64,000 nucleotides of DNA from assembly GCA_964470365.1 (NCBI GenBank), contig CAYYCO010000007.1, forward strand, positions 207 through 64,206, written 5' to 3'. Under the pieces are notes generated by a model, which made no database searches, was not told where the DNA came from, and worked only from the letters and a program-made list of their open reading frames with translations. The DNA is from an uncultured Anaeromyxobacteraceae bacterium (GTDB lineage: Bacteria > Myxococcota_A > UBA9042 > DTJE01). How positions within the stretch are numbered: the first letter of the stretch is position 1; the number at the start of each line of letters is the position of its first letter. Below are positions 1-64,000 of this stretch, in pieces. The position numbers and the translations under genes are program-made.

Positions 1-1
1 C

Positions 2-1447
2 ATGCTCCCGGACATCCTGAACCACGTGGTCAGCACCGGATTCCTGGCAATCATATTCATCCCGATTTTCCAGGGGTTCCGCGCACGCGACGACGAGGAC
101 GGCGGCTGGAAATTCCTGTCGAACACGGTGACGGTCCTGACCACGGTGCTGGTGGGGCTGATGATCCCGATGTTCATATGGATGCGGGAACTGATCACGC
201 TGTTCACGTCGGCCGCGAACCTGACGCCGGAAATCCTGGACCGCGCGACTTACCTGAGCCGCATCATCCTGCCAGGACAAGTCTTCATATTCGTCGGCAG
301 TTACTTCATGGCGCTGCAGAACTGCCGCGAACAGTACCTGATCCCGGCGCTGACGGGCGCGGTTTACAACGTGGCCATCATCGCGGGCGGGCTTGCCGGG
401 TGGGGACACGGGCTGGAGGGCTTCGCCTGGGGCGTCCCGATCGGCGGCTTTGTCGGCTTCATCGTCCTGCAGATCATCGGCGCCAGGCGCCAGGGCATCC
501 GGTTCAGGCCGACGTTCAGGCTTCGCGACCCGACGCTGCGGCGTTACCTGCTGATGATGATTCCGCTTTCAATCGGACTGGGCAGCCAGTTCGGGCTGGA
601 ATTCGTCATGCGCGCGCTTGGCGGCGTTTTCGGCGCGTCCAGCATTTCCAGCCTGAATTACGCCTACAAGATCATGTTCACGGTCGTATCCGTGTTCGGT
701 TACTCGGTGGGCGTGGCCGGATATCCGCGTATGAGCCTGATGGTCAAGCAGGGCCGGATCCGCGAGGTAAACGAAGACATCTGGCGAAGCCTTTCGCGCA
801 TGTTCGTTCTGCTGACGGCGGCGGTCATCGCGGTCTGGGTGCTGTCGTTCCCGGCGGTGCGGATACTGTTCGAACGCGGGTCCTTCAGCCGTGAGGACAG
901 CGAGGTGGTCGCCAGCCTGCTGCAGTGGTACCTGCCCGCCACGCTTGGACTGAGCATGCAGGTCGTGCTCGTTCGGGCCTTTTACGCCCACGAACGCATG
1001 TGGACCCCGACGCTTATCAACACCGGCGTGTTCCTGCTGACGATACCGGCATATTTCCTGGCGGCGAAACCCCTTGGCGTTTACTGCGTGCCTCTGGTCG
1101 GCGCGGCCGGCGCGCTGCTTCAGGTGGCAACCATGACGGTCGCATGGGCGGTCAGGTACGGGCGCGACGGCATGAAGCCGGCCCTGCTGAACATGGCACG
1201 CGCGCTGGTGGTGCTGATCGCGGTGGCCGTCGGCGCGCATATGCTGGACCGGGTCACCCACGAATTCGTGCGATCGACCGGCCTGGCGACGCTGACTGCA
1301 TATTCATGCGCGGCCGGCGCGATGCTGCTGATGCTGTCTCTGGCGCTCCAGATGCTGATCGGGTCGAAAGACGCCGGCGACATCATAAAGATGATGGGCG
1401 GCAAGGTTTCACGCAAGCTGGGCGCGCTGGGCGGCCGCAAGGGCTGA
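2..1447 (+). CDS. murJ: Lipid II flippase MurJ/MviN (5' end truncated by the window edge)
   Basis: 481-aa ORF that runs off the window start. Polytopic membrane protein whose residues and length match MurJ/MviN-family flippases. It overlaps rph convergently by 39 nt. Confidence 0.85.
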   Translation: MLPDILNHVVSTGFLAIIFIPIFQGFRARDDEDGGWKFLSNTVTVLTTVLVGLMIPMFIWMRELITLFTSAANLTPEILDRATYLSRIILPGQVFIFVGSYFMALQNCREQYLIPALTGAVYNVAIIAGGLAGWGHGLEGFAWGVPIGGFVGFIVLQIIGARRQGIRFRPTFRLRDPTLRRYLLMMIPLSIGLGSQFGLEFVMRALGGVFGASSISSLNYAYKIMFTVVSVFGYSVGVAGYPRMSLMVKQGRIREVNEDIWRSLSRMFVLLTAAVIAVWVLSFPAVRILFERGSFSREDSEVVASLLQWYLPATLGLSMQVVLVRAFYAHERMWTPTLINTGVFLLTIPAYFLAAKPLGVYCVPLVGAAGALLQVATMTVAWAVRYGRDGMKPALLNMARALVVLIAVAVGAHMLDRVTHEFVRSTGLATLTAYSCAAGAMLLMLSLALQMLIGSKDAGDIIKMMGGKVSRKLGALGGRKG

Positions 1448-2110
1448 CACGCCGGCCGTCGCCATGTCCAGCATGCGGTCAAGCGACGCGCGCGGGAACG
1501 GTTCGCCTTCGGCCGTACACTGGACCTCGATCAGCATGCCGTCCGACGTCATCACGAAATTGGCGTCCACTTCGGCCGCGACGTCTTCGTCATAAACCGG
1601 GTCCAGGACAGGCCGACCGTCCACGATTGCGACCGACACGGCCGCGACCTGCCGGACGATCGGGTCCCGTTCGATCAGGCCCGCCGCCATCAGGCGGTTG
1701 ACGGCCATGCGCAGCGCCAGCCAGCCACCCGTGATGGACGCAACGCGCGTTCCGGCGTCGGCCTGGATGACGTCGCAGTCGATGGTGATCAGGCGTTCGC
1801 CCAGCAGTTCCATGTCCACTGCCGCCCGCAGGCTGCGGCCGACCAGCCGCTGGATTTCCTGGTCGCGCCCACCCTGCTTCCTGGGCGCGCGGTCATTGAC
1901 CGACCCGGGCAGCATGGAATACTCGGCCGTGACCCAGCCCTTGCCCTTGCCGGCCATCCACCCTGGCACCTTTTCCTGGACCGTGGCCGCGCACAGCACG
2001 ACGGTGTTTCCCTGGGTGATCATCACGGAGCCCAGCGGGCCGCGCTGCACGCCGGTCCGGAAGGAAACCGGCCGAAGTTCGTCGTCGTTTCTGTTGTCAG
2101 GTCGGGACAT
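1409..2110 (-). CDS. rph: Ribonuclease PH
   Basis: The start is placed at internal Met (MSRPDNRNDDELRPVSF...), which gives ~233 aa. The RNase PH core is conserved (GSVMITQGNTVVLCAA, GWVTAEY, SMLPGS, DCDVIQADAGTR). The upstream 21 codons of the track ORF are probably not coding. Confidence 0.9.
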   Translation of the reverse strand: MSRPDNRNDDELRPVSFRTGVQRGPLGSVMITQGNTVVLCAATVQEKVPGWMAGKGKGWVTAEYSMLPGSVNDRAPRKQGGRDQEIQRLVGRSLRAAVDMELLGERLITIDCDVIQADAGTRVASITGGWLALRMAVNRLMAAGLIERDPIVRQVAAVSVAIVDGRPVLDPVYDEDVAAEVDANFVMTSDGMLIEVQCTAEGEPFPRASLDRMLDMATAGVSALAAAQRAQLA

Positions 2111-2208
2111 TTTTCCTCCACCCGGGTTTGCACCACGGGGCTGTTGACGGCGGGTCCTCCGCGCCCGGACCACGACGGCATATCATCGGACCCCGGGCAT
2201 TGATCCCG

Positions 2209-3423
2209 TCATGGGTCGATTTCGAACGACACGGTTCCGCGACGCCGGTCGGCGGAATAACCGGCCAGCAGTTCATCCAGCGAAAGACGCTGCGACGGGT
2301 GCGGCGGGTACAGCGCGTCTTTCAAGGCCGCGGCCATCCCGTGCGGCATGCCGTCGGACCCGAACAGCAGGTCGCGGCCCGGCGTGAATCCCGCGTCGTC
2401 GATGATCATCCTGAACGGGTTGTTCGCGGCCGCCGTCGCAGGGTCGAGCCGGTCAAGGTAAACGGCCGAGTCCGAATTGAAATTCGGCTGCATCGAAAGC
2501 GTGATGCCCATTTCGCGCGCCAGCTTTGCCTGCGACAGCGTGATGAACTGCGCGTGCTCGATGCGGACGCCCGACGGCAGGTCCGCCGGCATCCCGGGCA
2601 TCCAGGCGGCAGCTTCCACGGCGCCCAGGACCTGCCCGATCGCCATGTCGCCGATCGCGTGAATCGCCAGGCCGGCGCCCGCGGGCATCACGGCGAATGC
2701 GGCCCCGATTTCTTCACGCAGGGCATCGTCGGAGTATGTCAGCACCGGTTCCCCGCCGCCGACGTACCCGTCCGAGATCGCCGCGGTCCGCGCCCCGACC
2801 GCGCCGTCCGTGAACAGCTTGATGCCGCGAAGCCCGGGAACGCCGGCAGCCGAAGCCGCCACGAACGCGGCCGGCATCGCCCACGGCAGCACGATGAAAC
2901 TGTCGCCGTCAACCTGCGCGGTCGTGATGCGGTCGCCCGCGACGGCGCCCGTTCCCGCCCGCCCGGGGCCCGCCACGTACAGCATGTCTTCCACGCCATA
3001 AAGCCCGGCGGCACGCAGCCTGTCGACCATGGCCCGCGACGCGTCGGGGGCAAGCGGCACGAAACCGCCGAAAAACGAAAGGACACGCGGCATCAGGCGT
3101 TCCGCATCAAGGGCGCACGACGGTTCGACCGGGAACCCGGCGTCGGCCGCCATTCCCGCCGCCGCGTCGTTCATAATCCAGCCGTGCAGGCAGGAGTTCA
3201 GGATGGCAACCGGGGGCAGCCCCTCCAGTTCGCGCCGCGTGATGGCGAAACGATCGCTGTGCCACCCGGTCACAAGGTTCGGCCGATCGTTCGGCAGCGC
3301 GGCCACGACCGCCAGCGCCGATGCCCGATCGTGCACGCCTTCCAGCGACGGGCACGCGGCCAGCGCCCGGTAAAGGCTGAAGTGGTTGTGATGATCGAAA
3401 CACAATGGAATTTCAAAACGCAT
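2209..3423 (-). CDS. Metal-dependent amidohydrolase-family protein
   Basis: 404 aa. N-terminal CFDHHNH metal-binding His cluster, plus AIHAIGD and FGSDGMP motifs typical of amidohydrolase-3-like TIM-barrel hydrolases. The substrate is unknown. Confidence 0.6.
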   Translation of the reverse strand: MRFEIPLCFDHHNHFSLYRALAACPSLEGVHDRASALAVVAALPNDRPNLVTGWHSDRFAITRRELEGLPPVAILNSCLHGWIMNDAAAGMAADAGFPVEPSCALDAERLMPRVLSFFGGFVPLAPDASRAMVDRLRAAGLYGVEDMLYVAGPGRAGTGAVAGDRITTAQVDGDSFIVLPWAMPAAFVAASAAGVPGLRGIKLFTDGAVGARTAAISDGYVGGGEPVLTYSDDALREEIGAAFAVMPAGAGLAIHAIGDMAIGQVLGAVEAAAWMPGMPADLPSGVRIEHAQFITLSQAKLAREMGITLSMQPNFNSDSAVYLDRLDPATAAANNPFRMIIDDAGFTPGRDLLFGSDGMPHGMAAALKDALYPPHPSQRLSLDELLAGYSADRRRGTVSFEIDP

Positions 3424-3437
3424 CGCTGGCCCCCGCC

Positions 3438-5216
3438 CTATTCCCTGGTCACGCCGGTGTATCGCGTGGCGGCCGGCGGCGAAACGGTCCCGCGCCGGCG
3501 CAGCAGCTTCACGAAGCCCTCGACGTAACTTGCGTAAGGCAGGGCCGTCCAGCGGTCGGCAGGGATACGGCCGAAGAATTCGTCCATCCGGTCGCCGCCC
3601 TCCTGGAGGTATTTCGTCGTGATCACGCGATAAGTGCCGTCGTCCCTGACCGGCCGCCCGTTGTCCAGGACAAGTTCAAGCGGTCCGCCGTCAACCCGGG
3701 CCACAGTGAATCCCGAAATGACCGGCGCCTTGTTTACGTCGTCGATCAGGAATCGCATCATGTCACGCAGTTCCGCGCCGGAAAGATTCACGGCGACTGG
3801 CGGGTCCGTAAACGGCCAGACCCTGGCGACGTCGCACAGGGTAACCGGCCCGGCAGCCAGGCTGCCCCGGGTCGAACCGCGGTTCATGAACGCCACGACC
3901 GCGTCGACCTTCGCACGGCGTCCGCCGACGTCCGCGCCCAGTTCGCGCAGCATGTCCACGGCCAGCAGGGCCAGAGGCGGTTCGGTCCCGCGGAAAAACA
4001 CGATGTCCGACGTCGCGGTGACGACGACGTCCGAACATTCCCGCGACACCACCGCCTCCGTTTCGCGGCGCAATTCGGTCACGGGCACAAAAGGTTCAAT
4101 CGGGCCGATGTATCCGGGCCACGACGGTTTGCACACGACGGCGCCCGGAAATTCCGGCGGACAGACCGGCACGTGCGGCAGCGCCCTGACCGCGCCCACA
4201 CGACGCCCGGTCATCGCGTCCACATCGATTTCGACCAGCCCGACCGAAATCCCCTGCCCCGGGTTTTCGATCACGGGAATGACGGGGCCGTCGCCGCGCA
4301 GCATGACGTGGTCATGGCCCGACACGATCAGGTCGATGTCGTCGGACGTGAAAGCCGACTGGATTTCGGCCAGTTCGCCGTTCAGCGCGCATGGCGCCGT
4401 CCCCGGTGATACGGCGTCGTCCGCGCGTCCCCGGCAGACGCCGCCAAGGTGCGACAGCACGACGACCACCGTGGCGCCGGCCGCGCGCATCTTCGGAAGC
4501 ACCCGGCGCAGTGCGTCCACAGGCCGGTCGAACACGACGCCGACGCTTCCGGCCCTGCGCGAAACGGTCGGTGTCAGAGGTGTTATGACGCCGGTGAAGC
4601 CGACCTTGATCCCTGCGACGTCGACGATGGCGAATTCCCTGAACGAACGAATCACCGGCGCACCGTTCATCATGCGGGCATTGGCCAGCACGATCGGCTG
4701 TTCAGCGGCCGCGGCGGCCCTTTTCAGCGCCCCGCGGGGATCGACGATTTTGTCATCGGGACCGACGTCCAGGTAATCGAATTCGTGATTACCGATGGTC
4801 CGTGCCGTATAGCCGGCTGCGTTGAAGTATTTCGCGCAGAACATCCCTTCGGACGCGTTGACCGCGTAATCGCCCTGGGAACAGTCGCCCGCGTCGACAA
4901 CAATCGTCCTTTCCGGCGCCTGCGCCCGCAGCGCCGCGATCGTCCCCGCCAGGTAATCGACACCACCAAGCCGGGCCGACGTTGCCGTGTCCGGGTTCAT
5001 CGCAAAATCGGATGCCAGCGTGGATGCCAGCGCGCCATGGATGTCGTTGGTCGAAACCACGCGCAGGGTCACGATCTGCGGGACGGGCGCGGCGGCCGCG
5101 GCCGGGGTTGCGTCTTCCGACGCGGACCACGTTTTGCCGGAACAGGCCGTTGTCCCCGCCGCCAGCGCGGCGGTCAGCACGATGAAGGGAAACAAGTGAC
5201 GGGCATACACGTTCAT
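3438..5216 (-). CDS. Bifunctional metallophosphatase / 5'-nucleotidase lipoprotein (UshA-like)
   Basis: Start set at MNVYARHLFPFIVLTAALAAGTTAC, a signal peptide with a lipobox Cys. Motifs NDIHG, DAGD and GNHEFD are calcineurin-like, and a 5'-nucleotidase C-terminal domain follows. The ATG overlaps the upstream gene's TGA as ATGA at 5213-5216, which suggests translational coupling. Confidence 0.8.
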   Translation of the reverse strand: MNVYARHLFPFIVLTAALAAGTTACSGKTWSASEDATPAAAAAPVPQIVTLRVVSTNDIHGALASTLASDFAMNPDTATSARLGGVDYLAGTIAALRAQAPERTIVVDAGDCSQGDYAVNASEGMFCAKYFNAAGYTARTIGNHEFDYLDVGPDDKIVDPRGALKRAAAAAEQPIVLANARMMNGAPVIRSFREFAIVDVAGIKVGFTGVITPLTPTVSRRAGSVGVVFDRPVDALRRVLPKMRAAGATVVVVLSHLGGVCRGRADDAVSPGTAPCALNGELAEIQSAFTSDDIDLIVSGHDHVMLRGDGPVIPVIENPGQGISVGLVEIDVDAMTGRRVGAVRALPHVPVCPPEFPGAVVCKPSWPGYIGPIEPFVPVTELRRETEAVVSRECSDVVVTATSDIVFFRGTEPPLALLAVDMLRELGADVGGRRAKVDAVVAFMNRGSTRGSLAAGPVTLCDVARVWPFTDPPVAVNLSGAELRDMMRFLIDDVNKAPVISGFTVARVDGGPLELVLDNGRPVRDDGTYRVITTKYLQEGGDRMDEFFGRIPADRWTALPYASYVEGFVKLLRRRGTVSPPAATRYTGVTRE

Positions 5217-7909
5217 TTTCCGCCCTTCCCCTGACGTTTGCCGAGCGCCAGCCGCATGTCGACCCACGCCTTGCGCTGGGCAGCCGAATAGTTGTAGCCG
5301 GCATTGGCGGCAATCACCGGCCCCTTCGAAAACATGGGCTGGCCCGCAACGGCCATATTCCAGTAACGCCGGGCCGTTTCCAGGTCGCCCGCCCTGAACA
5401 TCGACAGGGCCATGCCAACCAGGAAGTCGGGGTCGGACGGGGATTTCGTCAGCGCGGCCGCGAAGTACCCGGCCGCCTCCGTGAAACGTTTCTGGTCGAA
5501 CGCGGCCCAGCCGATGCCGGCTATCGGTTCGGCAGCAGGACCGGACAGCGCGACGCACGACCTGAAGTCGGCCTCGGCGCCGGCGGCGTCACCGTTCATC
5601 AGGCGCGCGATCCCGCGGTTGAACAGCGGTTCGCAGTCGCCGGAACGCAACCCGGCTGCCATGTCGAATTCGGCGGCCGCCCGGACGAAATCCTTCTGCA
5701 GGACGCGCGTCCGGCCCCGGACCATCCTTTCCATGTATCCCCATTCGTCCTCCGGGCCCAGCTTGTCCGCGGCCTCGGCGGCGACCTGCACGCTCTTCAT
5801 GCGGACCGCGACCGACGCGATCACGAGCCAGTCTGCCGAGTCGAGGTTTTTCATGGTTCGCGCGGTGCGGAAAAGCATTGCCGACTGTTTCGGGAAGCCC
5901 TTTTCATCGGCCAGCCGGGCCGCCGACGCCACGACCGCGCCAGACACGCCCCCGGCACGGATCGCGCGGTTCACGACACCGACGCAGATGTCGGGACGCC
6001 CGGTTTCAAGCATCCAGAACACCAGCCTGGGCAGGGCCTTGTTGCGCGCCACCGGCGTTTCAGGCGACATGGCCTTCAGCGCATTGTCCAGCGACAGCCA
6101 GCCCCCCTTCAGATCGCCGGAAACCAGTTCGTGCCGCGCACGCAGCAGCAGCCACGACGCGCCCGCTTCCGGATCGGCGTCGCCCGCGCCGTATTCGTCG
6201 ACCAGAGCCACACAGCGCCCGGCCTCCGGGCTGCCCGGCCAGGTATCCAGTATCGTAACGACGAAATCCGCGACCACGGCAACCGCGTCGGGCGACGACG
6301 CGTACGCTGCCCTGAACAGGGCATCCACCGCTTCAAGCCGGGGCCGCCCGGGCAGCAGGTTTTCAACCAGATCCACCAGTTCCTGCGCGGTCACCCCGGC
6401 CGCGAAAAGGTTCCGCGCGGCCAGCGAGGCGTCCGAAACAGACGCGCCCGGACGATCAAGCGCAACCAGGAAGCGGCCGGCGTACGCGCGTTTCCATTCA
6501 GGTTCGGGCAGGTCGGCACGTGCGATCGCGAAAATGTCGTCCGCCTGGCCGTGAAGCCCGGTTTCCAGCAGCGCGCGCCCCAGTTCGCAGCGGCGCATCC
6601 CCCGGGTGACCGGGAATGCGTCCAGCCGTCCAATCGCCTTTTCCAGGACGGCGACGCGTGTCGCCGGGTCCGCGCGCAGGGGAATGTCCACCGGCGCCGA
6701 AACCATGATTGTCACGATATCGTCCAGCCGACCGCCCGCCGCCAGCGCCGACGCCTGGTCGGGGGCAAGCCCGCGCAGCGCAAGCCCGGCAGCCAGTGTC
6801 GCAAGGCCGCAGTCACGGCCATGACGGCCGGCAACCGCCGAAACCACCCGGTGCAGCGAATCGAACGACGCGCCGGCCACAATCGCCGCCAGCACGGGGT
6901 CGTATTCGCGGAATCCGTTACCGACCGTCGCGTCCAGCAGCAGCGGCGTCGACATTGAACAGGCGCCGTCCGGCCCGCCCAGCGCTGCCACGGCGGAATC
7001 GGCATCGCCGATCGAAAGCGCCGTCAGCGCGACCTTTTTGACGATGGCGTCCAGATCCACGGAATTTTCGATACCGGCGGCGCGAATGCGGCCGATTGAT
7101 TCAACACCGGCCCTGACATAGTCTTCCGGCGTCACGACGATGCGCGCCAGTTCGAGATAATTCGCGACGGCGACGAACCATGCGGCGGGATCAGCCTGCC
7201 CGTCGGCGATAAAGGCGCGCGGTGGGGGGCAGAACCCGAAACCACGCGAAGCCGCATCGGGATCGACCGTGCCGTCAGCCACCGTGATGTCGAACGGGAT
7301 GGAACACGCCAGGCGTCCGAGCCTGTCGCGGACGGCCTGGGCGGCGGTCCCGGCGACATCGACCTTCATGAAGCACTTCGAGTATCCCTCGACCAGCGCA
7401 AGCGCCTGGGGATACATGCCGACCGCGATGCGCGCGTCGATGGCCGGACCGACAAAACCATCCAGTTTCATTATCGAATCGACGTTGTCGATTTTGGCGC
7501 ACAGGTCATTCACGACCGTCAGCATGTCATCGCCGGTCAGCGGGATCGCCGATGGCGGCGGCGGTTCGGGGGCCGGCGCGGGGACAGGTTCAGCGGCTGC
7601 AGGCTCAGCGGCAGGGGCCGGTTCCGCCGCAGGTTCAACCGCAGGCGCGGACGCAGCGACCGGTTCGATGGCAGGCTGGACAGGCGGTTCCGGCACTGGT
7701 TCGGCCGCAGGCTGTGCCGTCGCATCCGCCGCAGGCTCCGCCACCGGCGCCGGCGCCTCTGCCACCGTTGGTTCCGCCACTGGTTCGGCAACAGGTTGCG
7801 TTGCTTCCACCACCACTTCCACGGGCGGTTCAGCCACTGGCTGGTCCTGCGCGACGGCGGCCGATGACAGCAACAACGACGCCAGCGATGCGATCAATGC
7901 GACTTTCAT
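5213..7909 (-). CDS. Secreted protein with a Pro/Ala/Glu-rich repeat linker and a C-terminal TPR-like helical-repeat region
   Basis: 898 aa. Signal peptide MKVALIASLASLLLSSAAVA. Residues ~20-130 are a PAEP/AEPV low-complexity repeat. The remainder is A/L/R-rich helical repeats. TPR assignment is by pattern only and is not verified. Confidence 0.55.
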   Translation of the reverse strand: MKVALIASLASLLLSSAAVAQDQPVAEPPVEVVVEATQPVAEPVAEPTVAEAPAPVAEPAADATAQPAAEPVPEPPVQPAIEPVAASAPAVEPAAEPAPAAEPAAAEPVPAPAPEPPPPSAIPLTGDDMLTVVNDLCAKIDNVDSIMKLDGFVGPAIDARIAVGMYPQALALVEGYSKCFMKVDVAGTAAQAVRDRLGRLACSIPFDITVADGTVDPDAASRGFGFCPPPRAFIADGQADPAAWFVAVANYLELARIVVTPEDYVRAGVESIGRIRAAGIENSVDLDAIVKKVALTALSIGDADSAVAALGGPDGACSMSTPLLLDATVGNGFREYDPVLAAIVAGASFDSLHRVVSAVAGRHGRDCGLATLAAGLALRGLAPDQASALAAGGRLDDIVTIMVSAPVDIPLRADPATRVAVLEKAIGRLDAFPVTRGMRRCELGRALLETGLHGQADDIFAIARADLPEPEWKRAYAGRFLVALDRPGASVSDASLAARNLFAAGVTAQELVDLVENLLPGRPRLEAVDALFRAAYASSPDAVAVVADFVVTILDTWPGSPEAGRCVALVDEYGAGDADPEAGASWLLLRARHELVSGDLKGGWLSLDNALKAMSPETPVARNKALPRLVFWMLETGRPDICVGVVNRAIRAGGVSGAVVASAARLADEKGFPKQSAMLFRTARTMKNLDSADWLVIASVAVRMKSVQVAAEAADKLGPEDEWGYMERMVRGRTRVLQKDFVRAAAEFDMAAGLRSGDCEPLFNRGIARLMNGDAAGAEADFRSCVALSGPAAEPIAGIGWAAFDQKRFTEAAGYFAAALTKSPSDPDFLVGMALSMFRAGDLETARRYWNMAVAGQPMFSKGPVIAANAGYNYSAAQRKAWVDMRLALGKRQGKGGK
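7519..7849 (-). repeat. Low-complexity coding repeat (Pro-Ala-Glu-Pro-Val units) inside CDS 5213-7909
   Basis: Translation reads VAEPVAEPTVAEAPAPVAEPAADATAQPAAEPVPEPPVQPAIEPVA... The DNA is reiterated gcngaacc(g/c) units. Confidence 0.6.
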
Positions 7910-8032
7910 GGAATCCCCCGGGTCGAATTCGACCCCGGCATTCTAGCGCAGGCCCACGCCCCCGGGTAACTATGAAATGCCCGATGACCGCGTGTGATGC
8001 TATACTGCTGGCGGATTTCACCGGGTCGGGCC

Positions 8033-8860
8033 ATGGGGCGTCGCATAATCACGATTATCGTCGTGTTCGCGGCATTCACCGCGCCCTGCCTGCACGCTTT
8101 CGCCGGCACACCCGACGAGGCCTTCGCCGAGGCCGAAAACACCTTCCGTTTCCAGGACTACGAAAACGCCTCGAAAATGCTCGAATCGCTGCTGTACCCG
8201 AAAATCCTGATCAGCGATCCCGCCCGCCAGATCAAGGCTCGCGAATATCTTGCCGCCTGCTGGTTCTGGCTGGGAAACCGTAACCGCATGGAAGAGGAAT
8301 TCACGGCCCTGCTTACGCAGGCGCCGCTGCATGAACTCGATTCGTTCTTCTACCCGGCCGAACTCATTAACGAATTCCAGACGCTCAAACTGCGCCTGAT
8401 CGAACTTCATATCCTGGACCCCGAAAAGGCAAAACTGCAGACCGAACCCGAATGCCTGATGCGGGTCGAGGAAATCACGAAACGTTCAAAAATACCGATG
8501 CTGGTCCCCTTCGGCGTCGGGCAGTTCGTAAACGGCAAAACAACCAAGGGCGCGCTGTTCCTGACAGGCGAACTTGTCTTCCTGGGAATGAACATCGGGG
8601 GTTGGGCGGGCGCCGAATCGCTGCGCGGCGACGACGGCCTTTATTCGCACGACGATGCGGAATCGGCCCGGAAACTGCGCATAGTCCAGTACGTCGGACT
8701 CGGTTCATTCGTCGCGCTTGCAATCTGGGGAATCGTCGACGCGTTCATGGACTTCAAACCTGAAACCAGGTCATACAGATTCGTGCCCTGCCCGACTTCG
8801 TCGCCCGTGTCGCGCGGCGCGCCGGACGGCATCGGCATCTGTTTCCGGATGGGAAAGTAA
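8033..8860 (+). CDS. Hypothetical membrane protein
   Basis: Start moved to MGRRIITIIVVFAAFTAPCLHAFAG (signal/anchor). Two further hydrophobic segments follow. No recognisable catalytic motif. Local GC is slightly lower than the flanks. Confidence 0.45.
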   Translation: MGRRIITIIVVFAAFTAPCLHAFAGTPDEAFAEAENTFRFQDYENASKMLESLLYPKILISDPARQIKAREYLAACWFWLGNRNRMEEEFTALLTQAPLHELDSFFYPAELINEFQTLKLRLIELHILDPEKAKLQTEPECLMRVEEITKRSKIPMLVPFGVGQFVNGKTTKGALFLTGELVFLGMNIGGWAGAESLRGDDGLYSHDDAESARKLRIVQYVGLGSFVALAIWGIVDAFMDFKPETRSYRFVPCPTSSPVSRGAPDGIGICFRMGK

Positions 8861-8872
8861 AGGGGACTCGAA

Positions 8873-10663
8873 GTGGCCAGGATTGTCGTATTCAGTTCGA
8901 ACCAGCCGATTCGCGAATTCCCGCTGTTCCGCCGGTCCACCATGATCGGTCGCGACGAGGCCTGCGACATCTCGCTTCCGGTCCCGGGGCTGAAGGAAGT
9001 CCACGCCGAACTTATCCTGGACGGCGAATCGCACCGCGTCCTTCCGATGGACCCCAAGGCGGAAGTCCTGGTCAACGGCAACAAGACAAAAATGACGGTG
9101 CTCGAACCGTTCGATCTGATCCGCCTCGGGTCCGTAACCATGCTGTACGCTCCTGACGAATTCACGCTGCGTGACGGCGCGGGTCGGGAAAACGAGGCGT
9201 TGCGCGCACTGGAATCGATGTCTGGCCTCGGACGCCGCCTGATGGAAACCACCGACCTCGACCGCTGCCTCGAAATGCTGCTGGACGAAACGATCGCGAT
9301 CAGCCACGCCTCCAAGGGTTTCATCATTTTCAACGAACTGGATTCCCCGGTCGTGAAGGTCGCCCGCAACGTCGGAATGCACGAACTTCCCGACGACGCC
9401 GTGCTGTTTTCCGAAAGCATCGTCCGCAAAGCGCTGGAAAACGGGGAACCGCAACTGGTCAAGGACGCGGCCACCAACCAGGAATTCTCGTCGGCCACCA
9501 GCGTCGTCAACTTGAAACTCGCCTCGGTCATGTGCATCCCGCTGAAGTCGGGCGGCGCCGTCCTGGGGGTGCTGTATCTCGGCACCGAACGCGTCGTGGA
9601 CCTGTTCGACGAGGTGACATTCCGTACGCTGACCGTCCACGCGGCCCTGGCTGCCTCCATCGTCGCCAACGTGATGCTGATCAATTCGCTGCGCCGCGAC
9701 CGCGACGCCCTGCGCGAAGAAGTGAAAGTGTCCAGGTTCGGCGCCCTGATCGGTTCCTGCGACGGAATGCGCGCCGTTTTCGAACGCGTGTCCCGCGTGG
9801 CCCCGACCGACGTCCCCGTCCTGGTCACCGGCGAAACCGGCACCGGCAAGGAACTTATCGCCCGCGAAATTCACGGCCGCAGCCACCGCGCACAGAAACC
9901 GTTTGTCGCGATCAACTGCGGCGCGATCCCGGAAAACCTGATCGAAAGCGAACTGTTCGGCCATGTCAAGGGCGCTTTCACCGGCGCGATCAACACGACC
10001 GCGGGCAGGTTCCAGGCGGCCTCCGGCGGTACCCTTTTCCTGGATGAAATCGGCGACCTGCCGATTCACATGCAGGTCAAGCTGCTGCGGGTCCTGCAGG
10101 ACGGCCTGGTCATGAAGGTCGGCGGCACGCGGCCCGAACAGGTGGACATCCGGGTCCTTGCGGCGACCAACCGCAACCTCGAGGACGAAATCAGGGCCGG
10201 CCGCTTCCGCGAGGACCTTTACTACCGGATCGCCGTCGTGGGCATCAGGCTTCCGGCCCTGCGCGAACGCGGCGAGGACATCGACAGACTGGCCCAGTAT
10301 TTCCTGAAACGGTTCGCGACCGAATTCAAAAGTCCCGTCAGTCGATTCACGGCCGAGGCGGTGGCGGCCATGCACGCATACGGCTGGCCCGGGAACATCC
10401 GCGAACTGGAAAACCGCGTTCGCAAGGCGGTGTTGTTCGCCGACGGCCCTGCCGCGGGGACCGACGCCCTTGAATTCGACGCGGCGCCCGCCACCCCGCT
10501 GGATCTGCCGCTGGCGGCCGCGCGCGACAATTTCGAACAACGCTATGTGCTGGATGCCCTGAAACGCCACGGCGACAACAAGGCGGCCACCGCGCGCGCG
10601 CTGGGTGTCGATGTCAGGACCATATTCCGTTACCTGGAAAGGATGACCGGCGGCGAGGGCTGA
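8873..10663 (+). CDS. FHA-domain sigma-54-dependent transcriptional activator (FHA - GAF-like - AAA+ - Fis-type HTH)
   Basis: The N-terminal region matches an FHA fold ([15 protein letters not shown]). A central GAF-like segment follows. The AAA+ module has Walker A GETGTGKE, the GAFTGA sigma-54 contact loop and an ESELFGH motif. The C-terminus is a Fis-type HTH ([18 protein letters not shown]). Confidence 0.9.
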
Positions 10664-10673
10664 CGGGCAGGGG

Positions 10674-11192
10674 GTGAACGTGTACAGGATTTCCACGGCA
10701 GCCGCACATACGGCCCCGACTGCCGCACCGGCGTTCGTCGCGGCGATCCTCGGCGGCCTGCTGGCGGCCGGATGCGCGATTCCGACCGAAATCCATGAAC
10801 GTTCGGACGCCCTCGATTCACCGACACTCGACCGTTCCCTGGTCACACCGTCGCCGGACCGCACGGTGGAACTGACTTCCACGGTTACGGAATTTTCGGT
10901 CGCTGCCGCGATATCCGCCGACCCGGAAATCCTGGATGAACTCTATTTCCAGTGGTACGTCGGCTATCCGGAATCCGCCGTGCCGACGCCGCCCGCGTTC
11001 GAATCATTCAGGACCATCCTGTTTAACGCCTGCGCGTTCACGGACCTGCTTGGCCCTGTCGGCTCCACGCACACGATTGAACTGGTCATTTCCCGGGACC
11101 CCGCTGAATTCGATTCCGCCAGTGGCAGAGTCCTGCCCGACGAATACATCTATGTCAGCTGGCCCGTTAGACTGATGGTTGCCTGCGAATGA
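10674..11192 (+). CDS. Hypothetical lipoprotein
   Basis: 172 aa with signal peptide and lipobox (LLAAGCA). Begins 10 nt after the activator gene. Its stop overlaps the next start by 4 nt. Confidence 0.5.
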   Translation: MNVYRISTAAAHTAPTAAPAFVAAILGGLLAAGCAIPTEIHERSDALDSPTLDRSLVTPSPDRTVELTSTVTEFSVAAAISADPEILDELYFQWYVGYPESAVPTPPAFESFRTILFNACAFTDLLGPVGSTHTIELVISRDPAEFDSASGRVLPDEYIYVSWPVRLMVACE

Positions 11193-12919
11193 AACCGTTC
11201 CGTGGATGGTTCGCCGCCGCCTTCGCCATCGCCCTGGGGGGAACGGCTTCGTGTGATTCCGAATCCGGAACGATCGTCGACAATTTCCCTGGTTTAACGC
11301 CATGCGCGACCGTGTCCGACTGCCGGCCGGGCCTGGCTTGTTCGGAACGGTACGGGGTCTGCTTCCGGCCGATGCCCGCCGGCGCGCCGCTGGTTTTCAC
11401 GATCACGCCGGCGGCCGGGTCCGGCATGGTTCAGGATCAGTTCGACGGTGTCGAATGTCCACAGCCGGGCCGAATCGACATCACCATGACGCCCGCGACG
11501 GTTATCAAGGGATACATACTGCCGCCGTATGGTGACGACGGCGGCGACTACCGTGGCGCCGGGCGACTGTTCGCCGAGGCTCCCGGACGCATCCCCGGCC
11601 TCTCGTTCCGGCATGACGCGCGGACGACGGCCGGCTCCATCGGATCGAAATGGGAAATACCGCTTGCCCCCGATCGCGATTACATGCTGACTTTCGTGGC
11701 GGATAACCCGGATGTCCCGCCCGCATCGTGGTCAGTCGGCGCCGGCATATCCGGCGGCATGGATCTGCGCGTGTCAACGCCGGTTTTCAAATTGTCCGGT
11801 GTTGTGCGGCGCCTCGTAGGCAATGAAAAGATTCCCCTGCCCGGCGCACTTGTCGAGGCTTTCGCGGCCGGTCGCCGCTCCACGTCATGCGTGACCGACA
11901 ACAACGGTGTTTTCACGCTGTCAGTCCCGGAAACCGATGGTTCGATATCTATCGTGACCAGCCCGGGTGATTCGGGCCTCGTATTCCCGCGCGGCACCCT
12001 TTCGTTCGACGGAATCGACGATTTGCGGAACAGGCTGCCCAGAACCGACTTCATGGCAATCGATGTCCAGCCTGCCGACGCGATTGCAACGATATCTTTC
12101 CAGGTGCTCAGCGTGTCTACCGGCGTAAGCCGCATTCCTATCGCGGGCGCGTCGATATTCATCGACCAGCGTTCCGGGGACGGGGTATTCCGGTACCGAT
12201 CGGTTATCGATGACAACGGATTCTTCGCGCTCGATCTGCCGGCCGGCATCTATCAGGTGGCCGTAATGCCACCCGGTGGAGGCCCGGACGCACCGCTGAA
12301 ATCCGCACAATTTTCATGGACCGGCGCCGAGGTGCAGTTCGATGGCCAGACCGATCGGATCTTCGGCATGGAACTTCCGCGACGGCCGATGGTCACCGGA
12401 CGCATCGTCGATGCCGCGACCGCCGCGCCGGTGCAGGGGGCCAGGGTGATCCTTGCGACCGATTCGTCGCAGCTTGCGGACTGGCATTCATCTTTCGCGA
12501 CCGACCTGCTGTTCGAAGCCCTCACCGACGAAAACGGCGAATTTTCGGTCAGGTTGGAACCTGCCATATACGCCATGCAGGTCAGGCCACCTGCCGGCTC
12601 GGGACTTGCAACCGCGTCCTGGCCGTCCGTGGCCATAACCGGCACCGAAAACCTGCGCGCCGAACTTGGCGGGGTCTGCCTGCTGGGTGGAAGGTTCGTT
12701 TCGACGGATGGCAAGGCCGCGTCGGGCGCGACCGTGACCTTCTTCCAGCCGACGACGGCCGACACCTGGCAGGCATGGCCGATGCGCGACGCATACTGGG
12801 CAAACGCCCTGCGCGAGGTCGGCTCGACACGTGCCGGTTCTGACGGTTCATGGGAGATCCTGCTGCCATGCCCCGACGCCCCCTCCAGCGCAACCGGCGG
12901 CGTTTTCATGACCTGGTAG
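11189..12919 (+). CDS. Lipoprotein with three carboxypeptidase-regulatory-like beta-sandwich repeats
   Basis: 576 aa. Lipobox ALGGTASC. Three repeats fit the CarboxypepD_reg pattern (G-A-x-V / TD-x-NG-x-F / P-x-G-x-Y-x-x-x-V): TDNNGVFTLSV, DDNGFFALDLPAGIYQVAV and TDENGEFSVRLEPAIYAMQV. Confidence 0.55.
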   Translation: MKPFRGWFAAAFAIALGGTASCDSESGTIVDNFPGLTPCATVSDCRPGLACSERYGVCFRPMPAGAPLVFTITPAAGSGMVQDQFDGVECPQPGRIDITMTPATVIKGYILPPYGDDGGDYRGAGRLFAEAPGRIPGLSFRHDARTTAGSIGSKWEIPLAPDRDYMLTFVADNPDVPPASWSVGAGISGGMDLRVSTPVFKLSGVVRRLVGNEKIPLPGALVEAFAAGRRSTSCVTDNNGVFTLSVPETDGSISIVTSPGDSGLVFPRGTLSFDGIDDLRNRLPRTDFMAIDVQPADAIATISFQVLSVSTGVSRIPIAGASIFIDQRSGDGVFRYRSVIDDNGFFALDLPAGIYQVAVMPPGGGPDAPLKSAQFSWTGAEVQFDGQTDRIFGMELPRRPMVTGRIVDAATAAPVQGARVILATDSSQLADWHSSFATDLLFEALTDENGEFSVRLEPAIYAMQVRPPAGSGLATASWPSVAITGTENLRAELGGVCLLGGRFVSTDGKAASGATVTFFQPTTADTWQAWPMRDAYWANALREVGSTRAGSDGSWEILLPCPDAPSSATGGVFMTW

Positions 12920-12977
12920 CACTTTCCCCGACACCCCCATTTCTGGTAAAGTCCTTCTGGCTTTGGAGTCTGCACCG

Positions 12978-14699
12978 ATGGAAAGGATTCCCGTTTCGAT
13001 CGCGATACTGCTTTCAATGTTCTTCGCAGCCCCGGCACTGGGGGCGACCGATCCGGAATACCCCGGCGACTCGTCGCATGTGCTGTGGTTCCTGGTCATG
13101 TCGGATGAACACATCACCGCCCGTGACAGCGACGGCCCCGAAAGGCTGACCTGGCTTGTGAACGACGGCATGACGTATGTTGAACCCGATATCGTGTTCA
13201 ACTGCGGCGACCTGACCGACGGCAGCAACGGCGAACCGCTGGTTTCGCTATATCCCGGCAAACAGGATGACGAATGGCAGGCCTACCGCCAGATTCTGGA
13301 CGACGCGGGAATTTCGGTTGAACAGTACATCGATCTTCCGGGCAACCACGACCAGTACAGCGACAGGGGCAACACCAGGTACCTGCAATACTCGCTGGCG
13401 GGCAGCACTTTTTCGCGCACGCAGCATTCCATCGTCATCGACAAACCGTGGGGCAGCTACCACTTCCTGGGCATCGACACCACCGGCAACGACGGCGCGG
13501 GTTGGCCGCTGGACAACGCTGGACTGGACGTCGACGAACTGCTGTACATCCTTCGGTCGCTGGAAGATAACGACGGGGCGCGGATGCAGGTAATGTTCGG
13601 GCACCACCCGATCGTCAGGCCGGACCTGGGTTTCAAGTTGAACGAGGGCAGCGACGAAATCCAGGAATTCATGGGCGACCACCGGGTCAGGGCATATTTT
13701 TACGGACACACCCACGAATACCGTGATCTTTACTGGCCTGACAATGACATGATGCCCGTGACCCTTCATGAAAACGTCGATTCGTTCGGCAAGGCCGAAA
13801 CGAACAACGTCATCCTCGCGTCGATCGACAACGACAACCTCCAGATCAGGCAGGTTTCCGTCGGCGAATTCCCCTGGGTCATCGTGACCGCTCCCGCCGA
13901 CATCAACCAGGGCGGCGGCAACCCGTGGGCCGTCGACGTCCCCGCCGGCATGGAATTCGCACCGATCCGCGCTCTCGGCTTCACATCCGATCCCTTCCTG
14001 TCCTGCCAGTATAGCCTGGACGGCGGGCCCTGGGTGACGATGGAACAGCTCGGCGACCACCGCTACGAGGGATACATGGACACGCGGGGCATGACCGCGG
14101 GTAATCACACCGTCGAGGTGCGCGCGCTGCCGGGACCGGCGAACGGCCACAAAATCACGTTCCGGGTCACGGCTTACGCCTGCGGCAACGGCATGGACGA
14201 GGACTCGGACGGTCTGACCGATTTCCCGGACGATCCTGGCTGTGATTCGGCCGCTGATAACGATGAATACAACGATATCGTCGTGCCTGAACCGGAACCC
14301 GAACCGGTGGCCGACGTGATCGTCGCCGACATGTATGTGCCGGACGCGTCCGTGCCGGACGCATTCGATCCCGAAGTTCCCGCCGCAGATGAACATACGG
14401 GCGAAACCGGCGAAACGGTCATTTTCGACGTTCCCGGCGACGCTGTTCCGGTCGACACAGCACTGATCGATGACCCCGGCGCCGTCGACGACCGTGGACA
14501 GGCATTTGACCATGGAATCGCTTCCGACGCGGCTTCCGACGCGGCTTCCGACGATGCCGCGGCGGATGACGACGTCGCCCGTGACGAACATTCCGGCGGC
14601 GGCTGCTCGGCCGGCGGCGGGACCGCCGGAAACGCATTCGGCGCGCTCGTGCTGCTGGCCCTGGCTGGCATGGCGATGCGCAGGAGGTCGTTCAATTGA
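12978..14699 (+). CDS. Secreted calcineurin-like metallophosphoesterase with a MYXO-CTERM-type sorting tail
   Basis: Start set at ATG 12978 (MERIPVSIAILLSMFFAAPALGA). The track ORF begins at an in-frame TTG 15 nt upstream. MPE motifs GDLTDGSNG, LPGNHD and GHTHEY are present. An acidic low-complexity region precedes the tail GGGCSAGGGTAGNAFGALVLLALAGMAMRRRSFN. Confidence 0.7.
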   Translation: MERIPVSIAILLSMFFAAPALGATDPEYPGDSSHVLWFLVMSDEHITARDSDGPERLTWLVNDGMTYVEPDIVFNCGDLTDGSNGEPLVSLYPGKQDDEWQAYRQILDDAGISVEQYIDLPGNHDQYSDRGNTRYLQYSLAGSTFSRTQHSIVIDKPWGSYHFLGIDTTGNDGAGWPLDNAGLDVDELLYILRSLEDNDGARMQVMFGHHPIVRPDLGFKLNEGSDEIQEFMGDHRVRAYFYGHTHEYRDLYWPDNDMMPVTLHENVDSFGKAETNNVILASIDNDNLQIRQVSVGEFPWVIVTAPADINQGGGNPWAVDVPAGMEFAPIRALGFTSDPFLSCQYSLDGGPWVTMEQLGDHRYEGYMDTRGMTAGNHTVEVRALPGPANGHKITFRVTAYACGNGMDEDSDGLTDFPDDPGCDSAADNDEYNDIVVPEPEPEPVADVIVADMYVPDASVPDAFDPEVPAADEHTGETGETVIFDVPGDAVPVDTALIDDPGAVDDRGQAFDHGIASDAASDAASDDAAADDDVARDEHSGGGCSAGGGTAGNAFGALVLLALAGMAMRRRSFN

Positions 14700-15232
14700 A
14701 GACTTCGACAATCATTGCAATCGCGGCGGGCGGCCTGGTGGTCGCCGCGGTCACCGTTACGCTCGTCGTTTCGGCCACGAACCGTGGCAACTCCGTGAAA
14801 CCGGAAAAGGCCGCGACTGCCCAGACGGCACCTGCACCGGTCCGCGGCAACGGTCTCAGGAATTCGCCCAGGATCCCGCGTCCGCCCAAGGTCGCCGCCC
14901 CGCAGGGAAAGGATCTGCGTGAACCACAACCCATAAAGTCGGCCGATTATGTGAAAAACGCGATCAGGTTCGGCGTTCAGAAGGCGCCCGATACGAAGCT
15001 GCCGATTGCCAGGATGGCGCAGATGCCGGTCAGCGGTCCTTCGGCCGCGGACAGGATTGTCGGCCGCGCTCAGACGCTTCGCGCACAGGGCAAGAATGCC
15101 GAGGCGACCAAACTGCTGAAAAATTCGCTGCTGACCGAAACGAACCCTTATTACCGCAAACTTCTTGAAAACGCCATCAGGGAAGACCAGCAGGCCAATC
15201 GCAGGCCGCCTGATGGTGCACAATTCAAGTAA
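14696..15232 (+). CDS. Hypothetical membrane-anchored protein
   Basis: 178 aa with an N-terminal TM anchor (IIAIAAGGLVVAAVTVTLVV). Its start overlaps the previous stop by 4 nt. No recognisable domain. Confidence 0.45.
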   Translation: MKTSTIIAIAAGGLVVAAVTVTLVVSATNRGNSVKPEKAATAQTAPAPVRGNGLRNSPRIPRPPKVAAPQGKDLREPQPIKSADYVKNAIRFGVQKAPDTKLPIARMAQMPVSGPSAADRIVGRAQTLRAQGKNAEATKLLKNSLLTETNPYYRKLLENAIREDQQANRRPPDGAQFK

Positions 15233-15251
15233 TCCATTCGCAGGGGGCGCC

Positions 15252-17093
15252 ATGTCCACCGAAATGCCCGTTCATTCAAAGGCTTTCAAGATCCGCAGGT
15301 TCCTGAACTGGTTCCCCATGGGCCTGACGTACGCGTTCCTGTACATGGGCAGGTACAACCTGACCGTGGCCAAGAATTCGCTGGGCGACATGATGACCAA
15401 GGAGGACTTCGGCCTGATTTTCGGGGCCGGAACGCTGGTGTACGCATTCGCTTTCCTGCTGAACGGGCCGCTGACTGACAAGGTCGGCGGGAAAAAGGCC
15501 ATCCTTGCAGCGTCGCTCGGTTCGGGCATCATGAACCTGCTGATGGGCCTGTTCGTGTGGAACATGATCGTCAACCCGGGTTCGATGGCCCTGAACATGG
15601 TCACGACCATGTCGGTCATGTACGCGATCAACATGTATTTCCAGTCGTTCGCGGCGGTCGCCATCGTCAAGGTGAATTCGTCGTGGTTCCACGTACGCGA
15701 ACGCGGCGGATTTTCGGGCATTTTCGGCACGATGATCTCATCCGGCATCTTCTTCGCGTTCACCGTCAATTCCTGGATCCTGAACCTGACGTCCGCCTGG
15801 GGCCCGACCGGGTCGAAGGCCACCTGGTGGGTCTTCCTGATGCCGTCGTTCATCCTTTTCACGATGTTCGTCGTCGAAATATTCCTGCTGCGCGACACGC
15901 CGAAAAAGGCGGGGCTTGAAGACTTCAATACCGGCGACGCGACGTCCGATGTCGGCTCCGACGTCGGCCTGGCCCAGATCGTGAAAAAGGTACTGACCAA
16001 CCCGATCATCCTGACCGTCGCCTTCATCGAACTGTGCACCGGCGTCATCCGCAACGGCGTCATGCACTGGTTCCCGATTTATGCGAAGGAAGTCCTGGCC
16101 CTGCCGTCGCACCACATGCTGCGGGACGGGTCGTGGGCCGGACACCTTTGGTGGGTCGTTGCTGCCATGTTCGCGCTGGCCGCGATCCTGTTCATCCTTT
16201 CGACGAAGTTTACCGGCAAACGCAAGGCGACCCTGATCGTGTCCGGCGCCCTGATTGCGCTGGCGCCGTTCATGCAGGGCGGCTGGGGCGGCCTGCTGTT
16301 CGTGGCGGGCGTCATCGGCGGCAACGTGGCCGGCTGGGTCAGCGACCTGTTCTTCCAGTCCAGGCGCGCCCCCGCCGCGGCCGGGCTTTACGGGCTGCTG
16401 GCCCTGTGCCTGGTCGGCATGTACTTCAGCCTGAGCGGCACAAAATCGGAAGTTGGCTGGACGAAATCCGACGAATACGGGCTGAAAAAGGGTGACGTGG
16501 TCGTTTCCGTCAACGGGAAGGATGGCCTTCGGGACTGGACCGACGTATCGCGCGCGATTGCCTGCATCCCGTCCGCCTGTCAGGGCGACAAGGTCGTCTG
16601 GGACATGAAGGCCTGCATGTGCACGGCCAAACCGAAAGAACCCGCGGGCGCCGGCCTGCTCACATCGGACGGCACGATCCACCTGGTCGTCGATCGCGGC
16701 GGACGCGGTACCGCCGTCGAACTGAAGGACCCGCTGATGACGGCCCGCGCCGGCGATTCGCGCAGGCTGGACGCCGGGCCGGTCCTGACCCTGACGCCGT
16801 TCTTCCTGGGCCTCATCCTGTTCCTGGTTTCCCTGGGCGTCATCGGCACGCACGGCCTGCTTTCCGGCACCGCCACGATGGACTTCGGCGGCACGAAGGG
16901 CGCCGCCACCGCGGTCGGCATGATCGACGGCTTCGTTTATCTGGGCACCGCGCTGCAGAGCGTGTCCCTGGGCTTCCTGACCACCCGGTCATGGTCATAC
17001 TGGCCGCTGTTCATGCTGCCATTCAGTTTCCTGGGCTTCTTCCTGCTGACCCGCATCTGGAACGCCAAACCGAAGGCCGGCGGCGGGCACTAG
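15252..17093 (+). CDS. OPA-family MFS transporter (GlpT/UhpC-like) with an inserted PDZ-like, Cys-rich soluble domain
   Basis: Start set at MSTEMPVHSK. The N-terminus follows the GlpT/UhpC pattern (FLYMGRYNLTVAKNSLGDMMTKEDFGLIFGAGTLVYAFAFLLNGPLTDKVGGKK). A ~115-aa insertion sits before the last two TM helices. It carries a PDZ-like GLKKGDVVVSVNGKDGLRDW segment and five Cys (CIPSAC, CMC). Confidence 0.75.
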   Translation: MSTEMPVHSKAFKIRRFLNWFPMGLTYAFLYMGRYNLTVAKNSLGDMMTKEDFGLIFGAGTLVYAFAFLLNGPLTDKVGGKKAILAASLGSGIMNLLMGLFVWNMIVNPGSMALNMVTTMSVMYAINMYFQSFAAVAIVKVNSSWFHVRERGGFSGIFGTMISSGIFFAFTVNSWILNLTSAWGPTGSKATWWVFLMPSFILFTMFVVEIFLLRDTPKKAGLEDFNTGDATSDVGSDVGLAQIVKKVLTNPIILTVAFIELCTGVIRNGVMHWFPIYAKEVLALPSHHMLRDGSWAGHLWWVVAAMFALAAILFILSTKFTGKRKATLIVSGALIALAPFMQGGWGGLLFVAGVIGGNVAGWVSDLFFQSRRAPAAAGLYGLLALCLVGMYFSLSGTKSEVGWTKSDEYGLKKGDVVVSVNGKDGLRDWTDVSRAIACIPSACQGDKVVWDMKACMCTAKPKEPAGAGLLTSDGTIHLVVDRGGRGTAVELKDPLMTARAGDSRRLDAGPVLTLTPFFLGLILFLVSLGVIGTHGLLSGTATMDFGGTKGAATAVGMIDGFVYLGTALQSVSLGFLTTRSWSYWPLFMLPFSFLGFFLLTRIWNAKPKAGGGH

Positions 17094-17111
17094 CGGGCGT
17101 GCCGGTTTTTT
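17083..17111 (+). terminator. Putative intrinsic terminator after the MFS gene
   Basis: GGCAC-N8-GTGCC stem followed by GG and TTTTTT, immediately after stop 17093. The stem partly overlaps the stop codon. Confidence 0.45.
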
Positions 17112-17251
17112 GATAATCCACGGATATCTAACGTCAATTGCGCTGGTAGACGAATTACCGCGCCCGGGACTTCGCCGGCCAGGTGACATGTTCCACTTCA
17201 ACGTTGCAATCCGGATACCGGGGCAAAGGACAAGCCACCCTGCCAGGTCTC

Positions 17252-18121
17252 TCACCAGTAGACGTGGTAAATCGGCTGGACTTCGGAACAGGGACGGCAC
17301 ATCGATGACGGAAGGCCGGTGTTGCGTCGGTTGCGGCCGGCGACGGACTTGAAAACCGGGCCGGACTTTTCTTCGTCGCACAGCAGGCAGTCGTTCAGGG
17401 TACCGTCCGCGTTGTGATAGGACGCGTCGAGCAGTTCGAAACAGGTCGAAAAACACTCGGCCTGCGTATGCATGGTGTTGTAATACCAGATCTGCGCGCA
17501 CGGAAGGTCGAAGCCCAGGTCGCGCAGGCACTGTATGTTGCCGTCGGGATTCCCGAAATTGTCCAGGCCGCAGGCGCGCACCGGGTCGGTCAGGTCCGGG
17601 TGCCGCATGTACACCACAAGGTTGGTCAGCGTCGAACAGACCCCGCAGCCGTCCCAGTGCGTGATGTATGCCCCGGCATCAATGGCATCGGCTTCGCTGG
17701 CGAAGGTTTCCAGCCGGTATCCGTTTTCGACGGAATCATCCAGAAACAGGCCGCACACCGCGCCCGGCACCGGCTGGTGCAGTTCCGGTTCGGCATAAGG
17801 GTCTTCGGTGACTTCGGCGGGCGGGTTCACCGGAACCATCGCCAGCAGGCGTTCAATGTCGGCTTCCGTGTATGCGGGCGGCCGGAAGCACTTCCCGCCG
17901 CAGTTGAATTCCGGGCGGCACTGTTCGGCTGTCAGGCCGGTCTTATCGTTCGGGACGCCGAACAGGAACGTGCATTCGTCGTCAGATACCGGCTCGCCGC
18001 AGTAATCGACGGCCGGTTCACCGCCGCATCCGGCCAGCGCAACTGAAACGACCACGGCACCAAGCGTGCGGGCCGCGTTGAAAAAGCTTGAAATCACCGG
18101 AACCTCCCTGTTTGTGAGCAT
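17252..18121 (-). CDS. Cys-rich hypothetical lipoprotein
   Basis: Start set at MLTNREVPVISSFFNAARTLGAVVVSVALAGCGG (lipobox). The mature chain has about 20 Cys. No known motif. Confidence 0.5.
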   Translation of the reverse strand: MLTNREVPVISSFFNAARTLGAVVVSVALAGCGGEPAVDYCGEPVSDDECTFLFGVPNDKTGLTAEQCRPEFNCGGKCFRPPAYTEADIERLLAMVPVNPPAEVTEDPYAEPELHQPVPGAVCGLFLDDSVENGYRLETFASEADAIDAGAYITHWDGCGVCSTLTNLVVYMRHPDLTDPVRACGLDNFGNPDGNIQCLRDLGFDLPCAQIWYYNTMHTQAECFSTCFELLDASYHNADGTLNDCLLCDEEKSGPVFKSVAGRNRRNTGLPSSMCRPCSEVQPIYHVYW

Positions 18122-18146
18122 GAATCGTCTGCCGCCCCCACCCTCT

Positions 18147-18749
18147 TCAAAGCAGGCCCATTTCCGAAAGGCGGGCGGCAAGATTGACGTCGGGGCCCAG
18201 GCAGATGGTCTGGAAACCCAGCGCCCGGGCGGCGTCGGTGTTTTTCCGGCTGTCATCGATAAACAGGCATTCTTCGGCAAAAAGCCCGTAACGGGTCAGC
18301 AGCGCGTCGAATATCCGCCTGTCCGGCTTCGTCACACCCTCGTCGCCGGAAACAACCATACCATCGAAATCATTGAAGAAGTCATACCGTCGAAGGACGA
18401 TGTTGAAGGTTTCACGCGACCAGTTCGTCAGCCCGAAGACGCCGCATTTCGCCTTCAGCGGCTTGATAAGGGCCGTGTTTTCGACGATCTCGCCGCCAAC
18501 CATGCGGGTCCATTCGCCGTAATACATCGCGATCTGATCGTGGTATTCGGGATGCAGCGCCTGCAGTTCGGCGGTCGCCACGGCCGTCGGGTGGCCGGCG
18601 TCCACGCGGCCGTTCCATTCGTTGCTGCAGATGTCGGAAAGAAAGTATTCCATTTCCGCGGGGTCCGTGAAAACGTCCCTGAACAGATAACGGGGATTCC
18701 AGTCGATCAACACCCCGCCGAAATCGAAAACGATGTTCCTGATGACCAT
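18147..18749 (-). CDS. HAD-superfamily hydrolase (subfamily IA-like)
   Basis: Start at MVIRNIVFDFGGVLIDW, which carries HAD motif I DxDxG. Motif II is LTNWS and motif IV is IDDSRKN. About 200 aa. Confidence 0.8.
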   Translation of the reverse strand: MVIRNIVFDFGGVLIDWNPRYLFRDVFTDPAEMEYFLSDICSNEWNGRVDAGHPTAVATAELQALHPEYHDQIAMYYGEWTRMVGGEIVENTALIKPLKAKCGVFGLTNWSRETFNIVLRRYDFFNDFDGMVVSGDEGVTKPDRRIFDALLTRYGLFAEECLFIDDSRKNTDAARALGFQTICLGPDVNLAARLSEMGLL

Positions 18750-18855
18750 GTCACCCCTTCCCATGCCGCAGACCGCCGCAATTATAACGGGCCGCGCCAC
18801 CGCGCGGGATGCATTCGTGTAGAATAGGCCCGGTTTTTGCCCCCGGGGGCGCGAC

Positions 18856-19932
18856 TTGGCGGACCAGATTCCTGAACAGTTCCAGCTTTCGATGTACGAC
18901 TTCGACCTGCCGGACGACCGCATCGCCCAGGTCCCGGCCGACAGGCGCGACCATTCACGACTGATGCACCTCCCGCTTGCGGGCGGCGAACCGACCGACC
19001 ATGTCTTTTCCGACGTTGGCCGGTTCCTGCGTCCCGGCGACTGCCTGGTCCTGAACGACACGCGGGTATTTCCCGCGCGCCTGTTCGCAACCAAACCGGC
19101 GGGCGGGCGTGTGGAGCTGCTGGCCCTCGAATCCGGCGGCGATCGTTTCACCGCGATGTACGGGACTCACCGCGGCCTGCGGGCCGGGACGACGCTTGAA
19201 ATACTCGACCGCCACGGCGTGCCGTCCGGGCGGAAGGTCCTGGTTGAATCCACCGCGGAAGGGCGTGCGACAATCCTCGTCAAGGACGGCGATTCCGCCG
19301 ACGACGCAGCGACCCTGTTTGCCCGGTTCGGCCATATGCCGCTGCCGCCGTACATCAAGCGCCCCGACGACACCCATGACGACCTGGACCTGGATCGGTA
19401 CCAGACCGTCTACGCCGAAAACAACGGCGCGGTCGCGGCCCCCACGGCGGGCCTGCACTTCACCCCGGCCGTCCTTGACGGGCTGCGCGCGGCCGGCGTT
19501 GAAACGGTACGCGTGACCTTGCACGTCGGCCCGGGCACTTTCCGGCCGATCCGTACCGACGACGTCCGGCTGCACGACGTCGGGACCGAAAGTTTCGTGA
19601 TCACCGAAGAATCCGCGGCCGCGATCAACCGCGCGCTGGACGACGGCCGCCGCGTCATCGCGGTGGGTACCACGGTCGTACGCACGCTGGAATCCGCCGG
19701 CGCGGACGGCCGGGTCAGGCCTGGCAGCGAGGCCACATCGATCCTGATAACCCCCGGATACCGCTTCAGGATCATCAGCGGGATGCTGACGAACTTCCAC
19801 ATCCCGAAATCTTCCCTGATACTTCTGGTATCCGCCCTGGTCGGCCGTACACGCATACTGGACGCGTACCGTACGGCCGTCGCGCGCGATTACCGTTTCT
19901 ATTCGTATGGCGATTCGATGCTGATACTGTGA
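18856..19932 (+). CDS. queA: S-adenosylmethionine:tRNA ribosyltransferase-isomerase
   Basis: QueA signature throughout (DFDLPDDRIAQ, YQTVYA, GLHFT, ISGMLTNFHIPKSSL). An alternative start at Met 18892 is possible. Confidence 0.9.
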   Translation: MADQIPEQFQLSMYDFDLPDDRIAQVPADRRDHSRLMHLPLAGGEPTDHVFSDVGRFLRPGDCLVLNDTRVFPARLFATKPAGGRVELLALESGGDRFTAMYGTHRGLRAGTTLEILDRHGVPSGRKVLVESTAEGRATILVKDGDSADDAATLFARFGHMPLPPYIKRPDDTHDDLDLDRYQTVYAENNGAVAAPTAGLHFTPAVLDGLRAAGVETVRVTLHVGPGTFRPIRTDDVRLHDVGTESFVITEESAAAINRALDDGRRVIAVGTTVVRTLESAGADGRVRPGSEATSILITPGYRFRIISGMLTNFHIPKSSLILLVSALVGRTRILDAYRTAVARDYRFYSYGDSMLIL

Positions 19933-19966
19933 CGGCGTGGCCGCGAAAGGCCCGCCGGAGGGTTCG

Positions 19967-21124
19967 ATGTCCGACGGATTCAAGTTCGAACTGCTGATGA
20001 CCGACCCGCGCACGGGCGCCCGCCGCGGCCGCCTGCACACGCCGCACGGCACGGTCGAAACGCCATGCTTCATGCCTGTCGGCACGCTCGGCACGGTAAA
20101 AGGGATGCTTCCCGAAAACGTGGCGGCCGCCGGTTTCGGCCTGATCCTGGGCAACACATACCACCTGTCGCTGCGTCCCGGCCCCGATATCGTCGCCGCG
20201 CACGGCGGACTGCACCGGTTCATGGGCTGGAACGGCGCGATCCTGACCGATTCCGGGGGGTTCCAGGTCTTCAGCCTGTCCCACCGCCGCAAGCTGTCGG
20301 CCGACGGCGTCGCGTTCAAGTCGCACATCAACGGCGACCCGATCGAATTCACCCCGGAATCCGTCATCGGCATCCAGGAAAAGCTGGGGTCGGACATCGC
20401 GATGGTCCTTGACGTGTGCCCGCCTTCGACGGCGCCGGTCATGGAACTGGACCGCGCGCTTGAACTGACCACGCAGTGGGCCCGCCGATGCGTTAACGCG
20501 CGCACCCGCCACGACCAGGCGGTGTTCGGCATCGTCCAGGGCGGACTGGACGTGGAACGGCGCGTCCAGCACGCGGCCGCGCTGCGTGAAATGGATTTCG
20601 AGGGATTCGCCATCGGCGGACTTTCGGTCGGCGAGCCCCCGCACCAGATGTACCCGGTCGCCGCCGCCACCGCCGCCGCCCTGCCCGTCGACAAGCCGAG
20701 GTACCTGATGGGCGTGGGCATGCCTGCCGATCTTCCAAACTGCGTCGCGGGCGGCGTCGACATGTTCGACTGCGTGTTCCCGACCAGGTGCGGGCGCAAC
20801 GGCACATACCTGACCACGATCGGCCGTCTGAACATCAAAAACACGAAATACAGGGACGACCTGTCGCCGATCGACCCCGGCTGCGACTGCCCGGTCTGCA
20901 CCCGATTCACGGCGGCCTACCTGCGCCACCTTTACATTTCGGGCGAAATCCTGTCCAACGTGCTGAACACGACGCATAACCTGCATTACTATGCCAGGTT
21001 GATGGCCGACGTGCGCGCGGCCGTGGAAAACGGGACCATCGCGGAACTGGCATCCAGGCTGATTGGCATCCACGGCAGGGATCCGATGCTGGAAGCCGGT
21101 CGTAACGGCGGGGACGCGGACTGA
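19967..21124 (+). CDS. tgt: Queuine tRNA-ribosyltransferase
   Basis: Start at MSDGFKFELL. TGT motifs TPHGTVETPCFMPVGT and LGNTYHL are present, plus the Zn site CDCPVC with a downstream His. Confidence 0.9.
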   Translation: MSDGFKFELLMTDPRTGARRGRLHTPHGTVETPCFMPVGTLGTVKGMLPENVAAAGFGLILGNTYHLSLRPGPDIVAAHGGLHRFMGWNGAILTDSGGFQVFSLSHRRKLSADGVAFKSHINGDPIEFTPESVIGIQEKLGSDIAMVLDVCPPSTAPVMELDRALELTTQWARRCVNARTRHDQAVFGIVQGGLDVERRVQHAAALREMDFEGFAIGGLSVGEPPHQMYPVAAATAAALPVDKPRYLMGVGMPADLPNCVAGGVDMFDCVFPTRCGRNGTYLTTIGRLNIKNTKYRDDLSPIDPGCDCPVCTRFTAAYLRHLYISGEILSNVLNTTHNLHYYARLMADVRAAVENGTIAELASRLIGIHGRDPMLEAGRNGGDAD

Positions 21125-21134
21125 GGTAAAACCG

Positions 21135-22217
21135 ATGGATATTGCCGAACGCAGGCGCAGGAACGTGTTCAAGGGCGGATTGCTGGCGGCGCTGCTGATC
21201 ACGACCGCCTTCGTTGCCTGGAACCGCCTTTCGGATGGCGACCGGACGAAGAAACCCGTGACTAAGGAAGGGCTTGTATACGCCGGAATACCGGCCCGCG
21301 TCGAATTCGTGCCGACGCCGTCCGCTTCAGGCCCAGAACAGGCCTGGCGCATCCTGGTTGACACCGGTAACGTCTTCAACGCGTTCGATCCCGCGTCCGA
21401 ACTGGGCCGTCTGAACGCCACTCCCGGCGCCGACGCGGTCGATGTTTCGAGGGATCTCGGCGACGCAATCGGGGGCGCGATCGGAATCAGCCAGGCTACC
21501 CAGGGCGCATTCGACATAACGGTAAGGCCGCTGAAAAAACTCTGGAAAAAGGCTGTGGAAACCGGCATCGCCCCGACCGATTACGAATTGTCGGCGGCAC
21601 TGGAAAAGATCGGCTGGGGTTACCTGAGCCTGATTCGCGCCCCTTCAAATTCATGGAAGGTGTCGCGCGGGCGGCCCGGCATGGAACTGGACCTGGGCGG
21701 CATCGTCAAGGGATGGTCGGTTGACCGGGCCGTCCAGTGGCTGACGGACAGGCGCGTGAAATCGGCGCTCGTCCAGGTCGGCGGCGAAATCGGGCTGGTG
21801 GGCCAGTCGGACACGAACCGCCCCTGGCGCATCGGGATCAGGCATCCGCTCGACGGCAACAGGAACTGGACCGTCCTTTCAATCACGGGCCGCGCCGCCG
21901 TTTCGACCAGCGGCAACTACGAACAACCCATTAAAATCGGCGGCATTGATTACTACCACATCTTCGACCCGGCGATAGGGCGGCCGATTTCAACTGACAT
22001 CCTCGGCGTCACGGTTGTGGTGACTGCCGGACAGGACATGAATGCCAGGGCGGACGGGCTTGCCACCGCCTTCGCCGTCATGGGTGTGGACAAGGCGCTG
22101 GAAACGGCTGCGACCATGAAGGGCGTGGACGTTCTGTTCATCGTGCGCGACAAGGATGGCGGAAAGCCGGTCGAACGCACGACGCCGGGATTCAAACGGT
22201 TCAGGAAGGGGTCATGA
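21135..22217 (+). CDS. apbE: FAD:protein FMN transferase (ApbE family)
   Basis: Start at MDIAERRR. N-terminal TM anchor. ApbE-like core (GGIVKGWSVDRA, SGNYE, GIDYYHIFDP). Confidence 0.8.
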   Translation: MDIAERRRRNVFKGGLLAALLITTAFVAWNRLSDGDRTKKPVTKEGLVYAGIPARVEFVPTPSASGPEQAWRILVDTGNVFNAFDPASELGRLNATPGADAVDVSRDLGDAIGGAIGISQATQGAFDITVRPLKKLWKKAVETGIAPTDYELSAALEKIGWGYLSLIRAPSNSWKVSRGRPGMELDLGGIVKGWSVDRAVQWLTDRRVKSALVQVGGEIGLVGQSDTNRPWRIGIRHPLDGNRNWTVLSITGRAAVSTSGNYEQPIKIGGIDYYHIFDPAIGRPISTDILGVTVVVTAGQDMNARADGLATAFAVMGVDKALETAATMKGVDVLFIVRDKDGGKPVERTTPGFKRFRKGS

Positions 22218-22218
22218 A

Positions 22219-23280
22219 ATGAAACGAAGACTTCTGCTGACAGTCCTGGCATTCACCGCGCTCTCCACGTCCTGCGGCGGGGCCGGCTCGCCTGACGTGA
22301 CTGACGCGCCGGACGCCGGCGACAGTGTTTCCATGGACACCTTCGACCCGTTTCCGATGGACAACCTCATCAGAATCAACCAGATACAGGTCCTGGGCAC
22401 GCACAACAGCTATCACATCAGTTCGGTCGAGGACGGCACGGCCTCCGAAATCAACTATACCCACCCGCCGATCGCCGACCAGCTTGAAACATACGGTGTC
22501 AGGCAGCTTGAACTGGACATCTGGGAAACCGAAGAAGGCCTTTTCCGCTGCATCCACCTGATATTCATCGACGAAAAATCGCACTGCGACAACATCCGGG
22601 ACTGCCTCACGGCCGCCAGGGAATGGTCCGAGGCGCACCCGGGGCACGTCCCGATCGTGCTTGTCATCGAAATCAAGCAGGCGTACGGCGTCGATTACGA
22701 CAACGTTCAGGGCATCGTCGATTCAGGTTTCTACACCAGGTTGCACCAGATGTTCATCGAAACGCTGGGGCAGGACCGGATCATCACGCCTGATTCGGTC
22801 CGCGGCGACCACGCCACCCTGCGTGAAGCACTCGCGACGGACGGCTGGCCGACCCTCGGCCACTCGCGCGGAAAATTCCTGCTGGTCCTGAACACGACGT
22901 CCGAACGGGCCGGGCTGCGCGATGCATACATCCAGCAGTTCCCCGGGCTGCGCGGCGGCCTGCTGTTCGCAAAGGAAACCGACGCCGATTTCGGCACCGT
23001 GGTCGAACTGAACCGCGTGACCAGGGACGCAGACGCAATTTCAACCGCGCTGGCCGACAATTACATGGTCAGGGGTGCGGCCGACGGCATCGGCTGGGAC
23101 GATCCCACCATTGCCGAACTGGCGCCAATCACGCCTTCATACGGTGTCCACTGGGTCAACACCGATTTCCTGACGCCTCAGCCCGGCCGGACCCACGTCA
23201 TCGACTGGCCCGTGGAACACCCGGTACTGTGTAATCCGGTGAACGCCCCCGCGGGCTGTGAAGACTGGATGCTGGAATAG
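22219..23280 (+). CDS. PI-PLC-like (PLC-type phosphodiesterase) lipoprotein
   Basis: Start at MKRRLLLTVLAFTALSTSCGG (lipobox). The VLGTHNSYH motif is typical of the PLC-like phosphodiesterase TIM-barrel superfamily (Ca-dependent PI-PLC type). Family assignment is by motif only. Confidence 0.55.
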   Translation: MKRRLLLTVLAFTALSTSCGGAGSPDVTDAPDAGDSVSMDTFDPFPMDNLIRINQIQVLGTHNSYHISSVEDGTASEINYTHPPIADQLETYGVRQLELDIWETEEGLFRCIHLIFIDEKSHCDNIRDCLTAAREWSEAHPGHVPIVLVIEIKQAYGVDYDNVQGIVDSGFYTRLHQMFIETLGQDRIITPDSVRGDHATLREALATDGWPTLGHSRGKFLLVLNTTSERAGLRDAYIQQFPGLRGGLLFAKETDADFGTVVELNRVTRDADAISTALADNYMVRGAADGIGWDDPTIAELAPITPSYGVHWVNTDFLTPQPGRTHVIDWPVEHPVLCNPVNAPAGCEDWMLE

Positions 23281-23308
23281 CGCCGCAACAGACAGACGCC
23301 ACGGACCG

Positions 23309-26300
23309 TCAGGGTTTCGTCAGCCTGAATTCCACGCCGACAGGGAAGTGGTCGGACGGCCAGATGCCGTCATAAGAAGATTTAATGACTTCCGCGGACA
23401 CTGCCTTGAAGCCATCGTTGTGCAGAATCCAATCGATCCTTTCGCCACTCGAAATGCCGTCAAACCCGTGGAAAGTCCCCTCTTCCGGAAGCCCCAGCTC
23501 GACCCACGGGTCGATCAGGTTTCCGGTCACGCCCTCCCATTCGGCCGTTCCGGTCATCACGCCGTAAGTGGTCGAGTCAACGCCGCAGTTGAAATCGCCC
23601 GCCAGGAACGCCGGCCGGCCACCGCCCAGAAGCTGCATCTGTTCAAGCGTTATGACCGCCATTTCTTCGCGGATGCCGTCGACCGAAGTGTGGTCGAAGT
23701 GCGTGGAAAACACGTCGAATTCGAAATTGTCGGCAAGCCGCCGGAAGTGTCCCCAGGTGACGGCCCGCGGGAAAAGCTGGTCGACGTCATCGACCATCGT
23801 CCCGATTTCGTCCGGCGTGGCGCTCAGGGCAAACGTCTTTGTTTCAATCATTTCATAACGATCGGTCCGGTAGAAGATCCCGTTGTATTCGTCGACGAAG
23901 TTCTGGGAACGCTTTTCGCCGATCCACACCATGTTGGCCACGTTGTCCTTGATGAAGTCCATCGTTTCCACATAGCCTTCCTGGACGACCATGATGTCCG
24001 GCACGAATTCGTTAATCACGTTCAGGACGGGCTGCTGCCTTTCAGTCCAGCGCTTCCCCGGTTCCGAATCGAACGGCAGGCGCAGATTAAATGACAGGAA
24101 CCGGATGTTCTGGTCATAACGAACGGGAACTTCAGGCACTTCGACAACCTTGATCTCATTTCCATCAAGGTCCAGGATCCGGACCTTCATGACGTCACAA
24201 CCGGCTTCGACGATGGCCATCGGCGGGATTTCGTAAATACCCTGCCACCCTTCCGGAATCGCATCGCTGGGTTCGCAGACGTCGGCGTCCATGTTGCCCG
24301 CGAGTCCGCCGATCGTGAACATGTACACGTTGTTGTCCACGCCCCACTCGATGCCGTGCATGTGACCGTGGAAACTCGCCTGGATTCCCGCTTCCTTCAG
24401 CATCGGGGCCATCGCGACCTTCAGGCAGTCCTCGCCGTCGAATTCACACTCGCTGCCCCACTGGATCGCGTATGCGGGCTGGTGGATGAAGAACAGCTTC
24501 CACTGGGCCGTCTTGAATTCTTCGGTCTGGAACTGCTGCCGGAACCAGCCAACCTCGCCCCAGTCCGAATCGGGCATTGAAAGATAGAAATCCCTGATCC
24601 AGCCGCCGCCCAGCCAGACGTTCCCGATGCGCCGCGACCACCAGCCTTCCCCGAGGCCGTTTTCGATTTCGGCGACGTTACCCTGCGGCAACACGAACGA
24701 ATCGAAGTACCCCGGGGCGTTCTTTTCGTCATGATTGCCGGGAACAGCCCAGATGTTGACGCGGCTGCCAAGGTCCTGCCAGCCCTTGAATGTGATGTCG
24801 AATTCCTCTGGAAGTCCCGCCCCGGAAAGATCACCGACGCCAATCGCGAAATCGACGCCTTCGGCAAGGGCGATTTCGGACATCTTCCGCGTGTTTTCCT
24901 CGTTCGTGTGCGCGTCCGCGAACATGGCGAATTTCATCGGGACCGGGCCGTCCGGCATCGTCCGGAACGAAAGATCCGCCGTCGATTCCGCACCGACGCG
25001 CGCCCTGTACGAAATTTCCGTGGCTGGCGGCAGGCGGTCGATCTTCACTTCATACTGGCCGTTGAGGTCGGCCAGGCCGCATCTGGTGCGCGTCTGGTCG
25101 GCCCACCAGTAGTCGACGCAACCCTCATCCGTCACCGGCGTGGCGGTCCGCCAGACGATCGTGACGGTGTCGCGGTCGGACATCTGAATCATCGGTCCAC
25201 GCTTGAACGTCGCATCGCTGACGGGAATCCACGCCGCGCCGGTTCCCGTGCCCTCGCATCCCGATTCCCACACGAACCCCGGTCCCTCGCCGATCACCGC
25301 CATCGCGCGCGCCAGGAAATCCCGCATGACATCGCCGGTCGGAAGCCTGTTGGCAGATTCGATTTCCACCATGACGGCAGCAAATGTATCGAGTTTTTCG
25401 GCCGGCACCGCGCGCCCCGCCGCCATTTCGCCGATCACATCCAGCACGATGGCGCCGGCCGCACCGTACCTGCCAAGCTGATCGACCCACGGCTGAAGTG
25501 AGCCACGAAGTTCGTCCGACGGTCCCGGCTGCGCCCACATGTCCGGAAGCGCCGCAAATTCGGCGAACCGGGCCGCCAGCGTTGTCGGGTCAGGCGTCGC
25601 GCCCGAATCCCACGCTGCCCAGTAAGCAGTTGTCGCGGTCAGCAGGTCAGGCGCCATCGATTCATTGAAGGTATTCGACACGTTCACGCGGGCCATCAGG
25701 TCAAGCGCGGACGCGCCGTCTGCCGATCCGCCCAGCATCCGGGACATGGCGCCAACCGATTCCCACGGTTCGTAACCGGCGGCGTTCCACGCGTAGTCGG
25801 CGCACGTCGCCAGGGCCGGCAGCGAAGGGAACGGGAAAGGCATCGGGTTGAACAGGATACCGTCGAGGTGTTCCGGGAGATCGGCTGCCCTGCCCTGGAG
25901 CGGCCCCAGAAAAACCGTCGAACCGCTGTTGTCGATAACCGGATAATTGTCGCCCAGAAGAGGCTTGCGCTTGATCCAGGCGGCCACGGCGTCGGCGTCG
26001 GCGGCTGTGATGGTTTCGGGGATGACCTCGGTGCCGGTCCATCCGATACCGACATATTCAGGGATCTGCGAACCGGCAAGCGTGAGCGTGGTCGACGCCG
26101 TTTCCGCATTGCTCCAGTAGTCCGTCGGGACCCAGCCAAGCACGAGGTCGGGCATTTCGGCGTGGATGGCCTCAAACGCCCTCTTCGAAAAGTCTATCGC
26201 GGCTTCGTCGTACGAAGCATACGCAGCCAGGTCATCACCATGCAGTTCCTTTTTCGTGTCGTCGAAACTGAGGCTGAAGAGATCGAATCCAGCGTCCCTG

Positions 26301-27181
26301 AAAACCCTGACCTTATCCAGGAACACCGCCATGTCGGCATCGCTGGAAAAGACTATCGAACCTTCGTCAATCCTGAGCTGGACGCCAGGCATCATACCGG
26401 CCGCCTTGATGCCTGCGGTCATGCGGCCAAGCATCGCGATGTAGTCGGCCGGCCATTCCCCGGACCAGTAAGTGCCGACCCAGTCGGTGTAGATGTCCAT
26501 CTTCCCGGCGTAGATGTACTGGTTGAATTTCATGTCGGCCAGGTACGGCATCAACGCGAGGCGGTCCGCCTCGGAATACACCGGACCGTAGAACGTCTCG
26601 ATTACGCCGCGGAATTTCGACGCGGGCGCGTCGGCGATGAACAGTTCGGAACCGGCCAGGTGGCCCGGAATCTGGCGGACGGTCTTCCAGGCCCACAGCC
26701 TTCCACGATCGGAAGCGGCCACGATATGCACCGACTGATTGCCGCCGCCGTCCACGCTCCAGCGGACGATGTACGCCTCATCGCTTTCGGGTATCGCCGG
26801 CGCGCAGTCAGCGACGACCGCGGCCCATTCGGCGGAATCATGAACGAACACCGCCAGGCCGGCGGTACGGACGTATCCGCGGACCAGCCCCAGCGAAGAT
26901 TCCAGGAACGTCATTTCGGCATCGTCCATGTCGTCGCCGCCAATAAGCCCGGAAGACGCCGATTCCATTGCCGGCACCATTCCGGCGTTCCACGTCATTT
27001 CAACCACGGGCCGCGGCAGCGCGCCCGAACGCGATGCCACTGCATCGGCCGCCGGGCACCAGTCGACGTCGGGCGTGACAACGACGTCCGCCGACGCCAG
27101 GTCGTCCATGACGTCTTCGCCCCCGACGGGCCCGGAACACGCGGCAAGAAGAACCAGGAACGACAGAATCGACTTTTTCAT
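23309..27181 (-). CDS. 1290-aa multidomain lipoprotein: GH84-like beta-N-acetylglucosaminidase + purple-acid-phosphatase-like metallophosphoesterase + endonuclease/exonuclease/phosphatase (EEP) domain
   Basis: Lipobox MKKSILSFLVLLAACSG. GH84 hallmark FRGVIETFYGP...YIYAGKMD...FSLSFDD at aa ~189-330. A PAP N-terminal-like segment sits at aa ~660-730. Metallophosphatase motifs are FADAHTNEEN, GVGDLSGAG, VPGNHDE and GHMHG. The C-terminal EEP motifs are IRFLSFNLR, AGDFNCG and SDHFPV. Confidence 0.75.
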   Translation of the reverse strand: MKKSILSFLVLLAACSGPVGGEDVMDDLASADVVVTPDVDWCPAADAVASRSGALPRPVVEMTWNAGMVPAMESASSGLIGGDDMDDAEMTFLESSLGLVRGYVRTAGLAVFVHDSAEWAAVVADCAPAIPESDEAYIVRWSVDGGGNQSVHIVAASDRGRLWAWKTVRQIPGHLAGSELFIADAPASKFRGVIETFYGPVYSEADRLALMPYLADMKFNQYIYAGKMDIYTDWVGTYWSGEWPADYIAMLGRMTAGIKAAGMMPGVQLRIDEGSIVFSSDADMAVFLDKVRVFRDAGFDLFSLSFDDTKKELHGDDLAAYASYDEAAIDFSKRAFEAIHAEMPDLVLGWVPTDYWSNAETASTTLTLAGSQIPEYVGIGWTGTEVIPETITAADADAVAAWIKRKPLLGDNYPVIDNSGSTVFLGPLQGRAADLPEHLDGILFNPMPFPFPSLPALATCADYAWNAAGYEPWESVGAMSRMLGGSADGASALDLMARVNVSNTFNESMAPDLLTATTAYWAAWDSGATPDPTTLAARFAEFAALPDMWAQPGPSDELRGSLQPWVDQLGRYGAAGAIVLDVIGEMAAGRAVPAEKLDTFAAVMVEIESANRLPTGDVMRDFLARAMAVIGEGPGFVWESGCEGTGTGAAWIPVSDATFKRGPMIQMSDRDTVTIVWRTATPVTDEGCVDYWWADQTRTRCGLADLNGQYEVKIDRLPPATEISYRARVGAESTADLSFRTMPDGPVPMKFAMFADAHTNEENTRKMSEIALAEGVDFAIGVGDLSGAGLPEEFDITFKGWQDLGSRVNIWAVPGNHDEKNAPGYFDSFVLPQGNVAEIENGLGEGWWSRRIGNVWLGGGWIRDFYLSMPDSDWGEVGWFRQQFQTEEFKTAQWKLFFIHQPAYAIQWGSECEFDGEDCLKVAMAPMLKEAGIQASFHGHMHGIEWGVDNNVYMFTIGGLAGNMDADVCEPSDAIPEGWQGIYEIPPMAIVEAGCDVMKVRILDLDGNEIKVVEVPEVPVRYDQNIRFLSFNLRLPFDSEPGKRWTERQQPVLNVINEFVPDIMVVQEGYVETMDFIKDNVANMVWIGEKRSQNFVDEYNGIFYRTDRYEMIETKTFALSATPDEIGTMVDDVDQLFPRAVTWGHFRRLADNFEFDVFSTHFDHTSVDGIREEMAVITLEQMQLLGGGRPAFLAGDFNCGVDSTTYGVMTGTAEWEGVTGNLIDPWVELGLPEEGTFHGFDGISSGERIDWILHNDGFKAVSAEVIKSSYDGIWPSDHFPVGVEFRLTKP

Positions 27182-27238
27182 TTGATTACAACACCTCGAA
27201 GTCCCGACTGGAATGTTTAACAGATTCGCACCCTCGCC

Positions 27239-28174
27239 TCAAGGACGCCGTGGCTCGATCCGGGTTGTGCCGTCCCCGTCCCGCCGCCCGATGAAAGGTA
27301 CCGCCGCCGACGCGAGAATCACGAACAGAGCGCCCACTATTCCGTGAAGCGTTATTTTTTCCGAAAACGCCGCCACGCCGATCACATATGAAAACAATGG
27401 ATTGAAGAACGAAAACGGACTGACCATCGATGCCCGCGCGCGGGCGTATGCCGCCGTCATCATGAGCTGGCCGAGGATCCCGAACAGGCCCACGCAAATC
27501 AGCGTCGTCAGCGTCCATGGGCTGCGCAGATGTCCGATGACGGACGGGATGTCCATGCCGCTCCACCCCGTGAGAATGTCCACACCGATCGCGACTATCG
27601 CGAACAGGGTTCCCCAGACCGAAAAGTAAAACACGATGATGGCCGACGATTCGGTCGCGGAAAGCTGCTTTACCGTGACATAGGCAAGCGCGGAAAGGAC
27701 CGCCGAAACCAGGGTCAGCCCGGCCCAGAGGCCCGAAGCCCCCATGTCGGGGCCCACGAGGATCGCAACCCCCGCGAACGCGGCCACCGCGGGCGCCAGG
27801 ACGTGCATCGCCCTGTGTTCCTTCAGGATCAACGCCGAAAAGACGACCGTGAACACCGGTGAGGACTGGTTAAGTACGACGGCAGTCGACAGCGGCAGTT
27901 TTTCGATGCCCAGGAAAAAAAGGCACATGGCGCAGAAACCGAGAAGGGATCGGCGGAACAGCAACGGATGCCTGCCGGACCGCAGCGATCCCTGCCTGAC
28001 CAGGACCAGTATGCCCAGGGGAACAATTCCCGTGATGCTTCGGAAGAACAGCGAAACCACGAACGGCATATCGACGGTCGATGCCTTGACGCACGCACCC
28101 ATCAGCGCGAACGCCAGCGACGAGCCGACCATCAGCATCACCGCCGCATAGGGTCGCGGACGCGCCTGATTCAC
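27239..28174 (-). CDS. DMT-superfamily (EamA-like) transporter
   Basis: 311 aa with ~10 TM helices and two EamA-like halves. Confidence 0.8.
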   Translation of the reverse strand: MNQARPRPYAAVMLMVGSSLAFALMGACVKASTVDMPFVVSLFFRSITGIVPLGILVLVRQGSLRSGRHPLLFRRSLLGFCAMCLFFLGIEKLPLSTAVVLNQSSPVFTVVFSALILKEHRAMHVLAPAVAAFAGVAILVGPDMGASGLWAGLTLVSAVLSALAYVTVKQLSATESSAIIVFYFSVWGTLFAIVAIGVDILTGWSGMDIPSVIGHLRSPWTLTTLICVGLFGILGQLMMTAAYARARASMVSPFSFFNPLFSYVIGVAAFSEKITLHGIVGALFVILASAAVPFIGRRDGDGTTRIEPRRP

Positions 28175-28209
28175 ATTGATCTGTTCCAGACTTGTGTTTT
28201 CCAGCGGTT

Positions 28210-29097
28210 TCAGCGCGTGACCTTCTTGCCGCGGTTTCCGCCGATGATACCGGTCTTGATTTCGATCAGCTTCTTGTTTTTCGGGGTTCCGCCGTTGCCC
28301 TTTTTCACCGCCTGGACCGGGGCGGCGGGTTCATAGACCGCCGGGACGACCGCCGCGACGAGCATTTCCGGGTCCGGGGTCCTGGCGGAGCGCAGCGTGT
28401 CCGCGCCCCAGGCGACCGGTGCCGAAAGGATCATGCCGCCACGCGCGCGTTCCAGATTGGAATCGGTGGCGAAAACAACCGGTTCCACACGAGGCATCGT
28501 GAACCACACGACGGCGCCACCGACCACAAGCACGGCCGCAACCACACCGAATATCCAGCCCCTGCCGCCCTTTTTTTCCGCGGGCATTGACGTTGTCTGG
28601 GCCTGGGCCCTCGGTTTCGCCGCCTCTTCCTTCTGGCGCTGACGCGCCTCGTATTCCTTCAGCGCGGCTTCACGTTTGCGGCGTTCCTCTTCGACACGGG
28701 CCCGCCCCTCGGCGGCCCTCCGGCGATCCTCTTCCTCGCGGGCAAGCCTGGCGGCGTCCTGCTGCACCTTGAGGGCGCCCATCAAGGCCGCGGCCTCGTT
28801 GTTGACCTCGTCCTTGGAACGTTCAAGTATGCCCTTCAGCACACCCTTGGCCGCGTCGGGCGAACCGTGAACCGGCGGCAGATCCAGCGCCTTCATCGCG
28901 CCCGTTGGCGGAGGCGGAGGCATCGCGCCGCCTGCCGGCGGTGGTGGCGGAACATCGGGAATTGCCGGAACGTCGGGGATTTCCGGGACGGCCGGGGCGC
29001 CGGTGGCACCGCCGGCATTCCCGGCGTCGTTCACCGTGCCCGCGCCGGACTGGATTCCAACGTCTTCCTGACCTTTCGTCTTCTTCTTTTTCGCCAT
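28210..29097 (-). CDS. Hypothetical Pro-rich / coiled-coil single-pass membrane protein
   Basis: Start at MAKKKKTKGQ. Pro-rich PEIPDVPAIPDVPPPPPAGGAMPPPPP region, then a highly charged E/R/K coiled coil and a single TM (GWIFGVVAAVLVVGGAVVWF). Confidence 0.45.
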   Translation of the reverse strand: MAKKKKTKGQEDVGIQSGAGTVNDAGNAGGATGAPAVPEIPDVPAIPDVPPPPPAGGAMPPPPPTGAMKALDLPPVHGSPDAAKGVLKGILERSKDEVNNEAAALMGALKVQQDAARLAREEEDRRRAAEGRARVEEERRKREAALKEYEARQRQKEEAAKPRAQAQTTSMPAEKKGGRGWIFGVVAAVLVVGGAVVWFTMPRVEPVVFATDSNLERARGGMILSAPVAWGADTLRSARTPDPEMLVAAVVPAVYEPAAPVQAVKKGNGGTPKNKKLIEIKTGIIGGNRGKKVTR

Positions 29098-29215
29098 TTC
29101 ACCTGACCCGCATCGGCAAACTGAAAGCCCGTACAACAATCCGCCGAGATGTTATTGTCCCCCGCGACATGAGTCAACCGCATCATTGAACAAATCAGCA
29201 GAACAGCGGCCGGAA

Positions 29216-29986
29216 TCATTCCCAGGGCGCGCAGCCCCAGCGCAGGAACTTCGCCCTTACGCGCAGCACGTTTTCAGGATAGTTGAAATTCTGGGGAATC
29301 GTGGATTTTTTCCTGGCCCTGCCGGGCATGCCGAAACCGGCGTTGTACGCCGAAAGCCCCAAAACCATGCGGTTGTCGAAACGCTTCAGGAACCTGGACA
29401 GGATTATTGCGCCGCACCTGGCGTTTTCCAGTGGGTCCAGCAGGTCCCCGCAGCCAAGCCTCGCGGCCGGTCCAGCCATCACCTGCATCAGGCCGATAGC
29501 CCCCGCGTAAGAAATCACATTCACGGTCAGGGAGCTTTCAACACGCATGATCCCGAAGAGAAGCGCCGGGTCCAGGCCGGCCTCCGTGCCTGCCTTCACG
29601 GCAACGGCCCACGCATCCGCACACGAGATCCGGCGCTGGACGAAGTCGAAAGTCTCGGCCTCACGCCGCGGTCGGGCATCTGTCGACACGGCCTGCCTGA
29701 CGAACCCGGAGGGAATTTCGAATGGCCTCGACCTGGCCGACACCGGGTCAAGGTCCAACGGCAGCCAGCCGGGTGGCGCGGGGGGAATTTCCTGCGGGGC
29801 CGACCGCACGTCGTCCCGCACCGACGCGGCATTGACCGAAGGATAAACCGAGGCGCAGCCGGTGACGCAAAGCAACGCGCAGAAACCAGCGGCGATCGAC
29901 AAATCCGCGATATTGAACAAAACTGTCATCGGTATCGTCCGGCCGGGCAAACGAAAATTCGCCCATTTCCGTAATCGTTTTATCAT
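29216..29986 (-). CDS. Lytic transglycosylase (SLT domain) lipoprotein
   Basis: Start chosen at MIKRLRKWANFRL...FCALLCVTGCAS (positive n-region and lipobox). Met 29929 is an alternative start. SLT motif ESSLTVNVISYAGAIGLMQV...GLSAYNAG. Confidence 0.7.
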   Translation of the reverse strand: MIKRLRKWANFRLPGRTIPMTVLFNIADLSIAAGFCALLCVTGCASVYPSVNAASVRDDVRSAPQEIPPAPPGWLPLDLDPVSARSRPFEIPSGFVRQAVSTDARPRREAETFDFVQRRISCADAWAVAVKAGTEAGLDPALLFGIMRVESSLTVNVISYAGAIGLMQVMAGPAARLGCGDLLDPLENARCGAIILSRFLKRFDNRMVLGLSAYNAGFGMPGRARKKSTIPQNFNYPENVLRVRAKFLRWGCAPWE

Positions 29987-29995
29987 AAGTCCGCG

Positions 29996-30895
29996 ATGCG
30001 CACGAAAAACAGACATATCATCTTTTCGACCCCGATCGCCGTTCTGATGCTCGCCACATTCACCACCGCCACCCCGGCGGCCGCACAGGACGCGCCCTCC
30101 GACGCCGCGGTGCCGATAATCCCGCATGACGACCTCGGGCGCGGCGATATCCGTTCGGAAACGCTGGCAGCGGCCATCCGGCTCAAGGGGATGACGAACG
30201 CGTTCGAACCTGATGGTTTTATTGCACATATCCTCTATGTGACGGGCATCGTCGAAAAGGGGCTGTTCCCGGCTCGCGGCTGGGCGCCGGCCCTGACCCG
30301 CAGGCTCAAGAAGGCCGGCCTGATCAGGACGAAAGCAGTTCCCGCCCGCGGCGACCTCGTGTTCTTCAGTCTGTCGCCATCGGCGCCCCACTCCGCGAAG
30401 GCGTCGAAAGTGTCCGTCGGCGTGGTTGAACGGGTCAGGAAGGGAAGCATCGACTTCGTGGCTGCCGGGTCCGGCAGGGTGATACGCGGCACTTTGAAAA
30501 CCGGCAAGGGCAAAGTGTCCGAAACAAAACTGACTTCGTGTACGGTCAAGACCGGCAAGGCGGGGAAGGCTGTCGTCGAAAAATCCGGCGGAAAATCGAA
30601 AAAGGGAAAACAGAACGACAAGTCGAACGCAAAATCGAAAAAGTCGGCGACGAAATCAAAGAAGGCATCCTCAAAATCGCAGGCGCAGCCGGTCAGGACG
30701 AAACAGGTTCCCTGCCGCGCGTCGGAACTGCTGATCGGGTTCGCCTCAATCGAGGACGTGGCGATCGAATTGAACGTCACGCCGCCCAGCCCGCCCGCCG
30801 CGCCGCCTGATGATCAGGCCGCGGATCCTGCTGCCGCGGATCCCGGGGACACGCCCGATGCGGCGGCGGTCGATGCCAGCGAAGTCGTGCAGTGA
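29996..30895 (+). CDS. Secreted Lys-rich hypothetical protein
   Basis: Signal peptide MRTKNRHIIFSTPIAVLMLATFTTATPAAAQ. The central tail is very Lys/Ser-rich (KSGGKSKKGKQNDKSNAKSKKSATKSKKASSKSQ). A weak NlpC/P60-like ARGDLVFF motif is present but no catalytic Cys was found. Confidence 0.45.
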   Translation: MRTKNRHIIFSTPIAVLMLATFTTATPAAAQDAPSDAAVPIIPHDDLGRGDIRSETLAAAIRLKGMTNAFEPDGFIAHILYVTGIVEKGLFPARGWAPALTRRLKKAGLIRTKAVPARGDLVFFSLSPSAPHSAKASKVSVGVVERVRKGSIDFVAAGSGRVIRGTLKTGKGKVSETKLTSCTVKTGKAGKAVVEKSGGKSKKGKQNDKSNAKSKKSATKSKKASSKSQAQPVRTKQVPCRASELLIGFASIEDVAIELNVTPPSPPAAPPDDQAADPAAADPGDTPDAAAVDASEVVQ

Positions 30896-30902
30896 AGACC
30901 GA

Positions 30903-32849
30903 TCAAAGAATCGTTACCAGGTTACGCGGCAGTTCCGACAAAAACACCGAGGGCCTGCTGGATTCCACGAACCCGCGCGACATCCTTGTACGTGCGTACG
31001 AAAGATAGAGGACGTCCCGGGCACGCGTCATCGCGACGTACATCAGGCGCCGCTCCTCGTCCAGTGCATCGCGTTCCGCCACCGGATCGGCCCCGGGGAC
31101 CGCCAGTTTTTCCCTGCGTGACTGAAGCGGAAACAGCCCCTGTTCAAGGCCGGAAACGAACACGCAGTCGAATTCAAGGCCCTTCGCCGCATGGACCGTC
31201 ATCAGGTTCACGGCGTCGCCATCAGGCACGTCGTCCATCGGCTGGACCAGCGCCACGCGGTCCAGGAACGCCGCCAGCGCCGTTTCGCCCGTCAGGTTGA
31301 TGAATTCCTGCACGGAACTGACCAGCTCGTCGATGTTTTCCAGACGGCCCTGCGCCTCCTCCGTATCATCGGATTCGAACATGGCGCGGTAACCGGTGTC
31401 GGCAATCACCTTTTCGACAACGGCCCTCGCATCGTGATCCCGGGCGAAAAGGGCGAGGCCGCAGATCATGTCAACGAACCCGCGGATACGCGACTGGATC
31501 GCCTTGCCCGATTCGTCGCCGACAGCGGCAAGCGCCTCGAGCATGGGAATCCCGGCATGGTCGGACCGTTCGCGAACCTTGTCCATCGTGGCCTTGCCGA
31601 TGCCGCGGGCAGGCACGTTGACGACGCGTTCGAGGCTGACCGAATCGAGCGGGTTGACCAGCAACCGCAGGTACGCAATGACATCCTTGACTTCCGCGCG
31701 CTGGTAGAACCGCATTCCGCCGATCACGCGGTATGGCACCTGCAGCCGCCGGAGCTGATCCTCGAAAACGCGGGACTGCGCGTTCGTCCTGTAAAACACT
31801 GCCATGGACGAATACGGGATCCCGCGCCGGTGCCTTGACCTGATTTCGCCCACCGCGAAAGTCGCCTCGCCGGTTTCGTTCAGGGACCGGTGAACATAGA
31901 CATTTTCGCCAGGGCCGCGCACGGCGGAAAGCGCCTTCGGATAACGCGCCCGGTTGAAAGCGATGACCCTGGTCGCGGCCGACAGGATCGGTTCTATTGA
32001 CCGGTAATTGCGCCCCAGGACGATTTTTACCGCGTCGGGAAAGTCATCCGCGAATTCAAGGATGTTCGCCACGCGCGCGCCGCGCCACGAATAGATCGAC
32101 TGATCGTCGTCCCCGACCACGCAGATGTTCGGGTTCGGCCTGCACAGAAGGCGCAGGAACCTGTACTGCGCCAGGTTGGTGTCCTGGAATTCGTCCACGA
32201 TGATGTGCCCGAAAGCCCCCTGGAGTTGTTCGCGCACGTCCGGGTTTTCGTCCAGCAGGCGCAGCGCCTGGACAAGCAGGTCGCCGAAATCCATCGCGCC
32301 CGCCTTCATGAGCGCCCGCTGGTACCGCTTGAACGCGTCGGCCGCCACCGCCTCGTAGTTGGATCGCGGTTCCGGCGCGTCGATGTATCCGTCGTTTTTC
32401 AACCTGTCGGCAAAGGACGTGAACCGACGAACCTGTTCGCGCGGGATCGACATTTCGTCCAGCACCTGCTTCATCAGGCGTTCGGAGTCGTCGTCGTCGT
32501 ACACCACGAAATCGGCCGGAAAACCGAGCCGCGCATGATTGATCCGCAGAAGGCGCAGGCAGACCGAATGAAAGGTCCCCATCCACGCGGGTGCCCCGCC
32601 GCCATCGAGCAGCTGCCGCACGCGTTCACGCATTTCGCCGGCGGCCTTGTTGGTGAAGGTAACGGCCAGTATCGACGACGGGTGCACCGCACGTTCGCGG
32701 ACAAGCCATGCGATCCGGTGGGTTATGGTCCTGGTCTTTCCGGAACCGGCGCCCGCGAGGATAAGCAGCGGACCGGTTTCGTGTGTCGCGGCCGCGTACT
32801 GGTCATCGTTCAGGCCGGACAGGATGCCCCTGTTCTGCACGTCTTCCAT
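30903..32849 (-). CDS. uvrD: ATP-dependent DNA helicase UvrD/PcrA
   Basis: 648 aa. SF1 motifs GAGSGKTRT, VTFTNKAA, VDEFQDTN, VVGDDDQSIYSWRGA and YRS are present, with a conserved C-terminal region. Confidence 0.9.
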   Translation of the reverse strand: MEDVQNRGILSGLNDDQYAAATHETGPLLILAGAGSGKTRTITHRIAWLVRERAVHPSSILAVTFTNKAAGEMRERVRQLLDGGGAPAWMGTFHSVCLRLLRINHARLGFPADFVVYDDDDSERLMKQVLDEMSIPREQVRRFTSFADRLKNDGYIDAPEPRSNYEAVAADAFKRYQRALMKAGAMDFGDLLVQALRLLDENPDVREQLQGAFGHIIVDEFQDTNLAQYRFLRLLCRPNPNICVVGDDDQSIYSWRGARVANILEFADDFPDAVKIVLGRNYRSIEPILSAATRVIAFNRARYPKALSAVRGPGENVYVHRSLNETGEATFAVGEIRSRHRRGIPYSSMAVFYRTNAQSRVFEDQLRRLQVPYRVIGGMRFYQRAEVKDVIAYLRLLVNPLDSVSLERVVNVPARGIGKATMDKVRERSDHAGIPMLEALAAVGDESGKAIQSRIRGFVDMICGLALFARDHDARAVVEKVIADTGYRAMFESDDTEEAQGRLENIDELVSSVQEFINLTGETALAAFLDRVALVQPMDDVPDGDAVNLMTVHAAKGLEFDCVFVSGLEQGLFPLQSRREKLAVPGADPVAERDALDEERRLMYVAMTRARDVLYLSYARTRMSRGFVESSRPSVFLSELPRNLVTIL

Positions 32850-32910
32850 AAATAATCCAGAACCTTTGGAGGGAGGCGCGAAGTCGGCCGGCCCCGGGGT
32901 TCGACCGCCT

Positions 32911-33510
32911 TCAGTTGACGGGAACGGTTATGATTCCGCCGGACACGCGCGCCGGCTCGCAGGAAATAACGTCGGCCGCCTCCTTGAAGCCGCCGGCCTT
33001 GGACCAGCGCAGGACCAGCGTGCGCGTCGCGATCTTCACCGGGTCGCCGGGAGCCTGCCGCGGCACGATACCGGTCAGGACGAGCCCGCCCGGTGCCTTG
33101 CCCTTCATCATCACTTCCCACTTCATCCCGAAGAAGGTCCTGGTGCTGGTGCTGGGCTCGATCGCGTCCTCGATCGCGTCGAAGGCGAACGAATCGAATT
33201 CGATCCTGTCGCCGTCGAGGATGTACAGCCTGTTGATCGTGGCCAGCGCATCGGTTTCGGATTCCGGGAGGCGCAGCGACAGCAGGACGGCGGTCCAGCC
33301 GGGACCGAACCCCGTTAGTTCAACCTGTTCAATGACTTCGTAACCGCGCATCTTCAAGGATTTCTTGTTGATGACCGCACGGTTGTCACAGACCGGCGCA
33401 CCCGCCTGTTCCAGTGCCGGCGTTGTCCCATCGCCCGCCGCCTGTGCGAAGGCCACATTCGCGCCAAGCACCACCGCCAGCAGAACGAAAACCGAAAGCA
33501 GCCTGTTCAT
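32911..33510 (-). CDS. Secreted hypothetical protein
   Basis: 199 aa. Signal peptide MNRLLSVFVLLAVVLGANVAFAQA. No motif recognised. Confidence 0.45.
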   Translation of the reverse strand: MNRLLSVFVLLAVVLGANVAFAQAAGDGTTPALEQAGAPVCDNRAVINKKSLKMRGYEVIEQVELTGFGPGWTAVLLSLRLPESETDALATINRLYILDGDRIEFDSFAFDAIEDAIEPSTSTRTFFGMKWEVMMKGKAPGGLVLTGIVPRQAPGDPVKIATRTLVLRWSKAGGFKEAADVISCEPARVSGGIITVPVN

Positions 33511-33689
33511 CAGAGTTTCCCCAATGACGTTAAAGCCAATGCAGTGTCTAAATTCCGGCTTCGTATTTCAACATACGGCAACGAAGCAGTCAATGCGTGT
33601 ACCGGGGGGCAAAGGCCCCGCGCCGGCACTCTTGACCGTCATGGGATGGTCGATTAGAGTAAGGCGCCCGTTAACCAGGCGATGAATCG

Positions 33690-35693
33690 ATGATGATCGG
33701 TCAATCAGGCTTCATAACCGGAAATACGCGTTTCCTGCGGCTGCCGCTGCTCCTTGCGATGGTCCTGGCTGCCGCGCCCGGTTATGCGCAGACGGGTGGT
33801 GACGTCGCTGATCCGGCACCGGCGACCGCCGCACCCGGCGATTCCGGTTCAATGGGATTCACGCGGCTGGAAAAGCCGGCCCCGCTGGCGACCGATTTGC
33901 TCCAGGAGGCCTCTGAACCGGCCGAAACGCCCGCCCAGCCGGCTGAACCCGTCGCCGATGAATCGCCCGCTGCCAGCGGCCAGAACGACGCGGTTAAGAC
34001 ACTCGACCAGGAACGCATCCGCGACGAGGCGGCCGATTCCCGCCGCAACACGCCGATTCACCCGACGGGCTACCCCTGGATCGAAAATAACGGATATTTC
34101 CGCCTGCGGCTGGACGGTTTCCACCGCCCGGGCCTGGGGACCACCGCATACATCGATCAGACGCAGACGACCGTCAACTCGTCGGCATTCCCCGGAACCA
34201 TAACGGCCAACTACGCGAACAAGGGCAATTTCGAAAACGAAAACTGGGTCAGCAGCGCCAACATGCGCCTGCGCTGGTCGCCGACCATCCACGTGATGAA
34301 AAACCTCGCTGTGGTCGCGCAGGTCGACGTACTCGACAACCTCATCCTCGGTTCGACCCCGGATTTCGATGCCGACCGCCCCGATTCGCCCCTGCCGCTT
34401 TTCGCAAGGTCCCAGGTACCGGCCGAAGACTCCATCCGCGTCAAGCAGGCCTATATGGTCTGGAGTCCCTTCAATCCCGACAACAACAGGGACTTCCTGC
34501 TGTCGCTGTCGGGCGGCCGCATGGCCCGCCACTGGGGCCTCGGCATGATGGAAAACGACGGGGCCGACATCGACGCCGACTGGGGCACTTACGTTGACCG
34601 CGTCAACGTCCTCCTGCGGTACTGGAACGTGTTCATGGAACTCGGTTTCGGCTGGGCCTCGACCGGCGCCACATCGGCCACGGCCGTGCAGACATTCGGC
34701 CAGCCGTACGACCTGACGAACAGCGACAACGTATACGATTTCACGTTCGCGCTGTTCCAGAAACCGATGACGGAATCGGGCCGCCTCGCCCGCGCCGAAA
34801 GGCTGCTGCGCGGCAAACCGGTGGTGGACTGGGGGGTGTACCTGAAGTACCGCTGGCAGAAAAGCGACGAAAAACAGACCATGGACGACGACTATACGCT
34901 GACGTCGTCGACCGGTTTCGACGACTACGTCCTGGAAAACCGCGATGCATGGATCGTGACCCCGGACGCCTGGCTCAAACTCGAATGGAAACACAGCGCA
35001 AAGGAACTGCTGCGCATCGAATTCGAGGTCAACGCGAACTTCGGCCATATCGAAAACACGCCCCGCTTCCGCCTTGACCCGGCCACCGATCGGTGGGTCG
35101 GCGACGGCTACCAGGGCCTGGACATACTGTCATGGGCCGTCGCGTTCGAGGGCGAATACCAGTGGGGTCCGGTGAACGTCGGCCTGATGACGGGCGCGGC
35201 CAGCGGGTCCGACAGCGACTGGTGGGGATGGCTCGACAGGAACAACGTGTCGACCAACCGGGCGCTGACCGAAACGAATTCCCACTACTTCAATCCCGAT
35301 TACCATGTGGACGAACTGCTGTTCCGGCATGTCATCGGCACGGTCACGGACGCTTTCTATATAAAGCCGTGGTTCATGTATGACTTCTTCGAAAGCCGCA
35401 AGGACGCGCTGGCCGTTGGCGCCGGCATCCTGTACGGACACGCGCTCGAGGCGAAGGCGACCCCCGGCAACGACCCGCACCTGGGGCTGGAAATCGATGT
35501 CAACCTGCTCTACGAAAATGCCGGCATGTTCTATGTGGGCGTGACCTGGGCGACGCTCGTGCCGTTCGACGGTCTCGATCTCGCAACCGACTACGGATGC
35601 GCGGTGTTCGACAGCTCGGGCGGTTGCCGCTCCGAATCAATCAATTCCGAATGGGCCATGTCCATACGTGGCGTCCTCGGCGCCCGCTTCTGA
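33690..35693 (+). CDS. Putative outer-membrane beta-barrel protein
   Basis: 667 aa. Signal peptide, then an acidic Pro/Ala/Glu-rich N-region, then alternating aromatic/hydrophilic beta-strand-like sequence ending ...RGVLGARF (C-terminal Phe). Confidence 0.5.
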   Translation: MMIGQSGFITGNTRFLRLPLLLAMVLAAAPGYAQTGGDVADPAPATAAPGDSGSMGFTRLEKPAPLATDLLQEASEPAETPAQPAEPVADESPAASGQNDAVKTLDQERIRDEAADSRRNTPIHPTGYPWIENNGYFRLRLDGFHRPGLGTTAYIDQTQTTVNSSAFPGTITANYANKGNFENENWVSSANMRLRWSPTIHVMKNLAVVAQVDVLDNLILGSTPDFDADRPDSPLPLFARSQVPAEDSIRVKQAYMVWSPFNPDNNRDFLLSLSGGRMARHWGLGMMENDGADIDADWGTYVDRVNVLLRYWNVFMELGFGWASTGATSATAVQTFGQPYDLTNSDNVYDFTFALFQKPMTESGRLARAERLLRGKPVVDWGVYLKYRWQKSDEKQTMDDDYTLTSSTGFDDYVLENRDAWIVTPDAWLKLEWKHSAKELLRIEFEVNANFGHIENTPRFRLDPATDRWVGDGYQGLDILSWAVAFEGEYQWGPVNVGLMTGAASGSDSDWWGWLDRNNVSTNRALTETNSHYFNPDYHVDELLFRHVIGTVTDAFYIKPWFMYDFFESRKDALAVGAGILYGHALEAKATPGNDPHLGLEIDVNLLYENAGMFYVGVTWATLVPFDGLDLATDYGCAVFDSSGGCRSESINSEWAMSIRGVLGARF

Positions 35694-35775
35694 CAACTTT
35701 TATAACGCCTGCCAATTGTGGTACCATGCTTTCCGGGGTTCAAACGCCTTAATTGCGTTTCATCGGGGTTTGTCG

Positions 35776-36387
35776 ATGTCCGAAAGGACTTCACAACGCG
35801 GGTTCACGATGCTGGAACTTATGATGACAGTCAGTGTCATCATGGTTGCGGCCGTGATCGCCGTTCCATCCGTGATGGACGCGCTGAACCGACAGACCGC
35901 CGCCGACGCGGCCCGGGCCATCAGGGACGCTGCCGAATTCGCCAGAATCCAGGCGGCTGCGACAAACGTCGCGTACGAAATCGTCCCGACGGTCGGCGGG
36001 GGCTTGAACGACAGCGGCCGGGTCGAAATCTGGCAGGGCACCAGCGGTGCCTGCAACTACTTCCAGGCGCCCAACCCGACCACCGGCCTGTCGGCGATTC
36101 GAATCCGGGACATCGACATCACACGTGACTTTCCTTCAACCAGAATCATATCGACGGTCCCGGCGAACATGAACCTTTCGCCGATATGCTTCAAGCCGGA
36201 CGGACGCGTTTTCCAGGTGCAGGGCGATTTGACCCCTGTAATCATTCCGGCCCCGGCCGGCTCCGGATATCACGCCGGCGAGGCGGTCATCCGGGTTCAG
36301 CGGATGGACTCCGAGGGCAGTCTCGAGGGTGCGGTGCACGCGGTCAGAATCCCGTTCAACGGTTTGACGCGTACGGTCGTGGAATAG
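35776..36387 (+). CDS. fimU: Type IV pilus minor pilin (FimU/GspH-like) with prepilin N-terminal methylation motif
   Basis: Start at MSERTSQRGFTMLELMMTVSVIMVAAVIA (prepilin peptidase site G|FTMLE). First gene of the minor-pilin cluster. fimU is assigned by position and size only. Confidence 0.7.
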   Translation: MSERTSQRGFTMLELMMTVSVIMVAAVIAVPSVMDALNRQTAADAARAIRDAAEFARIQAAATNVAYEIVPTVGGGLNDSGRVEIWQGTSGACNYFQAPNPTTGLSAIRIRDIDITRDFPSTRIISTVPANMNLSPICFKPDGRVFQVQGDLTPVIIPAPAGSGYHAGEAVIRVQRMDSEGSLEGAVHAVRIPFNGLTRTVVE

Positions 36388-36397
36388 TGGTGGACCT

Positions 36398-37027
36398 TTG
36401 AAAGGACTTTTCGCCAGCAGGTTGACGCGCGGCCGGGGGTTCACCCTCGTCGAAATGATGGTCGCCATCGCCATTTCGATCGTCGGTTTCCTGGCGATCG
36501 TATACCTCCAGACCTCCCTGCTGCGCGGCACTTCAGGCGCGTGGGACATGACGTGCGCCACTACGCTCGCGCGGCACACGCTCGAAACAATCCGTATCGA
36601 GGGTATCGAATGGTACAACGACACGGGCCTGGGCGTGGGCGGGGTTCAACAGGGAAAATTCAATTACCTGCGTAACGTCGGCGCTCCGATCGCCGGCGCC
36701 GGTTCCGGGTGGCTTCGCGCGCCCTTCGCGAATGCCGCGGCGCCGTTCCAACTTACGAACCAGCTCGGCGACAACCTGGCATGGGACGACGGCGCCCTGG
36801 GCGAAATCGTGAATACAACGAACCGCAGGTTCTGCGTTCAGTACAGGCTGACCTGGGTGGTGCCCAACTTCCTGATCAGGGCGGAGGCCCGCGTGATGTG
36901 GCCCAGGCCGGAAATTACAGCCGGCACCTACGATGCCTGTCCGGCGAACATGTTCGACAATCCGACGGATATCTATTCGATTTCGATGCCCATGACGGTG
37001 ATGAAAAATGTATTCGTGTCGCCGTGA
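36398..37027 (+). CDS. pilV: Type IV pilus minor pilin PilV-like
   Basis: N-terminus RGFTLVEMMVAIAISIVGFLAIV. 209 aa. Confidence 0.7.
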   Translation: MKGLFASRLTRGRGFTLVEMMVAIAISIVGFLAIVYLQTSLLRGTSGAWDMTCATTLARHTLETIRIEGIEWYNDTGLGVGGVQQGKFNYLRNVGAPIAGAGSGWLRAPFANAAAPFQLTNQLGDNLAWDDGALGEIVNTTNRRFCVQYRLTWVVPNFLIRAEARVMWPRPEITAGTYDACPANMFDNPTDIYSISMPMTVMKNVFVSP

Positions 37028-38183
37028 CATATCGGCCCGGCAGGGCTGCCATGCCTGCCCGCGGCGCGCGGACGGCATGATCATGATCGAACTGATGGTT
37101 GCGCTGTCCGTGGCCGCCATCATTCTGATGGGCGTATACCAGATTTACACGATATCGACTGGCGCATACAGGACGCAGGACGAAGTCATCAACGCGATGA
37201 ACCAGGCCCGCTTCGGCATGGAACAACTGCGTCGCGACATCGCGATGGCCGGTTTCCAGGCGACACCGGATTCGACGGCGGACATGATGGTCTGCCCGAA
37301 ACCGGCCAACCCGATTCGGTCGGTCATCTTTGAACGCGCGGGGGCGGTCGCAAACCCTGGCGACAACGTGAACATCGCGCCCAACGGCGTCATCCTGTTC
37401 GGCGCCTACTGGAGCCCGGAAATCTATCGGACCGAAAGCGTCATCGGCAATACGGTGACTCTGCAGACCGCCGCCGACGGCGCCCCGTATCCGCTTACCT
37501 CGGAAGATTTCGACGCCATCTTCACGCCGGGACGTTACCTGCGGCTGGTGAACGCGGAACAGAACGAGGGGTATTACAGGATACAGTCATCCAGCTTCGC
37601 AACCAATACCATCCAGCTAACCGGGGCCGTCGCGCTGGCCAGCCCGCCCAGCTACTGCGGCGTGCAGGGATTCGGCGTCGGTCTGGACGCGACGGTCGCC
37701 GGTTTCATCAGGTACAGGCTGGTCGCGGATCCCGAAGACGCGACGGGAACAAAAATCGATCTGATCCGGGAAGAACTGAACCCGGTCGATCCGACACTCC
37801 AGACGCCGATGGCCAATACGGCCGTCAGGATATCGGAAAACGTCGTCGATCTGCAGTTCTACGATTTCGTCGTCGATTCGGACAGGTCGGGCCGCGCACC
37901 GCTTCTGATGAACAATCCCGACATCGGTGACGTGCTGGATGCCGGGACACAGCAGTTGAACAACACGGCAGTTGCACGCCCTCAGGACCTCCGTTTTGTG
38001 ACAGTGAAACTGACGACCAGGACCGCGCACGAGGAAGAAAACCTGCAGCACGTGCGCAGGCCCGCTTTGTTCACGCCGATCGAAACATACGAGGTTGACC
38101 CGGCAATGGCCGGTTCGGCACGGACTGTGACGCTGGCCGGCAGGGTCGGCCTGAAATCGCTTGAGGTTCGCAACGTCAAGTAG
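37008..38183 (+). CDS. pilW: Type IV pilus minor pilin PilW-like
   Basis: Prepilin-type segment ADGMIMIELMVALSVAAIILMGV. About 390 aa, typical of PilW. The exact start is uncertain and overlaps the pilV end. Confidence 0.65.
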   Translation: MYSCRRDISARQGCHACPRRADGMIMIELMVALSVAAIILMGVYQIYTISTGAYRTQDEVINAMNQARFGMEQLRRDIAMAGFQATPDSTADMMVCPKPANPIRSVIFERAGAVANPGDNVNIAPNGVILFGAYWSPEIYRTESVIGNTVTLQTAADGAPYPLTSEDFDAIFTPGRYLRLVNAEQNEGYYRIQSSSFATNTIQLTGAVALASPPSYCGVQGFGVGLDATVAGFIRYRLVADPEDATGTKIDLIREELNPVDPTLQTPMANTAVRISENVVDLQFYDFVVDSDRSGRAPLLMNNPDIGDVLDAGTQQLNNTAVARPQDLRFVTVKLTTRTAHEEENLQHVRRPALFTPIETYEVDPAMAGSARTVTLAGRVGLKSLEVRNVK

Positions 38184-38203
38184 AAACCGTTTGGGGGGGG
38201 GCC

Positions 38204-38797
38204 GTGCACCGCATTTACGGAAACGACGAACCGACCACCCGGCGCACGAACGCGCGCGGTGGCCGCGGTTACGCCCTGCTCGTGGTTCTCCTGCTGATGC
38301 TCGCCCTGACCGTAATCGGCGTCATCGCCGTCCGGACCACTGCGAACGACATCACTTTTTCGGGCGCCCAGCGCGTGACTGCCATGGCGCGCAACGTGGC
38401 ATCGTCCGGTGCACAGGCAACCATCGTTTTCGGCGCGATGAATCCCACGGGTTTCATCGACTATGTGAACGTCAACAGCGGCAATATCGCGATGAACGAT
38501 TTTCTTGCCGGTTTCTTCGACACCGCGGTCGACGGCTCCGGTTCCTTCGGCCGCGAGGTCGCAAATGTCAACAATGCCGCATGGACCAGCCGCCTGATCA
38601 ACCCTCAGACATCGGCTCGCGCGCCCGGCTATCAGCTTGGCGAACACTGTTTCATCAGGTACACGGCATTCACCGACGGCCTGTACGGCAACCAGCCGAA
38701 TATCGCCGATCCGCAGGACGTCACGCGCAATGCCGAACGCAACGCGCTCGCGCGTGACCTGACCACACTGTACGTCGGACCGGTCCCGTGTCCATGA
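38204..38797 (+). CDS. pilX: Type IV pilus minor pilin PilX-like
   Basis: N-terminus RGYALLVVLLLMLALTVIGV. 197 aa. Confidence 0.7.
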   Translation: MHRIYGNDEPTTRRTNARGGRGYALLVVLLLMLALTVIGVIAVRTTANDITFSGAQRVTAMARNVASSGAQATIVFGAMNPTGFIDYVNVNSGNIAMNDFLAGFFDTAVDGSGSFGREVANVNNAAWTSRLINPQTSARAPGYQLGEHCFIRYTAFTDGLYGNQPNIADPQDVTRNAERNALARDLTTLYVGPVPCP

Positions 38798-38805
38798 GGT
38801 GTGAA

Positions 38806-41800
38806 ATGAAACGTAATGCAAAATCATTCCTGGTGGTGACGGTCGTTCTGGCCTGTTCCGCAACATGCCTGGATGCGGCCGCGAAAAAGCCGATTGACTC
38901 GGGAACGCCGTCCGCCGTGCCGATTGTCCACCTGATGATCGATACGTCCGGATCGATGCAGTACAACGTCGTACCTTCCCCGGCTGAAAGGGACGACTTC
39001 CAGCCGGAACTGGTGCCGACATGTTCCAAGACACCGGGGATGTCCGGGAAAAGCCGTTACATCGATCTGGTGGAAAGGCTCGTCGGCTCTCTTGGCGACG
39101 ACTATTACTGCGAATCGCAGGACCGCAATTCAAAAAAATCGCCGTACTGCCCGGCCAAGGACTGCTACAACGTCGTCCCGCACATACAGGCTTACGGAAC
39201 CCGCGCGTCCGACGGCATCATCGACGCCGCCGGCGCCAGCGTCAAATTCAGCATCATGACCATGGACACCGACCCCGACCACAACTCGGGTAACAGCGGC
39301 GACTACAGCTACGGCAAGGAAAAATTCGGCAGCGGCTCCGACAAAATCAATTACGGCGCGCAGAATGGCCACGCAAAAAACGGCGCGCTGGTGGTTCCCC
39401 CCTCTTCCGACTCACCTGCCGACATCCTGGCTAACAACGCCGCGGTCAAGGCATCCCTGCTGGCGGCCCGGCCTGGTGGCGGAACCCCGATCGGCGCCAT
39501 GATGTACGACGCCGCGTACATGTACAACAACGAACCGGTCTTCCAGAACGACACTTATTCGTCATGCCGAAAAAATTCGATCGTCCTGCTGACCGACGGC
39601 CTCAGCAACCTCGCGGACGGGGAGCGCGGCTACCCGAACGCGGTTGACGGCGCGCAGACGATGCGCGAACTCGGATTCGACGTCTGGGTCGTCCAGTACG
39701 CCACCGGCGCCGGCGTCACCAGCAAGGCCTACGACATCGCCACATATTACGGCATGCTGCCCGACGACCATCTGCTGACTGCCAGCGATGCGGCCAGCCT
39801 TAACACCGCGCTGACAACGGTGGTGGAGGCCGCCGCGGAATCGTCCCAGACCAGGACGGCCACGGTCGTGACGAATGCGACGGGCAACACGACCGACGTC
39901 CAGTACCAGTTCAACGCGTCGTTCATGTCCGTCAGCGGGCCCGCCGGCGCCAGTGACGCGACGATTCTTACGGGCGTCCTGGAACGTTCGGTTTACCAGT
40001 GCGGTATCAACCAGGAAGACACCGGCAACGCCGGTCTGGCGGAAATCCAGAACATCAGCGCAAAGCTGACCGCGACGTCCGACGGTTCCCGGAACATCTA
40101 CACGATGGTCGACGGCGATAAGGAAGAATTCGTTTCCAGCAACAACGCGATAACGAATTCAATGCTCAACGCCCCGAATCCCTTCCTGGAAATGGTTCCG
40201 GACTTCGGCCTCGACCCGGCGACGGACTGGTGCAGGGCAGGATCGATTTCCAGCCTGCTGCCGTCACAGAGGCTGGCGAAGTGGCGTGAAAACCTGTTCG
40301 ATTACATCCGCGCCAGCGATGATTCATGCCGCGCCGGATACAAAATGGGTGCCATAATCCATTCGACCCCGGCGCTGCAGGACGATCTTGCCAACGCGTC
40401 GCTGACGATTCCATCGTTCGCGGATTACAAGGCCACAATCAAGAACAGGCCTCACATGCTGTACGTGGCGACTCACGACGGCCTGATCCATGCAATCAGA
40501 TTCGATCGCCCGGACGGCCGCACGCAGCCGGATACCTGGGGGCAGGAACTCTGGGCGTACATTCCGGGCCACCTGCTCGGAAAACTGCGCACGGTTCCGG
40601 AAGACGGACAGATCATCCTCGACGGCGCGGCGACCATTTCGGACACGGTCGTTTCGCGAACCGCCAACAGCCGGCGCGACGAGGACGCCAGTGACTGGAT
40701 GTCGGTGCTGATCGTTGGCGACAGGGCCGAGGGTGCCGGTTACACGGCGCTCGACGTGACCGACCCGACCGACGGCAACTGGTCAATACTGTGGGAACTC
40801 TCCGCCCAGTATGGACGCTGCATGGGGGGGGCCAACAATTGCAACCCCGGCGGCGCCCTGGGCGGATATCGCAACGACTTTTCGCGGCTTGGCCAGGCTT
40901 TCGGGCAGCCCGCAACCGGAAACGTAATGATTTGTCCGTCGGCGTCGGGCACATGCAACCAGACCCAGCTTGAAGAGGTCGCGGTTGCCGTCATCCCGGG
41001 CGGAAGTTCCGATGGCATCCTTACGCCGGGCGTCGGCAGGACGGCCTTCGTGGTCAGGCTTGATACCGGTGAAAAACTGGCAGAATTCGCATCCGGCAAT
41101 CTGGACGGGGATTCATCCAACGCAAAATCCGACTGCAATGGCTCCACCTCGATAGTCGCCGCGGACATCATCGGCGACGTGTCCTGCATATCAACGATGC
41201 CGGGAACCTTCCTGACGAAGTGCTATGTCGGCGACCGTGCCGGCCGGCTGTGGAAAATCGAAATCGGTTCTCCATCCAGGTCGGCATGGACCATGACCAT
41301 GTTCTACGACCCGTACGACTTCGACGGCGGCACGGCCGATCCGCTGGATTCGATGCGCGCACCGGTTTACGGTGCCCCGGCGATTTCGATGACCCGCGGG
41401 ACCAACGAACCGGTGATCATTTTCGGCGGCGGTGAAATCGACCAGTTGACCGGAACGACGCAGAAGGCTTTCGTGGCGTCCATCACCGATACGATCGCCG
41501 CATCCGCGCCTGCCGACTGCTCGCCCTGGGATGACAACACATGTTTCAGGTCGGTGGGCGGCGGCATGTTCAACGGCCCGAAGGTCAACTGGAAATTCTT
41601 CCTGGGATACGATTCCAGTCTGAGCGCCATTTCCGGCGAACCGTCCGGCATGCGCCTGATGGGGGCGCCAACGATCTACGGCGGCGTCGCGTACTTCACG
41701 ACATATATCCCCGACGAGGACAACGCCTGCGCGGTCGGCGTCGGCCGCGTTTACGGCGTGGACTATGTGCAGTCTGACGGGTCCTGCGACAATCCGCAGG

Positions 41801-42147
41801 CACGCCTCCCGTCCGAGGATGATCCCTACGAATTCGAGTCATGGCAGGTGATTGGCTGCGCGGAAACGCCGGCCGTGCCGTACGGCGTCACCGTTGTCGA
41901 CCGGCCGGCCTGCATCGGCGGCGAAAGCATCTTCGACGCGGGCGCCGGGTCGGCCAGCGGAAGCGCGTTCGGTTCGGCCGCCGGCGGCGGCCCGCAAATA
42001 GTCGTTCAAACAGGCCTGGATACTGGTGTTGACGGGGAACAGCCGGCCGGCGGTTCGACTGATCGTACCGTCAACCAGCTGGTCCGCAACATCATGCGGG
42101 CCGTCGAATCGATCGTCGTCGGCACGTGGGGCTCGGTTTTTGACTGA
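38806..42147 (+). CDS. pilY1: PilY1-like pilus tip protein with an N-terminal vWA domain
   Basis: Start at MKRNAKSFLVVTVVLACSA. vWA MIDAS motif LMIDTSGSM with downstream LLTDGLSN. The long C-terminal region is PilY1-type beta-propeller-like. About 1113 aa. Confidence 0.8.
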   Translation: MKRNAKSFLVVTVVLACSATCLDAAAKKPIDSGTPSAVPIVHLMIDTSGSMQYNVVPSPAERDDFQPELVPTCSKTPGMSGKSRYIDLVERLVGSLGDDYYCESQDRNSKKSPYCPAKDCYNVVPHIQAYGTRASDGIIDAAGASVKFSIMTMDTDPDHNSGNSGDYSYGKEKFGSGSDKINYGAQNGHAKNGALVVPPSSDSPADILANNAAVKASLLAARPGGGTPIGAMMYDAAYMYNNEPVFQNDTYSSCRKNSIVLLTDGLSNLADGERGYPNAVDGAQTMRELGFDVWVVQYATGAGVTSKAYDIATYYGMLPDDHLLTASDAASLNTALTTVVEAAAESSQTRTATVVTNATGNTTDVQYQFNASFMSVSGPAGASDATILTGVLERSVYQCGINQEDTGNAGLAEIQNISAKLTATSDGSRNIYTMVDGDKEEFVSSNNAITNSMLNAPNPFLEMVPDFGLDPATDWCRAGSISSLLPSQRLAKWRENLFDYIRASDDSCRAGYKMGAIIHSTPALQDDLANASLTIPSFADYKATIKNRPHMLYVATHDGLIHAIRFDRPDGRTQPDTWGQELWAYIPGHLLGKLRTVPEDGQIILDGAATISDTVVSRTANSRRDEDASDWMSVLIVGDRAEGAGYTALDVTDPTDGNWSILWELSAQYGRCMGGANNCNPGGALGGYRNDFSRLGQAFGQPATGNVMICPSASGTCNQTQLEEVAVAVIPGGSSDGILTPGVGRTAFVVRLDTGEKLAEFASGNLDGDSSNAKSDCNGSTSIVAADIIGDVSCISTMPGTFLTKCYVGDRAGRLWKIEIGSPSRSAWTMTMFYDPYDFDGGTADPLDSMRAPVYGAPAISMTRGTNEPVIIFGGGEIDQLTGTTQKAFVASITDTIAASAPADCSPWDDNTCFRSVGGGMFNGPKVNWKFFLGYDSSLSAISGEPSGMRLMGAPTIYGGVAYFTTYIPDEDNACAVGVGRVYGVDYVQSDGSCDNPQARLPSEDDPYEFESWQVIGCAETPAVPYGVTVVDRPACIGGESIFDAGAGSASGSAFGSAAGGGPQIVVQTGLDTGVDGEQPAGGSTDRTVNQLVRNIMRAVESIVVGTWGSVFD

Positions 42148-42278
42148 TCGCTTCCATTCCCTTCTGTTGCCATCCGATGATTTTGGTGCTAAAAATCGCC
42201 GGCCTGCGTCTTACAGCCGGGGGGCGTCGTGAACGGCAACGGGACGGCAGGGCGTTCCTGCGGCGCGCAGGTTTGAAT

Positions 42279-42350
42279 TCTCCGGTCGTCCAACGGTTAG
42301 GACACGGGCCTTTGGAGCCTGGTATCGGGGTTCGAATCCCTGCCGGAGAG
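42279..42350 (+). tRNA. tRNA-Gln (anticodon TTG)
   Basis: Hand-folded cloverleaf. Acceptor TCTCCGG/CCGGAGA. D-arm GTCC-AACGGTTA-GGAC. Anticodon arm CGGGC-CTTTGGA-GCCTG with U33 and anticodon TTG (G at position 37 is unusual). T-arm CGGGG-TTCGAAT-CCCTG. Discriminator G. CCA is not encoded. The track ORF 42177-42389 overlapping it is spurious. Confidence 0.6.
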
Positions 42351-42433
42351 CCGCGAATCCATGGTTACGGGGCCGGGATCGGGCAGTGATCGGGACCACC
42401 GGCTTGGCCGGATTGACACGAAGGTGGCACACA

Positions 42434-43216
42434 ATGTCGAACAAAGCAGGTATCAAGGGTAAGGAAAAGGTCAGGAAGGATCCCCTCAAGGGACCGGATG
42501 AATTCCAGGAATGGGTTGGCAAGGCGGCCCAGTTCTTCGTGGAATACGGCGTGCGTCTGGCGATCGGGTCGGCGGTGCTGGTCGCGGTTATCGTCGCCAC
42601 CGTGCTTATCAGCAGGTACATGCGTTCGTCCGACATAGATGCCGCAAACGATTTCACCCGGGCTTTCAATCCCGTGGCGGCATCGGTTCTGCCCGACGAA
42701 AACATGCAGCAGCTTCCGGTCGCCGACAAGGCGACGATGGAATCCGCCCGCAAGGCACTTGCTGAATTCACCGGCAAACAGGGCGAATGCGAGCTGACCG
42801 GCATCTCGAAGCTCGGCGAGGCGATCGCGGCTTACCAGGCGGGCGACGCCGCCGGCGCTGCCGATCTCCTGAAGCCGATACTGGACGGGGACAAGCTGGA
42901 CCCGGCGCTGGCGTCGATTGGCCTGCAGGTTTATGCGGTTGCCGCCGACGCGGCCGGGCGCCGTGACGATGCCGAGGCAGCCTTCTTGAAAATGACGGAA
43001 AACAGCAGCAAGCTGATCAAGGCTTACGGGTTCATGTACCTTGGCGACATGTTCAACCCCGAAATGAAATCGGCGGCAGACCAGCCGGCCGACCAGGCCA
43101 AGGCACTTGAACATTACAACGCCGGCGTCGCCGCCATCGGCGATGTCCTGGGCGACAGCGGCGAGCTGACTGTGCTGGCCAATTCGCTGAAGATGCGCAT
43201 CGAACGCCTGAACTGA
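42434..43216 (+). CDS. yfgM: YfgM-like membrane-anchored TPR protein
   Basis: Start at MSNKAG. The QFFVEYGVRLAIGSAVLVAVIVA anchor parallels the E. coli YfgM N-terminus. A bamB-like gene follows immediately, as in the yfgM-bamB arrangement. Confidence 0.6.
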   Translation: MSNKAGIKGKEKVRKDPLKGPDEFQEWVGKAAQFFVEYGVRLAIGSAVLVAVIVATVLISRYMRSSDIDAANDFTRAFNPVAASVLPDENMQQLPVADKATMESARKALAEFTGKQGECELTGISKLGEAIAAYQAGDAAGAADLLKPILDGDKLDPALASIGLQVYAVAADAAGRRDDAEAAFLKMTENSSKLIKAYGFMYLGDMFNPEMKSAADQPADQAKALEHYNAGVAAIGDVLGDSGELTVLANSLKMRIERLN

Positions 43217-43254
43217 TTTTTCGCTTCCGGCCGCCGCGCCGGGGAAGGTGCAGA

Positions 43255-44409
43255 ATGAAACGTCCTGCCCTGCTGTTGATTGCCGCGGCCGCGATCCTGG
43301 TTCCGGCCGTCCAGGCATCCGGTCAGACCGCGCCCGTGCAGAATGGCATCTCGACGTCCGATTTCCATCGCATCGACATCGTTGAAAGATGGGGCGTTAA
43401 GATCTACTCCAACCGCCTTCTTGACATCAGTCCGCGCGAATTCGGCCGCTGCACGGCGGATCCTGTCCGGCCGCTGGTTTACTGCGGCGCCTCGGACGGC
43501 GTGTTCAGGGCTCTCCACAAGGCGAACGGACGGGAAATCTGGTCAATGAAAACGTCGGGCGGCGTCCGCGCGGCCCCGGCGGTTTCCGACAAGGGCCTGT
43601 ACGTCGCGACGACCGACGGGTTCCTGTACCGGCTCGAACCAGAAACGGGCCGTCCGATATGGCCCGCCCCGTACCAGACTGATAATCCGGTCTGGGGAAG
43701 CCCGGTTGTTGTCGGCGACATCGTGTATTTCTCGGTCCTGGGCAACCAGACCTACGCGGTGGGCGCCGAGGACGGACGATTCAGGTTCAAGGTTGCCCGG
43801 GACAAGCCCGTCGACATGAGTTCGGAGGGCGTGTCCGAACCGGCCGTCAGCGGCGATGTGCTTTTTTCGGCGTTTTCGGACGGCAGGCTGGTCGCGTCCA
43901 GCCGGTTCAGGGACGAAAAGCTCTGGGAACAGGATCTCGCGGCCGGCAATGATGGACCGACCGATGCCGACTCCACCCCGGTCGTGATCGGCGACCTCGT
44001 CTTTTCCGGCGCGTTTTCGGCGGGCCCGGTCGCGGTTCGCGCCGACACCGGCGCCGTGGTCTGGAAGGGCCGCAGGTTCGGCGTAGGCAAGCCGGTTCCC
44101 TACCGGGACCAGATAATCGTTGCCGATGCGGACGGCTTCGTCGTGTCGCTGGACCAGGCCACCGGACGGGAAACCTGGGTGACGCAACTGGACACGAAGG
44201 CCGCGTGGTGCCCTGTCATCATCGATGGATACCTGATCGTCGGCGGGGATCGCGGCTTGTGGGTGCTGCGCGCGTCGGACGGAAAACCATTGCTGCTGAA
44301 GACCCTTCCGTTCGGCGTGACCGCGGAACCGGGCGTTGACGGGCGAGACATCTATTTCGTGGCGCCGGGCGGTACCATCGACGCAGCCACTCTGCGCCTT
44401 CCCGAATGA
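43255..44409 (+). CDS. bamB: PQQ-repeat beta-propeller lipoprotein, BamB-like
   Basis: Signal peptide, repeated PQQ-like blades (VYCGASDGVFRALHKANGREIW, LYVATTDGFLYRLEPETGRPIW, etc.), and synteny with the yfgM-like gene. Confidence 0.7.
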   Translation: MKRPALLLIAAAAILVPAVQASGQTAPVQNGISTSDFHRIDIVERWGVKIYSNRLLDISPREFGRCTADPVRPLVYCGASDGVFRALHKANGREIWSMKTSGGVRAAPAVSDKGLYVATTDGFLYRLEPETGRPIWPAPYQTDNPVWGSPVVVGDIVYFSVLGNQTYAVGAEDGRFRFKVARDKPVDMSSEGVSEPAVSGDVLFSAFSDGRLVASSRFRDEKLWEQDLAAGNDGPTDADSTPVVIGDLVFSGAFSAGPVAVRADTGAVVWKGRRFGVGKPVPYRDQIIVADADGFVVSLDQATGRETWVTQLDTKAAWCPVIIDGYLIVGGDRGLWVLRASDGKPLLLKTLPFGVTAEPGVDGRDIYFVAPGGTIDAATLRLPE

Positions 44410-44516
44410 TCCCGAACCGTCAAAACTAACCTTTCCTTCGACGCTTTCAGCATGTAAAATTCGGCATCCGCCGCGACCGGCGGACGTTCTTGATCGTGAT
44501 TAACCGGAGGAACCAC

Positions 44517-45971
44517 ATGCAGCTTCGCAAGCTTTCGTGCCTTTTCGCGGCCATCGCTCTATCCGCCTTCGCGGCGTGCGGGACAGGTGACTACAACCCC
44601 GATGCCGTTACAGGCGACGATAATTCCGTCAGCCAGGACGGCGTCATCGTTTTCGACATCGGCGGGGAAGACATCCCGACCATCAACAAGATGTGCGAGA
44701 CGAACGAACAGTGCCAGACGGAAAACATGGGCGAATGGTGGGGTTGTGCAAAATGCGAAACCGAATGGCGCTGCGTGCAGCCCGCCGAAATGGGAGAACC
44801 GGACTTCGGTTGCATCGCAAATATCAACTGCGGCTCCGAAAAGTACTGCGACCCCTGCGACATGACCTGCAGGACGATGCTTGCCGCGTGTGAACCCTGC
44901 ACCGAGGATGCGCAGTGCAAGGGCATGATGTCGCACTGCGTGGACTCCGTGACGTACGAGGGCGTCGTTACTTCGCTGCCCGAAAAAATCTGCGCGCCCT
45001 GGTGCCCGCTTTCGACAAAGGTCTGCACGGTCGAGGGCGCTCCGCAGGGCTCATATGTCTGCGCCGATGTGGGCGACCCCAGCAACGGCGTGTGCGTGCC
45101 GGCGACGATGTCCTGCGATTCGACCATCGAAAAGTGCGACGACGACACGGACTGCACCCAGGAAGGCTTCGTCTGCTATCTCGACACCGGAATGTGCGGA
45201 TGCAAGGACGCCCTTTCGTGCCAGCTGGGCCAGGCCTGCCATCCGATCACGCACCAGTGCATGACCGGCTGCGGCGACGACAACGAATGCGGCGAAGGCA
45301 CGGTCTGCTCGCAGGGTCTGTGCACGGCACCGTGTACCGGCACGCTGGAAAAGGCCAACGTCCAGGGATGCAACGGGACCGCGCCGGAAGGGATGGCTTG
45401 GGACTGTGACGACACCGGCCACTGCTTCATCCCCGGCATGTGCTTCCAGCCGAAGGACTGCGTTGAGGCCGCAACGTTCTGTAACGCCGATACCCACACG
45501 TGTGACTCCGGTTGCATGTTCGATTACGACTGCAAGACCTTCTCACAGATCTGCGACACGACGACTACGCCCGGAACCTGCATCAAGCGGCCCTGCAAGG
45601 GCAACTGGGGATGCGCGTGCGGCGAGGTCTGCGAACTCGAGGCAGGCGAATGCCAGACCGCAGAGGGCGATTACTGCGCGGTCTGCGATCCCCAGGCCGA
45701 CCAGCCCTGCGCCACCGAAGACGAATTCTGCCTGTCGTTCCAGGACAAGGACGGGAACGACAAGGGCTCGTTCTGCGCGCCGCCGTGTTCGTCGGACACC
45801 GACAACCTTTGCCCGCAGGGCTGGCAGTGCAGCGAAATCAAAAACCAGGACGGTTCGCTTGCCGGCAAGGCATGTGTCCGCGCCTGCTACCAGAAGGTCG
45901 CCGGCGGCTGCGCCACGGGTGATGCGCCTGACGACACAACGACATCCGACGGCGTCACCGCCGACAACTGA
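44517..45971 (+). CDS. Cys-rich repeat lipoprotein (myxobacterial Cys-rich repeat type)
   Basis: Start at MQLRKLSCLFAAIALSAFAACG (lipobox). Roughly 70 Cys in ~485 aa, in reiterated C-x3-C / D-x-D-C / G-x-C units. Confidence 0.6.
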   Translation: MQLRKLSCLFAAIALSAFAACGTGDYNPDAVTGDDNSVSQDGVIVFDIGGEDIPTINKMCETNEQCQTENMGEWWGCAKCETEWRCVQPAEMGEPDFGCIANINCGSEKYCDPCDMTCRTMLAACEPCTEDAQCKGMMSHCVDSVTYEGVVTSLPEKICAPWCPLSTKVCTVEGAPQGSYVCADVGDPSNGVCVPATMSCDSTIEKCDDDTDCTQEGFVCYLDTGMCGCKDALSCQLGQACHPITHQCMTGCGDDNECGEGTVCSQGLCTAPCTGTLEKANVQGCNGTAPEGMAWDCDDTGHCFIPGMCFQPKDCVEAATFCNADTHTCDSGCMFDYDCKTFSQICDTTTTPGTCIKRPCKGNWGCACGEVCELEAGECQTAEGDYCAVCDPQADQPCATEDEFCLSFQDKDGNDKGSFCAPPCSSDTDNLCPQGWQCSEIKNQDGSLAGKACVRACYQKVAGGCATGDAPDDTTTSDGVTADN

Positions 45972-46015
45972 TCGATCTTTTTCTCCACCGGTCCCCGCGC
46001 GCCCGGAGGCCCGTC

Positions 46016-47020
46016 ATGTCCAGGCAGACACTTGCTGAAACGCTGAAGGGCGGCACGCTGCTGCTGGGGATCCTCATGCTCCTGCTGATGATTGCCGGCG
46101 GCCTCCTGAAACTGGTGCTTGGCGATGCGCCCCGGGGCCCCGAATATAAGGTGCAGGTCAGGATCGATCCGGCGGCCGCACGCATGAGGGCTCCGGCGGG
46201 CAACGGTCCTGCCGCATTCGCAATTCCCGATGGCGCGGTGGACGTCGCTGGGCCGACCCATGTGGGTCCTGACGGCCTTGCCGGGCGACCCGGCGTCGAT
46301 TCCGCGGGCCTGATCCGGGCCGGCTTCAGGTCCCTGGACTGCCGGACGTTCGCGTGGGACCGTGACAGGAACGCCACAGTGACTGCGTGCATGACACTGT
46401 TCGATTCGGCGGCCGGCGCGTTCTCAATATACTCGACCGGACGCCCTAACCCGGACTCGCTCGCTCCGCGCGACTTCGCCCGCGGCTACATCACGCCGGA
46501 AGGCTTCAAAATCGTCAAAGGACGCGCATGTTTCGAAATCGTGCGTTCGGGCAGCGATGACGCGGCCAGACAGCTTGCGCTGTCTTTCCTGGATAGACTG
46601 GGCACGCAGGACTTCGGGCCGGATGTGTCGGATCAGCTTGCGCGCCTGCCCCGCCAGGGAATGGTTCCGGGGACCGAACAGCTTACGATGGCGCCAGCCA
46701 GGGACCGCCCGCCGGCACTGTCGGCACGGTACCGCTTCGACGGCGTCGAGGTGAGCGGCAGCCTTACGGTGATGGAATCGGAACAGGCGGCCGTGGCCGC
46801 GACCGACGCTTCAGCAGCGAACCTGGTGGCGCGGGGGGCGGCCCGGACGACCCCTGATGGCGGCCCGAGGGGCACATGGTTCTTTGTCGATGGTCAGTTG
46901 CCGGTGGCGGTGGGCAGCGCCGGCGCCGCCGCATTCCGCATCGACGGCACGGCGGGGATCACGGCCGTGGTCAAGGCCGCGCAGGTACTCGCCGGCATCG
47001 AAACGCAGGCCGACCAATAA
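46016..47020 (+). CDS. Hypothetical membrane-anchored protein
   Basis: N-terminal TM (GGTLLLGILMLLLMIAGGLL). No motif recognised. Confidence 0.4.
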   Translation: MSRQTLAETLKGGTLLLGILMLLLMIAGGLLKLVLGDAPRGPEYKVQVRIDPAAARMRAPAGNGPAAFAIPDGAVDVAGPTHVGPDGLAGRPGVDSAGLIRAGFRSLDCRTFAWDRDRNATVTACMTLFDSAAGAFSIYSTGRPNPDSLAPRDFARGYITPEGFKIVKGRACFEIVRSGSDDAARQLALSFLDRLGTQDFGPDVSDQLARLPRQGMVPGTEQLTMAPARDRPPALSARYRFDGVEVSGSLTVMESEQAAVAATDASAANLVARGAARTTPDGGPRGTWFFVDGQLPVAVGSAGAAAFRIDGTAGITAVVKAAQVLAGIETQADQ

Positions 47021-47053
47021 AATCCTTCCGTCGAACCGGGCTGATGCAGCGTG

Positions 47054-47731
47054 TCACCTGCGGACCATCTCCGTCCTGATTTCCAGCGCCGAGGTTCCGC
47101 AAGCCAGTGAATGAATTCCGTCGGACGGCGGCCATTCCAGCGAAACGTCGCACAGGACGACTCCGCGTGATTTTGAAACAGTGCCGACGCCCCGGTCGCC
47201 GGGTCGGGTTTTCCGGGTCCCCGCGACGCCGTACGCGGGTGGATCCGACGCCGCGGGCGACGTTTCCAGAATGTCGTAGTCGCCGATCAACCCCTCGAAA
47301 CCTTCGCCAAGCACATCCTCCCCGTCAACGGATTCAAGCCTGGCCCGATCCTTCCGGTGGTTCGCGGGCGGAGGGGGATTCGCGGACTTCGACAGTCCGG
47401 CCCGACCGGCCTGTTCCGCCACCACGCCATCCCCGCCCGTCCGAATCCTGACGACAAGCCGAATCGGCATCGATTTCGCGGTGGAAAAGGTGATCCTGTT
47501 CGTGAAACCGGGCGCAGTCAGCGGCTTGTCAGGGGTTTCAAACAGCCTGGTGGCGCCGATGTAGATCTGGACGTAAACCATGCCGTCCGGATACTCCTCA
47601 ACCGGCGCATCCTTCAGCCGAACAATGGAAACAAAGCACGATTCGCGCGACGGTCCCGCGGATGCCGATGGGACCGCGACTGCGGCAAAAACGGCACAAA
47701 AGGCAGATGCGGCCCACCTGGTCCACGTCAT
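47054..47731 (-). CDS. Secreted hypothetical protein
   Basis: Signal peptide MTWTRWAASAFCAVFAAVAVPSASA. No motif recognised. Confidence 0.4.
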   Translation of the reverse strand: MTWTRWAASAFCAVFAAVAVPSASAGPSRESCFVSIVRLKDAPVEEYPDGMVYVQIYIGATRLFETPDKPLTAPGFTNRITFSTAKSMPIRLVVRIRTGGDGVVAEQAGRAGLSKSANPPPPANHRKDRARLESVDGEDVLGEGFEGLIGDYDILETSPAASDPPAYGVAGTRKTRPGDRGVGTVSKSRGVVLCDVSLEWPPSDGIHSLACGTSALEIRTEMVRR

Positions 47732-47742
47732 GGCGCAATCCT

Positions 47743-50734
47743 TCAGAAAAGGCTCTGCTGAACCGGACGCCGCCCGGTTCGACCACCCGCCGAAACCTGC
47801 CGTGCAGGACAGCCGGGCAGGAAGCGTGACAGTTCCGGGCGCCCCTGACGGCCGCGTGCCGACCAGCTCAGGAAAAGACGGCTGCGGGCACGGGTGACGG
47901 CGACGAAAAGCAGCCGGCGCTCTTCATCTTCGTCGAAATCGGGCCCCGATACCAGCGGCACCATGCCGTCATTCAATCCAACGACAAAAACATTGTCGAA
48001 CTCAAGGCCCTTGGACGCGTGAATCGTCAACAGATGGACGCGCTCCGGGCTCAACCCGAAGGCGTCGACTTCGTTCAGCAGCGCAAGTCGCGCCACCGCG
48101 GGACCACAGGCCATGCCTTCCACGAGGGCAAGGAGGGCCCTGACCTGGCGCGGCGGCGGGCAGAAGCCGGAAACCGCGACGGCGCCGCGGGCCACATCGT
48201 CGAACGGCCGGGCGGGATCTGCAGCAGCGGCGGCGGACATCACGGTGCGCACCCACTCGTTTTCCCACAGTGGCGCGTCCGACGCCTGCTCGAACGGAAT
48301 GCCGGCGTCGGCCAGGGCGGCGGCGACCGGTTGCAGGGCCTGGTGGGTGCGCCCGAGAACCGCAAAATCGCCCAGGCCGGCAAAACCGGCATCGCTGGCG
48401 GAATCCAGCATGTCCAGACCCCCGACAAGTCGCCCGATCGTGTCGGCAACCCACGCGGCCTCGTCGCCGGCATACCCCGCGCGGCAGAGGACGACCGGAT
48501 CGTGGTCGTGCCCGGCGCGTCCCGACCGCAGCGCGCGCCCCGAACCGCCGCACGATCCCGAAACGAACGTCGCCATGTCGACGACCGGCGGCGTCAGTCT
48601 GTGCGTGAGTCCGATGACATGGCGCGAGGCATCGGGATGGTCTGCGGCGAAACGCTCGAAAACGGCCGGGACCGCGCCACGGAATCCATAAATCGACTGA
48701 TCGGGATCGCCAACGCAGAAGACCGATGTATCCGGTCCGGCCAGGAGACCCAGCATCGTGTACTGATCGTCCGAAATGTCCTGGAATTCGTCGACAAGAA
48801 TGTGATCCCAGCCGCCAAAGACCGATCTGTCCGCCGCCAGTGCCGAAACAAATGTCGGGACCAGCATGTCAAGGGTGACGGCGCCGGGGAACTGTCCCGC
48901 CGCAGCTGCGGCGTCATCAACGACGACAGGAGGCTGCGCCCCCCCCGGCAATCGCGGCCGCGGTCAGCTCGCGAAGGGCCAGCGCGTGGAAGGTTGACAC
49001 CGCCGGACACCCGGATTCGCCCAGTTCCTGACGCAGCCTGCCCAGCGCCTCGCCGGCGGCACGGTTCGTGAACGTCACGACGAGAATCCGCGATGGGTCG
49101 CATCCGCCCGCGACGAGCCCGGCGGCACGGGCAACCATCGTCCGTGTCTTGCCCGTTCCAGGTCCGGCCACGACCAGACAGTACCTGTCGTGGCATGACG
49201 CAGCCATGTCCTGCTCCGGGGTCAGCGCCGACACCGCCGGCACCCCCGGGGCAAACAGGTCGTCAGCCGCCAGTTCCGCACCGATCTCCGGTGCGACGGC
49301 CGACGCCGTACCGGCCACGACGCGCCCGGACGCGGGTCTTTCCCCGGGCCCGAACATCAGGCCCTGCCCCTGGAACATCGCCGCCTCGCCGGGCAGGAAC
49401 AGGCGGATCCGTCCATATTCGCCGTCATAACCCGCTTCCTTGAATACCCGCCCCGCCCTCATGCGCCGTATCGCCTCGGCCAGGGCATATTCGCCGCCGT
49501 CCTCCAGCACGCCCGTGTCCATGTCGGCAAGTATGTCCAGTTCCCCGCCGAACCTGGCGATCAGCGATTCCCAGCGGCTGACGACCCTGCGCGACGACTC
49601 GCCGCATCCCTCGATTTCGGCGACGATTTCGGGCAGCGGAATCAGGCTGGCCTGTCCCGGGAATCCGGGCGGAACGTCCGATGCGGCACGATCGGCCAGT
49701 TGTTCCACGCGCCCCAGCACGCCGGGCGTCAGACGGCCGCCGCACACCGGGCACCGTCCGCCAAGCCGTTCGGTCTCGGCAGGTTCGCACCGGAAATCGC
49801 ATTTACGGTGACCGTCAACGTGGTACTTGCCCTCTTCCGGGAAAAATTCGACCGTGCCCAGCAACCGTCCGGGACCTGGCTCGCCCCGGAGTGCCGAGAC
49901 CAGTCCCCGCCAGGACATCTCTCCGGCCAGTATCGTGGCCTCACGTCCCAGTTTCGACGGAGAATGGGCGTCCGACGACGAGGTCAGCGCCAGCCGATCC
50001 AGCGCTGACCAGCGACGGTTCATGGCCACGTCCGAAGACAGGCCCGTTTCGATCGCGAATATTTCGCCGGTAAGGTCCTCGAAGCACTCTTCCAGGGAAT
50101 CGAACCCCGACATCGCCCCGAACACCGAAAAGTGAGGCGTCCAGACGTGAGCCGGAATCATGAACGCCCCCGGGGCCAGGTCAAGCGCCAGGCGCAGGAT
50201 CGCAAGCGGTTCCAGCCCGAGTATCGGCCGTCCGTCCGACGTGATGTTGCCCAGACGCCCCAGCGCCGTCGAAAACCGTCGCGCCGATTCCAGATCGGGC
50301 ATGAAAACCAGGCTATGCACCTTCCTGGTCCGCCCGTTCTTCTTGAAAATGGACGAAATCTCGCCGCAGATGACGAACCTGACGTCGCGTTTCGCCGCGG
50401 CCGGAACCTGCGCGCCTGCCGGCGCGACCACCGATGACCTGGCCGAAAGCAGACCGTCGCCGTCCTCCACCAGGTCGCGTTCGATTTCGGCCATCCAGGC
50501 CGGATGGGTGAAGTCGCCCGTTCCGACGAGCGAGATCCCCTTCAGGCCGGCGAACCTGGAAATCGACGTGAAGTTCAGTTCACTGCTGGTCGCACGTGAA
50601 AAACGTGAATGTATGTGGAGGTCGGCGAAATACCGGCCGGGTTCCAGTTCCATCAGGGCACCCCGGGATTCGGCAACCGGCCGGGCGGGTTCACGAACGG
50701 GCGCGCCTGACGCCGAAAGCGGCCGCGCAGCCAA
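47743..50734 (-). pseudogene. PHP-domain phosphoesterase fused to a compact UvrD-like SF1 helicase, split into two frames by a frameshift in a G8 (plus-strand C8) homopolymer
   Basis: Upstream ORF 48917-50734 (probable start MELEPG at 50653) carries PHP motifs ADLHIHSRFS and SSDAHSP, a Zn ribbon CPVCGG, then helicase motifs I (VVAGPGTGKTRT) and Ia (VVTFTNRAAGEA). It stops 30 nt after the tract. Downstream ORF 47743-48951 starts at a TTG right on the tract. It carries motifs II (ILVDEFQD), III (VGDPDQSIYGFRGA) and V/VI (LTIHASKGLEFDNVFVVGL, VAVTRARSRLFLS). Removing one G from the tract at 48939-48946 fuses them in frame. Confidence 0.7.
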
Positions 50735-52094
50735 GGACCAGCAGGAACATTGCCAGCCAGCCGGAGTTGGCGGACGTACCCGCGGAACAGCCCGAATCGC
50801 CGTCCGAATTCCAGCCGGCGAGGTCCTGTCCCTGAACCGCGTCGACGATCGCGCCGCCCTCGTCGTTCACGGCGACGGTATCGCGTTCAATCACATCGCC
50901 AGTCGCGTTGTCCCCGTCGACCTCGGGTTCGATCGGCGTGTCGTCGACAAGCCTGATGATATCGGCGTTGTCGCCGGCAGCGAAGCAGAGGTTCCGGGAC
51001 GGGCACCTGACCGCGTACATCGCGTCGGCATGTTCGGTCGGGTCGGGGAGCATGGCGACCGGGGCGCCGCCATTGGTTATCCGGTAGATGACCCCCCACG
51101 AATCCTGGTCCCCGTTCGGGGTCGCCGCGACAACGATCAGGTTGTCTGCGTCGAACGCCCAGAAATCGTTGACCCATTTTACCGGACCGAGATCGCCGAC
51201 CTCGGGGAACGCAATTTCGGCCCAGTTGGCGCCGCCGTCGGTCGTTTTGCGGAGCTGGTACCCGTCTGCAGTTTCAGTGATCAAATAACCCACATTTTCC
51301 GTCACGAATTCCAGCTTTCTGGGGAACCACGCCTGGCCGGAAGTCTTCACTTCCCAGGTCATCGCTGGCTTCGGGGCGCCGTCGGGCCTGTTGCCGTCTG
51401 TCGTCTGCACGTCGCCGGTCCTGATAATGGCGCCGACCGGGTCGATGGTCCGCGTCTTTCCGTCCTGTGATTCGGTGACCTTGCCGTTGGCAAGCCACGC
51501 CGTGTTTTCATCAAAAATGTCACCGGCGACGATCGACATGAACGATTCTTCGCCCGCCTTGGGCACGAACCAGCTTTTTGCCTTGACGCCGCCGTCGTAG
51601 GACATCAGGCACAGCGTGTCGGAACCGAAGAACAGGGCCAGCTTGTCCCCGTACGCGGCGATTGTCGAAGGCGAAACCGGCCGCTTGTAGTAGGGATCGG
51701 CGAATTTCGTCCAGGAACCGCCGCCGTTCGTCGTCAGCATGAACGGATAAGCCATGGCCATCGTCTGGGAATTGACGTCCATCGCCAGCATGTAGCAGCG
51801 GTTCGGCAACGTGCACTGCGTGCTGCTGGGGAAGAACATGTCACCGGTCGCAGGAAGGGCAAATTCGCCGTATGTGTCGACGCCGGTCGTCTTGTATCCC
51901 GCCGGCATGGCGTTCTGCGGGTCCGCCGGGTCGGGCTTGGTTCCGAATGCGAACAGGTGGGTTTCGTCGGGGGCCTCCATGTTGACAATCGCGCCGCCCG
52001 GATTCTGGAAAACCAGTTCCCATTCAGCCGCGGACGCGGCGACGGTAAAGGCGGAAACCAGCCCGAACGACACAATGGCGAGAACTGAACGCAT
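50691..52094 (-). CDS. Secreted BNR/Asp-box beta-propeller protein with MYXO-CTERM-type tail
   Basis: Start at MRSVLAIVSFGLVSAFTVAASAA. Asp-box-like repeats (TTNGGGSWT, TTDGGANWAEI, ITNGGAPV). C-terminal tail GDSGCSAGTSANSGWLAMFLLVLGCAAAFGVRRARS. Confidence 0.65.
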   Translation of the reverse strand: MRSVLAIVSFGLVSAFTVAASAAEWELVFQNPGGAIVNMEAPDETHLFAFGTKPDPADPQNAMPAGYKTTGVDTYGEFALPATGDMFFPSSTQCTLPNRCYMLAMDVNSQTMAMAYPFMLTTNGGGSWTKFADPYYKRPVSPSTIAAYGDKLALFFGSDTLCLMSYDGGVKAKSWFVPKAGEESFMSIVAGDIFDENTAWLANGKVTESQDGKTRTIDPVGAIIRTGDVQTTDGNRPDGAPKPAMTWEVKTSGQAWFPRKLEFVTENVGYLITETADGYQLRKTTDGGANWAEIAFPEVGDLGPVKWVNDFWAFDADNLIVVAATPNGDQDSWGVIYRITNGGAPVAMLPDPTEHADAMYAVRCPSRNLCFAAGDNADIIRLVDDTPIEPEVDGDNATGDVIERDTVAVNDEGGAIVDAVQGQDLAGWNSDGDSGCSAGTSANSGWLAMFLLVLGCAAAFGVRRARS

Positions 52095-52271
52095 CACGAA
52101 TACCTCCGGGAATTCAAAAAGCCGCAACGGCGATATTCAACACGATTTTCCCGATTTGTGCCACCGTGTGTGAATGCACCATCGCGGGTTTTGCGCACGG
52201 CTGCGTGACAAAGGCCTTTCACTGGCCTAACATCAGTTTCAATCGTTCACCGAACTTTCCAGGGGGGCATC

Positions 52272-54728
52272 ATGAACAGGTATCTGCGCGCGATACTGTG
52301 CCTTGTTGCGGCCTTCACTGCCCTGTGCCTGCCGGCAGCGGCCCTGGCAAAGGCCGCCGATTACACGTTCAGCATCGTTGTCGAGGCGCACTGCGTCAGC
52401 AAGGCCACGGTGTGCGGCGCCAATTCCGAGGCCGACTTCGAGTCCGGCGCCCGGCAGGCCATATTCGACCTGAACGAATACTGGCGTTCAACCGGCATCT
52501 CCTTCCAGCTCGGCAAGGTCGAATTCAATTACGCGGACGACTACGCCGAAATCAGGGACGACTCGCTGGACGCCGGTGAGGAAGCCGATCTCGCCCTGTT
52601 GAACACGCTGCGCTTGAAGGCGAAAAACGACCCGTCGAACGTTTACTGGTTCGTCATCGAAAAAATCGGGTTCTGCTTTTCGGGAATCCCGGGGGCGCAC
52701 CTCGGCCGCACCCCGAACGTGAGGATGCCGAACGAGTATTACGGCCTGTTCTGCAGCGGCGTGGACGGCAACACGATGGCGCATGAACTTGGCCACCATT
52801 TCTGCCTGAACCACCCGTTCACGGAGGCGGAACCGACATCGGCCGCTGCCGGCGTCAACCACGACGGCGACGGACTGACCGACACGCCGGACGACCCCAG
52901 CATCGCCGAGGGAGCGTGGAACGACGCATCCCAGGCCGCCAGGGACAACGCCGACGTGGTTTACACCCGCCCGACCCAGTGCTGGCGCGACCCTGAAACG
53001 TGCGGCGCGATCAACGACAGGCGCGACTGGTGCGGGTACACGTACCTGAACACCGACCCCGGCAGCTACCGCCCGGGTTACTGCGATCCGTCGTGCAGGC
53101 GGAAAATGGACGGAGTCATCACGTCAACGGCTTACAGCCCCGCCATGGAACTGATCATGTCGTACTACAAGTGGGAATGTTCGGGGCCGTTCGTTTACAA
53201 CTTCCAGACATACGACGCGTTCAGCCCCCAGCAGATCGACATGGTGCGGTCGTGCGTCATCGACGGCGACGAACGCGGCCAGCTTGTCGACAGGTGCGGC
53301 GGTGTCGATTCTGACTGGGACGGCCTCTGCGACCCGGACGACCCGTGTCCCGGCGACCCGGCCGCGACTTCGTCCGCCGACAAGGACGGCGACGGCGTGC
53401 CGGACAAATGCGATCCCTGCCCGGACATCGTAAATTCCGGCCTCGACACCGACGGCGACGGGGTGGACGACGCCTGCGACGACAACGACGACAACGACGC
53501 CTGCGTGGATTCCGAGGATCTGCGGCCGAAAAACAACACCATGCAGATCGGAACAATCCTGACGCCCGGGTGCAGCAAGACGACCCATGCCGTGACCGCA
53601 TCCGAAAGCGCCGACACCGACGGTGACGGTATCAGGGACTGCGCCGAGGCCGACAACGACAACGACGGAATCGACGACGGCATGGACCCCTGCCCCAACC
53701 TTGCCGATTCGGAGATGTGCGACATTCCCGGCGATGGCTGCGCCCTTGAAATACCCTGGGCCACATGCCTGGGTGGCGGATGCGCCATGGACATCTGGGC
53801 CCGGCTTGAATCAATCATGCACCCCGACGACCCGCGCCTGGAAATCCCGGTAAGGTTCCAGAATGAAAGTATGTTCCTGATGCCTTCGACCGGACGCACC
53901 GCCGGGGAAATCAGGGGCGGGCTGACCGGGATCAATCTCGGCCTCGCGGAAGGCAACGAAACCGTCGGCATGTCGCTCGTCGACTCCACCGGCGCGAAGG
54001 TCGCGGACGTCGGAACGTACAGGCTGGGGGACGTGACGACGATCGGCGGCAACCTCGGCAACGCGGTGGAGGTCAGGTTCGACGGGTACAGGTCGCTCGC
54101 GGCGGCGCCAAGGGAATCGAGGGCGGCGGCAGGGACGATGAAACTGAAGGTCGGCCTTACCTGGGGCGTGGGAATTCCGGCGGACGAGGTGCTGGCGGAC
54201 GCCGACGGCGACGGCGTTCCCGACGTGGCCGACAACTGCGTGGAAACTGCCAACACGGCCCAGGTCGACAGCGATGGCGATCGTGTCGGAAATGCATGCG
54301 ACCCGGATTCCGACGACGACGGGCTCGTCACGCAGGCCGATCTTGATCGAATCGCAGCGTGCGTGGGGGCCGACGTCGCGTCCGTTCCACGCATGACCGA
54401 GCCGGGCCAGCAGGTCATGGATCCCGGGATGGCAGAACAGTCTTTCATGGCCCTGCGCTGCCGTTTTGCCGACCTCGACGGCAACGGGATCGTCGGGGAA
54501 GCCGATTCGGCCGCCGCCGCGGAATACCTGGGACGCACGCCCGGTCCGTCCGGCATGGTTGACACGTCATGGGCGGTCGTGGAAGAAGAAGACGACGGCG
54601 GCTGCACCGCCGGAATGGCAGGCACCGCAGGCAGCGCGGCGCCCTATGTGCTGATCTGCTGTGTTTTCGGGGGTCTGCTGATGGCGATTGGCGCGCGACG
54701 CCGGTTCAGGGCCGCGCAACGGGCCTGA
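52272..54728 (+). CDS. Secreted metzincin-type zinc metalloprotease (M43/pappalysin-like) with thrombospondin type-3 Ca-binding repeats and MYXO-CTERM-type tail
   Basis: Signal peptide. Extended zinc motif HELGHHFCLNH at 52782-52814. Two blocks of DxDxDGxxDxxD repeats (DKDGDGVPDKCDPCP, DTDGDGVDDACDDND, DTDGDGIRDCAEADNDNDGIDDGMDPCP, DADGDGVPDVADNC, DSDGDRVGNACDPDSDDDG). C-terminal tail DDGGCTAGMAGTAGSAAPYVLICCVFGGLLMAIGARRRF. Confidence 0.75.
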   Translation: MNRYLRAILCLVAAFTALCLPAAALAKAADYTFSIVVEAHCVSKATVCGANSEADFESGARQAIFDLNEYWRSTGISFQLGKVEFNYADDYAEIRDDSLDAGEEADLALLNTLRLKAKNDPSNVYWFVIEKIGFCFSGIPGAHLGRTPNVRMPNEYYGLFCSGVDGNTMAHELGHHFCLNHPFTEAEPTSAAAGVNHDGDGLTDTPDDPSIAEGAWNDASQAARDNADVVYTRPTQCWRDPETCGAINDRRDWCGYTYLNTDPGSYRPGYCDPSCRRKMDGVITSTAYSPAMELIMSYYKWECSGPFVYNFQTYDAFSPQQIDMVRSCVIDGDERGQLVDRCGGVDSDWDGLCDPDDPCPGDPAATSSADKDGDGVPDKCDPCPDIVNSGLDTDGDGVDDACDDNDDNDACVDSEDLRPKNNTMQIGTILTPGCSKTTHAVTASESADTDGDGIRDCAEADNDNDGIDDGMDPCPNLADSEMCDIPGDGCALEIPWATCLGGGCAMDIWARLESIMHPDDPRLEIPVRFQNESMFLMPSTGRTAGEIRGGLTGINLGLAEGNETVGMSLVDSTGAKVADVGTYRLGDVTTIGGNLGNAVEVRFDGYRSLAAAPRESRAAAGTMKLKVGLTWGVGIPADEVLADADGDGVPDVADNCVETANTAQVDSDGDRVGNACDPDSDDDGLVTQADLDRIAACVGADVASVPRMTEPGQQVMDPGMAEQSFMALRCRFADLDGNGIVGEADSAAAAEYLGRTPGPSGMVDTSWAVVEEEDDGGCTAGMAGTAGSAAPYVLICCVFGGLLMAIGARRRFRAAQRA

Positions 54729-54733
54729 CGACG

Positions 54734-55504
54734 CTATTCCCCGCCGAAACCGAGAATTTCATCAAGATTGGGCTGCAGGATGATTTCGATGCGCCGGTTC
54801 AGCGCACGGCCATCGACAGTTTCGTTGTCGCCGACCGGCTGGTTTTCACCGTAACCCGCGACAGAAATGCGATCCGGCGGCATTCCCGATTCAACCATGT
54901 ACAACGCGACTTCCAGCGCGCGGTTGACCGACAGGCGCCAGTTTTTGTCCTCGCTGCCGACGCTGTCGGTGTGGCCGGCGACCTGGAACGCCCGGCCCTC
55001 GATCCCGGCCAGCAGCCCGGTCAGTTCGGCAAGCTGGGTCTTTCCCTCGGGTTTCAGCTTGTACTGACCCGAATCGAACAGGAAGCTTTCGCCGATTTCG
55101 ACCAGCATGCGCCCCTTGTCGACGCGCACGTTCAACTTGCCGGCCGCCGACAGGTCCTTGAGCAGGTTTTTCAACTGTTCCAGCTTGGCCTGGCGTTCAC
55201 GCGCCTGCGCCTCCAGCCGCTGTGACTTTTCCAGCGCGTCCTTGAGTTCGGACGACAGGCTGCCCTGCTTCTGCGCAAGCAGGTTCTTTTCCTGTGCCAG
55301 CAACGCCTTTTCCTGCTTTACCGTTTCAAGTTCGCCGTTCAGCTTTTCGCGCTGGCCGACCAGGTCGGATTTCTGCTTTTCAAGACCCGATATCTGATCC
55401 CTCAACGCGGCCACGTCGCGTTCGTAGACTTCCTTCTTGATACCGCAGGCCGAAAAGGCCACGGCCACCACGACCAGGCTTGCGCCGAGCACGATTCGTT
55501 TCAT
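54734..55504 (-). CDS. OmpA-family lipoprotein with N-terminal coiled coil
   Basis: Start at MKRIVLGASLVVVAVAFSACG (lipobox). A long Q/E/K/L coiled coil precedes the OmpA C-like domain (FDSGQYKL, VAGHTDSVGS, NWRLSVNRA, NRRIEI). Its start overlaps the ubiB stop by 4 nt. Confidence 0.8.
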   Translation of the reverse strand: MKRIVLGASLVVVAVAFSACGIKKEVYERDVAALRDQISGLEKQKSDLVGQREKLNGELETVKQEKALLAQEKNLLAQKQGSLSSELKDALEKSQRLEAQARERQAKLEQLKNLLKDLSAAGKLNVRVDKGRMLVEIGESFLFDSGQYKLKPEGKTQLAELTGLLAGIEGRAFQVAGHTDSVGSEDKNWRLSVNRALEVALYMVESGMPPDRISVAGYGENQPVGDNETVDGRALNRRIEIILQPNLDEILGFGGE

Positions 55505-57150
55505 TTCAACCTCCCTTTGTGGACAAACATCGATGCCAGCAGGCAAACGAAAAATACGGGCGCCATGACGGCCGACACGATTCCGACCGCGTGCCGGAAC
55601 CCGCCGGTGGAATCGACGAACAGCGCCGCGGACACGAAGAAGAGCGCGAAAAGCGCGGCGAACACGACCCTGTTGACCAGCGCGTTCCTGTCGATGCGGT
55701 TGGCGCGTTCGTCGGCCGACCGGACGACGATGGTATGTTCACCCTGACGGATGCGCCGCAGGATCCTGCGGATGTCGTACGGCGCGTCCTTCAGCAGGCC
55801 GAGCCCGTCCATCGCGACCCTGGTCAGCGACCGCGCCTGCCTGTCGGTGTCCAGCATCCGGTCGACGTACACCTTCTGCAGGTACGGCTGGATGAAGTCG
55901 ACCGGCTTGAATTCGGGGCAGACCTCCGTCCCGATGCCCTCCATGATCGACATGGCCTTGCCGACCATCAGGAGGTCGGCCGGCAGCCGGACCGCGTGAG
56001 CCCGCGCAACCCCGACCACGTCGTTCATGAACGTCGCAAGTTTCACGTCCTTCAATGACGCCGTCCGGTACCTGGCCATCAGGGACGACAGGGCCGCGCG
56101 AAGCGACCTGACGTCGGTTTCGTCGCCGATGACGTCCATGTCCAGCAGCACATTGACCATCGCGTCGACGTCAGACCCGGCCAGGGCGATCATGAAGGCA
56201 ACCATTTCGTCGATGCGCCGGGAATCGACCGTGCCGACAGTGCCGTAATCGAGCAGCGCCACGGTCCCGTCGCGCAGCACGAAGAAATTGCCGGGATGCG
56301 GGTCGCAGTGGAAGAACCCGAATTCAAAAATCGACCGCAGGATCACGTTCATGCCGGTTTCCACGACCTTCTGCATGTCGACGCCTGCCGCCGTCAGGGC
56401 TGCGGTGTCCGTGATTTTTATGCCGTCGACGAAGTCCATCACGATGACGCGCGACGTGCACAGGCCGTCGATCGGGGCCGGCACGAACAGCCCCGGTTCG
56501 TCCGCGAACATCTCGCGGTAACGGACCATGTTCCGGACCTCGCCGTCGAAATCCAGTTCCTGCATCAGGTTGCGCCGGAATTCGTCGACCACGGCGACCG
56601 CGCCCATCTGCCTGAAAACCGGGACGCCCTTTTCCAGGATCCCGGCAATCCGCCGGATGATCCGCAGATCAGCCGCCATCATGGCCTGGATGCCGGGGCG
56701 CTGCACCTTGACGGCGACACGGCCGCCGTCCCTGAGTACCGCGGAATGAACCTGCCCGATCGAAGCCGCGGCGATCGGAGTTTCATCAAAGCTTTCAAAT
56801 ATGTCCGCCACCAGCCGCCCCGTTTCCGTTTCGATCATCTGGCGGACCTGGTCAAACGGGAACGGCGGCACGTCGTCGTGGAATTTTTTGAATTCGGCAA
56901 TGAATTCGGGCGGCAGGAGTTCCGGGTGGGCCGCCAGCATCTGACCCAGCTTCACGAAGGTCGGCCCGAGTTCGTTGATCGCCATCCTGACGCGGACGGC
57001 CATGGACAGGGCCGGGACGGGCTGCCGTCGGAAAACGCGCCCGGCCGCGGTCCGCACGGCGGACACGAAGCCAAGCCGCCGCGCCAGGTCGTCAAAACCG
57101 TAACGGGAAAGCACCGACGCGATTTCGCGCAGCCTGTTGAAGTCCCGCAT
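55501..57150 (-). CDS. ubiB: ABC1/UbiB-family atypical kinase (ubiquinone biosynthesis regulator)
   Basis: 549 aa. ABC1 kinase core (AAASIGQVH, VAVKVQRPG, HCDPHPGN, DYG) and C-terminal TM helices. Confidence 0.85.
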   Translation of the reverse strand: MRDFNRLREIASVLSRYGFDDLARRLGFVSAVRTAAGRVFRRQPVPALSMAVRVRMAINELGPTFVKLGQMLAAHPELLPPEFIAEFKKFHDDVPPFPFDQVRQMIETETGRLVADIFESFDETPIAAASIGQVHSAVLRDGGRVAVKVQRPGIQAMMAADLRIIRRIAGILEKGVPVFRQMGAVAVVDEFRRNLMQELDFDGEVRNMVRYREMFADEPGLFVPAPIDGLCTSRVIVMDFVDGIKITDTAALTAAGVDMQKVVETGMNVILRSIFEFGFFHCDPHPGNFFVLRDGTVALLDYGTVGTVDSRRIDEMVAFMIALAGSDVDAMVNVLLDMDVIGDETDVRSLRAALSSLMARYRTASLKDVKLATFMNDVVGVARAHAVRLPADLLMVGKAMSIMEGIGTEVCPEFKPVDFIQPYLQKVYVDRMLDTDRQARSLTRVAMDGLGLLKDAPYDIRRILRRIRQGEHTIVVRSADERANRIDRNALVNRVVFAALFALFFVSAALFVDSTGGFRHAVGIVSAVMAPVFFVCLLASMFVHKGRLK

Positions 57151-57177
57151 CCCGTTATCAATCCCGTGTCAAAGCGT

Positions 57178-57891
57178 TCAGGGGTGCCCGGAGGATACCA
57201 CAAGCTCGCGCCGGAGGGCCATCATCTCGGACACGACCCGCACGACGCGGCTTGCGGACAGCACCTTGCTGTGCCCGGACTGCCGCGCCTGGCATTCGAT
57301 CGTAACCATTCCCGGAACGACACCTGACTGCAAAATCCGCAGCGGCACCTCGACGTTTGCCATGAACGTCCTGCTGCGGATCGGCATTCCCTGAAGAAGC
57401 GACCGCCTGAACATCATCGTTCCGGTGAACGCGCACCGGTTTCCCAGCAACATCAGCGCCGTGGTCTGGTATCCCCAGGTCACGAAAGCCCTTAATTTTC
57501 CGTCGCCCCGTCTTTCGTATTCGGAAAGCACCAGATCATGATCGGCCAGGAGCGGCAGGAAACGTTCGAGAGTGTCTGGCACCACCTGCGCGTCCCCGGG
57601 AAGCTGTGTCACGAATTCGTAGGACGCCGCCCCGTAACCACTGGCAATCGCCGCGCCCATCCCCCGGTTCACGCCGTGATGGACGACCTTGACGCGATCG
57701 TCTGACGCGGCCAGTTTGTCGGCGATTGGTCCGGTGCCGTCGGACGATCCGTCGTCCACGACCACCACTTCGCCGCGACCCGCCACGACGCTGTCCAGAA
57801 ATTCCAGGCAGTCGCGCACCTGGCGTTCGATGGTGACCGCCTCGTTGAACGCCATCACGACAATCGACAGTGAAACCGGATATTTATCCAT
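57178..57891 (-). CDS. Family-2 glycosyltransferase (dolichyl-phosphate mannosyltransferase-like)
   Basis: LSIVVMAFNEA...VVVVDDGSSDGT is a GT2 DxD signature. 237 aa. Confidence 0.8.
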   Translation of the reverse strand: MDKYPVSLSIVVMAFNEAVTIERQVRDCLEFLDSVVAGRGEVVVVDDGSSDGTGPIADKLAASDDRVKVVHHGVNRGMGAAIASGYGAASYEFVTQLPGDAQVVPDTLERFLPLLADHDLVLSEYERRGDGKLRAFVTWGYQTTALMLLGNRCAFTGTMMFRRSLLQGMPIRSRTFMANVEVPLRILQSGVVPGMVTIECQARQSGHSKVLSASRVVRVVSEMMALRRELVVSSGHP

Positions 57892-57900
57892 CAGAATCCA

Positions 57901-58638
57901 TCAGGGCCCGAACAACCTCAGGGCGTTGTCGCCAAGTATCGCTGCCTGTTCCCCGACGGAAAGACCGGCCGCCCGGACGACCGCAAGGAATGATGACGGC
58001 GCATTCAGGTTGTGGTCGGAGCCGAAAAGTACCCGATCCGCACCGACGGTACGGACGGCATCGGCCAGCACCCAGTATTCCCGGATGCTTTCCGTTCCCA
58101 TGTAAACATTCCCGACCCGCCCGGATGCGATGGCCCCTGCAGCGGCCCTGACCAGGCCGGGAGAATCGCCACCCATGTGGGCCATCACGAACGTCACATC
58201 CGGCCAGCGCCGGGCAGTGTCCAGCAGGATGCCCCACCCGGCCATTTCCTGCCACCGGCCGCAGTGGACAACCACTGGCAGGCCGCGTTCGCGCGCGGCG
58301 CCGATAGCGGGAACCCAGCAGGGGTCGCTGACAGGCCTGCGACAGAACGACGGATGAATTTTGACCGCGGCAAAGGCGCCCGCGTCCAGTTCCGTCCCGA
58401 AACCGGTGCAGTCGGGCATCGCCCAGGCAGCCGCCAGAAACCTGACCGGGCCCCGGTAAGTCGCAAGCGCCGACAGCAGGCCGTCGTTGTCGCCCGAATC
58501 AGTCGGCATGACCAGCGCGCCCGAAATTCCCGCGTCGGCCAGGACATGCGCGGTCTGTTCAAGCGTGGTCGAATGCCCGCCGAAATCGGGCGCAAGCCAT
58601 TTACCCGCGTGCACGTGGGCATCGAAAATCCCGGCCAT
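57901..58638 (-). CDS. Amidohydrolase-2 family TIM-barrel metal-dependent hydrolase
   Basis: Start set at MAGIFDAHVHAG, which carries the HxH motif. HCGRW, MAHMGG and FGSDHN conserved. The track ORF's 21 N-terminal codons are probably not translated. Confidence 0.7.
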   Translation of the reverse strand: MAGIFDAHVHAGKWLAPDFGGHSTTLEQTAHVLADAGISGALVMPTDSGDNDGLLSALATYRGPVRFLAAAWAMPDCTGFGTELDAGAFAAVKIHPSFCRRPVSDPCWVPAIGAARERGLPVVVHCGRWQEMAGWGILLDTARRWPDVTFVMAHMGGDSPGLVRAAAGAIASGRVGNVYMGTESIREYWVLADAVRTVGADRVLFGSDHNLNAPSSFLAVVRAAGLSVGEQAAILGDNALRLFGP

Positions 58639-58765
58639 CCCGAACCCCCAGGGCTGGTGCGCCCATATTGTAATCCCGGGCGGGCCGTCTTGACAAAGCA
58701 CCCGGCCGGACCTACCTTTCAGCCGGTTTTGATTCCCGGCGTCTGGAACGGGGGCTTGAATCGAA

Positions 58766-59020
58766 ATGCCGACTTACGAATATTCGTGCAGGAAATGCGG
58801 GCACCAGTTTGAAAAGGTCCAGAAGATGTCGGACGCGCCGGGTGCCGTCTGCCCATCATGCGGCAGTGACCGGACGGAACGGCTGATATCGCATTCGTCG
58901 TTCGTCCTTAAGGGGTCTGGCTGGTACCAGACCGACTACTCGCACAAATCCGGCGGCACCAGGCCGTCCGATCCCGCGCCATCGTCCTGCGGCTGCAAGT
59001 CCGGGTCATGTCCGCACTGA
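58766..59020 (+). CDS. FmdB-family zinc-ribbon protein
   Basis: MPTYEYSCRKCGHQFE...CPSCGS is the classic FmdB N-terminus with two CxxC pairs. 84 aa. Confidence 0.7.
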   Translation: MPTYEYSCRKCGHQFEKVQKMSDAPGAVCPSCGSDRTERLISHSSFVLKGSGWYQTDYSHKSGGTRPSDPAPSSCGCKSGSCPH

Positions 59021-59054
59021 CTCAGCGACCTTTATTCCCGCCCGAAGATTGCGA

Positions 59055-59083
59055 TTGACACCAGGGGCATGTCGAATTACTAT
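59055..59083 (+). promoter_or_regulatory. Sigma-70-like promoter upstream of rplC
   Basis: TTGACA (59055-59060), a 17-nt spacer, then TACTAT (59078-59083), about 75 nt upstream of ATG 59158. The leader contains an imperfect hairpin (gtatggccc tacg ggcatac). Confidence 0.4.
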
Positions 59084-59157
59084 ATTTCGCCGCTTGAGTA
59101 TGGCCCTACGGGCATACCGGCGATTTGATTGTTGATTACGATTTTTCGAGGTTCACC

Positions 59158-59823
59158 ATGTCCATCGCAATTCTTGGCAAGAAGGTCGGAATGACGCAGT
59201 TCTTCGACGAGGATGGAAGGCGCCTTCCCGTCACCGTCATCGAGGCTGGCCCCTGCCATGTCATGAAGGTCAAAACGGCCGAGGGCCGTGACGGCTACGA
59301 CGCCGTCGTTCTCGGCATGGGTAACAACAAGGAATCGCGCTTCACGAAGCCGGTTCTCGGACAGTTCCGCAAGGCCGGACTCACCACTTGCCCGACCGTC
59401 GTCAGGGAAATCCGCGTCAGCCAGGACGAAGCGATGCTTTACCCGGAAGGCGGCACCGTTGACGTTACGCTGTTCCAGGCTGGTGAAAAGGTCGACGTGA
59501 CCGGAACAACGCGTGGCCACGGCTTTGCCGGCGTCGTCAAACGCTGGGGGTTCCACGGCGCGATGCGCTCCCATGGCCGTTCGCACGAATGTCACCGTCA
59601 CGGCGGATCGATCGGCATGTGCCAGTTCCCCGGCCGCGTCATCCCCGGCAAGAAAATGGGCGGGCATTACGGCAACGTCAGGCACACCATGCTGAACCTC
59701 AAGGTTGTCGCGGTGTTCCCGCAGCAGAACCTGATCATGGTTCAGGGCCCGGTTGCCGGCGCCACGAACGGCAACGTCATGCTGCGCAAGGCCACCAAGG
59801 TCCGCAAGCGTAGGGCACTGTAA
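59158..59823 (+). CDS. rplC: 50S ribosomal protein L3 encoded outside any ribosomal-protein operon
   Basis: Start at MSIAILGKKVGMTQFFDEDGRRLPVTVIEAGPC. Collinear with bacterial L3 throughout (KVDVTGTTRGHGFAGVVKRWGF...GGSIG...PGRVIPGKKMGGHYGN). No rpsJ upstream and no rplD downstream. Confidence 0.85.
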   Translation: MSIAILGKKVGMTQFFDEDGRRLPVTVIEAGPCHVMKVKTAEGRDGYDAVVLGMGNNKESRFTKPVLGQFRKAGLTTCPTVVREIRVSQDEAMLYPEGGTVDVTLFQAGEKVDVTGTTRGHGFAGVVKRWGFHGAMRSHGRSHECHRHGGSIGMCQFPGRVIPGKKMGGHYGNVRHTMLNLKVVAVFPQQNLIMVQGPVAGATNGNVMLRKATKVRKRRAL

Positions 59824-59887
59824 CCGCACGGTCGCCCGCGCCCCGGTGGCTGTGGACAACGCGTGCTCCGGGTGTCATCATTCCGCC

Positions 59888-60736
59888 ATGAAATTTCGAA
59901 AATACCACGGCACGGGTAACGACTTTCTTGTTGTCGACGCCAGGCGCGGCCATCCGGAAGGGCTTGACGCCGCTGCTGCACGCCGTATCTGCGACCGCCA
60001 TTTCGGGGTCGGCGGCGACGGCATCCTGCTGGTCGAAAACGGAATCGCGGCGCCTTGGTTCATGCGCATCATCAATTCCGACGGCAGTCTGGCCGAAATG
60101 TGCGGCAACGGCATCAGGTGCGTGGCGAAGTTTATCGCCGAACACCTGGGCGCCACGGGCGACGAAATCAACATCGAAACCCCGGCCGGCGTGAAGAATT
60201 GCCGGCTGACGCGTTGGACTGACGGCAGGGTCGCATCGGTCGCCGTCAGCATGGGCGCCCCGATACTCGACAGGTCGCGGATACCGATGTCCGGCAGCGG
60301 ACCTGCCCGGGGCGTCGCGGTCGTCGCGCACGACAGGACTTTCGTCGGCGACGGCGTGAACATGGGTAATCCGCACTTCGTGATTTTTGATTACCTGGGC
60401 GCCGACGATGCCGACCGTTTCGGGGCCGTGCTGTCCCGAGCCTCGATTTTTCCGGCCGGGGCAAATATCGAATTCGTGAAGAAGGTCGACGCGAATCATC
60501 TCGCGCTGACGGTATATGAACGCGGCTGCGGCCTTACCCTGGCGTGCGGGACCGGGGCATCCGCGACCGTCGCGGCCGCTGCCGTGGCCGGTTTTGTCGA
60601 CACCGGCGTGCCGGTTCGCGTGGACCTGCCCGGCGGGCCGCTTTTCATAACGGTCGCCCCCGACATGTCCGACGTCATCCTCGACGGCCCGGCTGTCGAG
60701 GTTTTTGAAGGCGAAGTTGACGTCACGGAAAACTGA
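59888..60736 (+). CDS. dapF: Diaminopimelate epimerase
   Basis: Start at MKFRKYHGTGNDFLVVD. Active-site Cys motifs CGNGIRC and ACGTGA are present. Confidence 0.9.
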   Translation: MKFRKYHGTGNDFLVVDARRGHPEGLDAAAARRICDRHFGVGGDGILLVENGIAAPWFMRIINSDGSLAEMCGNGIRCVAKFIAEHLGATGDEINIETPAGVKNCRLTRWTDGRVASVAVSMGAPILDRSRIPMSGSGPARGVAVVAHDRTFVGDGVNMGNPHFVIFDYLGADDADRFGAVLSRASIFPAGANIEFVKKVDANHLALTVYERGCGLTLACGTGASATVAAAAVAGFVDTGVPVRVDLPGGPLFITVAPDMSDVILDGPAVEVFEGEVDVTEN

Positions 60737-60752
60737 ACGACCGGGGTCGGTA

Positions 60753-61313
60753 ATGATGAATGAAGAACGATTTTCCAGGGGTCTTGCCGAACTGCTGGGC
60801 GAGATCGGCGAGGCTCCTTCCCGTCCAGGTCTTGAAAAAACCCCGGCGCGCGTGTGGGAATCAATCCACTACATGACGCGCGGATACCGCGAAAACCTGG
60901 ACGACATCCTGCAGGGCGCCGTTTTCGCGGAGGATTCCCGCGACATGATCATGGTTCGCGACATCGAATTCGTTTCGCTGTGCGAACACCACATGCTGCC
61001 GTTTTTCGGCACGGTCCACGTCGGATACCTGCCCCGTGGCCGGATCATAGGGCTTTCCAAAATTTCAAGGGTTGTCGACCACTTCGCCTGTCGCCTGCAG
61101 GTGCAGGAACGCCTGACGGGCGAAATCGCGACCGCCCTCTTCGACGCCATCGGCCCGCGCGCGCTGGCCGTGTCCATGACGGCACGCCACATGTGCATGG
61201 AGGCGAGGGGCATCCGAAAGCAGGATTCCCGCGTGATCTCATCGGCATGGCGCGGCCTGCCGCAGCACATCGACGAATTCCGCCCGGAATTCCTTGCCTG
61301 GACGGAAAAATGA
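60753..61313 (+). CDS. folE: GTP cyclohydrolase I
   Basis: CEHHMLPFFG and downstream conserved region. About 186 aa. Confidence 0.9.
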   Translation: MMNEERFSRGLAELLGEIGEAPSRPGLEKTPARVWESIHYMTRGYRENLDDILQGAVFAEDSRDMIMVRDIEFVSLCEHHMLPFFGTVHVGYLPRGRIIGLSKISRVVDHFACRLQVQERLTGEIATALFDAIGPRALAVSMTARHMCMEARGIRKQDSRVISSAWRGLPQHIDEFRPEFLAWTEK

Positions 61314-62363
61314 ATGGACTGCACTGACGAAATTGCAATGTTCGCACCGAAGCCTGACCCGATCGCCGAACCCGACGCACGTCTGGCGCTGGAACAGATT
61401 TCCCGGGCATCGACGATCCTTCTGACCACCCACGAGGGCCCGGACGGCGACGGGATCGGGTCGGAAATCGCGCTGGCCCGCGCCCTGCGCAAGTGCGGCA
61501 AAAAGGTCTGGATCGTCAACGGCGACGACTGCGCCCGCACGTTCAGGTTCCTGGATTCAAACAGCGACATCATCATCTGGAACGAACGGCATGAACATGC
61601 GCATCCAGGCCTGTTCGACGACGTCGACCTGGCAATCCTGGTCGATACGTCCGAAATCGAACGCATCGGCCGCCTCGGTGACCGCCTGCGCCACCGCGCT
61701 GGTCCCGTTGTCGCAATCGACCATCACCAGAAAAACCCGCGCAGCATGGCTGGCATCATCGGTCCTGATTTTTCATCGACCGGGGAACTGATGGTCCGCG
61801 TACTTGACGCGCTGGGAATCGAAATCTGCCGCGAAATAGCAGTGCCGCTTTACGGCGCGATCCTTTCCGACACGCAGCAGTTCCGTTTCGTCCGGCGCGA
61901 TGCGGAAGTATTTGCCGTGGCCGCCAGGCTCGTGGCCGCCGGCGCCGATGCCCAGCAGATCGCGGGCAGGATGTTCGGGACCGTCACGCGTGACCGACTG
62001 ATCCTGATGAACCGCATCATGGCTGCGTCCCAGTTCCTGTGCGCCGGACGCCTGGTCTGGTCGGTGATGACCCCTGAAACGCTTGACGGCATTTCGGTCG
62101 ACCGCGACGAAATCCGGACCATGGTCAATATGCTGGGCGACATCGAGGGCGTCGAAATATCGGTATTTTTCAAGGTTTTCCGCCCCGGCTTCGTCAAAGT
62201 ATCCATCCGCAGCAAGGAAGGCATCGTGATTTCCGATGTGGCCGAATCGCTGGGTGGCGGCGGGCACAAACAGGCCGCCGGCGCCGACGTGGAAGGCGAC
62301 CTGGATGCGATCAGGATGAAAACGATTGATCTTCTGACGAAGAAATTCGAAACCCGTCACTGA
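61314..62363 (+). CDS. DHH-family phosphoesterase (NrnA-like oligoribonuclease / pAp phosphatase)
   Basis: DHH motifs HEGPDGDGIGS, LVDT and IDHHQ, plus a DHHA1-like C-terminus with GGGGH. Its ATG overlaps the folE stop (ATGA). Confidence 0.8.
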   Translation: MDCTDEIAMFAPKPDPIAEPDARLALEQISRASTILLTTHEGPDGDGIGSEIALARALRKCGKKVWIVNGDDCARTFRFLDSNSDIIIWNERHEHAHPGLFDDVDLAILVDTSEIERIGRLGDRLRHRAGPVVAIDHHQKNPRSMAGIIGPDFSSTGELMVRVLDALGIEICREIAVPLYGAILSDTQQFRFVRRDAEVFAVAARLVAAGADAQQIAGRMFGTVTRDRLILMNRIMAASQFLCAGRLVWSVMTPETLDGISVDRDEIRTMVNMLGDIEGVEISVFFKVFRPGFVKVSIRSKEGIVISDVAESLGGGGHKQAAGADVEGDLDAIRMKTIDLLTKKFETRH

Positions 62364-63787
62364 ACCAGTTTCTGATACAGCTCAGCGTATCGCGCCGCCG
62401 AATTCGACCAGGAAAAGTCCTGCGTCATGCCCCTGTCCCTGACCGCATGCATGCGCGGCAGATCCTTGTACAGGGCGCACGCACGCTGGATCGCGTCGGA
62501 CAAGGCGTGAATGTCGAACGGACTGAACTTGAAGCCTGTTCCAGACACGGGATCGGCATCGACGTCGATCACGGTGTCGGCCAGTCCGCCCACATCGTGC
62601 ACAATCGGAATCGTACCGTACCGCAAGGAATACAACTGGTTCAGGCCGCACGGTTCGTAGCGCGAGGGCATCAGGAAGAAGTCGGACCCGGCCTCAATCA
62701 GGTGCGCCAGCCGTTCACTGTATGTCAGCTTGACCGCCGCCCTTTCCGGGAAACCGGACGCGGTGGCCGCAATCATGTTTTCGATGTCGCGTTCCCCGGT
62801 CCCCAGCACAACACCCATGCCGCCGTTATTCGCGATGACCGGCATGACCCCGGCCAGCAGATCATAACCCTTCTGGTGTGCGAGGCGGCCAACCACCCCG
62901 AACAGCGGGCCGCCGGTGTCGCGGAGTCCGAATTCCGCAAGCAGGGCCGTCCTGTTTTCTTCCTTGCCCGACATGTCGTCCCGGCTGTACCGTGCCGGGA
63001 TCATGGTGTCGACCTCGGGCGACCAGTGGGTGTAATCGACGCCGTTCAGGATGCCGGAAAAACGCGGCCCCAGGAGGCGCAGGATACCGTCCATTCCGTA
63101 ACCGGTTTCCGGCGTCAGCACCTCGCGGGCGTACGTCGGACTGACCGTGGTCGCACAGTCTGAAAAGAACAGCCCGGCCTTCAGGAAGCTGACCTGTCCC
63201 CAGAATTCAACCCCTTCCGCAGTGTAAACTTCCCAGGGGATGCCCAGTTCAGGGGTGACATAACCGGGGAATACGCCCTGATATCCCATATTGTGAACGG
63301 TCATCACCGTACGATACTGATTCCCGTGACGGATGCGGTTGAACAACGGCACCAGCCCTGCCTGCCAGTCGTGGCAATGGATGACGTCAACGTCCAGGTT
63401 GAAGGCGCCGATCAGTTCAAAAACGGCCGCACCGAAGAAAGCAAAACGCAGATGATTATCAGCATACGCACCGTCACGCGTGCCGTATATTTCGTCGCGC
63501 CCGAAGAAATCGTGATTTTCCAGCAGGTACACGGTTACGCCGGCCGGCGTCACGGCGGAAAAAACGCCGAACTGCACAACGCGGCCGCCCAGCATCACAT
63601 CGAGCACACGTCCAGTGAACGTCACGCCGAGCCCGGCGCGGTCGACCGTCCTGTACAGGGGCGTCACCGTGCACACGGCATGACCCGCCGCGGCCAGCGC
63701 GTCGGGCAGCGACCGCGACACGTCGGCCAGGCCGCCCGTCTTCGAAAACGGAAGGATTTCTGACGTCACGTTCAGGATTTTGAGCAT
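62357..63787 (-). CDS. glgA: Glycogen synthase
   Basis: Start at MLKILNVTSEILPFSKTGGLADV (KTGGL motif). Full GT5 GlgA collinearity. Convergent 7-nt overlap with the DHH gene. Confidence 0.9.
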   Translation of the reverse strand: MLKILNVTSEILPFSKTGGLADVSRSLPDALAAAGHAVCTVTPLYRTVDRAGLGVTFTGRVLDVMLGGRVVQFGVFSAVTPAGVTVYLLENHDFFGRDEIYGTRDGAYADNHLRFAFFGAAVFELIGAFNLDVDVIHCHDWQAGLVPLFNRIRHGNQYRTVMTVHNMGYQGVFPGYVTPELGIPWEVYTAEGVEFWGQVSFLKAGLFFSDCATTVSPTYAREVLTPETGYGMDGILRLLGPRFSGILNGVDYTHWSPEVDTMIPARYSRDDMSGKEENRTALLAEFGLRDTGGPLFGVVGRLAHQKGYDLLAGVMPVIANNGGMGVVLGTGERDIENMIAATASGFPERAAVKLTYSERLAHLIEAGSDFFLMPSRYEPCGLNQLYSLRYGTIPIVHDVGGLADTVIDVDADPVSGTGFKFSPFDIHALSDAIQRACALYKDLPRMHAVRDRGMTQDFSWSNSAARYAELYQKLVQ

Positions 63788-63935
63788 CAGGTTCACCGGG
63801 TTGGGCCGCTTTCTAGGAATCCTAGCAGGGATTATCGAAATAGTTCAACGGAAGGAACCACACAAATTTTATCCGCGATCCGGCAAACGTCATCCGCCCA
63901 GCGGCCCGACCGAAGGAAGGCCCGCCATACATCAG

Positions 63936-63955
63936 CCCGGGGCGTGAGCCCCGGG
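63936..63955. other. Perfect 8-bp hairpin with a GTGA tetraloop, upstream of glgA
   Basis: CCCGGGGC GTGA GCCCCGGG. It sits ~150 nt upstream of the glgA start near the window end. Function unknown (regulatory stem, or a terminator of an off-window gene). Confidence 0.35.
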
Positions 63956-64000
63956 ACCACGTCGCACGCCACCCAATTTCCCAGTCCGAGCGCAGAGAGG

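Follow-up and report, generated by a model that had tools for sequence, protein, structure and literature searches.

A conserved envelope gene neighbourhood of uncultured myxobacteria, probably organised as two separable transcription units

Extracytoplasmic phosphodiesterases are found paired with transporters, as are GlpQ with GlpT and GpdQ with Ugp, and GlpT, UhpC and PgtP are organophosphate:phosphate antiporters of the OPA family. Among binuclear phosphoesterases, the class III phosphodiesterase Rv0805 (Rv0805/CpdA) is envelope-associated, and SMPDL3B of the SMPDL3A/B pair is a lipid-anchored surface enzyme. In eukaryotic TMEM62 and the bacterial Metallophos/Ig_TMM62 proteins, an Ig-like beta-sandwich comes after the Metallophos catalytic domain; our literature search found no biochemical function assigned to TMEM62, and comparison with it therefore yields no mechanism. 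In Myxococcota, substrates of MYXO-CTERM/myxosortase (MrtX) sorting share an invariant Cys motif, a TM helix and an Arg-rich C-terminus (PMC11980579). On the regulatory side, NorR and NifA combine GAF, AAA+ and HTH domains, and M. xanthus has FHA-domain sigma-54 enhancer-binding proteins (Jelsbak, Givskov & Kaiser 2005, cited in PMC12288465).

The 64-kb stretch of uncultured Myxococcota DNA analysed here (the window) contains, at positions 7998-17113, a conserved, uncharacterised neighbourhood of uncultured myxobacteria. Taken jointly, its features are best explained, in our judgement probably correctly, by two transcription units that lie side by side on the forward strand yet are separable. 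Unit A comprises orf0, an FHA-like/GAF sigma-54 activator, the Ig-like lipoprotein orf2 and the multi-beta-sandwich lipoprotein orf3; unit B comprises a TMEM62-like metallophosphodiesterase, the TM/TPR-like protein orf5, coupled to it in translation, and an OPA-like MFS transporter with a PDZ-like insert, with a terminator at its end. Gene content, junctions, synteny and promoter motifs are directly supported. The genes, domains and junctions named in the original prediction were all found by profile hits and sequence reading: the activator stop at 10663 lies 10 nt from the orf2 GTG at 10674, orf2 and orf3 overlap in ATGA (11189-11192), the phosphoesterase and orf5 overlap in TTGA (14696-14699), and the orf5 stop at 15232 is followed by the MFS ATG at 15252. 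The tight coupling claimed for these five genes holds for the overlaps and short gaps but is not uniform, as 58 nt with a promoter-like element precede the phosphoesterase. That gap (12920-12977) and orf0 (8033-8860), upstream of the activator, had been missed.

The activator and its lipoprotein neighbours

The activator (596 aa; 8873..10663, forward strand) has the predicted FHA, GAF-like, AAA+ and HTH architecture, with profile hits to FHA (32.9 bits, cutoff 20.7), GAF_2 (43.5, cutoff 28.6), Sigma54_activat (239.9, cutoff 20.2) and HTH_8 (22.8, cutoff 22), as well as AAA_lid_14, and with GAFTGA in the translation. Its GAFTGA, Walker motifs and HTH are all intact, and with 91-60% identity across orthologues no other gene of the cluster is as well conserved (91% to L001, versus 53-82% for the neighbouring genes). 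The NorR and NifA models (NF003451 and TIGR01817) are its top-scoring NCBIfam matches at about 366-368 bits, yet both equivalog cutoffs (476 and 528.85) lie higher, an FHA-like domain is added, and nor or nif genes are absent nearby. With the M. xanthus proteins it shares a Myxococcota host and an N-terminal FHA-fold domain joined to a sigma-54 AAA+ module (GAFTGA) and a Fis-type HTH; the window protein differs from them in its additional GAF domain, in a lineage without a nearby sigma-54 promoter and in its constant pairing with a membrane TPR-like protein encoded upstream. It also differs in the FHA-like domain itself, where Lys or Arg replaces the canonical pThr-contacting Ser in 8/8 orthologues and the GR arginine, variable among them, is lost in 2/8, which speaks against the predicted phospho-signal input through this domain.

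Translation and hydropathy of the upstream neighbour, orf0 (275 aa; 8033..8860, forward strand), point to a signal peptide, then TPR-like helices in a periplasmic region and, at the C-terminus, a membrane hairpin; it has no match in Pfam or NCBIfam. Its stop and the activator are 12 nt apart, it belongs to unit A, and its orthologues (82-54% identical) are directly 5' of the activator in every case; orf0 is the leading candidate for a partner or sensor of the activator on the envelope side. An extended -10 element, TGCTATACT (7998..8006, forward strand), stands 27 nt 5' of the orf0 ATG and is kept in the window, L001, L004, L009, L012 and L005; L011 has TGTTATACT, and a related but different element, TGGTAAGAT, precedes orf0 in L091. 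Transcription of unit A, from orf0 through orf3, would start at this conserved extended -10 promoter of sigma-70 type. A generic sigma-70 scan that required a -35 box called neither this putative promoter nor that of unit B, and a recognisable -35 box is absent at both.

The two lipoproteins complete unit A. The small lipoprotein orf2 (10674..11192, forward strand), correctly predicted as such, has an invariant lipobox Cys (C34) and two further invariant Cys (C120 and C171); alignment and the AF2 model (pLDDT about 90 over residues 47-172) indicate a disulfide-bonded Ig-like beta-sandwich. The structure search gave no PDB match with E < 0.02, Pfam and NCBIfam contain no matching family, and its relatives amount to only 32 clusters in a set of 1.84 billion representatives: orf2 is a new, narrow family. 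The adjoining orf3 (576 aa; 11189..12919, forward strand) is a probable lipoprotein with a Cys-rich N-terminus and the three carboxypeptidase-regulatory-like repeats expected of it, seen as three CarboxypepD_reg stretches by Pfam. The 4-nt orf2/orf3 overlap (ATGA) recurs in L001, L004 and L005, and amounts to 16 nt in L091.

As predicted, no sigma-54 promoter was found in the cluster, nor was one found in the intergenic DNA of the 64-kb window, and close relatives also lack a comparable element. In the only four deeper-branching relatives with DNA, each an independent locus, near-consensus -24/-12 elements sit precisely where the activator gene gives way to that of the small lipoprotein: TGGCACGCCCATTGCT in L012 (score 20/20), TGGCACAGGCGTTGCA in L013 (19.5), TGGTACGTCGGTTGCA in L005 (18.5) and TGGCATGCACCTTGCT in L091. 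Scores of at least 19.5 occur only 5 times in 1.41 Mb searched on both strands, and 2 of these matches are at the activator-orf2 junction. Since the element stands at the 5' end of orf2-orf3 in these relatives, the ancestral local target of the activator was probably this lipoprotein pair and not the phosphoesterase. The window's lineage would have lost the element, with the activator-orf2 spacer shrunk to 10 nt, leaving orf2-orf3 simply co-transcribed with their former activator. Given the strong purifying selection on the activator, we propose that it must act on sigma-54 promoters elsewhere.

The relatives' sigma-54 motifs lie in frame inside gene-called orf2 ORFs and could be something other than promoters. 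They might be a by-product of a conserved orf2 N-terminal peptide, or another DNA or RNA element, with no target of the activator indicated in any lineage and the synteny devoid of a regulatory link. The TG of TGG falls within an ATG, GTG, TTG or CTG codon, the called orf2 starts are at or before the motifs, several distant orf2-family members start with x-A-R/Q-x-L-L/Q peptides, and L091 lacks a good in-frame start after the predicted transcription start. This explanation is nevertheless unlikely, as the -24 GG/-12 GC spacing is exact, with near-consensus flanks, in 4/4 independent loci directly 3' of an enhancer-binding-protein gene. Rare codons (GCA/GTA, TTG) preserve the consensus nucleotides while the amino acids at the motif vary, with a joint expectation of about 4e-11 if the region were only coding. 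Comparably strong matches are few (the 5 above, the two strands adding up to 2.8 Mb), and in L012 and L005 an in-frame start codon falls at the predicted +1.

The phosphoesterase and the genes that follow it

The phosphoesterase (12978..14699, forward strand) is a secreted binuclear metallophosphoesterase of TMEM62-like type, as judged by profile hits, alignment, AF2 and Foldseek, and has, in order, a catalytic domain, an Ig-like domain, an acidic double-disulfide motif, an acidic linker and a MYXO-CTERM-like tail. Its assignment as calcineurin-like is secure (Metallophos 45.4 bits versus 21.5), and all five metal-binding motifs are invariant in the alignment. The AF2 model contains the catalytic and Ig-like domains, and the nearest solved folds by Foldseek are Rv0805, SMPDL3B/3A, Lmo2642 and purple acid phosphatases. 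The binuclear fold with all five motifs is shared with Rv0805/CpdA and SMPDL3A/B, the best matches (E 1e-13 to 1e-9), as is, probably, the kind of location, but sequence identity is only about 15%, and the window protein adds the Ig-like domain of TMEM62 type, the double-disulfide motif, the long acidic linker and the tail. Its domain order is that of TMEM62; Ig_TMM62 (PF24384) is matched by distant homologues, while the window protein itself falls below the PF24384 threshold. The predicted MYXO-CTERM-type tail is present as Cys, TM helix and RRR, in agreement with the published definition (PMC11980579), although it scores 19.5 against TIGR03901, just below the cutoff of 20.

Downstream, orf5 (14696..15232, forward strand) has one TM helix at its N-terminus, bearing out its predicted membrane anchoring, then a Pro-rich linker and a C-terminal TPR-like helical hairpin, with no family match in Pfam or NCBIfam. 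In L001, L003/L004, L006 and L007 a protein built in the same way is encoded after the phosphoesterase, the two genes overlapping by 4 nt; in L008, L011, L012 and L013 one is encoded nearby. The transporter (613 aa; 15252..17093, forward strand) is solidly an MFS protein (MFS_1), whereas its predicted OPA membership has only sub-threshold NCBIfam matches (TIGR00881, 86.8 bits versus 407.75). As in the OPA pairings, a secreted phosphodiesterase gene adjoins an MFS gene whose best family matches are OPA models, and the loop GWVSDLFFQSRRAP resembles MFS motif A; the protein differs in falling far under the family cutoff, in being about 160 aa longer, and in an inserted PDZ-like, Cys-rich stretch of about 120 aa together with, probably, additional TM helices. 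In L001-4, L009, L011-L013, L088 and L090 the phosphoesterase is followed by orthologues of 48-64% identity, and in L017/L018 by partial tblastn hits; in L006 the MFS gene is divergently oriented (42% identity). An intrinsic-terminator-like hairpin (GGCAC...GTGCC) followed by a T-run marks the end of unit B (17086..17113, forward strand).

A second extended -10 element, TGGTAAAGT (12944..12952, forward strand), lies in the orf3-phosphoesterase gap. In 16/85 loci, nearly all of the Myxococcota clade, the 80 nt that precede the phosphoesterase start include the conserved TGNTANNNT, which only 2.5% of random 80-mers contain. Unit B would then use its own conserved extended -10 promoter and finish at the terminator. 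Its most likely function, we infer, is phosphodiester scavenging and import: a Sec-exported binuclear metallophosphodiesterase, tethered to the cell surface by its MYXO-CTERM-type tail, would work with orf5 as a stoichiometrically co-made, membrane-anchored partner and cleave extracellular phosphodiesters, and the organophosphate product would be imported by the OPA-like MFS. Substrates and protein complexes, like the signal sensed by the activator, are inferred only. The gap contains no terminator, and in the window's lineage unit B may also be expressed by transcripts that run on from unit A.

Gene order in relatives

The gene order recurs in independent metagenome-assembled genomes of about seven lineages, more than expected by chance, which upholds the prediction of a conserved envelope or cell-surface gene set in Myxococcota. 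The full order is found in the window, L001/2, L003/4, L009/L010/L088, L011/L090, L012 and L013; L005 has unit A and the phosphoesterase, L091/L092 have unit A alone (orf2 identity 31%), and L006, L007, L008 and L017 have only parts of unit B. In L005, L012 and L013, orf3 and the phosphoesterase are set apart by two genes on the minus strand. The long-lived adjacency of the two units (about seven lineages, at phosphoesterase identities down to 36-42%) hints at a functional link outside the two-unit explanation.

Both units might serve one envelope machine, in which orf2/orf3 build a scaffold or receptor at the surface, offering substrate to the phosphodiesterase or positioning it, and orf5 and the PDZ-like domain of the MFS dock the complex at the inner membrane. 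The persistent adjacency, the extracytoplasmic or membrane nature of every product and the conserved 4-nt overlaps (orf2/orf3 and phosphoesterase/orf5), suggestive of stoichiometric pairs, would fit, but the occurrence of unit A without B (L091) and of B without A (L006, L017), and the separate promoters, make it quite unlikely. Least probable, and in our view very unlikely, is the single, tightly coupled operon originally predicted, whose FHA/sigma-54 activator would respond to a phospho-signal from a Ser/Thr kinase and govern the surface phosphoesterase together with its partners: co-orientation with short gaps or overlaps, the terminator-free gap, activator and phosphoesterase blocks adjoining in about seven lineages and an FHA Pfam match over threshold are in its favour, yet it is disfavoured by the lack of a sigma-54 promoter in the cluster and the window's intergenic DNA, by the phosphoesterase's own conserved extended -10 element, by the opposite-strand genes that split the blocks in three loci, by phosphoesterases without the activator block (L006, L017, L007, L008) and the converse (L091), by relatives' sigma-54 elements that directly precede orf2-orf3 instead of the phosphoesterase, and by the replaced pThr-binding Ser (all orthologues) and Arg (2/8). 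With the activator sitting among the lipoproteins and the phosphodiesterase separately promoted, the two-unit explanation is therefore preferred to one activator-controlled phosphoesterase operon.

Upstream, a divergent operon begins with a secreted TPR protein (898 aa; 5213..7909, reverse strand; Pfam TPR hits), the upstream neighbour in every full-order locus, near which a conserved TAGAAT -10 lies on the minus strand (7945-7940). The second gene encodes a UshA-like 5'-nucleotidase (Metallophos and 5_nucleotid_C by Pfam; ORF 3438..5558, reverse strand), whose real start is probably internal because the ORF overlaps the TPR gene. The nucleotidase is syntenic in L001, L004, L009-L011, L088 and L090, and other extracytoplasmic phosphoesterases are encoded close to the cluster.

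Gene layout and conservation across relatives

The seven co-oriented plus-strand genes that span ~8000 to 17100 of the window are best read as two units. Unit A comprises orf0 (8033-8860, 275 aa), separated by 12 nt from the activator gene (8873-10663, 596 aa), which in turn lies 10 nt ahead of orf2 (10674-11192, 172 aa); orf3 (11189-12919, 576 aa) overlaps the end of orf2 in an ATGA. After a 58-nt gap comes unit B, in which the phosphoesterase gene PE (12978-14699, 573 aa) shares a TTGA with orf5 (14696-15232, 178 aa) and 19 nt separate the orf5 stop from the ATG of an MFS transporter (15252-17093, 613 aa), the last gene of the series, followed by a terminator-like hairpin with a T-run at 17086-17113. 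The original prediction of a single surface-phosphoesterase operon under an FHA/sigma-54 activator gave the coordinates and junctions correctly; it overlooked orf0 and passed over the 58-nt gap. For orf0, orf2 and orf5, neither Pfam nor NCBIfam gave a match, and no RNA family was found in 7000-18000 with Rfam at the gathering threshold. Upstream and divergent on the minus strand are a secreted TPR protein (5213-7909) and a co-transcribed UshA-like 5'-nucleotidase (3438-5558).

To assess synteny, the proteins of the window were searched by tblastn in 90 fetched loci. All relatives derive from metagenomes or MAGs with the labels Myxococcota, Myxococcales, Anaeromyxobacteraceae or 'Deltaproteobacteria', and the related proteins, where named at all, are called 'hypothetical protein'. 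The full order orf0-activator-orf2-orf3-PE-(orf5)-MFS was recovered in the numbered loci L001/2, L003/4, L009/L010/L088, L011/L090, L012 and L013. The prediction was right in part, on the envelope module and the conserved order. One deep-branching locus, L005, has the four genes of unit A together with PE and lacks orf5 and the transporter; another, L091/L092, has the unit A genes only, with an orf2 that is 31% identical. Conversely, PE is accompanied by an orf5-like protein and/or the transporter, with no activator block, in L006, L007, L008, L017 and L018. These locus patterns indicate that the neighbourhood is built from two blocks that can be separated. What links units A and B is a long-lived synteny, but a facultative one.

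Over the same series of rising distances, identity falls through 91, 81, 75 and 60-63% for the activator, by far the most conserved gene, 82, 74, 71 and 54-60% for orf0, 69, 65, 58 and 36-42% for PE, and 53, 43, 37 and 29% for orf3. The gene cluster is real and non-random; it is also uncharacterised and restricted to uncultured Myxococcota. In L005, L012 and L013, the interval between orf3 and PE holds two small minus-strand lipoprotein genes (L005 8781-9597, L012 8348-9822 and L013 5436-6263) that are absent from the window. One of the pair is Cys-rich (~131-136 aa) and the other is a coiled coil (~135-164 aa); a gene for the coiled-coil lipoprotein also lies upstream of PE in L017, a locus with no activator block.

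Probable promoter elements of the two units

A weighted scan for -24/-12 elements, scored out of 20, returned no match of at least 18.5 in the 64-kb window. Three matches at 18.0 were set aside, as all lie within genes: one, at 12595, in orf3 and the others, at 24766 and 41842, in long ORFs. The sequence TGGCTTTGGAGTCTGCA in the 58-nt gap was rejected because its GG and GC are spaced by 11 rather than 10 nt and it lies too near the ATG. Neither the cluster nor the window's intergenic DNA yielded a cognate promoter of the activator. When orf0-orf3 was scanned with relaxed criteria in seven close relatives, no conserved site emerged, and L001, L004, L009, L011, L088 and L090 are without a sigma-54 element. 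The caveat attached to the original prediction, that the target of the activator may lie elsewhere, holds for this lineage.

In the deeper-branching loci, the activator-orf2 intergenic region is ~100-190 nt long, and near-consensus elements of the sigma-54 type lie upstream of orf2 in all four: TGGCACGCCCATTGCT in L012 (5918-5946), TGGCACAGGCGTTGCA in L013 (2902-2917), TGGTACGTCGGTTGCA in L005 (6398-6426) and TGGCATGCACCTTGCT in L091 (7002-7017). Across both strands of 1.41 Mb, only five matches score at least 19.5, two of them at the activator-orf2 junction. All four elements are in frame with orf2, and gene callers extend orf2 through them. The amino acids that they would encode vary, while the consensus bases are retained through rare codons (GCA, at a frequency of 1.6-9%; GTA, 6%; TTG, 2-13%; joint expectation ~4e-11), a pattern that points to selection acting on the DNA. 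In L012 the predicted +1 coincides exactly with an in-frame ATG, and in L005 with an in-frame TTG, so that orf2-orf3 mRNAs may be leaderless. The sigma-54 reading leaves one feature of L091 unexplained, namely that no good in-frame start codon follows its motif.

A perfect 10-3-10 palindrome, GTTGCCACGG-ATA-CCGTGGCAAC, lies at ~6320-6345 of L005, ~65 nt upstream of the sigma-54 element, and may be an enhancer site of the activator. No match to it with up to three mismatches was found in the window, and no common enhancer motif could be derived by eye from the four relatives.

Upstream of orf0, alignment of the divergent region shows TGCTATACT, an extended -10 element (TGn + TATACT) at 7998-8006, which is kept in the window, L001, L004, L009, L012 and L005; L011 has TGTTATACT, and L091 has TGGTAAGAT, which is related, yet different. 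A conserved TAGAAT, a putative -10 of the divergent TPR gene, stands on the opposite strand. The 58-nt gap between orf3 and PE carries TGGTAAAGT at 12944-12952, and, of 85 loci, 16 have the element TGNTANNNT in the 80 nt before the PE start, as compared with only 2.5% of random 80-mers; nearly all the loci that bear it belong to the Myxococcota clade with PE identity of at least 36%. A generic sigma-70 scan gave no sites, and neither extended -10 has a recognisable -35 box; the promoter calls are based instead on the conservation of the extended -10 elements, from which we infer that those of orf0 and PE are promoters.

Two further features were noted in the divergent region. A perfect 16-bp palindrome, GGGTCGAATTCGACCC (7920-7935), sits between the two divergent -10 elements, within the 5' leader of the TPR gene, and is not conserved in L001 or L004. 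The sequence TATGAAATG (7971-7979), which precedes the extended -10 of orf0 by ~25 nt, is kept in the window, L001, L004 and L009, while the deeper loci do not share it; it may be a site for a regulator.

On the two-unit reading, ancestral unit A would have consisted of a sigma-70-driven orf0-activator pair followed by a sigma-54-driven orf2-orf3 pair. The lineage of the window would then have lost the sigma-54 promoter, with orf2-orf3 being absorbed into the sigma-70 transcript of the activator, and unit B would be an independently promoted set of a surface phosphodiesterase, a partner and an importer. Such a reading does not overturn known biology. It does show how comparative genomics can split an apparent single operon into two, an activator that comes with its target and a neighbour with a promoter of its own, and it would provide an example of regulatory rewiring in which the targets shed their sigma-54 promoter while the activator itself stays strongly conserved.

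The activator and the unit A lipoproteins

The activator contains the Pfam domains FHA, GAF_2, Sigma54_activat, AAA_lid_14 and HTH_8, with the sigma-54 interaction domain (PF00158) scoring 239.9 bits against a threshold of 20.2. Its GAFTGA loop, Walker A and B motifs, arginine fingers and HTH recognition helix are intact and conserved, and REDLYYR and the GAFTGA/Walker region are conserved in all eight orthologues. The equivalog cutoffs of NCBIfam for NorR and NifA were missed (367.9 versus 476 and 365.7 versus 528.85, respectively).

The FHA fold was matched by both PF00498 (32.9 versus 20.7) and PF16697 (34.6 versus 33.2). When the domain is aligned to the FHA of MDC1, however, the Ser of the S-x-x-H motif that contacts phosphothreonine is replaced by Lys, and the position is Lys or Arg in 8/8 orthologues; the Arg of the GR motif is itself replaced in two of the eight, by Gly in L013 and by Ser in L005. 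Together these changes make canonical phosphothreonine reading doubtful, and residues 1-100 (8873-9170) look like a degenerate FHA domain put to some other use. A search for FHA-GAF homologues yielded only six proteins, mostly fragments, and added no deep-branching loci. The proposal that FHA phospho-signalling lets the activator govern the phosphoesterase is not supported, and the regulatory wiring that it assumed was wrong. It was also considered whether the GAF domain might sense a cyclic nucleotide that the Rv0805-like PE produces or breaks down; the idea was dropped, because the enzyme is exported.

The product of orf2 represents a new, small and very narrow lipoprotein family, with 32 clusters among 1.84 billion representatives; a metagenome scan with its alignment recovered only three close loci. 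The lipobox LAAG-C34 shows no variation among 11 sequences and occurs in most of a set of 27, and there is a second invariant Cys pair besides the lipobox Cys. A beta-sandwich is predicted confidently, whose only Foldseek matches in the PDB are generic Ig or cadherin-like folds (E >=0.02). The orf3 product has three CarboxypepD_reg stretches (Pfam), and its lipobox, GTAS-C, has an atypical residue at -3, so it is only a probable lipoprotein. The overlap of the two genes is 4 nt in L001, L004 and L005 and 16 nt in L091, an arrangement that suggests a stoichiometric pair of products.

The phosphoesterase, its probable partner and the transporter

PE has a signal peptide and a Metallophos domain (45.4 bits versus the Pfam threshold of 21.5) with all five metal-ligand motifs (DxH, GD, GNHD/E, H and GHxH); all 22 sequences compared share D43, H45, D78, N123, H124, H209/H210, H244 and H246. 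The nearest solved folds, at ~15% identity, are Rv0805, SMPDL3B/3A, Lmo2642 and purple acid phosphatases. Sequence searches of the PDB gave no match with the single sequence and only weak purple-acid-phosphatase matches with a profile. The catalytic domain is followed by an Ig-like domain, an acidic double-disulfide motif, a disordered acidic linker and a tail composed of GGGC, a TM helix and RRR. PE itself has no match to PF24384 (Ig_TMM62); AF2 gives a confident beta-sandwich at residues 300-400, and the distant PE homologues numbered P0029, P0045 and P0041 match this family. No assigned biochemistry for TMEM62 was found in the literature searched.

The double-disulfide motif, C-x-N-G-x-D-D-D-x-D-G-x-x-D...C, is present in 20 of 22 PE family members and in PE reads C-G-N-G-x-D-E-D-x-D-G-L-T-D-x-P-D-D-P-G-C (14169-14234, residues ~398-424; NF033662 sub-threshold); it follows the Ig-like domain, precedes the acidic linker and is probably a Ca-binding module. 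MYXO-CTERM is defined by an invariant Cys motif, a TM helix and an Arg-rich C-terminal tail (PMC11980579). The tail of PE agrees with this definition, having GGGC with C543 invariant, a helix at 551-572 and RRR; its TIGR03901 score is 19.5 against a cutoff of 20, and 7/22 family members match that model at E <0.01.

The orf5 product consists of a TM anchor, a Pro-rich linker and a TPR-like hairpin, and even in L006 and L007 the gene after PE, which overlaps it by 4 nt, encodes a protein built in this way. The transporter matches MFS_1 (78 versus 33.4) and, weakly, PDZ_6. Its best NCBIfam matches are OPA models, with scores far below cutoff (TIGR00881, 86.8 versus 407.75; GlpT TIGR00712, 68.3 versus 632.55), and no PDB chain, GlpT included, was matched at E <=0.01. 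The protein carries a PDZ-like insert of ~120 aa with four Cys (CIPSAC...CMC) at residues 395-513 (~16434-16790), which is conserved in the orthologues of L011, L012, L013 and L017. Hydropathy and a motif-A-like loop suggest ~14 TM helices and a periplasmic location of the insert. An MFS transporter with an inserted PDZ-like, Cys-rich domain is an unusual architecture.

The biochemical functions given here for the proteins of the cluster are inferred, and the most plausible role of unit B is the scavenging of extracellular phosphodiesters. A bolder proposal, which we consider improbable, is that PE, orf5 and the transporter form a physically coupled hydrolyse-and-import device and that, separately, the deep-branching loci express orf2-orf3 as leaderless mRNAs from the sigma-54 promoter. 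In such a device, a lipid-anchored TMEM62-like phosphodiesterase would be joined to the MFS importer via the membrane-anchored TPR-like protein, with the unusual periplasmic PDZ-like, Cys-rich domain of the importer as the joint; if true, the device would be the first functional lead on the TMEM62 family.

Apart from the one new small lipoprotein family, the components of the cluster add members or variants to known kinds. They nevertheless offer testable proteins in the poorly known Myxococcota: the narrow lipoprotein family, an enhancer-binding protein whose FHA domain is degenerate, a bacterial TMEM62-like phosphodiesterase of the cell surface that has a dedicated partner, and an MFS transporter with a PDZ-like insert.

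The genes downstream of the cluster include queA, tgt, apbE, a Ca-dependent PI-PLC-like gene (22156-23280, plus strand) and a gene for a 1290-aa NAGidase-Metallophos-EEP fusion (23309-27181, minus strand). Exported phosphoesterases (UshA-like, PI-PLC-like and NAGidase-Metallophos-EEP) are abundant in the surrounding 25 kb, which fits the scavenging theme.

Follow-up and report, generated by a model that had tools for sequence, protein, structure and literature searches.

The OPA family of MFS transporters (TC 2.A.1.4), whose characteristic activity is the electroneutral exchange of an organophosphate for inorganic phosphate, includes GlpT, UhpT, PgtP, SLC37A2, and SLC37A4. In GlpT, the paired cavity arginines Arg-45 (TM1) and Arg-269 (TM7) bind the phosphate moiety. 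UhpC, another OPA-family protein, is a glucose-6-phosphate sensor.

RseP, RasP, and MucP are M50 peptidases of the inner membrane whose multispanning chain carries PDZ sequence within an extracytoplasmic loop. The tandem PDZ domains of RseP are periplasmic and act as a size filter for active-site access. The PDZ domains of DegS and RseP detect envelope cues.

Folded domains in the extracytoplasmic loops of MFS transporters are, to our knowledge, rare, and the known ones (OATP, PepT, and the luminal domain of SV2) are eukaryotic and mostly of unclear function. Extracellular loop 5 of the OATPs is the loop between TM9 and TM10. A Kazal-like domain sits in extracellular loop 5 of the OATPs, above the C-bundle (PMC10507018). 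PepT1 and PepT2 contain an Ig-like domain in an extracellular loop, and that of PepT2 lies between TM9 and TM10 (PMC8386928).

Few membrane proteins have been studied as thoroughly as MFS transporters. The window analyzed here, the whole stretch of 64,000 nucleotides from an uncultured Anaeromyxobacteraceae bacterium, encodes a member of a bacterial MFS family that carries an RseP-like PDZ domain in loop 9-10. A literature search for a PDZ domain inside an MFS transporter found nothing relevant, and homologues of the protein carry no annotation beyond "MFS transporter". The architecture is genuine, conserved across the family, and unstudied. All features given with coordinates below lie on the + strand.

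The transporter gene and its membrane core

The gene for the MFS-PDZ transporter occupies positions 15252..17093, stop codon included, as defined by the ORF list, homologues, and an AlphaFold2 (AF2) model. The open reading frame spans 15165-17093, and a start at the ATG at 15252 gives a product of 613 amino acids that is 100% identical to database protein P0001; this start also fits the N-termini of homologues. Direct reading of the sequence places a Shine-Dalgarno-like AGGGGG (15242..15247) 4 nt 5′ of the ATG. A terminator-like hairpin with a T-run (17086..17113), which a pattern scan detects as a consensus match only, overlaps the stop codon. The protein ends in a cytoplasmic C-terminal tail, GGH-COOH (17082..17090), that is conserved in the homologue alignment: GGH is the terminus in 68 of 110 homologues, and His is the last residue in most.

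The AF2 model of the whole protein (pLDDT 87.8, pTM 0.89) contains 14 membrane helices, of which 12 are canonical and 2 are extra. Pfam MFS_1 matches residues 24-390 with an E-value of 8e-22 and 78 bits, above the gathering score of 33.4, and a Foldseek search with the full model matches 249 PDB MFS structures at E <= 1e-3. The protein is very likely a 14-helix MFS secondary transporter, composed of an OPA-related 12-helix core and two inserts on the periplasmic side of the C-bundle.

The N-domain comprises TM1-TM6 (residues 10-212; 15279..15887), as placed by AF2 helices and by profile alignment to GlpT (1pw4), and includes R34. It is followed by the K/R-rich central loop on the cytoplasmic side (residues 213-250; 15888..16001; AF2), which includes an amphipathic helix, and by canonical TM7 (residues 251-280; 16002..16091; AF2 and the GlpT alignment), which includes R267. 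Canonical TM8 and TM9 (residues 344-393; 16281..16430) contain the loop motif GWVSDLFFQSRR and lie opposite GlpT 292-340, while canonical TM10-TM12 (residues 516-603; 16797..17060) lie opposite GlpT 352-431, both assigned from AF2. Because the larger insert sits in the canonical TM9-TM10 loop, three helices follow it in the AF2 model (516-545, 551-579, and 583-603), and not the two that the first-pass annotation had described.

That annotation also read the core as an OPA-like MFS protein, and on this point the best NCBIfam scores, the Foldseek ranks, and the GlpT profile match agree with it. The best-scoring curated families are of OPA type, yet all fall short of their cut-offs: TIGR00881 scores 86.8 bits against 407.75, glpT 68.3 against 632.55, and UhpC 42.3 against 564. 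Ranks 1-8 in the Foldseek search of the full model are SLC37A2, GlpT (1pw4), and SLC37A4/G6PT. A single-sequence phmmer search of the PDB gives no match, and a family profile is needed to reach GlpT, which is then the only significant sequence match (E 4.7e-9). The transporter is a distant relative of the OPA proteins GlpT, UhpT, PgtP, and SLC37, and it stands outside the family by the curated criterion.

The core shares with the OPA family its MFS fold, its TM1 and TM7 arginines, and similar motifs in loops 2-3, 4-5, and 8-9. In the profile alignment to 1pw4, R34 corresponds to GlpT R45 and R267 to GlpT R269, with the aligned pairs ymgRynl / YLVRKNF and GvlRngvmhW / YLLRYGILDW, and both arginines are invariant across 110 homologues. 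The protein differs from OPA members in its identity of only ~15%, in its 14 helices in place of 12, and in the loss of GlpT K80, whose position is occupied by F68; the region of GlpT H165 is gapped. The OPA scores far below threshold, together with the change from K80 to F68, leave the substrate class uncertain. The two families also differ in their periplasmic loops: GlpT has 11 residues in loop 9-10 and 7 in loop 7-8, where the present protein has a PDZ domain and a hairpin.

The hairpin is an extra pair of TM helices (residues 300-342; 16149..16277) in periplasmic loop 7-8, identified from AF2 and the GlpT alignment. Its helices (300-317 and 322-342) have a pLDDT above 93, and residues 285-343 stand in for GlpT 285-291 in the profile alignment. 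It is poorly conserved in the homologue alignment (0.50-0.62), and a distant family member, P0164, is without it. This second insertion had been missed in the earlier reading.

The PDZ-fold insert in loop 9-10

The insert (residues 394-515; 16431..16796) is a periplasmic PDZ-fold domain in the TM9-TM10 loop, supported by AF2, Foldseek, and profile matches. Its 122 residues replace the 11-residue GlpT loop (GlpT 341-351) in the profile alignment. The first-pass annotation had placed a soluble, PDZ-like insert at about nucleotides 16438-16790, in good agreement with the folded domain in the AF2 model, and had named structure prediction, topology, and a profile search of the insert alone as ways to check it. 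The structure prediction bears this out: the insert is a folded, beta-rich domain that adopts a PDZ fold (pLDDT 88-97 in the full model, 89.3 when folded alone) and is neither disordered nor an extended loop. Its first strand (397-404) begins 3 residues past TM9 and its last (508-512) stops 3 residues before TM10.

Pfam PDZ_6 scores 19.5 bits with the full protein and 22.8 bits with the insert alone, below its cut-off of 27, and falls on the motif that had been quoted as PDZ-like; PDZ and PDZ_2 score lower, and none of these three models reaches its gathering threshold on the insert. In a Foldseek search with the insert, all 50 matches listed are PDZ domains or PDZ-containing proteins (probability 0.94-1.0); RseP and RasP lead the matches listed, and the PDZ domains of MamP, DegP, and EpsC are also present. 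Against the isolated PDZ-C domain of RseP (3id3, 7w70), the target-normalized TM-score is 0.69-0.74. Searched against 1.84 billion proteins, a profile of the insert reaches, outside its own family, the PDZ repeats of M50 proteases (E 8.9e-12 to 1e-4), whose PDZ and M50 content Pfam confirms. The insert is a PDZ fold, most similar to those in the periplasmic portion of RseP-type site-2 proteases. In some family members, loop 9-10 holds one more PDZ domain; the additional one in P0099 passes the PF00595 cut-off of 23.2 with 27.0 bits.

The topology check places the domain on the periplasmic side. The short loops contain 24 Lys and Arg residues inside vs 5 outside, as in canonical MFS topology, and by this charge distribution the loop that holds the insert is predicted to be extracytoplasmic, the counterpart of GlpT periplasmic loop 9-10. 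The statement that MFS antiporters have short loops at this position holds for bacterial OPA carriers, with 11 residues in GlpT, but not for MFS proteins generally, given the OATPs and PepT1/2.

After the PDZ alpha-helix comes a Cys-rich knuckle, CxPxxC...WDxxxCxC (residues 438-458; 16563..16625), defined by the homologue alignment and AF2; the model forms a small beta-hairpin there from strands 449-451 and 456-458. Residues 438-458 matched none of the Pfam models and none of the structures listed. The insert contains four cysteines (C438, C443, C455, and C457), one fewer than had been counted; C262 and C386 are in TM helices. All four are present in 101 of 110 homologues, whereas 8 of 110 jointly lack C438 and C455 and retain C443 and C457. 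Variants with three losses exist, and the distant member P0164 is without the knuckle cysteines. Since the cysteines are lost in pairs, we infer two disulfides, C438-C455 and C443-C457, in place of a four-Cys metal site.

The insert is no chance feature: its position is identical in 110 of 110 aligned homologues, and D415, W429, G501, R504, and P510 are invariant. Averaged over its length, conservation of the insert is 0.51, vs 0.8-0.9 for the core. Its most conserved part is residues 493-515, with D493 at 99%, and W450-D451 in the knuckle is also conserved. Within this part lies the most conserved segment beyond the fold skeleton, RAGDxRxLxAGP (residues 499-510; 16746..16781; alignment), which runs into TM10 (A500 99%, G501 100%, D502 93%, R504 100%, and P510 100%). 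The candidate carboxylate-binding loop, L394-x-G396, lies directly after TM9 and is conserved at 83, 71, and 49% across its three positions.

Like the PDZ domains of RseP, RasP, and MucP, the insert interrupts an extracytoplasmic loop of a multispanning protein of the inner membrane. It differs in that its host is a transporter, that the PDZ domain is usually single, and that a knuckle with putative disulfides is added. The OATPs (SLCO), anion carriers of MFS fold that are among the Foldseek matches of the full model, offer a parallel in their extracellular loop 5, which holds a Cys-rich domain with disulfide bonds (PMC10507018); unlike the present family, they are eukaryotic, belong to an unrelated subfamily, and have a Kazal fold in place of a PDZ fold. 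PepT1 and PepT2 (SLC15) also have a large folded domain between TM9 and TM10 (PMC8386928). Theirs consists of two Ig-like domains on flexible linkers without substantial contact to the membrane domain, in contrast to the one PDZ domain here with linkers of ~3 residues.

Family distribution and gene neighborhood

The transporter has more than 4000 homologues, thousands of them metagenomic sequences with the same architecture, and the insert is also present in more distant family members. Homologues labeled with an organism are almost all from Myxococcota MAGs, and the 80 genome loci kept for analysis are all MAGs. A cultured or characterized member was sought in the homologue searches, and the matches listed there were all metagenomic or MAG proteins that bear generic names. 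In a transporter census, MXAN_2663 (Q1D8Z1) is the sole OPA-like protein of M. xanthus, with 13 predicted TMS and an E-value of 1e-13 to UhpC (PMC3924187 supplement). No mention of MXAN_2663 was found in the paper texts searched.

Upstream of the transporter are a gene for a MYXO-CTERM-type calcineurin-like phosphoesterase (12963..14699; Pfam Metallophos) and a gene for a membrane-anchored protein of 178 amino acids (14696..15232; ORF list). These two genes overlap by 4 nt (12963-14699 / 14696-15232), and a gap of 19 nt separates them from the transporter, with which both are probably co-transcribed, judging from this spacing. The MYXO-CTERM score of the phosphoesterase is 19.5 bits, against a cut-off of 20. 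The phosphoesterase, the 178-residue protein, a Cys-rich protein of 342 amino acids, a HAD-IA gene, and queA/tgt are neighbors local to the window: they recur in just 2-7 of 83 related loci, all from close relatives. It had been suggested that the insert tethers the transporter to the adjacent surface-protein or phosphoesterase genes' products; with so few loci sharing these neighbors, the thousands of family members cannot depend on them, and the suggestion is not supported.

A conserved-neighbor analysis of 84 loci found no universal partner gene. HAD hydrolases (phosphatase superfamily) of three lineages adjoin the gene in 18 of the 84 (21%), although these occurrences are phylogenetically non-independent. 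At 8 of those 18 loci, a gene of 327 amino acids lies 20-48 nt downstream on the same strand and is followed by the HAD gene. Searches of Pfam, NCBIfam, and the PDB gave no match for this recurrent 327-residue protein, its named homologues are all "hypothetical protein", and it offers no hint of the substrate. An apparent cluster of sigma-54 activators near the gene proved to be scattered paralogues, within 6 kb in 10 of 84 loci and at variable distance. No conserved histidine kinase or other signaling partner was found nearby in the 84 loci.

Possible roles of the PDZ domain

The proposed function is that of a carrier of a phosphorylated anion whose PDZ domain serves as a rigid periplasmic vestibule or filter. 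As a whole, this explanation is given an even chance. A phosphorylated or otherwise anionic small solute would be carried across the inner membrane by a rocker-switch mechanism, probably in exchange for phosphate as the counter-substrate. The PDZ domain is predicted to ride rigidly on the C-bundle over the periplasmic mouth, where, as a vestibule, lid, or filter, it would influence how the cavity is reached. The linkers of ~3 residues and the conserved stretch leading to TM10 speak for a rigid mounting, and the periplasmic PDZ domains of RseP and the OATP Kazal-like domain above the C-bundle are precedents. Gating of transport by the insert, which the first-pass annotation had raised, is a candidate role. 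Such access may be shaped through surfaces specific to the family, namely the invariant RAGDxR...P segment that enters TM10 and the W450-D451 knuckle. An anionic or organophosphate substrate is a balanced wager. The HAD hydrolases that adjoin 18 of the 84 loci count as a link to phosphate metabolism; their 21% share and phylogenetic non-independence count against the proposal. The vestibule or filter role itself is tentative, and classical binding of C-terminal peptides is probably not what the domain does.

If the PDZ domain does gate or feed the carrier, the family would offer a tractable system in bacteria for studying the control of MFS transport by an extracellular domain and would point to a Myxococcota-specific route of phosphorus or nutrient acquisition. 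If it is only structural, annotation of the domain architecture is still worthwhile, as the public label is merely "MFS transporter".

Partner recruitment in the periplasm ranks second among the likely roles of the domain. A docking module, the earlier tether suggestion in general form, is unlikely. Here, the PDZ domain would bind a periplasmic or surface enzyme (e.g., a phosphoesterase), or a binding protein, by its C-terminus or by a beta-hairpin, and substrate would be made or delivered at the mouth of the transporter, as has been proposed for trypsin and the extracellular domain of PepT1/2. PDZ domains are protein-binding modules, the PDZ fold is supported, and the second PDZ domain at the same loop in some members fits modular partner binding. 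In the window itself, a MYXO-CTERM-type metallophosphoesterase gene precedes the transporter gene, apparently within one operon, and the PepT2 domain between TM9 and TM10 has been proposed to localize trypsin (PMC8386928). However, the window's neighbors are confined to those 2-7 loci and no partner gene is conserved family-wide. Conservation is strongest in the TM10 linker and the knuckle and only moderate in the putative carboxylate-binding loop, and linkers of ~3 residues imply a domain that is fixed, not roving.

A passive appendage is likewise unlikely. In this case, the PDZ domain and the hairpin would just stabilize or protect the C-bundle or mediate oligomerization, with no role in substrate access. 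The insert and the hairpin are both far less conserved than the core, and the distant P0164 does without the hairpin and the cysteines; the parallel would be the Kazal-like domain of the OATPs, which PMC10507018 describes as having no known function. The low conservation of the insert relative to the core tells against the vestibule proposal, since it suits a mere structural appendage too. Conversely, the insert is present in every aligned homologue and in more distant members, some lineages have a duplicate of the domain or an additional one at that site, and the invariant D415 and R504, the nearly invariant D493, and the conserved W450-D451 exceed what the fold skeleton requires.

A PDZ receptor in a secondary transporter would be a first, and is distinctly unlikely. 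A periplasmic ligand, protein or peptide, docked on the disulfide-braced PDZ domain would either switch an organophosphate carrier or supply it; this ligand may be the C-terminal end of a secreted phosphoesterase or a piece of prey envelope. If true, this would amount to a ligand-gated or enzyme-channeled MFS transporter, and in predatory or saprophytic Myxococcota it would tie digestion outside the cell directly to uptake.

A sensor or transceptor similar to UhpC, which would mainly signal and whose PDZ domain would detect an envelope cue as in DegS and RseP, is very improbable. The weak NCBIfam match to UhpC (42 bits) and the nearest PDZ relatives of the insert, which belong to envelope-stress proteases, would suit such a role. 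Against it, signaling partners are not conserved nearby, sigma-54 activators included, and the transporter core is very strongly constrained in its cavity arginines and loop motifs.

A cytoplasmic or metal-binding regulatory insert of the Zn-knuckle type, suggested by the four cysteines in a CxxxxC...CxC arrangement, is scarcely credible and was rejected, as the loop aligns with GlpT periplasmic loop 9-10, the charge balance of 24 to 5 is positive-inside, and a tetrahedral Zn site would not tolerate the joint loss of C438 and C455 or the three-Cys-loss variants.

Transporter core and loop insertions

The 613-aa product of 15252-17093 (+) is an MFS transporter with an OPA-like core and a PDZ-type insert at residues 394-515. 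It represents a real, conserved and uncharacterized architecture. The open reading frame spans 15165-17093 (+) in the window's ORF list, and translation from the ATG at 15252 gives a product identical to database protein P0001, with an N-terminus that agrees with its homologues. A Shine-Dalgarno-like AGGGGG lies 4 nt before this ATG on the same strand, the preceding gene's stop codon lies 19 nt upstream, and a pattern scan places a terminator-like hairpin over the transporter's stop codon.

The OPA-like MFS core described in the first-pass annotation is borne out by a Pfam MFS_1 match (residues 24-390, E 8e-22) and by the best NCBIfam models, which are all OPA-type (TIGR00881 at 86.8 bits, glpT at 68.3, UhpC at 42.3). 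The core is likened in its working to the OPA carriers, yet all three scores fall far under their curated cut-offs, which leaves the protein outside curated OPA membership. Searched against PDB sequences, the family profile matches only E. coli GlpT (1pw4, E 4.7e-9) and DgoT, a galactonate carrier. Its alignment with GlpT pairs TM1-TM7 (residues 11-284) with GlpT 21-284, TM8-TM9 (344-391) with 292-340, and TM10-TM12 (525-598) with 352-431. R45 and R269, the cavity arginines of GlpT, pair with R34 and R267, which are invariant across 110 family homologues; F68 stands opposite GlpT K80.

AlphaFold2, run on the full protein with the 110-sequence family alignment, returns a model (mean pLDDT 87.8, pTM 0.89) in which 14 long helices are accompanied by a beta-rich domain spanning residues 394-515 (pLDDT 88-97). 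Foldseek ranks SLC37A2, GlpT, and SLC37A4 highest for this model. The short loops predicted to face the cytoplasm contain 24 Lys plus Arg and those facing the periplasm 5. This distribution fits the canonical N-in/C-in topology of MFS proteins and places the insert in the periplasm. By profile alignment, residues 392-524 take the place of the 11-residue periplasmic loop 9-10 of GlpT. Three modeled helices follow the PDZ insert (516-545, 551-579, 583-603), rather than the two first proposed. Conservation is 0.51 in the insert versus 0.8-0.9 in the core helices.

Likewise, where GlpT has a periplasmic loop 7-8 of 7 residues, this protein has residues 285-343. This region holds an extra two-helix TM hairpin, unmentioned in the first-pass annotation, at 16149-16277 (residues 300-342), making the protein a 14-helix MFS. 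Additional MFS helices usually sit in the central loop. Both hairpin helices (300-317 and 322-342) are confidently modeled (pLDDT >93) and poorly conserved (0.50-0.62), and the distant member P0164 lacks both the hairpin and the cysteines.

Fold and cysteines of the insert

By structure and by profile, the insert has a PDZ fold, though it scores under the Pfam PDZ threshold: the PDZ_6 match at residues 407-437 stays below the 27-bit cut-off both when the whole protein is scanned (19.5 bits) and when only the insert is (22.8 bits). Folded alone by AlphaFold2 with a 54-sequence alignment, the insert is ordered (pLDDT 89.3, pTM 0.79). All 50 Foldseek PDB matches listed for it are PDZ domains or PDZ-containing proteins, led by the site-2 proteases RseP and RasP and followed by MamP, DegP/DegQ, HtrA, and EpsC, with E-values from 5e-4. 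Its target-normalized TM-score against the isolated RseP PDZ-C is 0.69-0.74.

A profile of the insert alone, searched against 1.84 billion representative proteins, matches 99 proteins at E <= 1e-3. Among these, the complete insert is confined to the studied MFS family (fragments plus P0127, P0132, and P0139), and in the more distant member P0164 this loop carries PDZ domains that lack cysteines. Of the remaining matches, those examined with Pfam proved to be M50 site-2 proteases bearing several PDZ repeats, except for the secreted multi-PDZ protein P0211; these match only over profile positions ~10-54. The PDZ-like character noted at first reading is thus upheld by the sub-threshold PDZ_6 hit, the Foldseek matches, and the profile matches to PDZ-bearing M50 proteases. 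Conservation within the insert centers on three regions: the PDZ skeleton (G414, D415, W429, R482, and G484), the cysteine-bearing knuckle, and a segment entering TM10 (D493-P494 ... R499-A500-G501-D502-x-R504 ... P510).

The insert contains four cysteines (C438, C443, C455, and C457) instead of the five initially counted; the fifth is probably C386 in TM9. All four are kept in 101 of 110 homologues, and in 8 of 110, C438 and C455 are lost jointly with C443 and C457 retained. Conservation of the knuckle comprises the cysteines, P440, W450, and D451. The pairwise loss and the periplasmic location indicate, at the level of sequence, two putative disulfides, C438-C455 and C443-C457. The same two observations argue against a zinc knuckle and disfavor the suggested metal-binding insert, so a zinc-binding role is unlikely.

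Candidate roles of the PDZ domain

The conserved arginine pair and OPA-like core suggest that a phosphorylated or anionic substrate would be moved by rocker-switch exchange. In the model, the linkers joining the PDZ domain to TM9 and TM10 are about 3 residues each, and the domain should therefore ride rigidly on the C-bundle. The most conserved non-skeleton surface of the insert is the Arg-rich linker into TM10. Because of this rigid mounting and conserved linker, a role as vestibule, lid, or filter is favored by analogy over docking and structural roles. RseP, whose PDZ domains act as a filter, offers the analogue.

Partner docking and a purely structural role come next in likelihood, again by analogy. 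PepT1/2, eukaryotic MFS proteins, carry a large folded domain between TM9 and TM10, and the PepT extracellular domain is proposed to dock trypsin (PMC8386928). The candidate carboxylate-binding loop directly after TM9 (394-396) shows only 49-83% conservation. For a structural role, the comparison is with eukaryotic OATP, whose large folded domain in ECL5 is Kazal-like and of unknown function (PMC10507018). A UhpC-like sensor role is unlikely. The literature search returned no report of a large folded loop domain in any MFS protein from bacteria, nor of one that is a PDZ domain. As a structural result the finding is solid, and a transporter specialist would be mildly surprised by it.

At the C-terminus (17082-17090), which is cytoplasmic, 68 of 110 homologues terminate in GGH-COOH, and His is the last residue in most. 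This conserved end suggests a recognized tail or metal-binding end; it cannot be a cis ligand of the PDZ domain, because the membrane separates the two.

Distribution and genomic context

A first homologue search returned >4000 matches, of which the best 120 are about 600-740 aa with 51-87% identity to the query; a second, seeded from a Myxococcia MAG, returned >5900 at E <= 1e-20. GTDB contigs (one genome per species) contain 226 stretches coding for a relative. Of the 80 loci retained, every one comes from a MAG, and the labels are almost wholly Myxococcota (Polyangia, Myxococcia, Sandaracinaceae, Haliangiales, Anaeromyxobacteraceae). Homologues P0051 and P0097 carry a tandem second Cys-knuckle PDZ domain in loop 9-10, and P0074, P0099, and P0110 have an additional ordinary PDZ domain there and have lost three of four cysteines.

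Source names of the homologues are only "MFS transporter", "OPA family glycerol-3-phosphate transporter-like", and "sugar phosphate permease"; no characterized member was found among them, and no relevant paper in the literature. In a transporter census (supplement to PMC3924187), Myxococcus xanthus MXAN_2663 (UniProt Q1D8Z1) is the sole OPA-like protein of that organism; 13 TMS are predicted for it, and its match to UhpC reaches only E 1e-13. Since these values fit what the PDZ-bearing family would give, MXAN_2663 may represent an orthologue from a cultured species.

The transporter gene appears to close an operon in the window. Its first gene encodes a 578-aa calcineurin-like metallophosphoesterase (12963-14699, +) that has an acidic region of Cys repeats and a MYXO-CTERM sorting signal just under threshold (19.5 bits, cut-off 20). 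This gene overlaps by 4 nt a gene directly upstream of the transporter (14696-15232, +), and co-transcription with the transporter is probable. The 178-aa product of the middle gene is anchored in the membrane by its N-terminus and belongs to no Pfam or NCBIfam family; two Anaeromyxobacteraceae-labeled MAG loci (L005, L077) are the only ones with a homologue at this position. Among 84 compared loci, the three-gene arrangement occurs in 2-7, closest relatives only, and no neighbor is conserved family-wide.

The one recurrent pattern is that HAD-superfamily hydrolases of three unrelated lineages adjoin the MFS gene in 18 of the 84 loci. This lends weak support to a connection with phosphate-ester metabolism; the loci are phylogenetically non-independent. 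In 8 of these 18 (L002, L003, L017, L018, L022, L030, L039, L068), the one-strand order is MFS, a 327-aa unknown (9847-10830 in L002), and HAD, with the middle gene beginning 20-48 nt past the MFS gene. The ~325-327-aa protein has a P-loop-like GKS motif, no Pfam, NCBIfam, or PDB match, and at least 2771 homologues, the labeled ones including Polyangia, Bradymonadales, and Elusimicrobia; it is an uncharacterized family of its own.

Convergent with the transporter, a 342-aa Cys-rich ORF (17252-18280, -) looks secreted from its sequence; it matches nothing in Pfam or NCBIfam, and none of the 83 related loci contains a homologue. Ordinary neighbors, none tied to the transporter across the family, are a HAD-IA hydrolase (18147-18749, -), queA (18856-19932, +), tgt (19937-21124, +), and an FHA-GAF-sigma-54 activator (8873-10663, +). 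The window also contains a tRNA-Gln(TTG) (42279-42352, +) and, near its end, a match to the Rfam model of the Acido-Lenti-1 sRNA (63902-63955, -; 40.8 bits, gathering score 37).

What the first reader, a model, noticed from the sequence alone, without database searches (positions are those of the whole stretch)
22219..27181. Giant tri-catalytic lipoprotein (GH84-like glycosidase + purple-acid-phosphatase-like metallophosphoesterase + EEP phosphodiesterase) facing a PI-PLC-like lipoprotein
Seen in sequence.
- A single 1290-aa lipoprotein (23309-27181) concatenates three catalytic modules that normally occur as separate enzymes.
- GH84 hallmark block: FRGVIETFYGP...YIYAGKMD...FSLSFDD.
- A PAP-type N-terminal segment followed by metallophosphatase motifs GDxx / GNHD / GHMHG.
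- C-terminal EEP motifs SFNLR, GDFN and SDHFPV.
- The convergent neighbour 29 nt away (22219-23280) is a second lipoprotein with the PLC-like GTHNSYH motif.
- In the GH84 block, the position that in characterised O-GlcNAcases is the catalytic Asp-Asp pair (YxYAPKDD) reads KMD here (from memory of the family motif). This module may therefore be catalytically divergent, or a binding rather than hydrolysing module.

Inference.
- A surface-anchored enzyme that removes GlcNAc and cuts phosphodiester and phosphomonoester bonds in one polypeptide would suit dismantling GlcNAc-decorated polyol-phosphate polymers or phospho-glycolipids (wall/lipoteichoic-acid-like or GPI-like substrates) on prey cells.
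- That fits a predatory myxobacterium. The hypothesis is untested.
Basis: partly seen in the sequence, partly recalled or inferred. Interest (0 to 1): 0.7.

Follow-up and report, generated by a model that had tools for sequence, protein, structure and literature searches.

The report
Three-enzyme lipoprotein of uncultured Myxococcota
A real, conserved 1290-residue lipoprotein fuses a sugar-cutting enzyme (GH84) to two phosphate-ester-cutting enzymes; the fusion occurs in only one small group of uncultured Myxococcota, all three active sites look intact, and the substrate is unknown.

Summary
The ORF 23309-27181(-) is real. It encodes a lipoprotein with three catalytic modules: a complete GH84 unit, a binuclear metallophosphoesterase (MPE) with a purple-acid-phosphatase-like (PAP-like) fold, and a BT3783-like endonuclease/exonuclease/phosphatase (EEP) domain.

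- **Conservation:** all catalytic motifs are kept in four lineages of 66-78% identity, and dN/dS is about 0.1-0.3 in every module.
- **Rarity:** in an exhaustive HMMER scan of 1.84 billion cluster representatives, only one 50%-identity cluster spans all three modules.
- **Origin:** a sister MAG carries a GH84-only gene at the same chromosomal slot. A free MPE-EEP lipoprotein also exists, and so do adjacent EEP and MPE genes. The phosphoesterase pair was therefore appended to a resident GH84 gene.
- **The "KMD" claim is a mis-assignment:** the catalytic Asp-Asp is the intact FSLSFDD pair (D307/D308). KMD sits in a variable K-x-D sugar-binding motif.
- **The real oddity** is G410, which replaces a near-invariant active-site Trp (CpOGA Trp394). 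This marks an uncharacterised, metagenome-only GH84 subfamily.
- **The MPE is not a true PAP:** the fold is PAP-like, but the Tyr metal ligand is absent.
- **The PI-PLC neighbour** is real, but it is convergent, runs on directly from ApbE, and is missing in two of the four lineages.

The teichoic-acid/GPI idea remains untested. Verdict: a new variant of known kinds, of moderate interest.

The parts
23309..27181 (-). Whole gene: 1290-aa tri-modular lipoprotein (GH84 + PAP-fold metallophosphoesterase + EEP phosphoesterase)
   Evidence: ORF and translation. GC3 is 0.77. Pfam domains. Four orthologous lineages of 66-78% identity in at least 9 independent assemblies. dN/dS is 0.07-0.28 in every module.
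27137..27181 (-). Signal peptide with lipobox (MKKSILSFLVLLAAC; Cys15 is the predicted lipidated residue), followed by an acidic low-confidence tether (residues about 16-75)
   Evidence: Sequence. A Cys-containing lipobox is conserved in the orthologues and in the stand-alone homologues. pLDDT is below 50 for the tether.
26627..26959 (-). GH84 N-terminal alpha/beta domain (GH20 domain-2-like), residues about 75-185
   Evidence: Weak Pfam Glyco_hydro_20b match at 80-172. AF2 model and Foldseek alignment to full-length CpGH84B, CpOGA and BtGH84.
25727..26611 (-). GH84 catalytic (beta/alpha)8 barrel, residues 191-485
   Evidence: PF07555 1.8e-54. PDB phmmer 3.7e-31 to CpGH84B. Foldseek TM 0.73-0.79.
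26258..26263 (-). Catalytic Asp-Asp dyad D307-D308 (in FSLSFDD)
   Evidence: Aligns with BtGH84 D242/D243. Invariant in 61/61 sequences. The DD motif is defined in PMC4263850.
26495..26503 (-).
   Evidence: K is conserved in 56/61 and D in 61/61. Position x is variable: D 36, G 9, N 8, M 4. It corresponds to CpOGA Lys218 (PMC2828546).
25931..25960 (-). Active-site loop LLGDNYPVID. G410 replaces the near-invariant Trp (CpOGA Trp394). N412 and D417 are conserved sugar ligands.
   Evidence: W in 56/61 and G only in the tri-domain clade within alignment A1. The G-type subfamily makes up 29-33 of the top GH84 representatives. Roles of Trp394, Tyr335, Asn396 and Asp401 are from PMC2828546.
25286..25723 (-). 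GH84 C-terminal helical bundle, residues about 487-632. The fusion junction follows it.
   Evidence: Weak NagJ_C match. Helices in the AF2 model. The stand-alone orthologue at L010 ends here.
24947..25249 (-). Beta-sandwich domain in front of the MPE (PAP-N-like fold), residues about 645-745
   Evidence: AF2 strands, pLDDT above 90. Foldseek aligns sandwich plus MPE to plant PAPs 3zk4, 6gja, 1xzw and 4dsy at E about 1e-17 to 1e-19. Pfam PF16656 was not detected in the query but is present in distant relatives P0152, P0153 and P0383.
24134..24937 (-). Binuclear metallophosphoesterase domain, residues 749-1016. Motifs: D756-x-H758, G783-D784, G815-N-H-D818, H900 (FIHQP) and G939-H-M-H942.
   Evidence: PF00149 9e-12. 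Motif positions. All motifs are conserved in P0002-P0004 and P0121-P0150. Alignment to PAP shows Gly787 where PAP has the Tyr ligand.
23312..24106 (-). EEP-fold phosphoesterase, BT3783-like, residues 1026-1290. Motifs: N1032 (SFNLR), E1068 (VQEG), D1196/N1198 (GDFN), D1277/H1278 (SDHFPV).
   Evidence: PF03372 1e-13. phmmer 7e-26 and 8e-26 to 3mpr and 4c1r, with all blocks aligned. Foldseek TMt 0.85-0.89.
22219..23280 (+). Convergent neighbour: probable lipoprotein of the Ca2+-dependent PI-PLC family (PI-PLC-C1). Positional neighbour only, not a conserved partner.
   Evidence: PF16670 1.7e-53. PDB 3h4w (S. antibioticus PLC1) 6e-13. Present in the P0001 and P0003 loci only. It starts 1 nt after the ApbE stop codon.
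27239..28174 (-). Upstream co-directional EamA/DMT transporter gene, 57 nt from the large gene. This pairing is conserved even where the gene is GH84-only.
   Evidence: PF00892. Synteny in L002, L007, L009 and L010.

Best explanation
The gene encodes a lipid-anchored, extracytoplasmic multi-enzyme with three independently active catalytic modules on one chain.

1. A complete GH84 beta-N-acetylhexosaminidase unit (N-domain, TIM barrel, helical bundle). It keeps the substrate-assisted catalytic machinery, the D307/D308 dyad. It belongs to an uncharacterised 'G-type' subfamily in which the aromatic wall of the -1 / N-acyl site (Trp394 of CpOGA) is Gly and the neighbouring loops carry insertions.
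2. A binuclear metallophosphoesterase with a PAP-like fold but a generic D-x-H metal site.
3. A Mg2+-type EEP phosphoesterase of the BT3783 (glycan mannose-6-phosphatase) subfamily.

It arose in one small clade of uncultured Myxococcota. A pre-existing MPE-EEP lipoprotein lost its signal peptide and tether and was joined to the C-terminus of the resident GH84 lipoprotein gene.

**Inferred mechanism.** The modules act in succession on one phosphorylated glycoconjugate that bears beta-GlcNAc-type residues. The phosphoesterases open phosphodiester links and remove exposed sugar-phosphate monoesters. The GH84 removes terminal beta-HexNAc. This follows the glycosidase-plus-EEP-phosphatase logic of the Bacteroides yeast-mannan system.

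**Shown:** domain identities, intact active sites, purifying selection, rarity and the evolutionary route.

**Inferred:** that the three modules share a substrate, the order of action, and cellular location beyond 'lipoprotein'.

**Unknown:** the substrate.
For: - **Domains and folds:**
- **GH84 active site:** DD is invariant, and K227, D229, Y355, N412, D417 and N445 are conserved.
- **MPE and EEP active sites:** all five MPE motifs and all EEP catalytic blocks are present and conserved in the orthologues.
- **Selection:** purifying selection on every module and on the junction.
- **Not an artefact:** the same 1290-1292-aa architecture is found in at least 9 independent assemblies.
- **In-situ fusion:** L010 has a 665-aa GH84-only orthologue (57% identity) in the same UvrD...EamA-[gene]-ApbE-TGT-QueA slot.
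- **MPE and EEP linked three ways:** as adjacent co-directional genes in L016, as a 752-754-aa MPE-EEP lipoprotein P0121/P0431, and in the tri-domain protein.
- **Clean junction:** the fusion point keeps the W-x-SGCEG-GTGAAW start of the free MPE domain.
- **Functional precedent:** the closest characterised EEP relative is BT3783, a phosphatase acting on phosphorylated N-glycan together with a glycosidase (PMC4978465).
Against: - No biochemical data exist for any member.
- Stand-alone G-type GH84, MPE and EEP genes sit in unrelated, uninformative neighbourhoods. There is therefore no general GH84-phosphoesterase system outside this clade.
- The only GH84 found near the free MPE-EEP gene (L025) is a distant W-type paralogue, 7 kb away on the other strand.
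- Fusion can reflect co-localisation rather than a shared substrate.
- Outer-surface versus periplasmic orientation cannot be read from the sequence.
- The W-to-G change could lower, rather than alter, GlcNAcase activity.
Confidence: 0.6

Rival explanations
1. Co-localised scavenging enzymes without a common substrate. The fusion simply places a general HexNAc-releasing glycosidase and two broad phosphatases or diesterases on the same lipid anchor (or on vesicles). Their job would be to harvest sugar, nitrogen and phosphate from mixed organic matter.
For: - PAP-fold enzymes and EEP enzymes are often broad phosphatases. The nearest folds include phytase-type PAPs and the PPD1 diphosphonucleotide phosphatase.
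- The stand-alone versions of each module are monocistronic lipoproteins scattered among housekeeping genes.
- The MPE module is also fused to an unrelated N-terminal domain in P0150.
- A second Metallophos protein lies in the window at 12963-14699.
Against: - MPE and EEP are linked repeatedly, as neighbouring genes, as a bi-domain protein and in the tri-domain protein. This argues for more than chance co-localisation of those two modules.
- The EEP belongs to a glycan-phosphatase subfamily rather than a nuclease subfamily.
Confidence: 0.25
2. One reading: a surface enzyme that, together with the facing PI-PLC lipoprotein, dismantles GlcNAc-decorated polyol-phosphate polymers (wall or lipoteichoic acids) or GPI-like phospho-glycolipids of prey cells.
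For: - The chemistry is compatible with a beta-GlcNAcase, a diesterase and a monoesterase acting together.
- The taxon is Myxococcota.
- A PI-PLC-C1 gene lies next door in two lineages.
- A weak ceramidase-like gene (23 bits, below the Pfam cut-off of 32) sits next to the free MPE-EEP gene.
- An SLT lytic transglycosylase gene lies upstream on the same strand.
Against: - The PI-PLC is absent in two of the four lineages and in the GH84-only sister. It is convergent and runs on from ApbE.
- No teichoic-acid-specific or GPI-specific enzyme (for example GlpQ/GDPD) is present in the neighbourhood.
- These MAGs come from sludge and lake metagenomes and their lifestyle is unknown.
- Surface exposure has not been shown.
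Confidence: 0.1
3. The GH84 module is a non-hydrolysing binding module, or is otherwise catalytically dead. It would target the two phosphoesterases to GlcNAc-bearing material.
For: - Trp394 (CpOGA numbering) is replaced by Gly, and the active-site loops are remodelled.
- The Pfam NAGidase score is only 185 bits, against 320-390 bits for canonical GH84s.
- The NCBIfam GlcNAcase equivalog cut-off is not reached: 124 bits against 1000.
Against: - The catalytic DD dyad and all hydrogen-bonding sugar ligands are strictly kept across the whole G-type subfamily, and dN/dS for the barrel is about 0.12-0.15.
- KMD is not the dyad.
- Stand-alone G-type GH84 lipoproteins exist, and they would have no evident role if inactive.
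Confidence: 0.05
4. Artefact: a chimeric assembly or a frameshift that joins neighbouring genes.
For: None found. The idea is raised only because the architecture is unique to one cluster.
Against: - The same uninterrupted 1290-1292-aa ORF occurs in independent samples and assemblers: Logan SRR10083296, SRR10466901, SRR10466941, SRR27069941, SRR36201526 and ERR14064716; JGI 3300027719 and 3300004241; and NCBI MAGs.
- Codon-level purifying selection runs across the junctions.
Confidence: 0.01

Closest known systems
Bacterial GH84 beta-N-acetylglucosaminidases (C. perfringens NagJ/CpOGA and CpGH84B; B. thetaiotaomicron BtGH84)
   Same: - The same three-domain unit: GH20b-like N-domain, (beta/alpha)8 barrel and helical bundle, with Foldseek TM 0.73-0.79.
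- The catalytic DD dyad and the K, Y, N, D and N sugar ligands are conserved.
   Different: - Only 19-23% identity in the structural alignments.
- Gly replaces the Trp394-equivalent residue, and there are two short insertions next to active-site loops.
- It carries two phosphoesterase domains at the C-terminus, where the known enzymes have CBM32, FIVAR, cohesin or FN3 modules.
- It is lipid-anchored.
BT3783 (PDB 3MPR/4C1R), the EEP-fold mannosyl-6-phosphatase of the Bacteroides yeast-mannan PUL
   Same: - About 30% identity end to end, with every catalytic block aligned.
- TMt 0.85.
- It works alongside a glycosidase on a phosphorylated glycan (PMC4978465).
   Different: - BT3783 is a separate protein encoded beside its partner glycosidases.
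- Here the domain is covalently fused to an MPE and a GH84.
- The substrate of the Myxococcota domain is unknown.
Plant purple acid phosphatases (kidney bean and sweet potato PAP, wheat PAP phytase, lupin PPD1)
   Same: - N-terminal beta-sandwich plus MPE core: about 430-450 aligned columns, Foldseek E about 1e-17 to 1e-19.
- The GNH(D/E), H and GHxH motifs are shared.
   Different: - Motif I is D-x-H, not D-x-G.
- The tyrosine ligand of GDxxY is Gly787, so no Fe(III)-tyrosinate ('purple') site is expected.
- Pfam Pur_ac_phosph_N was not detected.
Free MPE-EEP lipoprotein of Myxococcota (P0121/P0431; NCBI HNU68043.1, annotated 'metallophosphoesterase')
   Same: - 66% identity over residues about 620-1290.
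- Same domain order and same motifs.
   Different: - It has its own signal peptide and tether and no GH84.
- It lies at a different locus.
- It is uncharacterised.
Streptomyces antibioticus Ca2+-dependent PI-PLC (PDB 3H4W/3H4X), compared with the neighbouring gene
   Same: - PI-PLC-C1 family: Pfam 1.7e-53 and PDB 6e-13.
   Different: - It is a probable lipoprotein.
- It is not conserved next to the tri-domain gene.

Membership tests
Glycoside hydrolase family 84 | Sequence match to the GH84 catalytic domain model (Pfam PF07555) above the gathering score | tested here: met
   185.5 bits against a cut-off of 25, covering residues 191-485. This is lower than canonical GH84s, which score 320-390 bits.
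Glycoside hydrolase family 84 | Adjacent catalytic Asp-Asp pair (hOGA D174/D175, BtGH84 D242/D243, CpOGA D297/D298) | tested here: met
   D307/D308 align with the BtGH84 dyad and are invariant in 61/61 sequences. The motif is defined in PMC4263850.
Glycoside hydrolase family 84 | (beta/alpha)8 barrel flanked by an N-terminal alpha/beta domain and a C-terminal helical bundle | tested here: met
   The AF2 model has pLDDT 86 and pTM 0.88. Foldseek gives TM 0.73-0.79 to 6pv5, 2ydq and 2x0h over about 600 columns.
Glycoside hydrolase family 84 | Conserved -1 subsite residues (CpOGA Lys218, Tyr335, Trp394, Asn396, Asp401 and the NPM Asn) | tested here: inconclusive
   K227, Y355, N412, D417 and N445 are conserved, but Trp394 is replaced by Gly410. 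The same change is found in a subfamily of 29-33 representatives.
Glycoside hydrolase family 84 | Beta-N-acetylglucosaminidase activity with retention, through substrate assistance | not testable with these tools
   This needs an enzyme assay.
NCBIfam NF041654 GlcNAcase (equivalog) | Score above the curated cut-off | tested here: not met
   124 bits against a cut-off of 1000. The protein is not an equivalog of the named enzyme.
Calcineurin-like metallophosphoesterase superfamily | Five metal-binding motifs: D-x-H, GD, GNH(D/E), H and GHxH | tested here: met
   D756-A-H758, G783-D784, G815-N-H-D818, H900 and G939-H-M-H942. PF00149 scores 46 bits against a cut-off of 21.5. The motifs are conserved in the orthologues.
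Purple acid phosphatase | N-terminal fibronectin-like beta-sandwich packed on the MPE core | tested here: met
   Fold level only: Foldseek hits 3zk4, 6gja, 1xzw and 4dsy at E about 1e-17 to 1e-19. Pfam PF16656 was not detected at E <= 0.1.
Purple acid phosphatase | Seven invariant ligands including the Tyr of GDxxY (the Fe(III)-tyrosinate chromophore), with motif I as D-x-G | tested here: not met
   The query reads GDLSG, with Gly787 at the Tyr position, and motif I is D-A-H (alignment).
EEP superfamily, BT3783-like subfamily | EEP fold with the catalytic Asn, Glu, Asp-x-Asn and Asp-His blocks | tested here: met
   N1032, E1068, D1196/N1198 and D1277/H1278 align block for block with 3mpr and 4c1r. 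TMt is 0.85-0.89. PF03372 scores 51.9 bits against a cut-off of 24.5.
EEP superfamily, BT3783-like subfamily | Sugar-6-phosphate (glycan) phosphomonoesterase activity | not testable with these tools
   Only homology to BT3783 is available (PMC4978465).
Bacterial lipoprotein | Signal peptide ending in a lipobox [LVI][ASTVI][GAS]C | tested here: met
   L12-A13-A14-C15. An equivalent Cys is present in the orthologues and in the stand-alone modules. Lipidation and final location have not been tested.
PI-PLC-C1 (neighbour 22219-23280) | Match to PF16670 above the cut-off and to S. antibioticus PLC1 | tested here: met
   182 bits against a cut-off of 29.9. PDB 3h4w at 6e-13.
Conserved two-gene system: tri-domain enzyme plus PI-PLC | Co-occurrence of the two genes across orthologous loci | tested here: not met
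   The PI-PLC is present in the P0001 and P0003 loci. It is absent in the P0002 and P0004 loci and in L009 and L010.

The most novel reading that the evidence does not exclude
The G-type GH84 subfamily (Trp394 replaced by Gly, with remodelled loops) may have a new glycosidase specificity. One example would be a beta-HexNAc with a bulkier or different N-acyl or ring substituent than O-GlcNAc-type substrates. In that case the tri-domain protein would be a dedicated single-polypeptide pathway that fully strips one specific phosphorylated glycoconjugate, such as a teichoic-acid-like, phosphoglycan or glycolipid head-group structure. The MPE-EEP pair would provide obligatory diester and monoester cleavage steps.
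Probability: 0.15. Interest if true: 0.7.

Novelty: new variant of a known kind. Interest (0 to 1): 0.42.

Why it matters
- **A clean gene-fusion case.** GH84, MPE and EEP enzymes are normally separate proteins. Here the stand-alone, adjacent-gene, two-domain and three-domain stages can all still be found in relatives. This predicts that the MPE and BT3783-like EEP families of these bacteria work together, and probably also with a glycosidase, on phosphorylated glycans.
- **A new GH84 subfamily.** About 30 clusters at 50% identity, all from metagenomes, lack an active-site tryptophan that is present in every solved GH84. This is a concrete target for finding a new specificity in a family known almost only for O-GlcNAc and GlcNAc removal.
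- **Limits.** The fusion is confined to a few uncultured Myxococcota, and no substrate can be named. Its present value is as a hypothesis generator, not as a new mechanism.

Tried and rejected
- **KMD as the catalytic dyad:** rejected by alignment to BtGH84, CpGH84B and TtOGA and by column statistics.
- **Genuine purple acid phosphatase:** rejected, because the Tyr ligand is absent and motif I is DxH.
- **PI-PLC as an obligate partner:** rejected by comparing loci.
- **Other proteins combining GH84 with MPE or EEP:**
  - The word-indexed search of 5.8 billion clusters found only P0001-P0004.
  - The exhaustive HMMER search of 1.84 billion representatives found one cluster.
  - All multi-stretch and long hits that I checked were tandem EEP, tandem MPE or GH84 plus CBM proteins.
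- **Informative neighbours of the stand-alone modules:** contexts of P0154, P0122 and P0276 were uninformative.
- **The L025 cluster:** it contains GH5, GH84, a ceramidase-like gene and MPE-EEP. However, the GH84 there is a distant W-type paralogue (27% identity), and the ceramidase match is below Pfam's cut-off. I kept it only as a lead.
- **Promoter and terminator scan of 21900-28300:** nothing above shuffled expectation.
- **Literature:**
  - No paper mentions GH84 together with myxobacteria.
  - Searches for hOGA Trp278 found nothing.
  - The role of the equivalent CpOGA Trp394 came from PMC2828546.

Full report
**1. The observation**

The ORF 23309-27181 on the minus strand is present and encodes 1290 residues. 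Its third-position GC of 0.77 is typical of the window's genes. A GAGG Shine-Dalgarno-like element lies upstream of the ATG at 27181. The N-terminus, MKKSILSFLVLLAAC, is a signal peptide ending in a canonical lipobox (L-A-A-C15) and is followed by an acidic tether.

Pfam confirms three catalytic domains above their gathering scores:

| Domain | Pfam | Residues | E-value |
|---|---|---|---|
| NAGidase | PF07555 | 191-485 | 1.8e-54 |
| Metallophos | PF00149 | 749-942 | 9e-12 |
| Exo_endo_phos | PF03372 | 1029-1278 | 1e-13 |

There are also weak matches to the GH20b-like N-domain and the NagJ_C helical domain.

The convergent neighbour 22219-23280(+) is a PI-PLC-C1 protein (PF16670, 1.7e-53). It is related to the Ca2+-dependent PLC1 of Streptomyces antibioticus (PDB 3h4w, 6e-13). 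The gap between the two stop codons is 28 nt.

**2. The GH84 module and the "KMD" claim**

phmmer against the PDB aligns residues 133-585 with CpGH84B, TtOGA and BtGH84.
- In that alignment the BtGH84 dyad (positions 242/243 of chain 2chn_A, 'FAVFFDD') lies opposite D307/D308 of FSLSFDD. PMC4263850 defines the GH84 'DD motif' as Asp174/Asp175 of human OGA.
- In a 61-sequence alignment both Asp are invariant.
- KMD corresponds to the 'PKDD' motif. K227 (56/61) and D229 (61/61) are conserved, while the middle position is variable (D 36, G 9, N 8, M 4).

The inference that the module may be catalytically divergent because of KMD is therefore an alignment offset.

An AlphaFold2 model of residues 25-640 (pLDDT 86, pTM 0.88) superposes on full-length CpGH84B, CpOGA and BtGH84 with TM 0.73-0.79. 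The complete three-domain GH84 unit is present.

**3. What is unusual in the GH84 module**

The loop that reads W-[WD]-N-Y-P-V-N-D-Y in other GH84s reads G410-D-N-Y-P-V-I-D-N here.
- The Trp is present in 56 of 61 aligned sequences. It corresponds to CpOGA Trp394, which together with Tyr335 sandwiches active-site ligands. Lys218, Asn396 and Asp401 make the hydrogen bonds (PMC2828546).
- The equivalents of those other residues are all kept: K227, Y355, N412, D417 and N445.

The Gly variant is not private to the fusion.
- The stand-alone relatives at L010 and L013 have it.
- Among the best GH84 hits of the exhaustive search, 29-33 representatives carry it.
- This 'G-type' group also differs by two short insertions next to Y355 and D417 and by many subfamily-specific residues.
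- It scores only about 185 bits on the Pfam model, against 320-390 bits for canonical enzymes.
- Where sources name an organism, members come from Myxococcota or 'Deltaproteobacteria' MAGs.
- No solved structure belongs to the group.

I read this as an uncharacterised GH84 subfamily with retained catalytic machinery and a reshaped -1 / N-acyl and aglycone environment. The functional consequence is inference only.

**4. The two phosphoesterase modules**

A model of residues 620-1290 is confident (pLDDT 93).

EEP domain:
- It is closest to 3g6s, 3mpr and 4c1r (TMt 0.85-0.89, about 30% identity).
- By sequence it aligns end to end with BT3783 (7e-26 and 8e-26) through every conserved block: SFNLR, QEG, IFYRTD, PR..TWGHF, H.DH, GDFN, RIDWI and PSDHFPV.
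- BT3783 is the phosphatase that, with a GH92 mannosidase, dephosphorylates phosphorylated high-mannose glycans in the Bacteroides mannan system (PMC4978465).

MPE domain:
- Together with the preceding beta-sandwich it is closest in fold to plant purple acid phosphatases (3zk4, 6gja, 1xzw, 4dsy; E about 1e-17 to 1e-19, about 430-450 aligned columns).
- Pfam Pur_ac_phosph_N is not detected in the query.
- The motif-anchored alignment to wheat PAP shows D-A-H where PAPs have D-x-G, and Gly787 where PAPs have the Fe(III)-binding Tyr of GDxxY.

It is thus a PAP-fold enzyme with a generic binuclear MPE site, not a true purple acid phosphatase. All five MPE motifs are intact and are conserved in relatives.

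**5. How rare it is, and how it arose**

Rarity:
- The word-indexed search of 5.8 billion clusters returned only four tri-domain clusters (100, 78, 72 and 66% identity). All other hits were GH84-only.
- An exhaustive HMMER search of 1.84 billion 50%-identity representatives, using residues 91-1290, found a single representative spanning all three modules.
- Every multi-stretch or unusually long hit that I inspected was a tandem EEP, a tandem MPE or a GH84 with carbohydrate-binding modules.
- NCBI holds members under the automatic name 'beta-N-acetylglucosaminidase domain-containing protein [Myxococcota bacterium]', for example HOD06772.1 and MBP7382158.1.
- The ORF recurs uninterrupted in at least nine independent assemblies, so it is not an assembly artefact.
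- dN/dS is 0.07-0.28 in each module and in the junction regions. dS is saturated, so these values are rough.

Origin:
- Orthologous loci share the order UvrD - x - SLT - hyp - EamA - [gene] - (PI-PLC) - ApbE - TGT - QueA.
- In MAG CAZFVA01 (L010) the same slot holds a 665-aa GH84-only lipoprotein (57% identity) that stops exactly after the helical bundle.
- Stand-alone MPE lipoproteins (50-66% identity, about 30 clusters) and stand-alone EEP lipoproteins (49-61%) exist in Myxococcota MAGs.
- A free MPE-EEP lipoprotein of 752-754 aa (66% identity) occurs elsewhere.
- In L016 a BT3783-like EEP gene is followed 180 nt later by the MPE lipoprotein gene.
- The junction in the tri-domain protein preserves the 'W-x-SGCEG-GTGAAW' start of the free MPE domain.

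The simplest history is: the MPE and EEP genes became neighbours, then fused, and the pair (without its signal peptide and tether) was appended to the resident GH84 gene.

**6. The neighbour and the wider context**

- The PI-PLC gene is present in only two of the four tri-domain lineages. It is absent from the P0002 and P0004 loci and from L009 and L010.
- It is convergent with the large gene. It starts 1 nt after ApbE, or overlaps ApbE by 4 nt in L006, so it is more likely transcribed with QueA-TGT-ApbE.
- It is a positional neighbour, not a conserved partner.
- The conserved co-directional upstream genes are SLT, a hypothetical protein and an EamA transporter (gaps of 118, 71 and 57 nt). No terminator-like site was predicted between EamA and the large gene. 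Whether they form an operon is untested.
- Neighbourhoods of the stand-alone modules gave no pathway signal.
- The locus of the free MPE-EEP gene contains a GH5, a GH84, a weak ceramidase-like gene and a further EEP-like gene within about 10 kb. However, that GH84 is a distant W-type paralogue (27% identity), and the ceramidase match is below Pfam's cut-off. I keep it only as a lead.

**7. Most likely mechanism**

Shown:
- A lipid-anchored extracytoplasmic protein, with conserved Cys pairs in the MPE module (consistent with an extracytoplasmic protein).
- Three intact active sites under purifying selection.

Inferred:
- The modules cooperate on one phosphorylated glycoconjugate bearing beta-GlcNAc-type residues.
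- The MPE would open diester or pyrophosphate links, the EEP would remove exposed sugar-phosphate monoesters (as BT3783 does), and the GH84 would remove terminal beta-HexNAc.
- The order of steps and the substrate are unknown.

The main rival is that the fusion merely co-localises general scavenging enzymes. The teichoic-acid/GPI-on-prey idea is chemically possible but has no specific support. A non-catalytic GH84 is unlikely, given the conserved dyad and ligands.

**8. Novelty and verdict**

- All three domains belong to known superfamilies, and the nearest characterised relatives are clear.
- Three things are new: (a) the covalent combination, confined to one small clade of uncultured Myxococcota; (b) the traceable stepwise fusion; (c) the G-type GH84 subfamily that lacks the active-site Trp.
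- This is a new variant of known kinds.
- Interest is moderate. A CAZyme specialist would notice the architecture and the W-to-G subfamily, but no open question becomes testable without biochemistry.

Noticed in passing
window 25931-25960 (-); also P0274-P0334 and loci L010 and L013: A whole GH84 subfamily, known only from metagenomes, replaces the near-invariant active-site Trp (CpOGA Trp394) with Gly. It also carries two short insertions beside Y355 and D417. It contributes 29-33 of the best GH84 cluster representatives, and where an organism is named it is Myxococcota or Deltaproteobacteria.
   Followed up: partly
L016 2-2074 and 2254-3846: A protein with two tandem EEP domains (the second is BT3783-like) is followed 180 nt later by an MPE lipoprotein gene. 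This is the unfused, reverse-order counterpart of the MPE-EEP part of the window protein.
   Followed up: partly
L025 1-18344 (GCA_035350495.1, DAOPUI010000005.1): The free MPE-EEP lipoprotein (752 aa) lies in a cluster with a GH5, a W-type GH84 (727 aa), a TetR regulator, a 482-aa protein with a sub-threshold neutral-ceramidase match (23 bits against a cut-off of 32), and a further EEP-like protein. This may be a glycolipid- or glycan-degrading locus.
   Followed up: partly
L017 and L018 (P0150, 892 aa): The same MPE module (52% identity) is fused behind an unrelated N-terminal region of about 500 aa that has no Pfam match. The MPE module therefore recombines with different partners.
   Followed up: no
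window 27239-29929 (-): SLT lytic transglycosylase, a hypothetical protein and an EamA transporter lie co-directionally upstream of the large gene, with gaps of 118, 71 and 57 nt. The order is conserved even in L010, where the gene is GH84-only. This may be an operon.
   Followed up: partly
window 12963-14699 (+) and 11189-12919 (+): A second Metallophos protein (578 aa) sits next to a CarboxypepD_reg-domain protein. It lies upstream of an MFS transporter that carries a weak PDZ match (15165-17093).
   Followed up: no
window 18955-20910 (-): This long ORF (651 aa, high GC3) is a shadow frame. The real genes are QueA (18856-19932, +) and TGT (19937-21124, +) on the opposite strand.
   Followed up: yes
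window 8873-10663 (+): A sigma-54 activator with FHA and GAF sensor domains.
   Followed up: no
window 33690-42147 (+): Large proteins of 667 and 1119 aa with no Pfam match flank short genes. In the syntenic locus L002 the equivalents of those short genes carry N_methyl (type IV pilin-like) signals.
   Followed up: no
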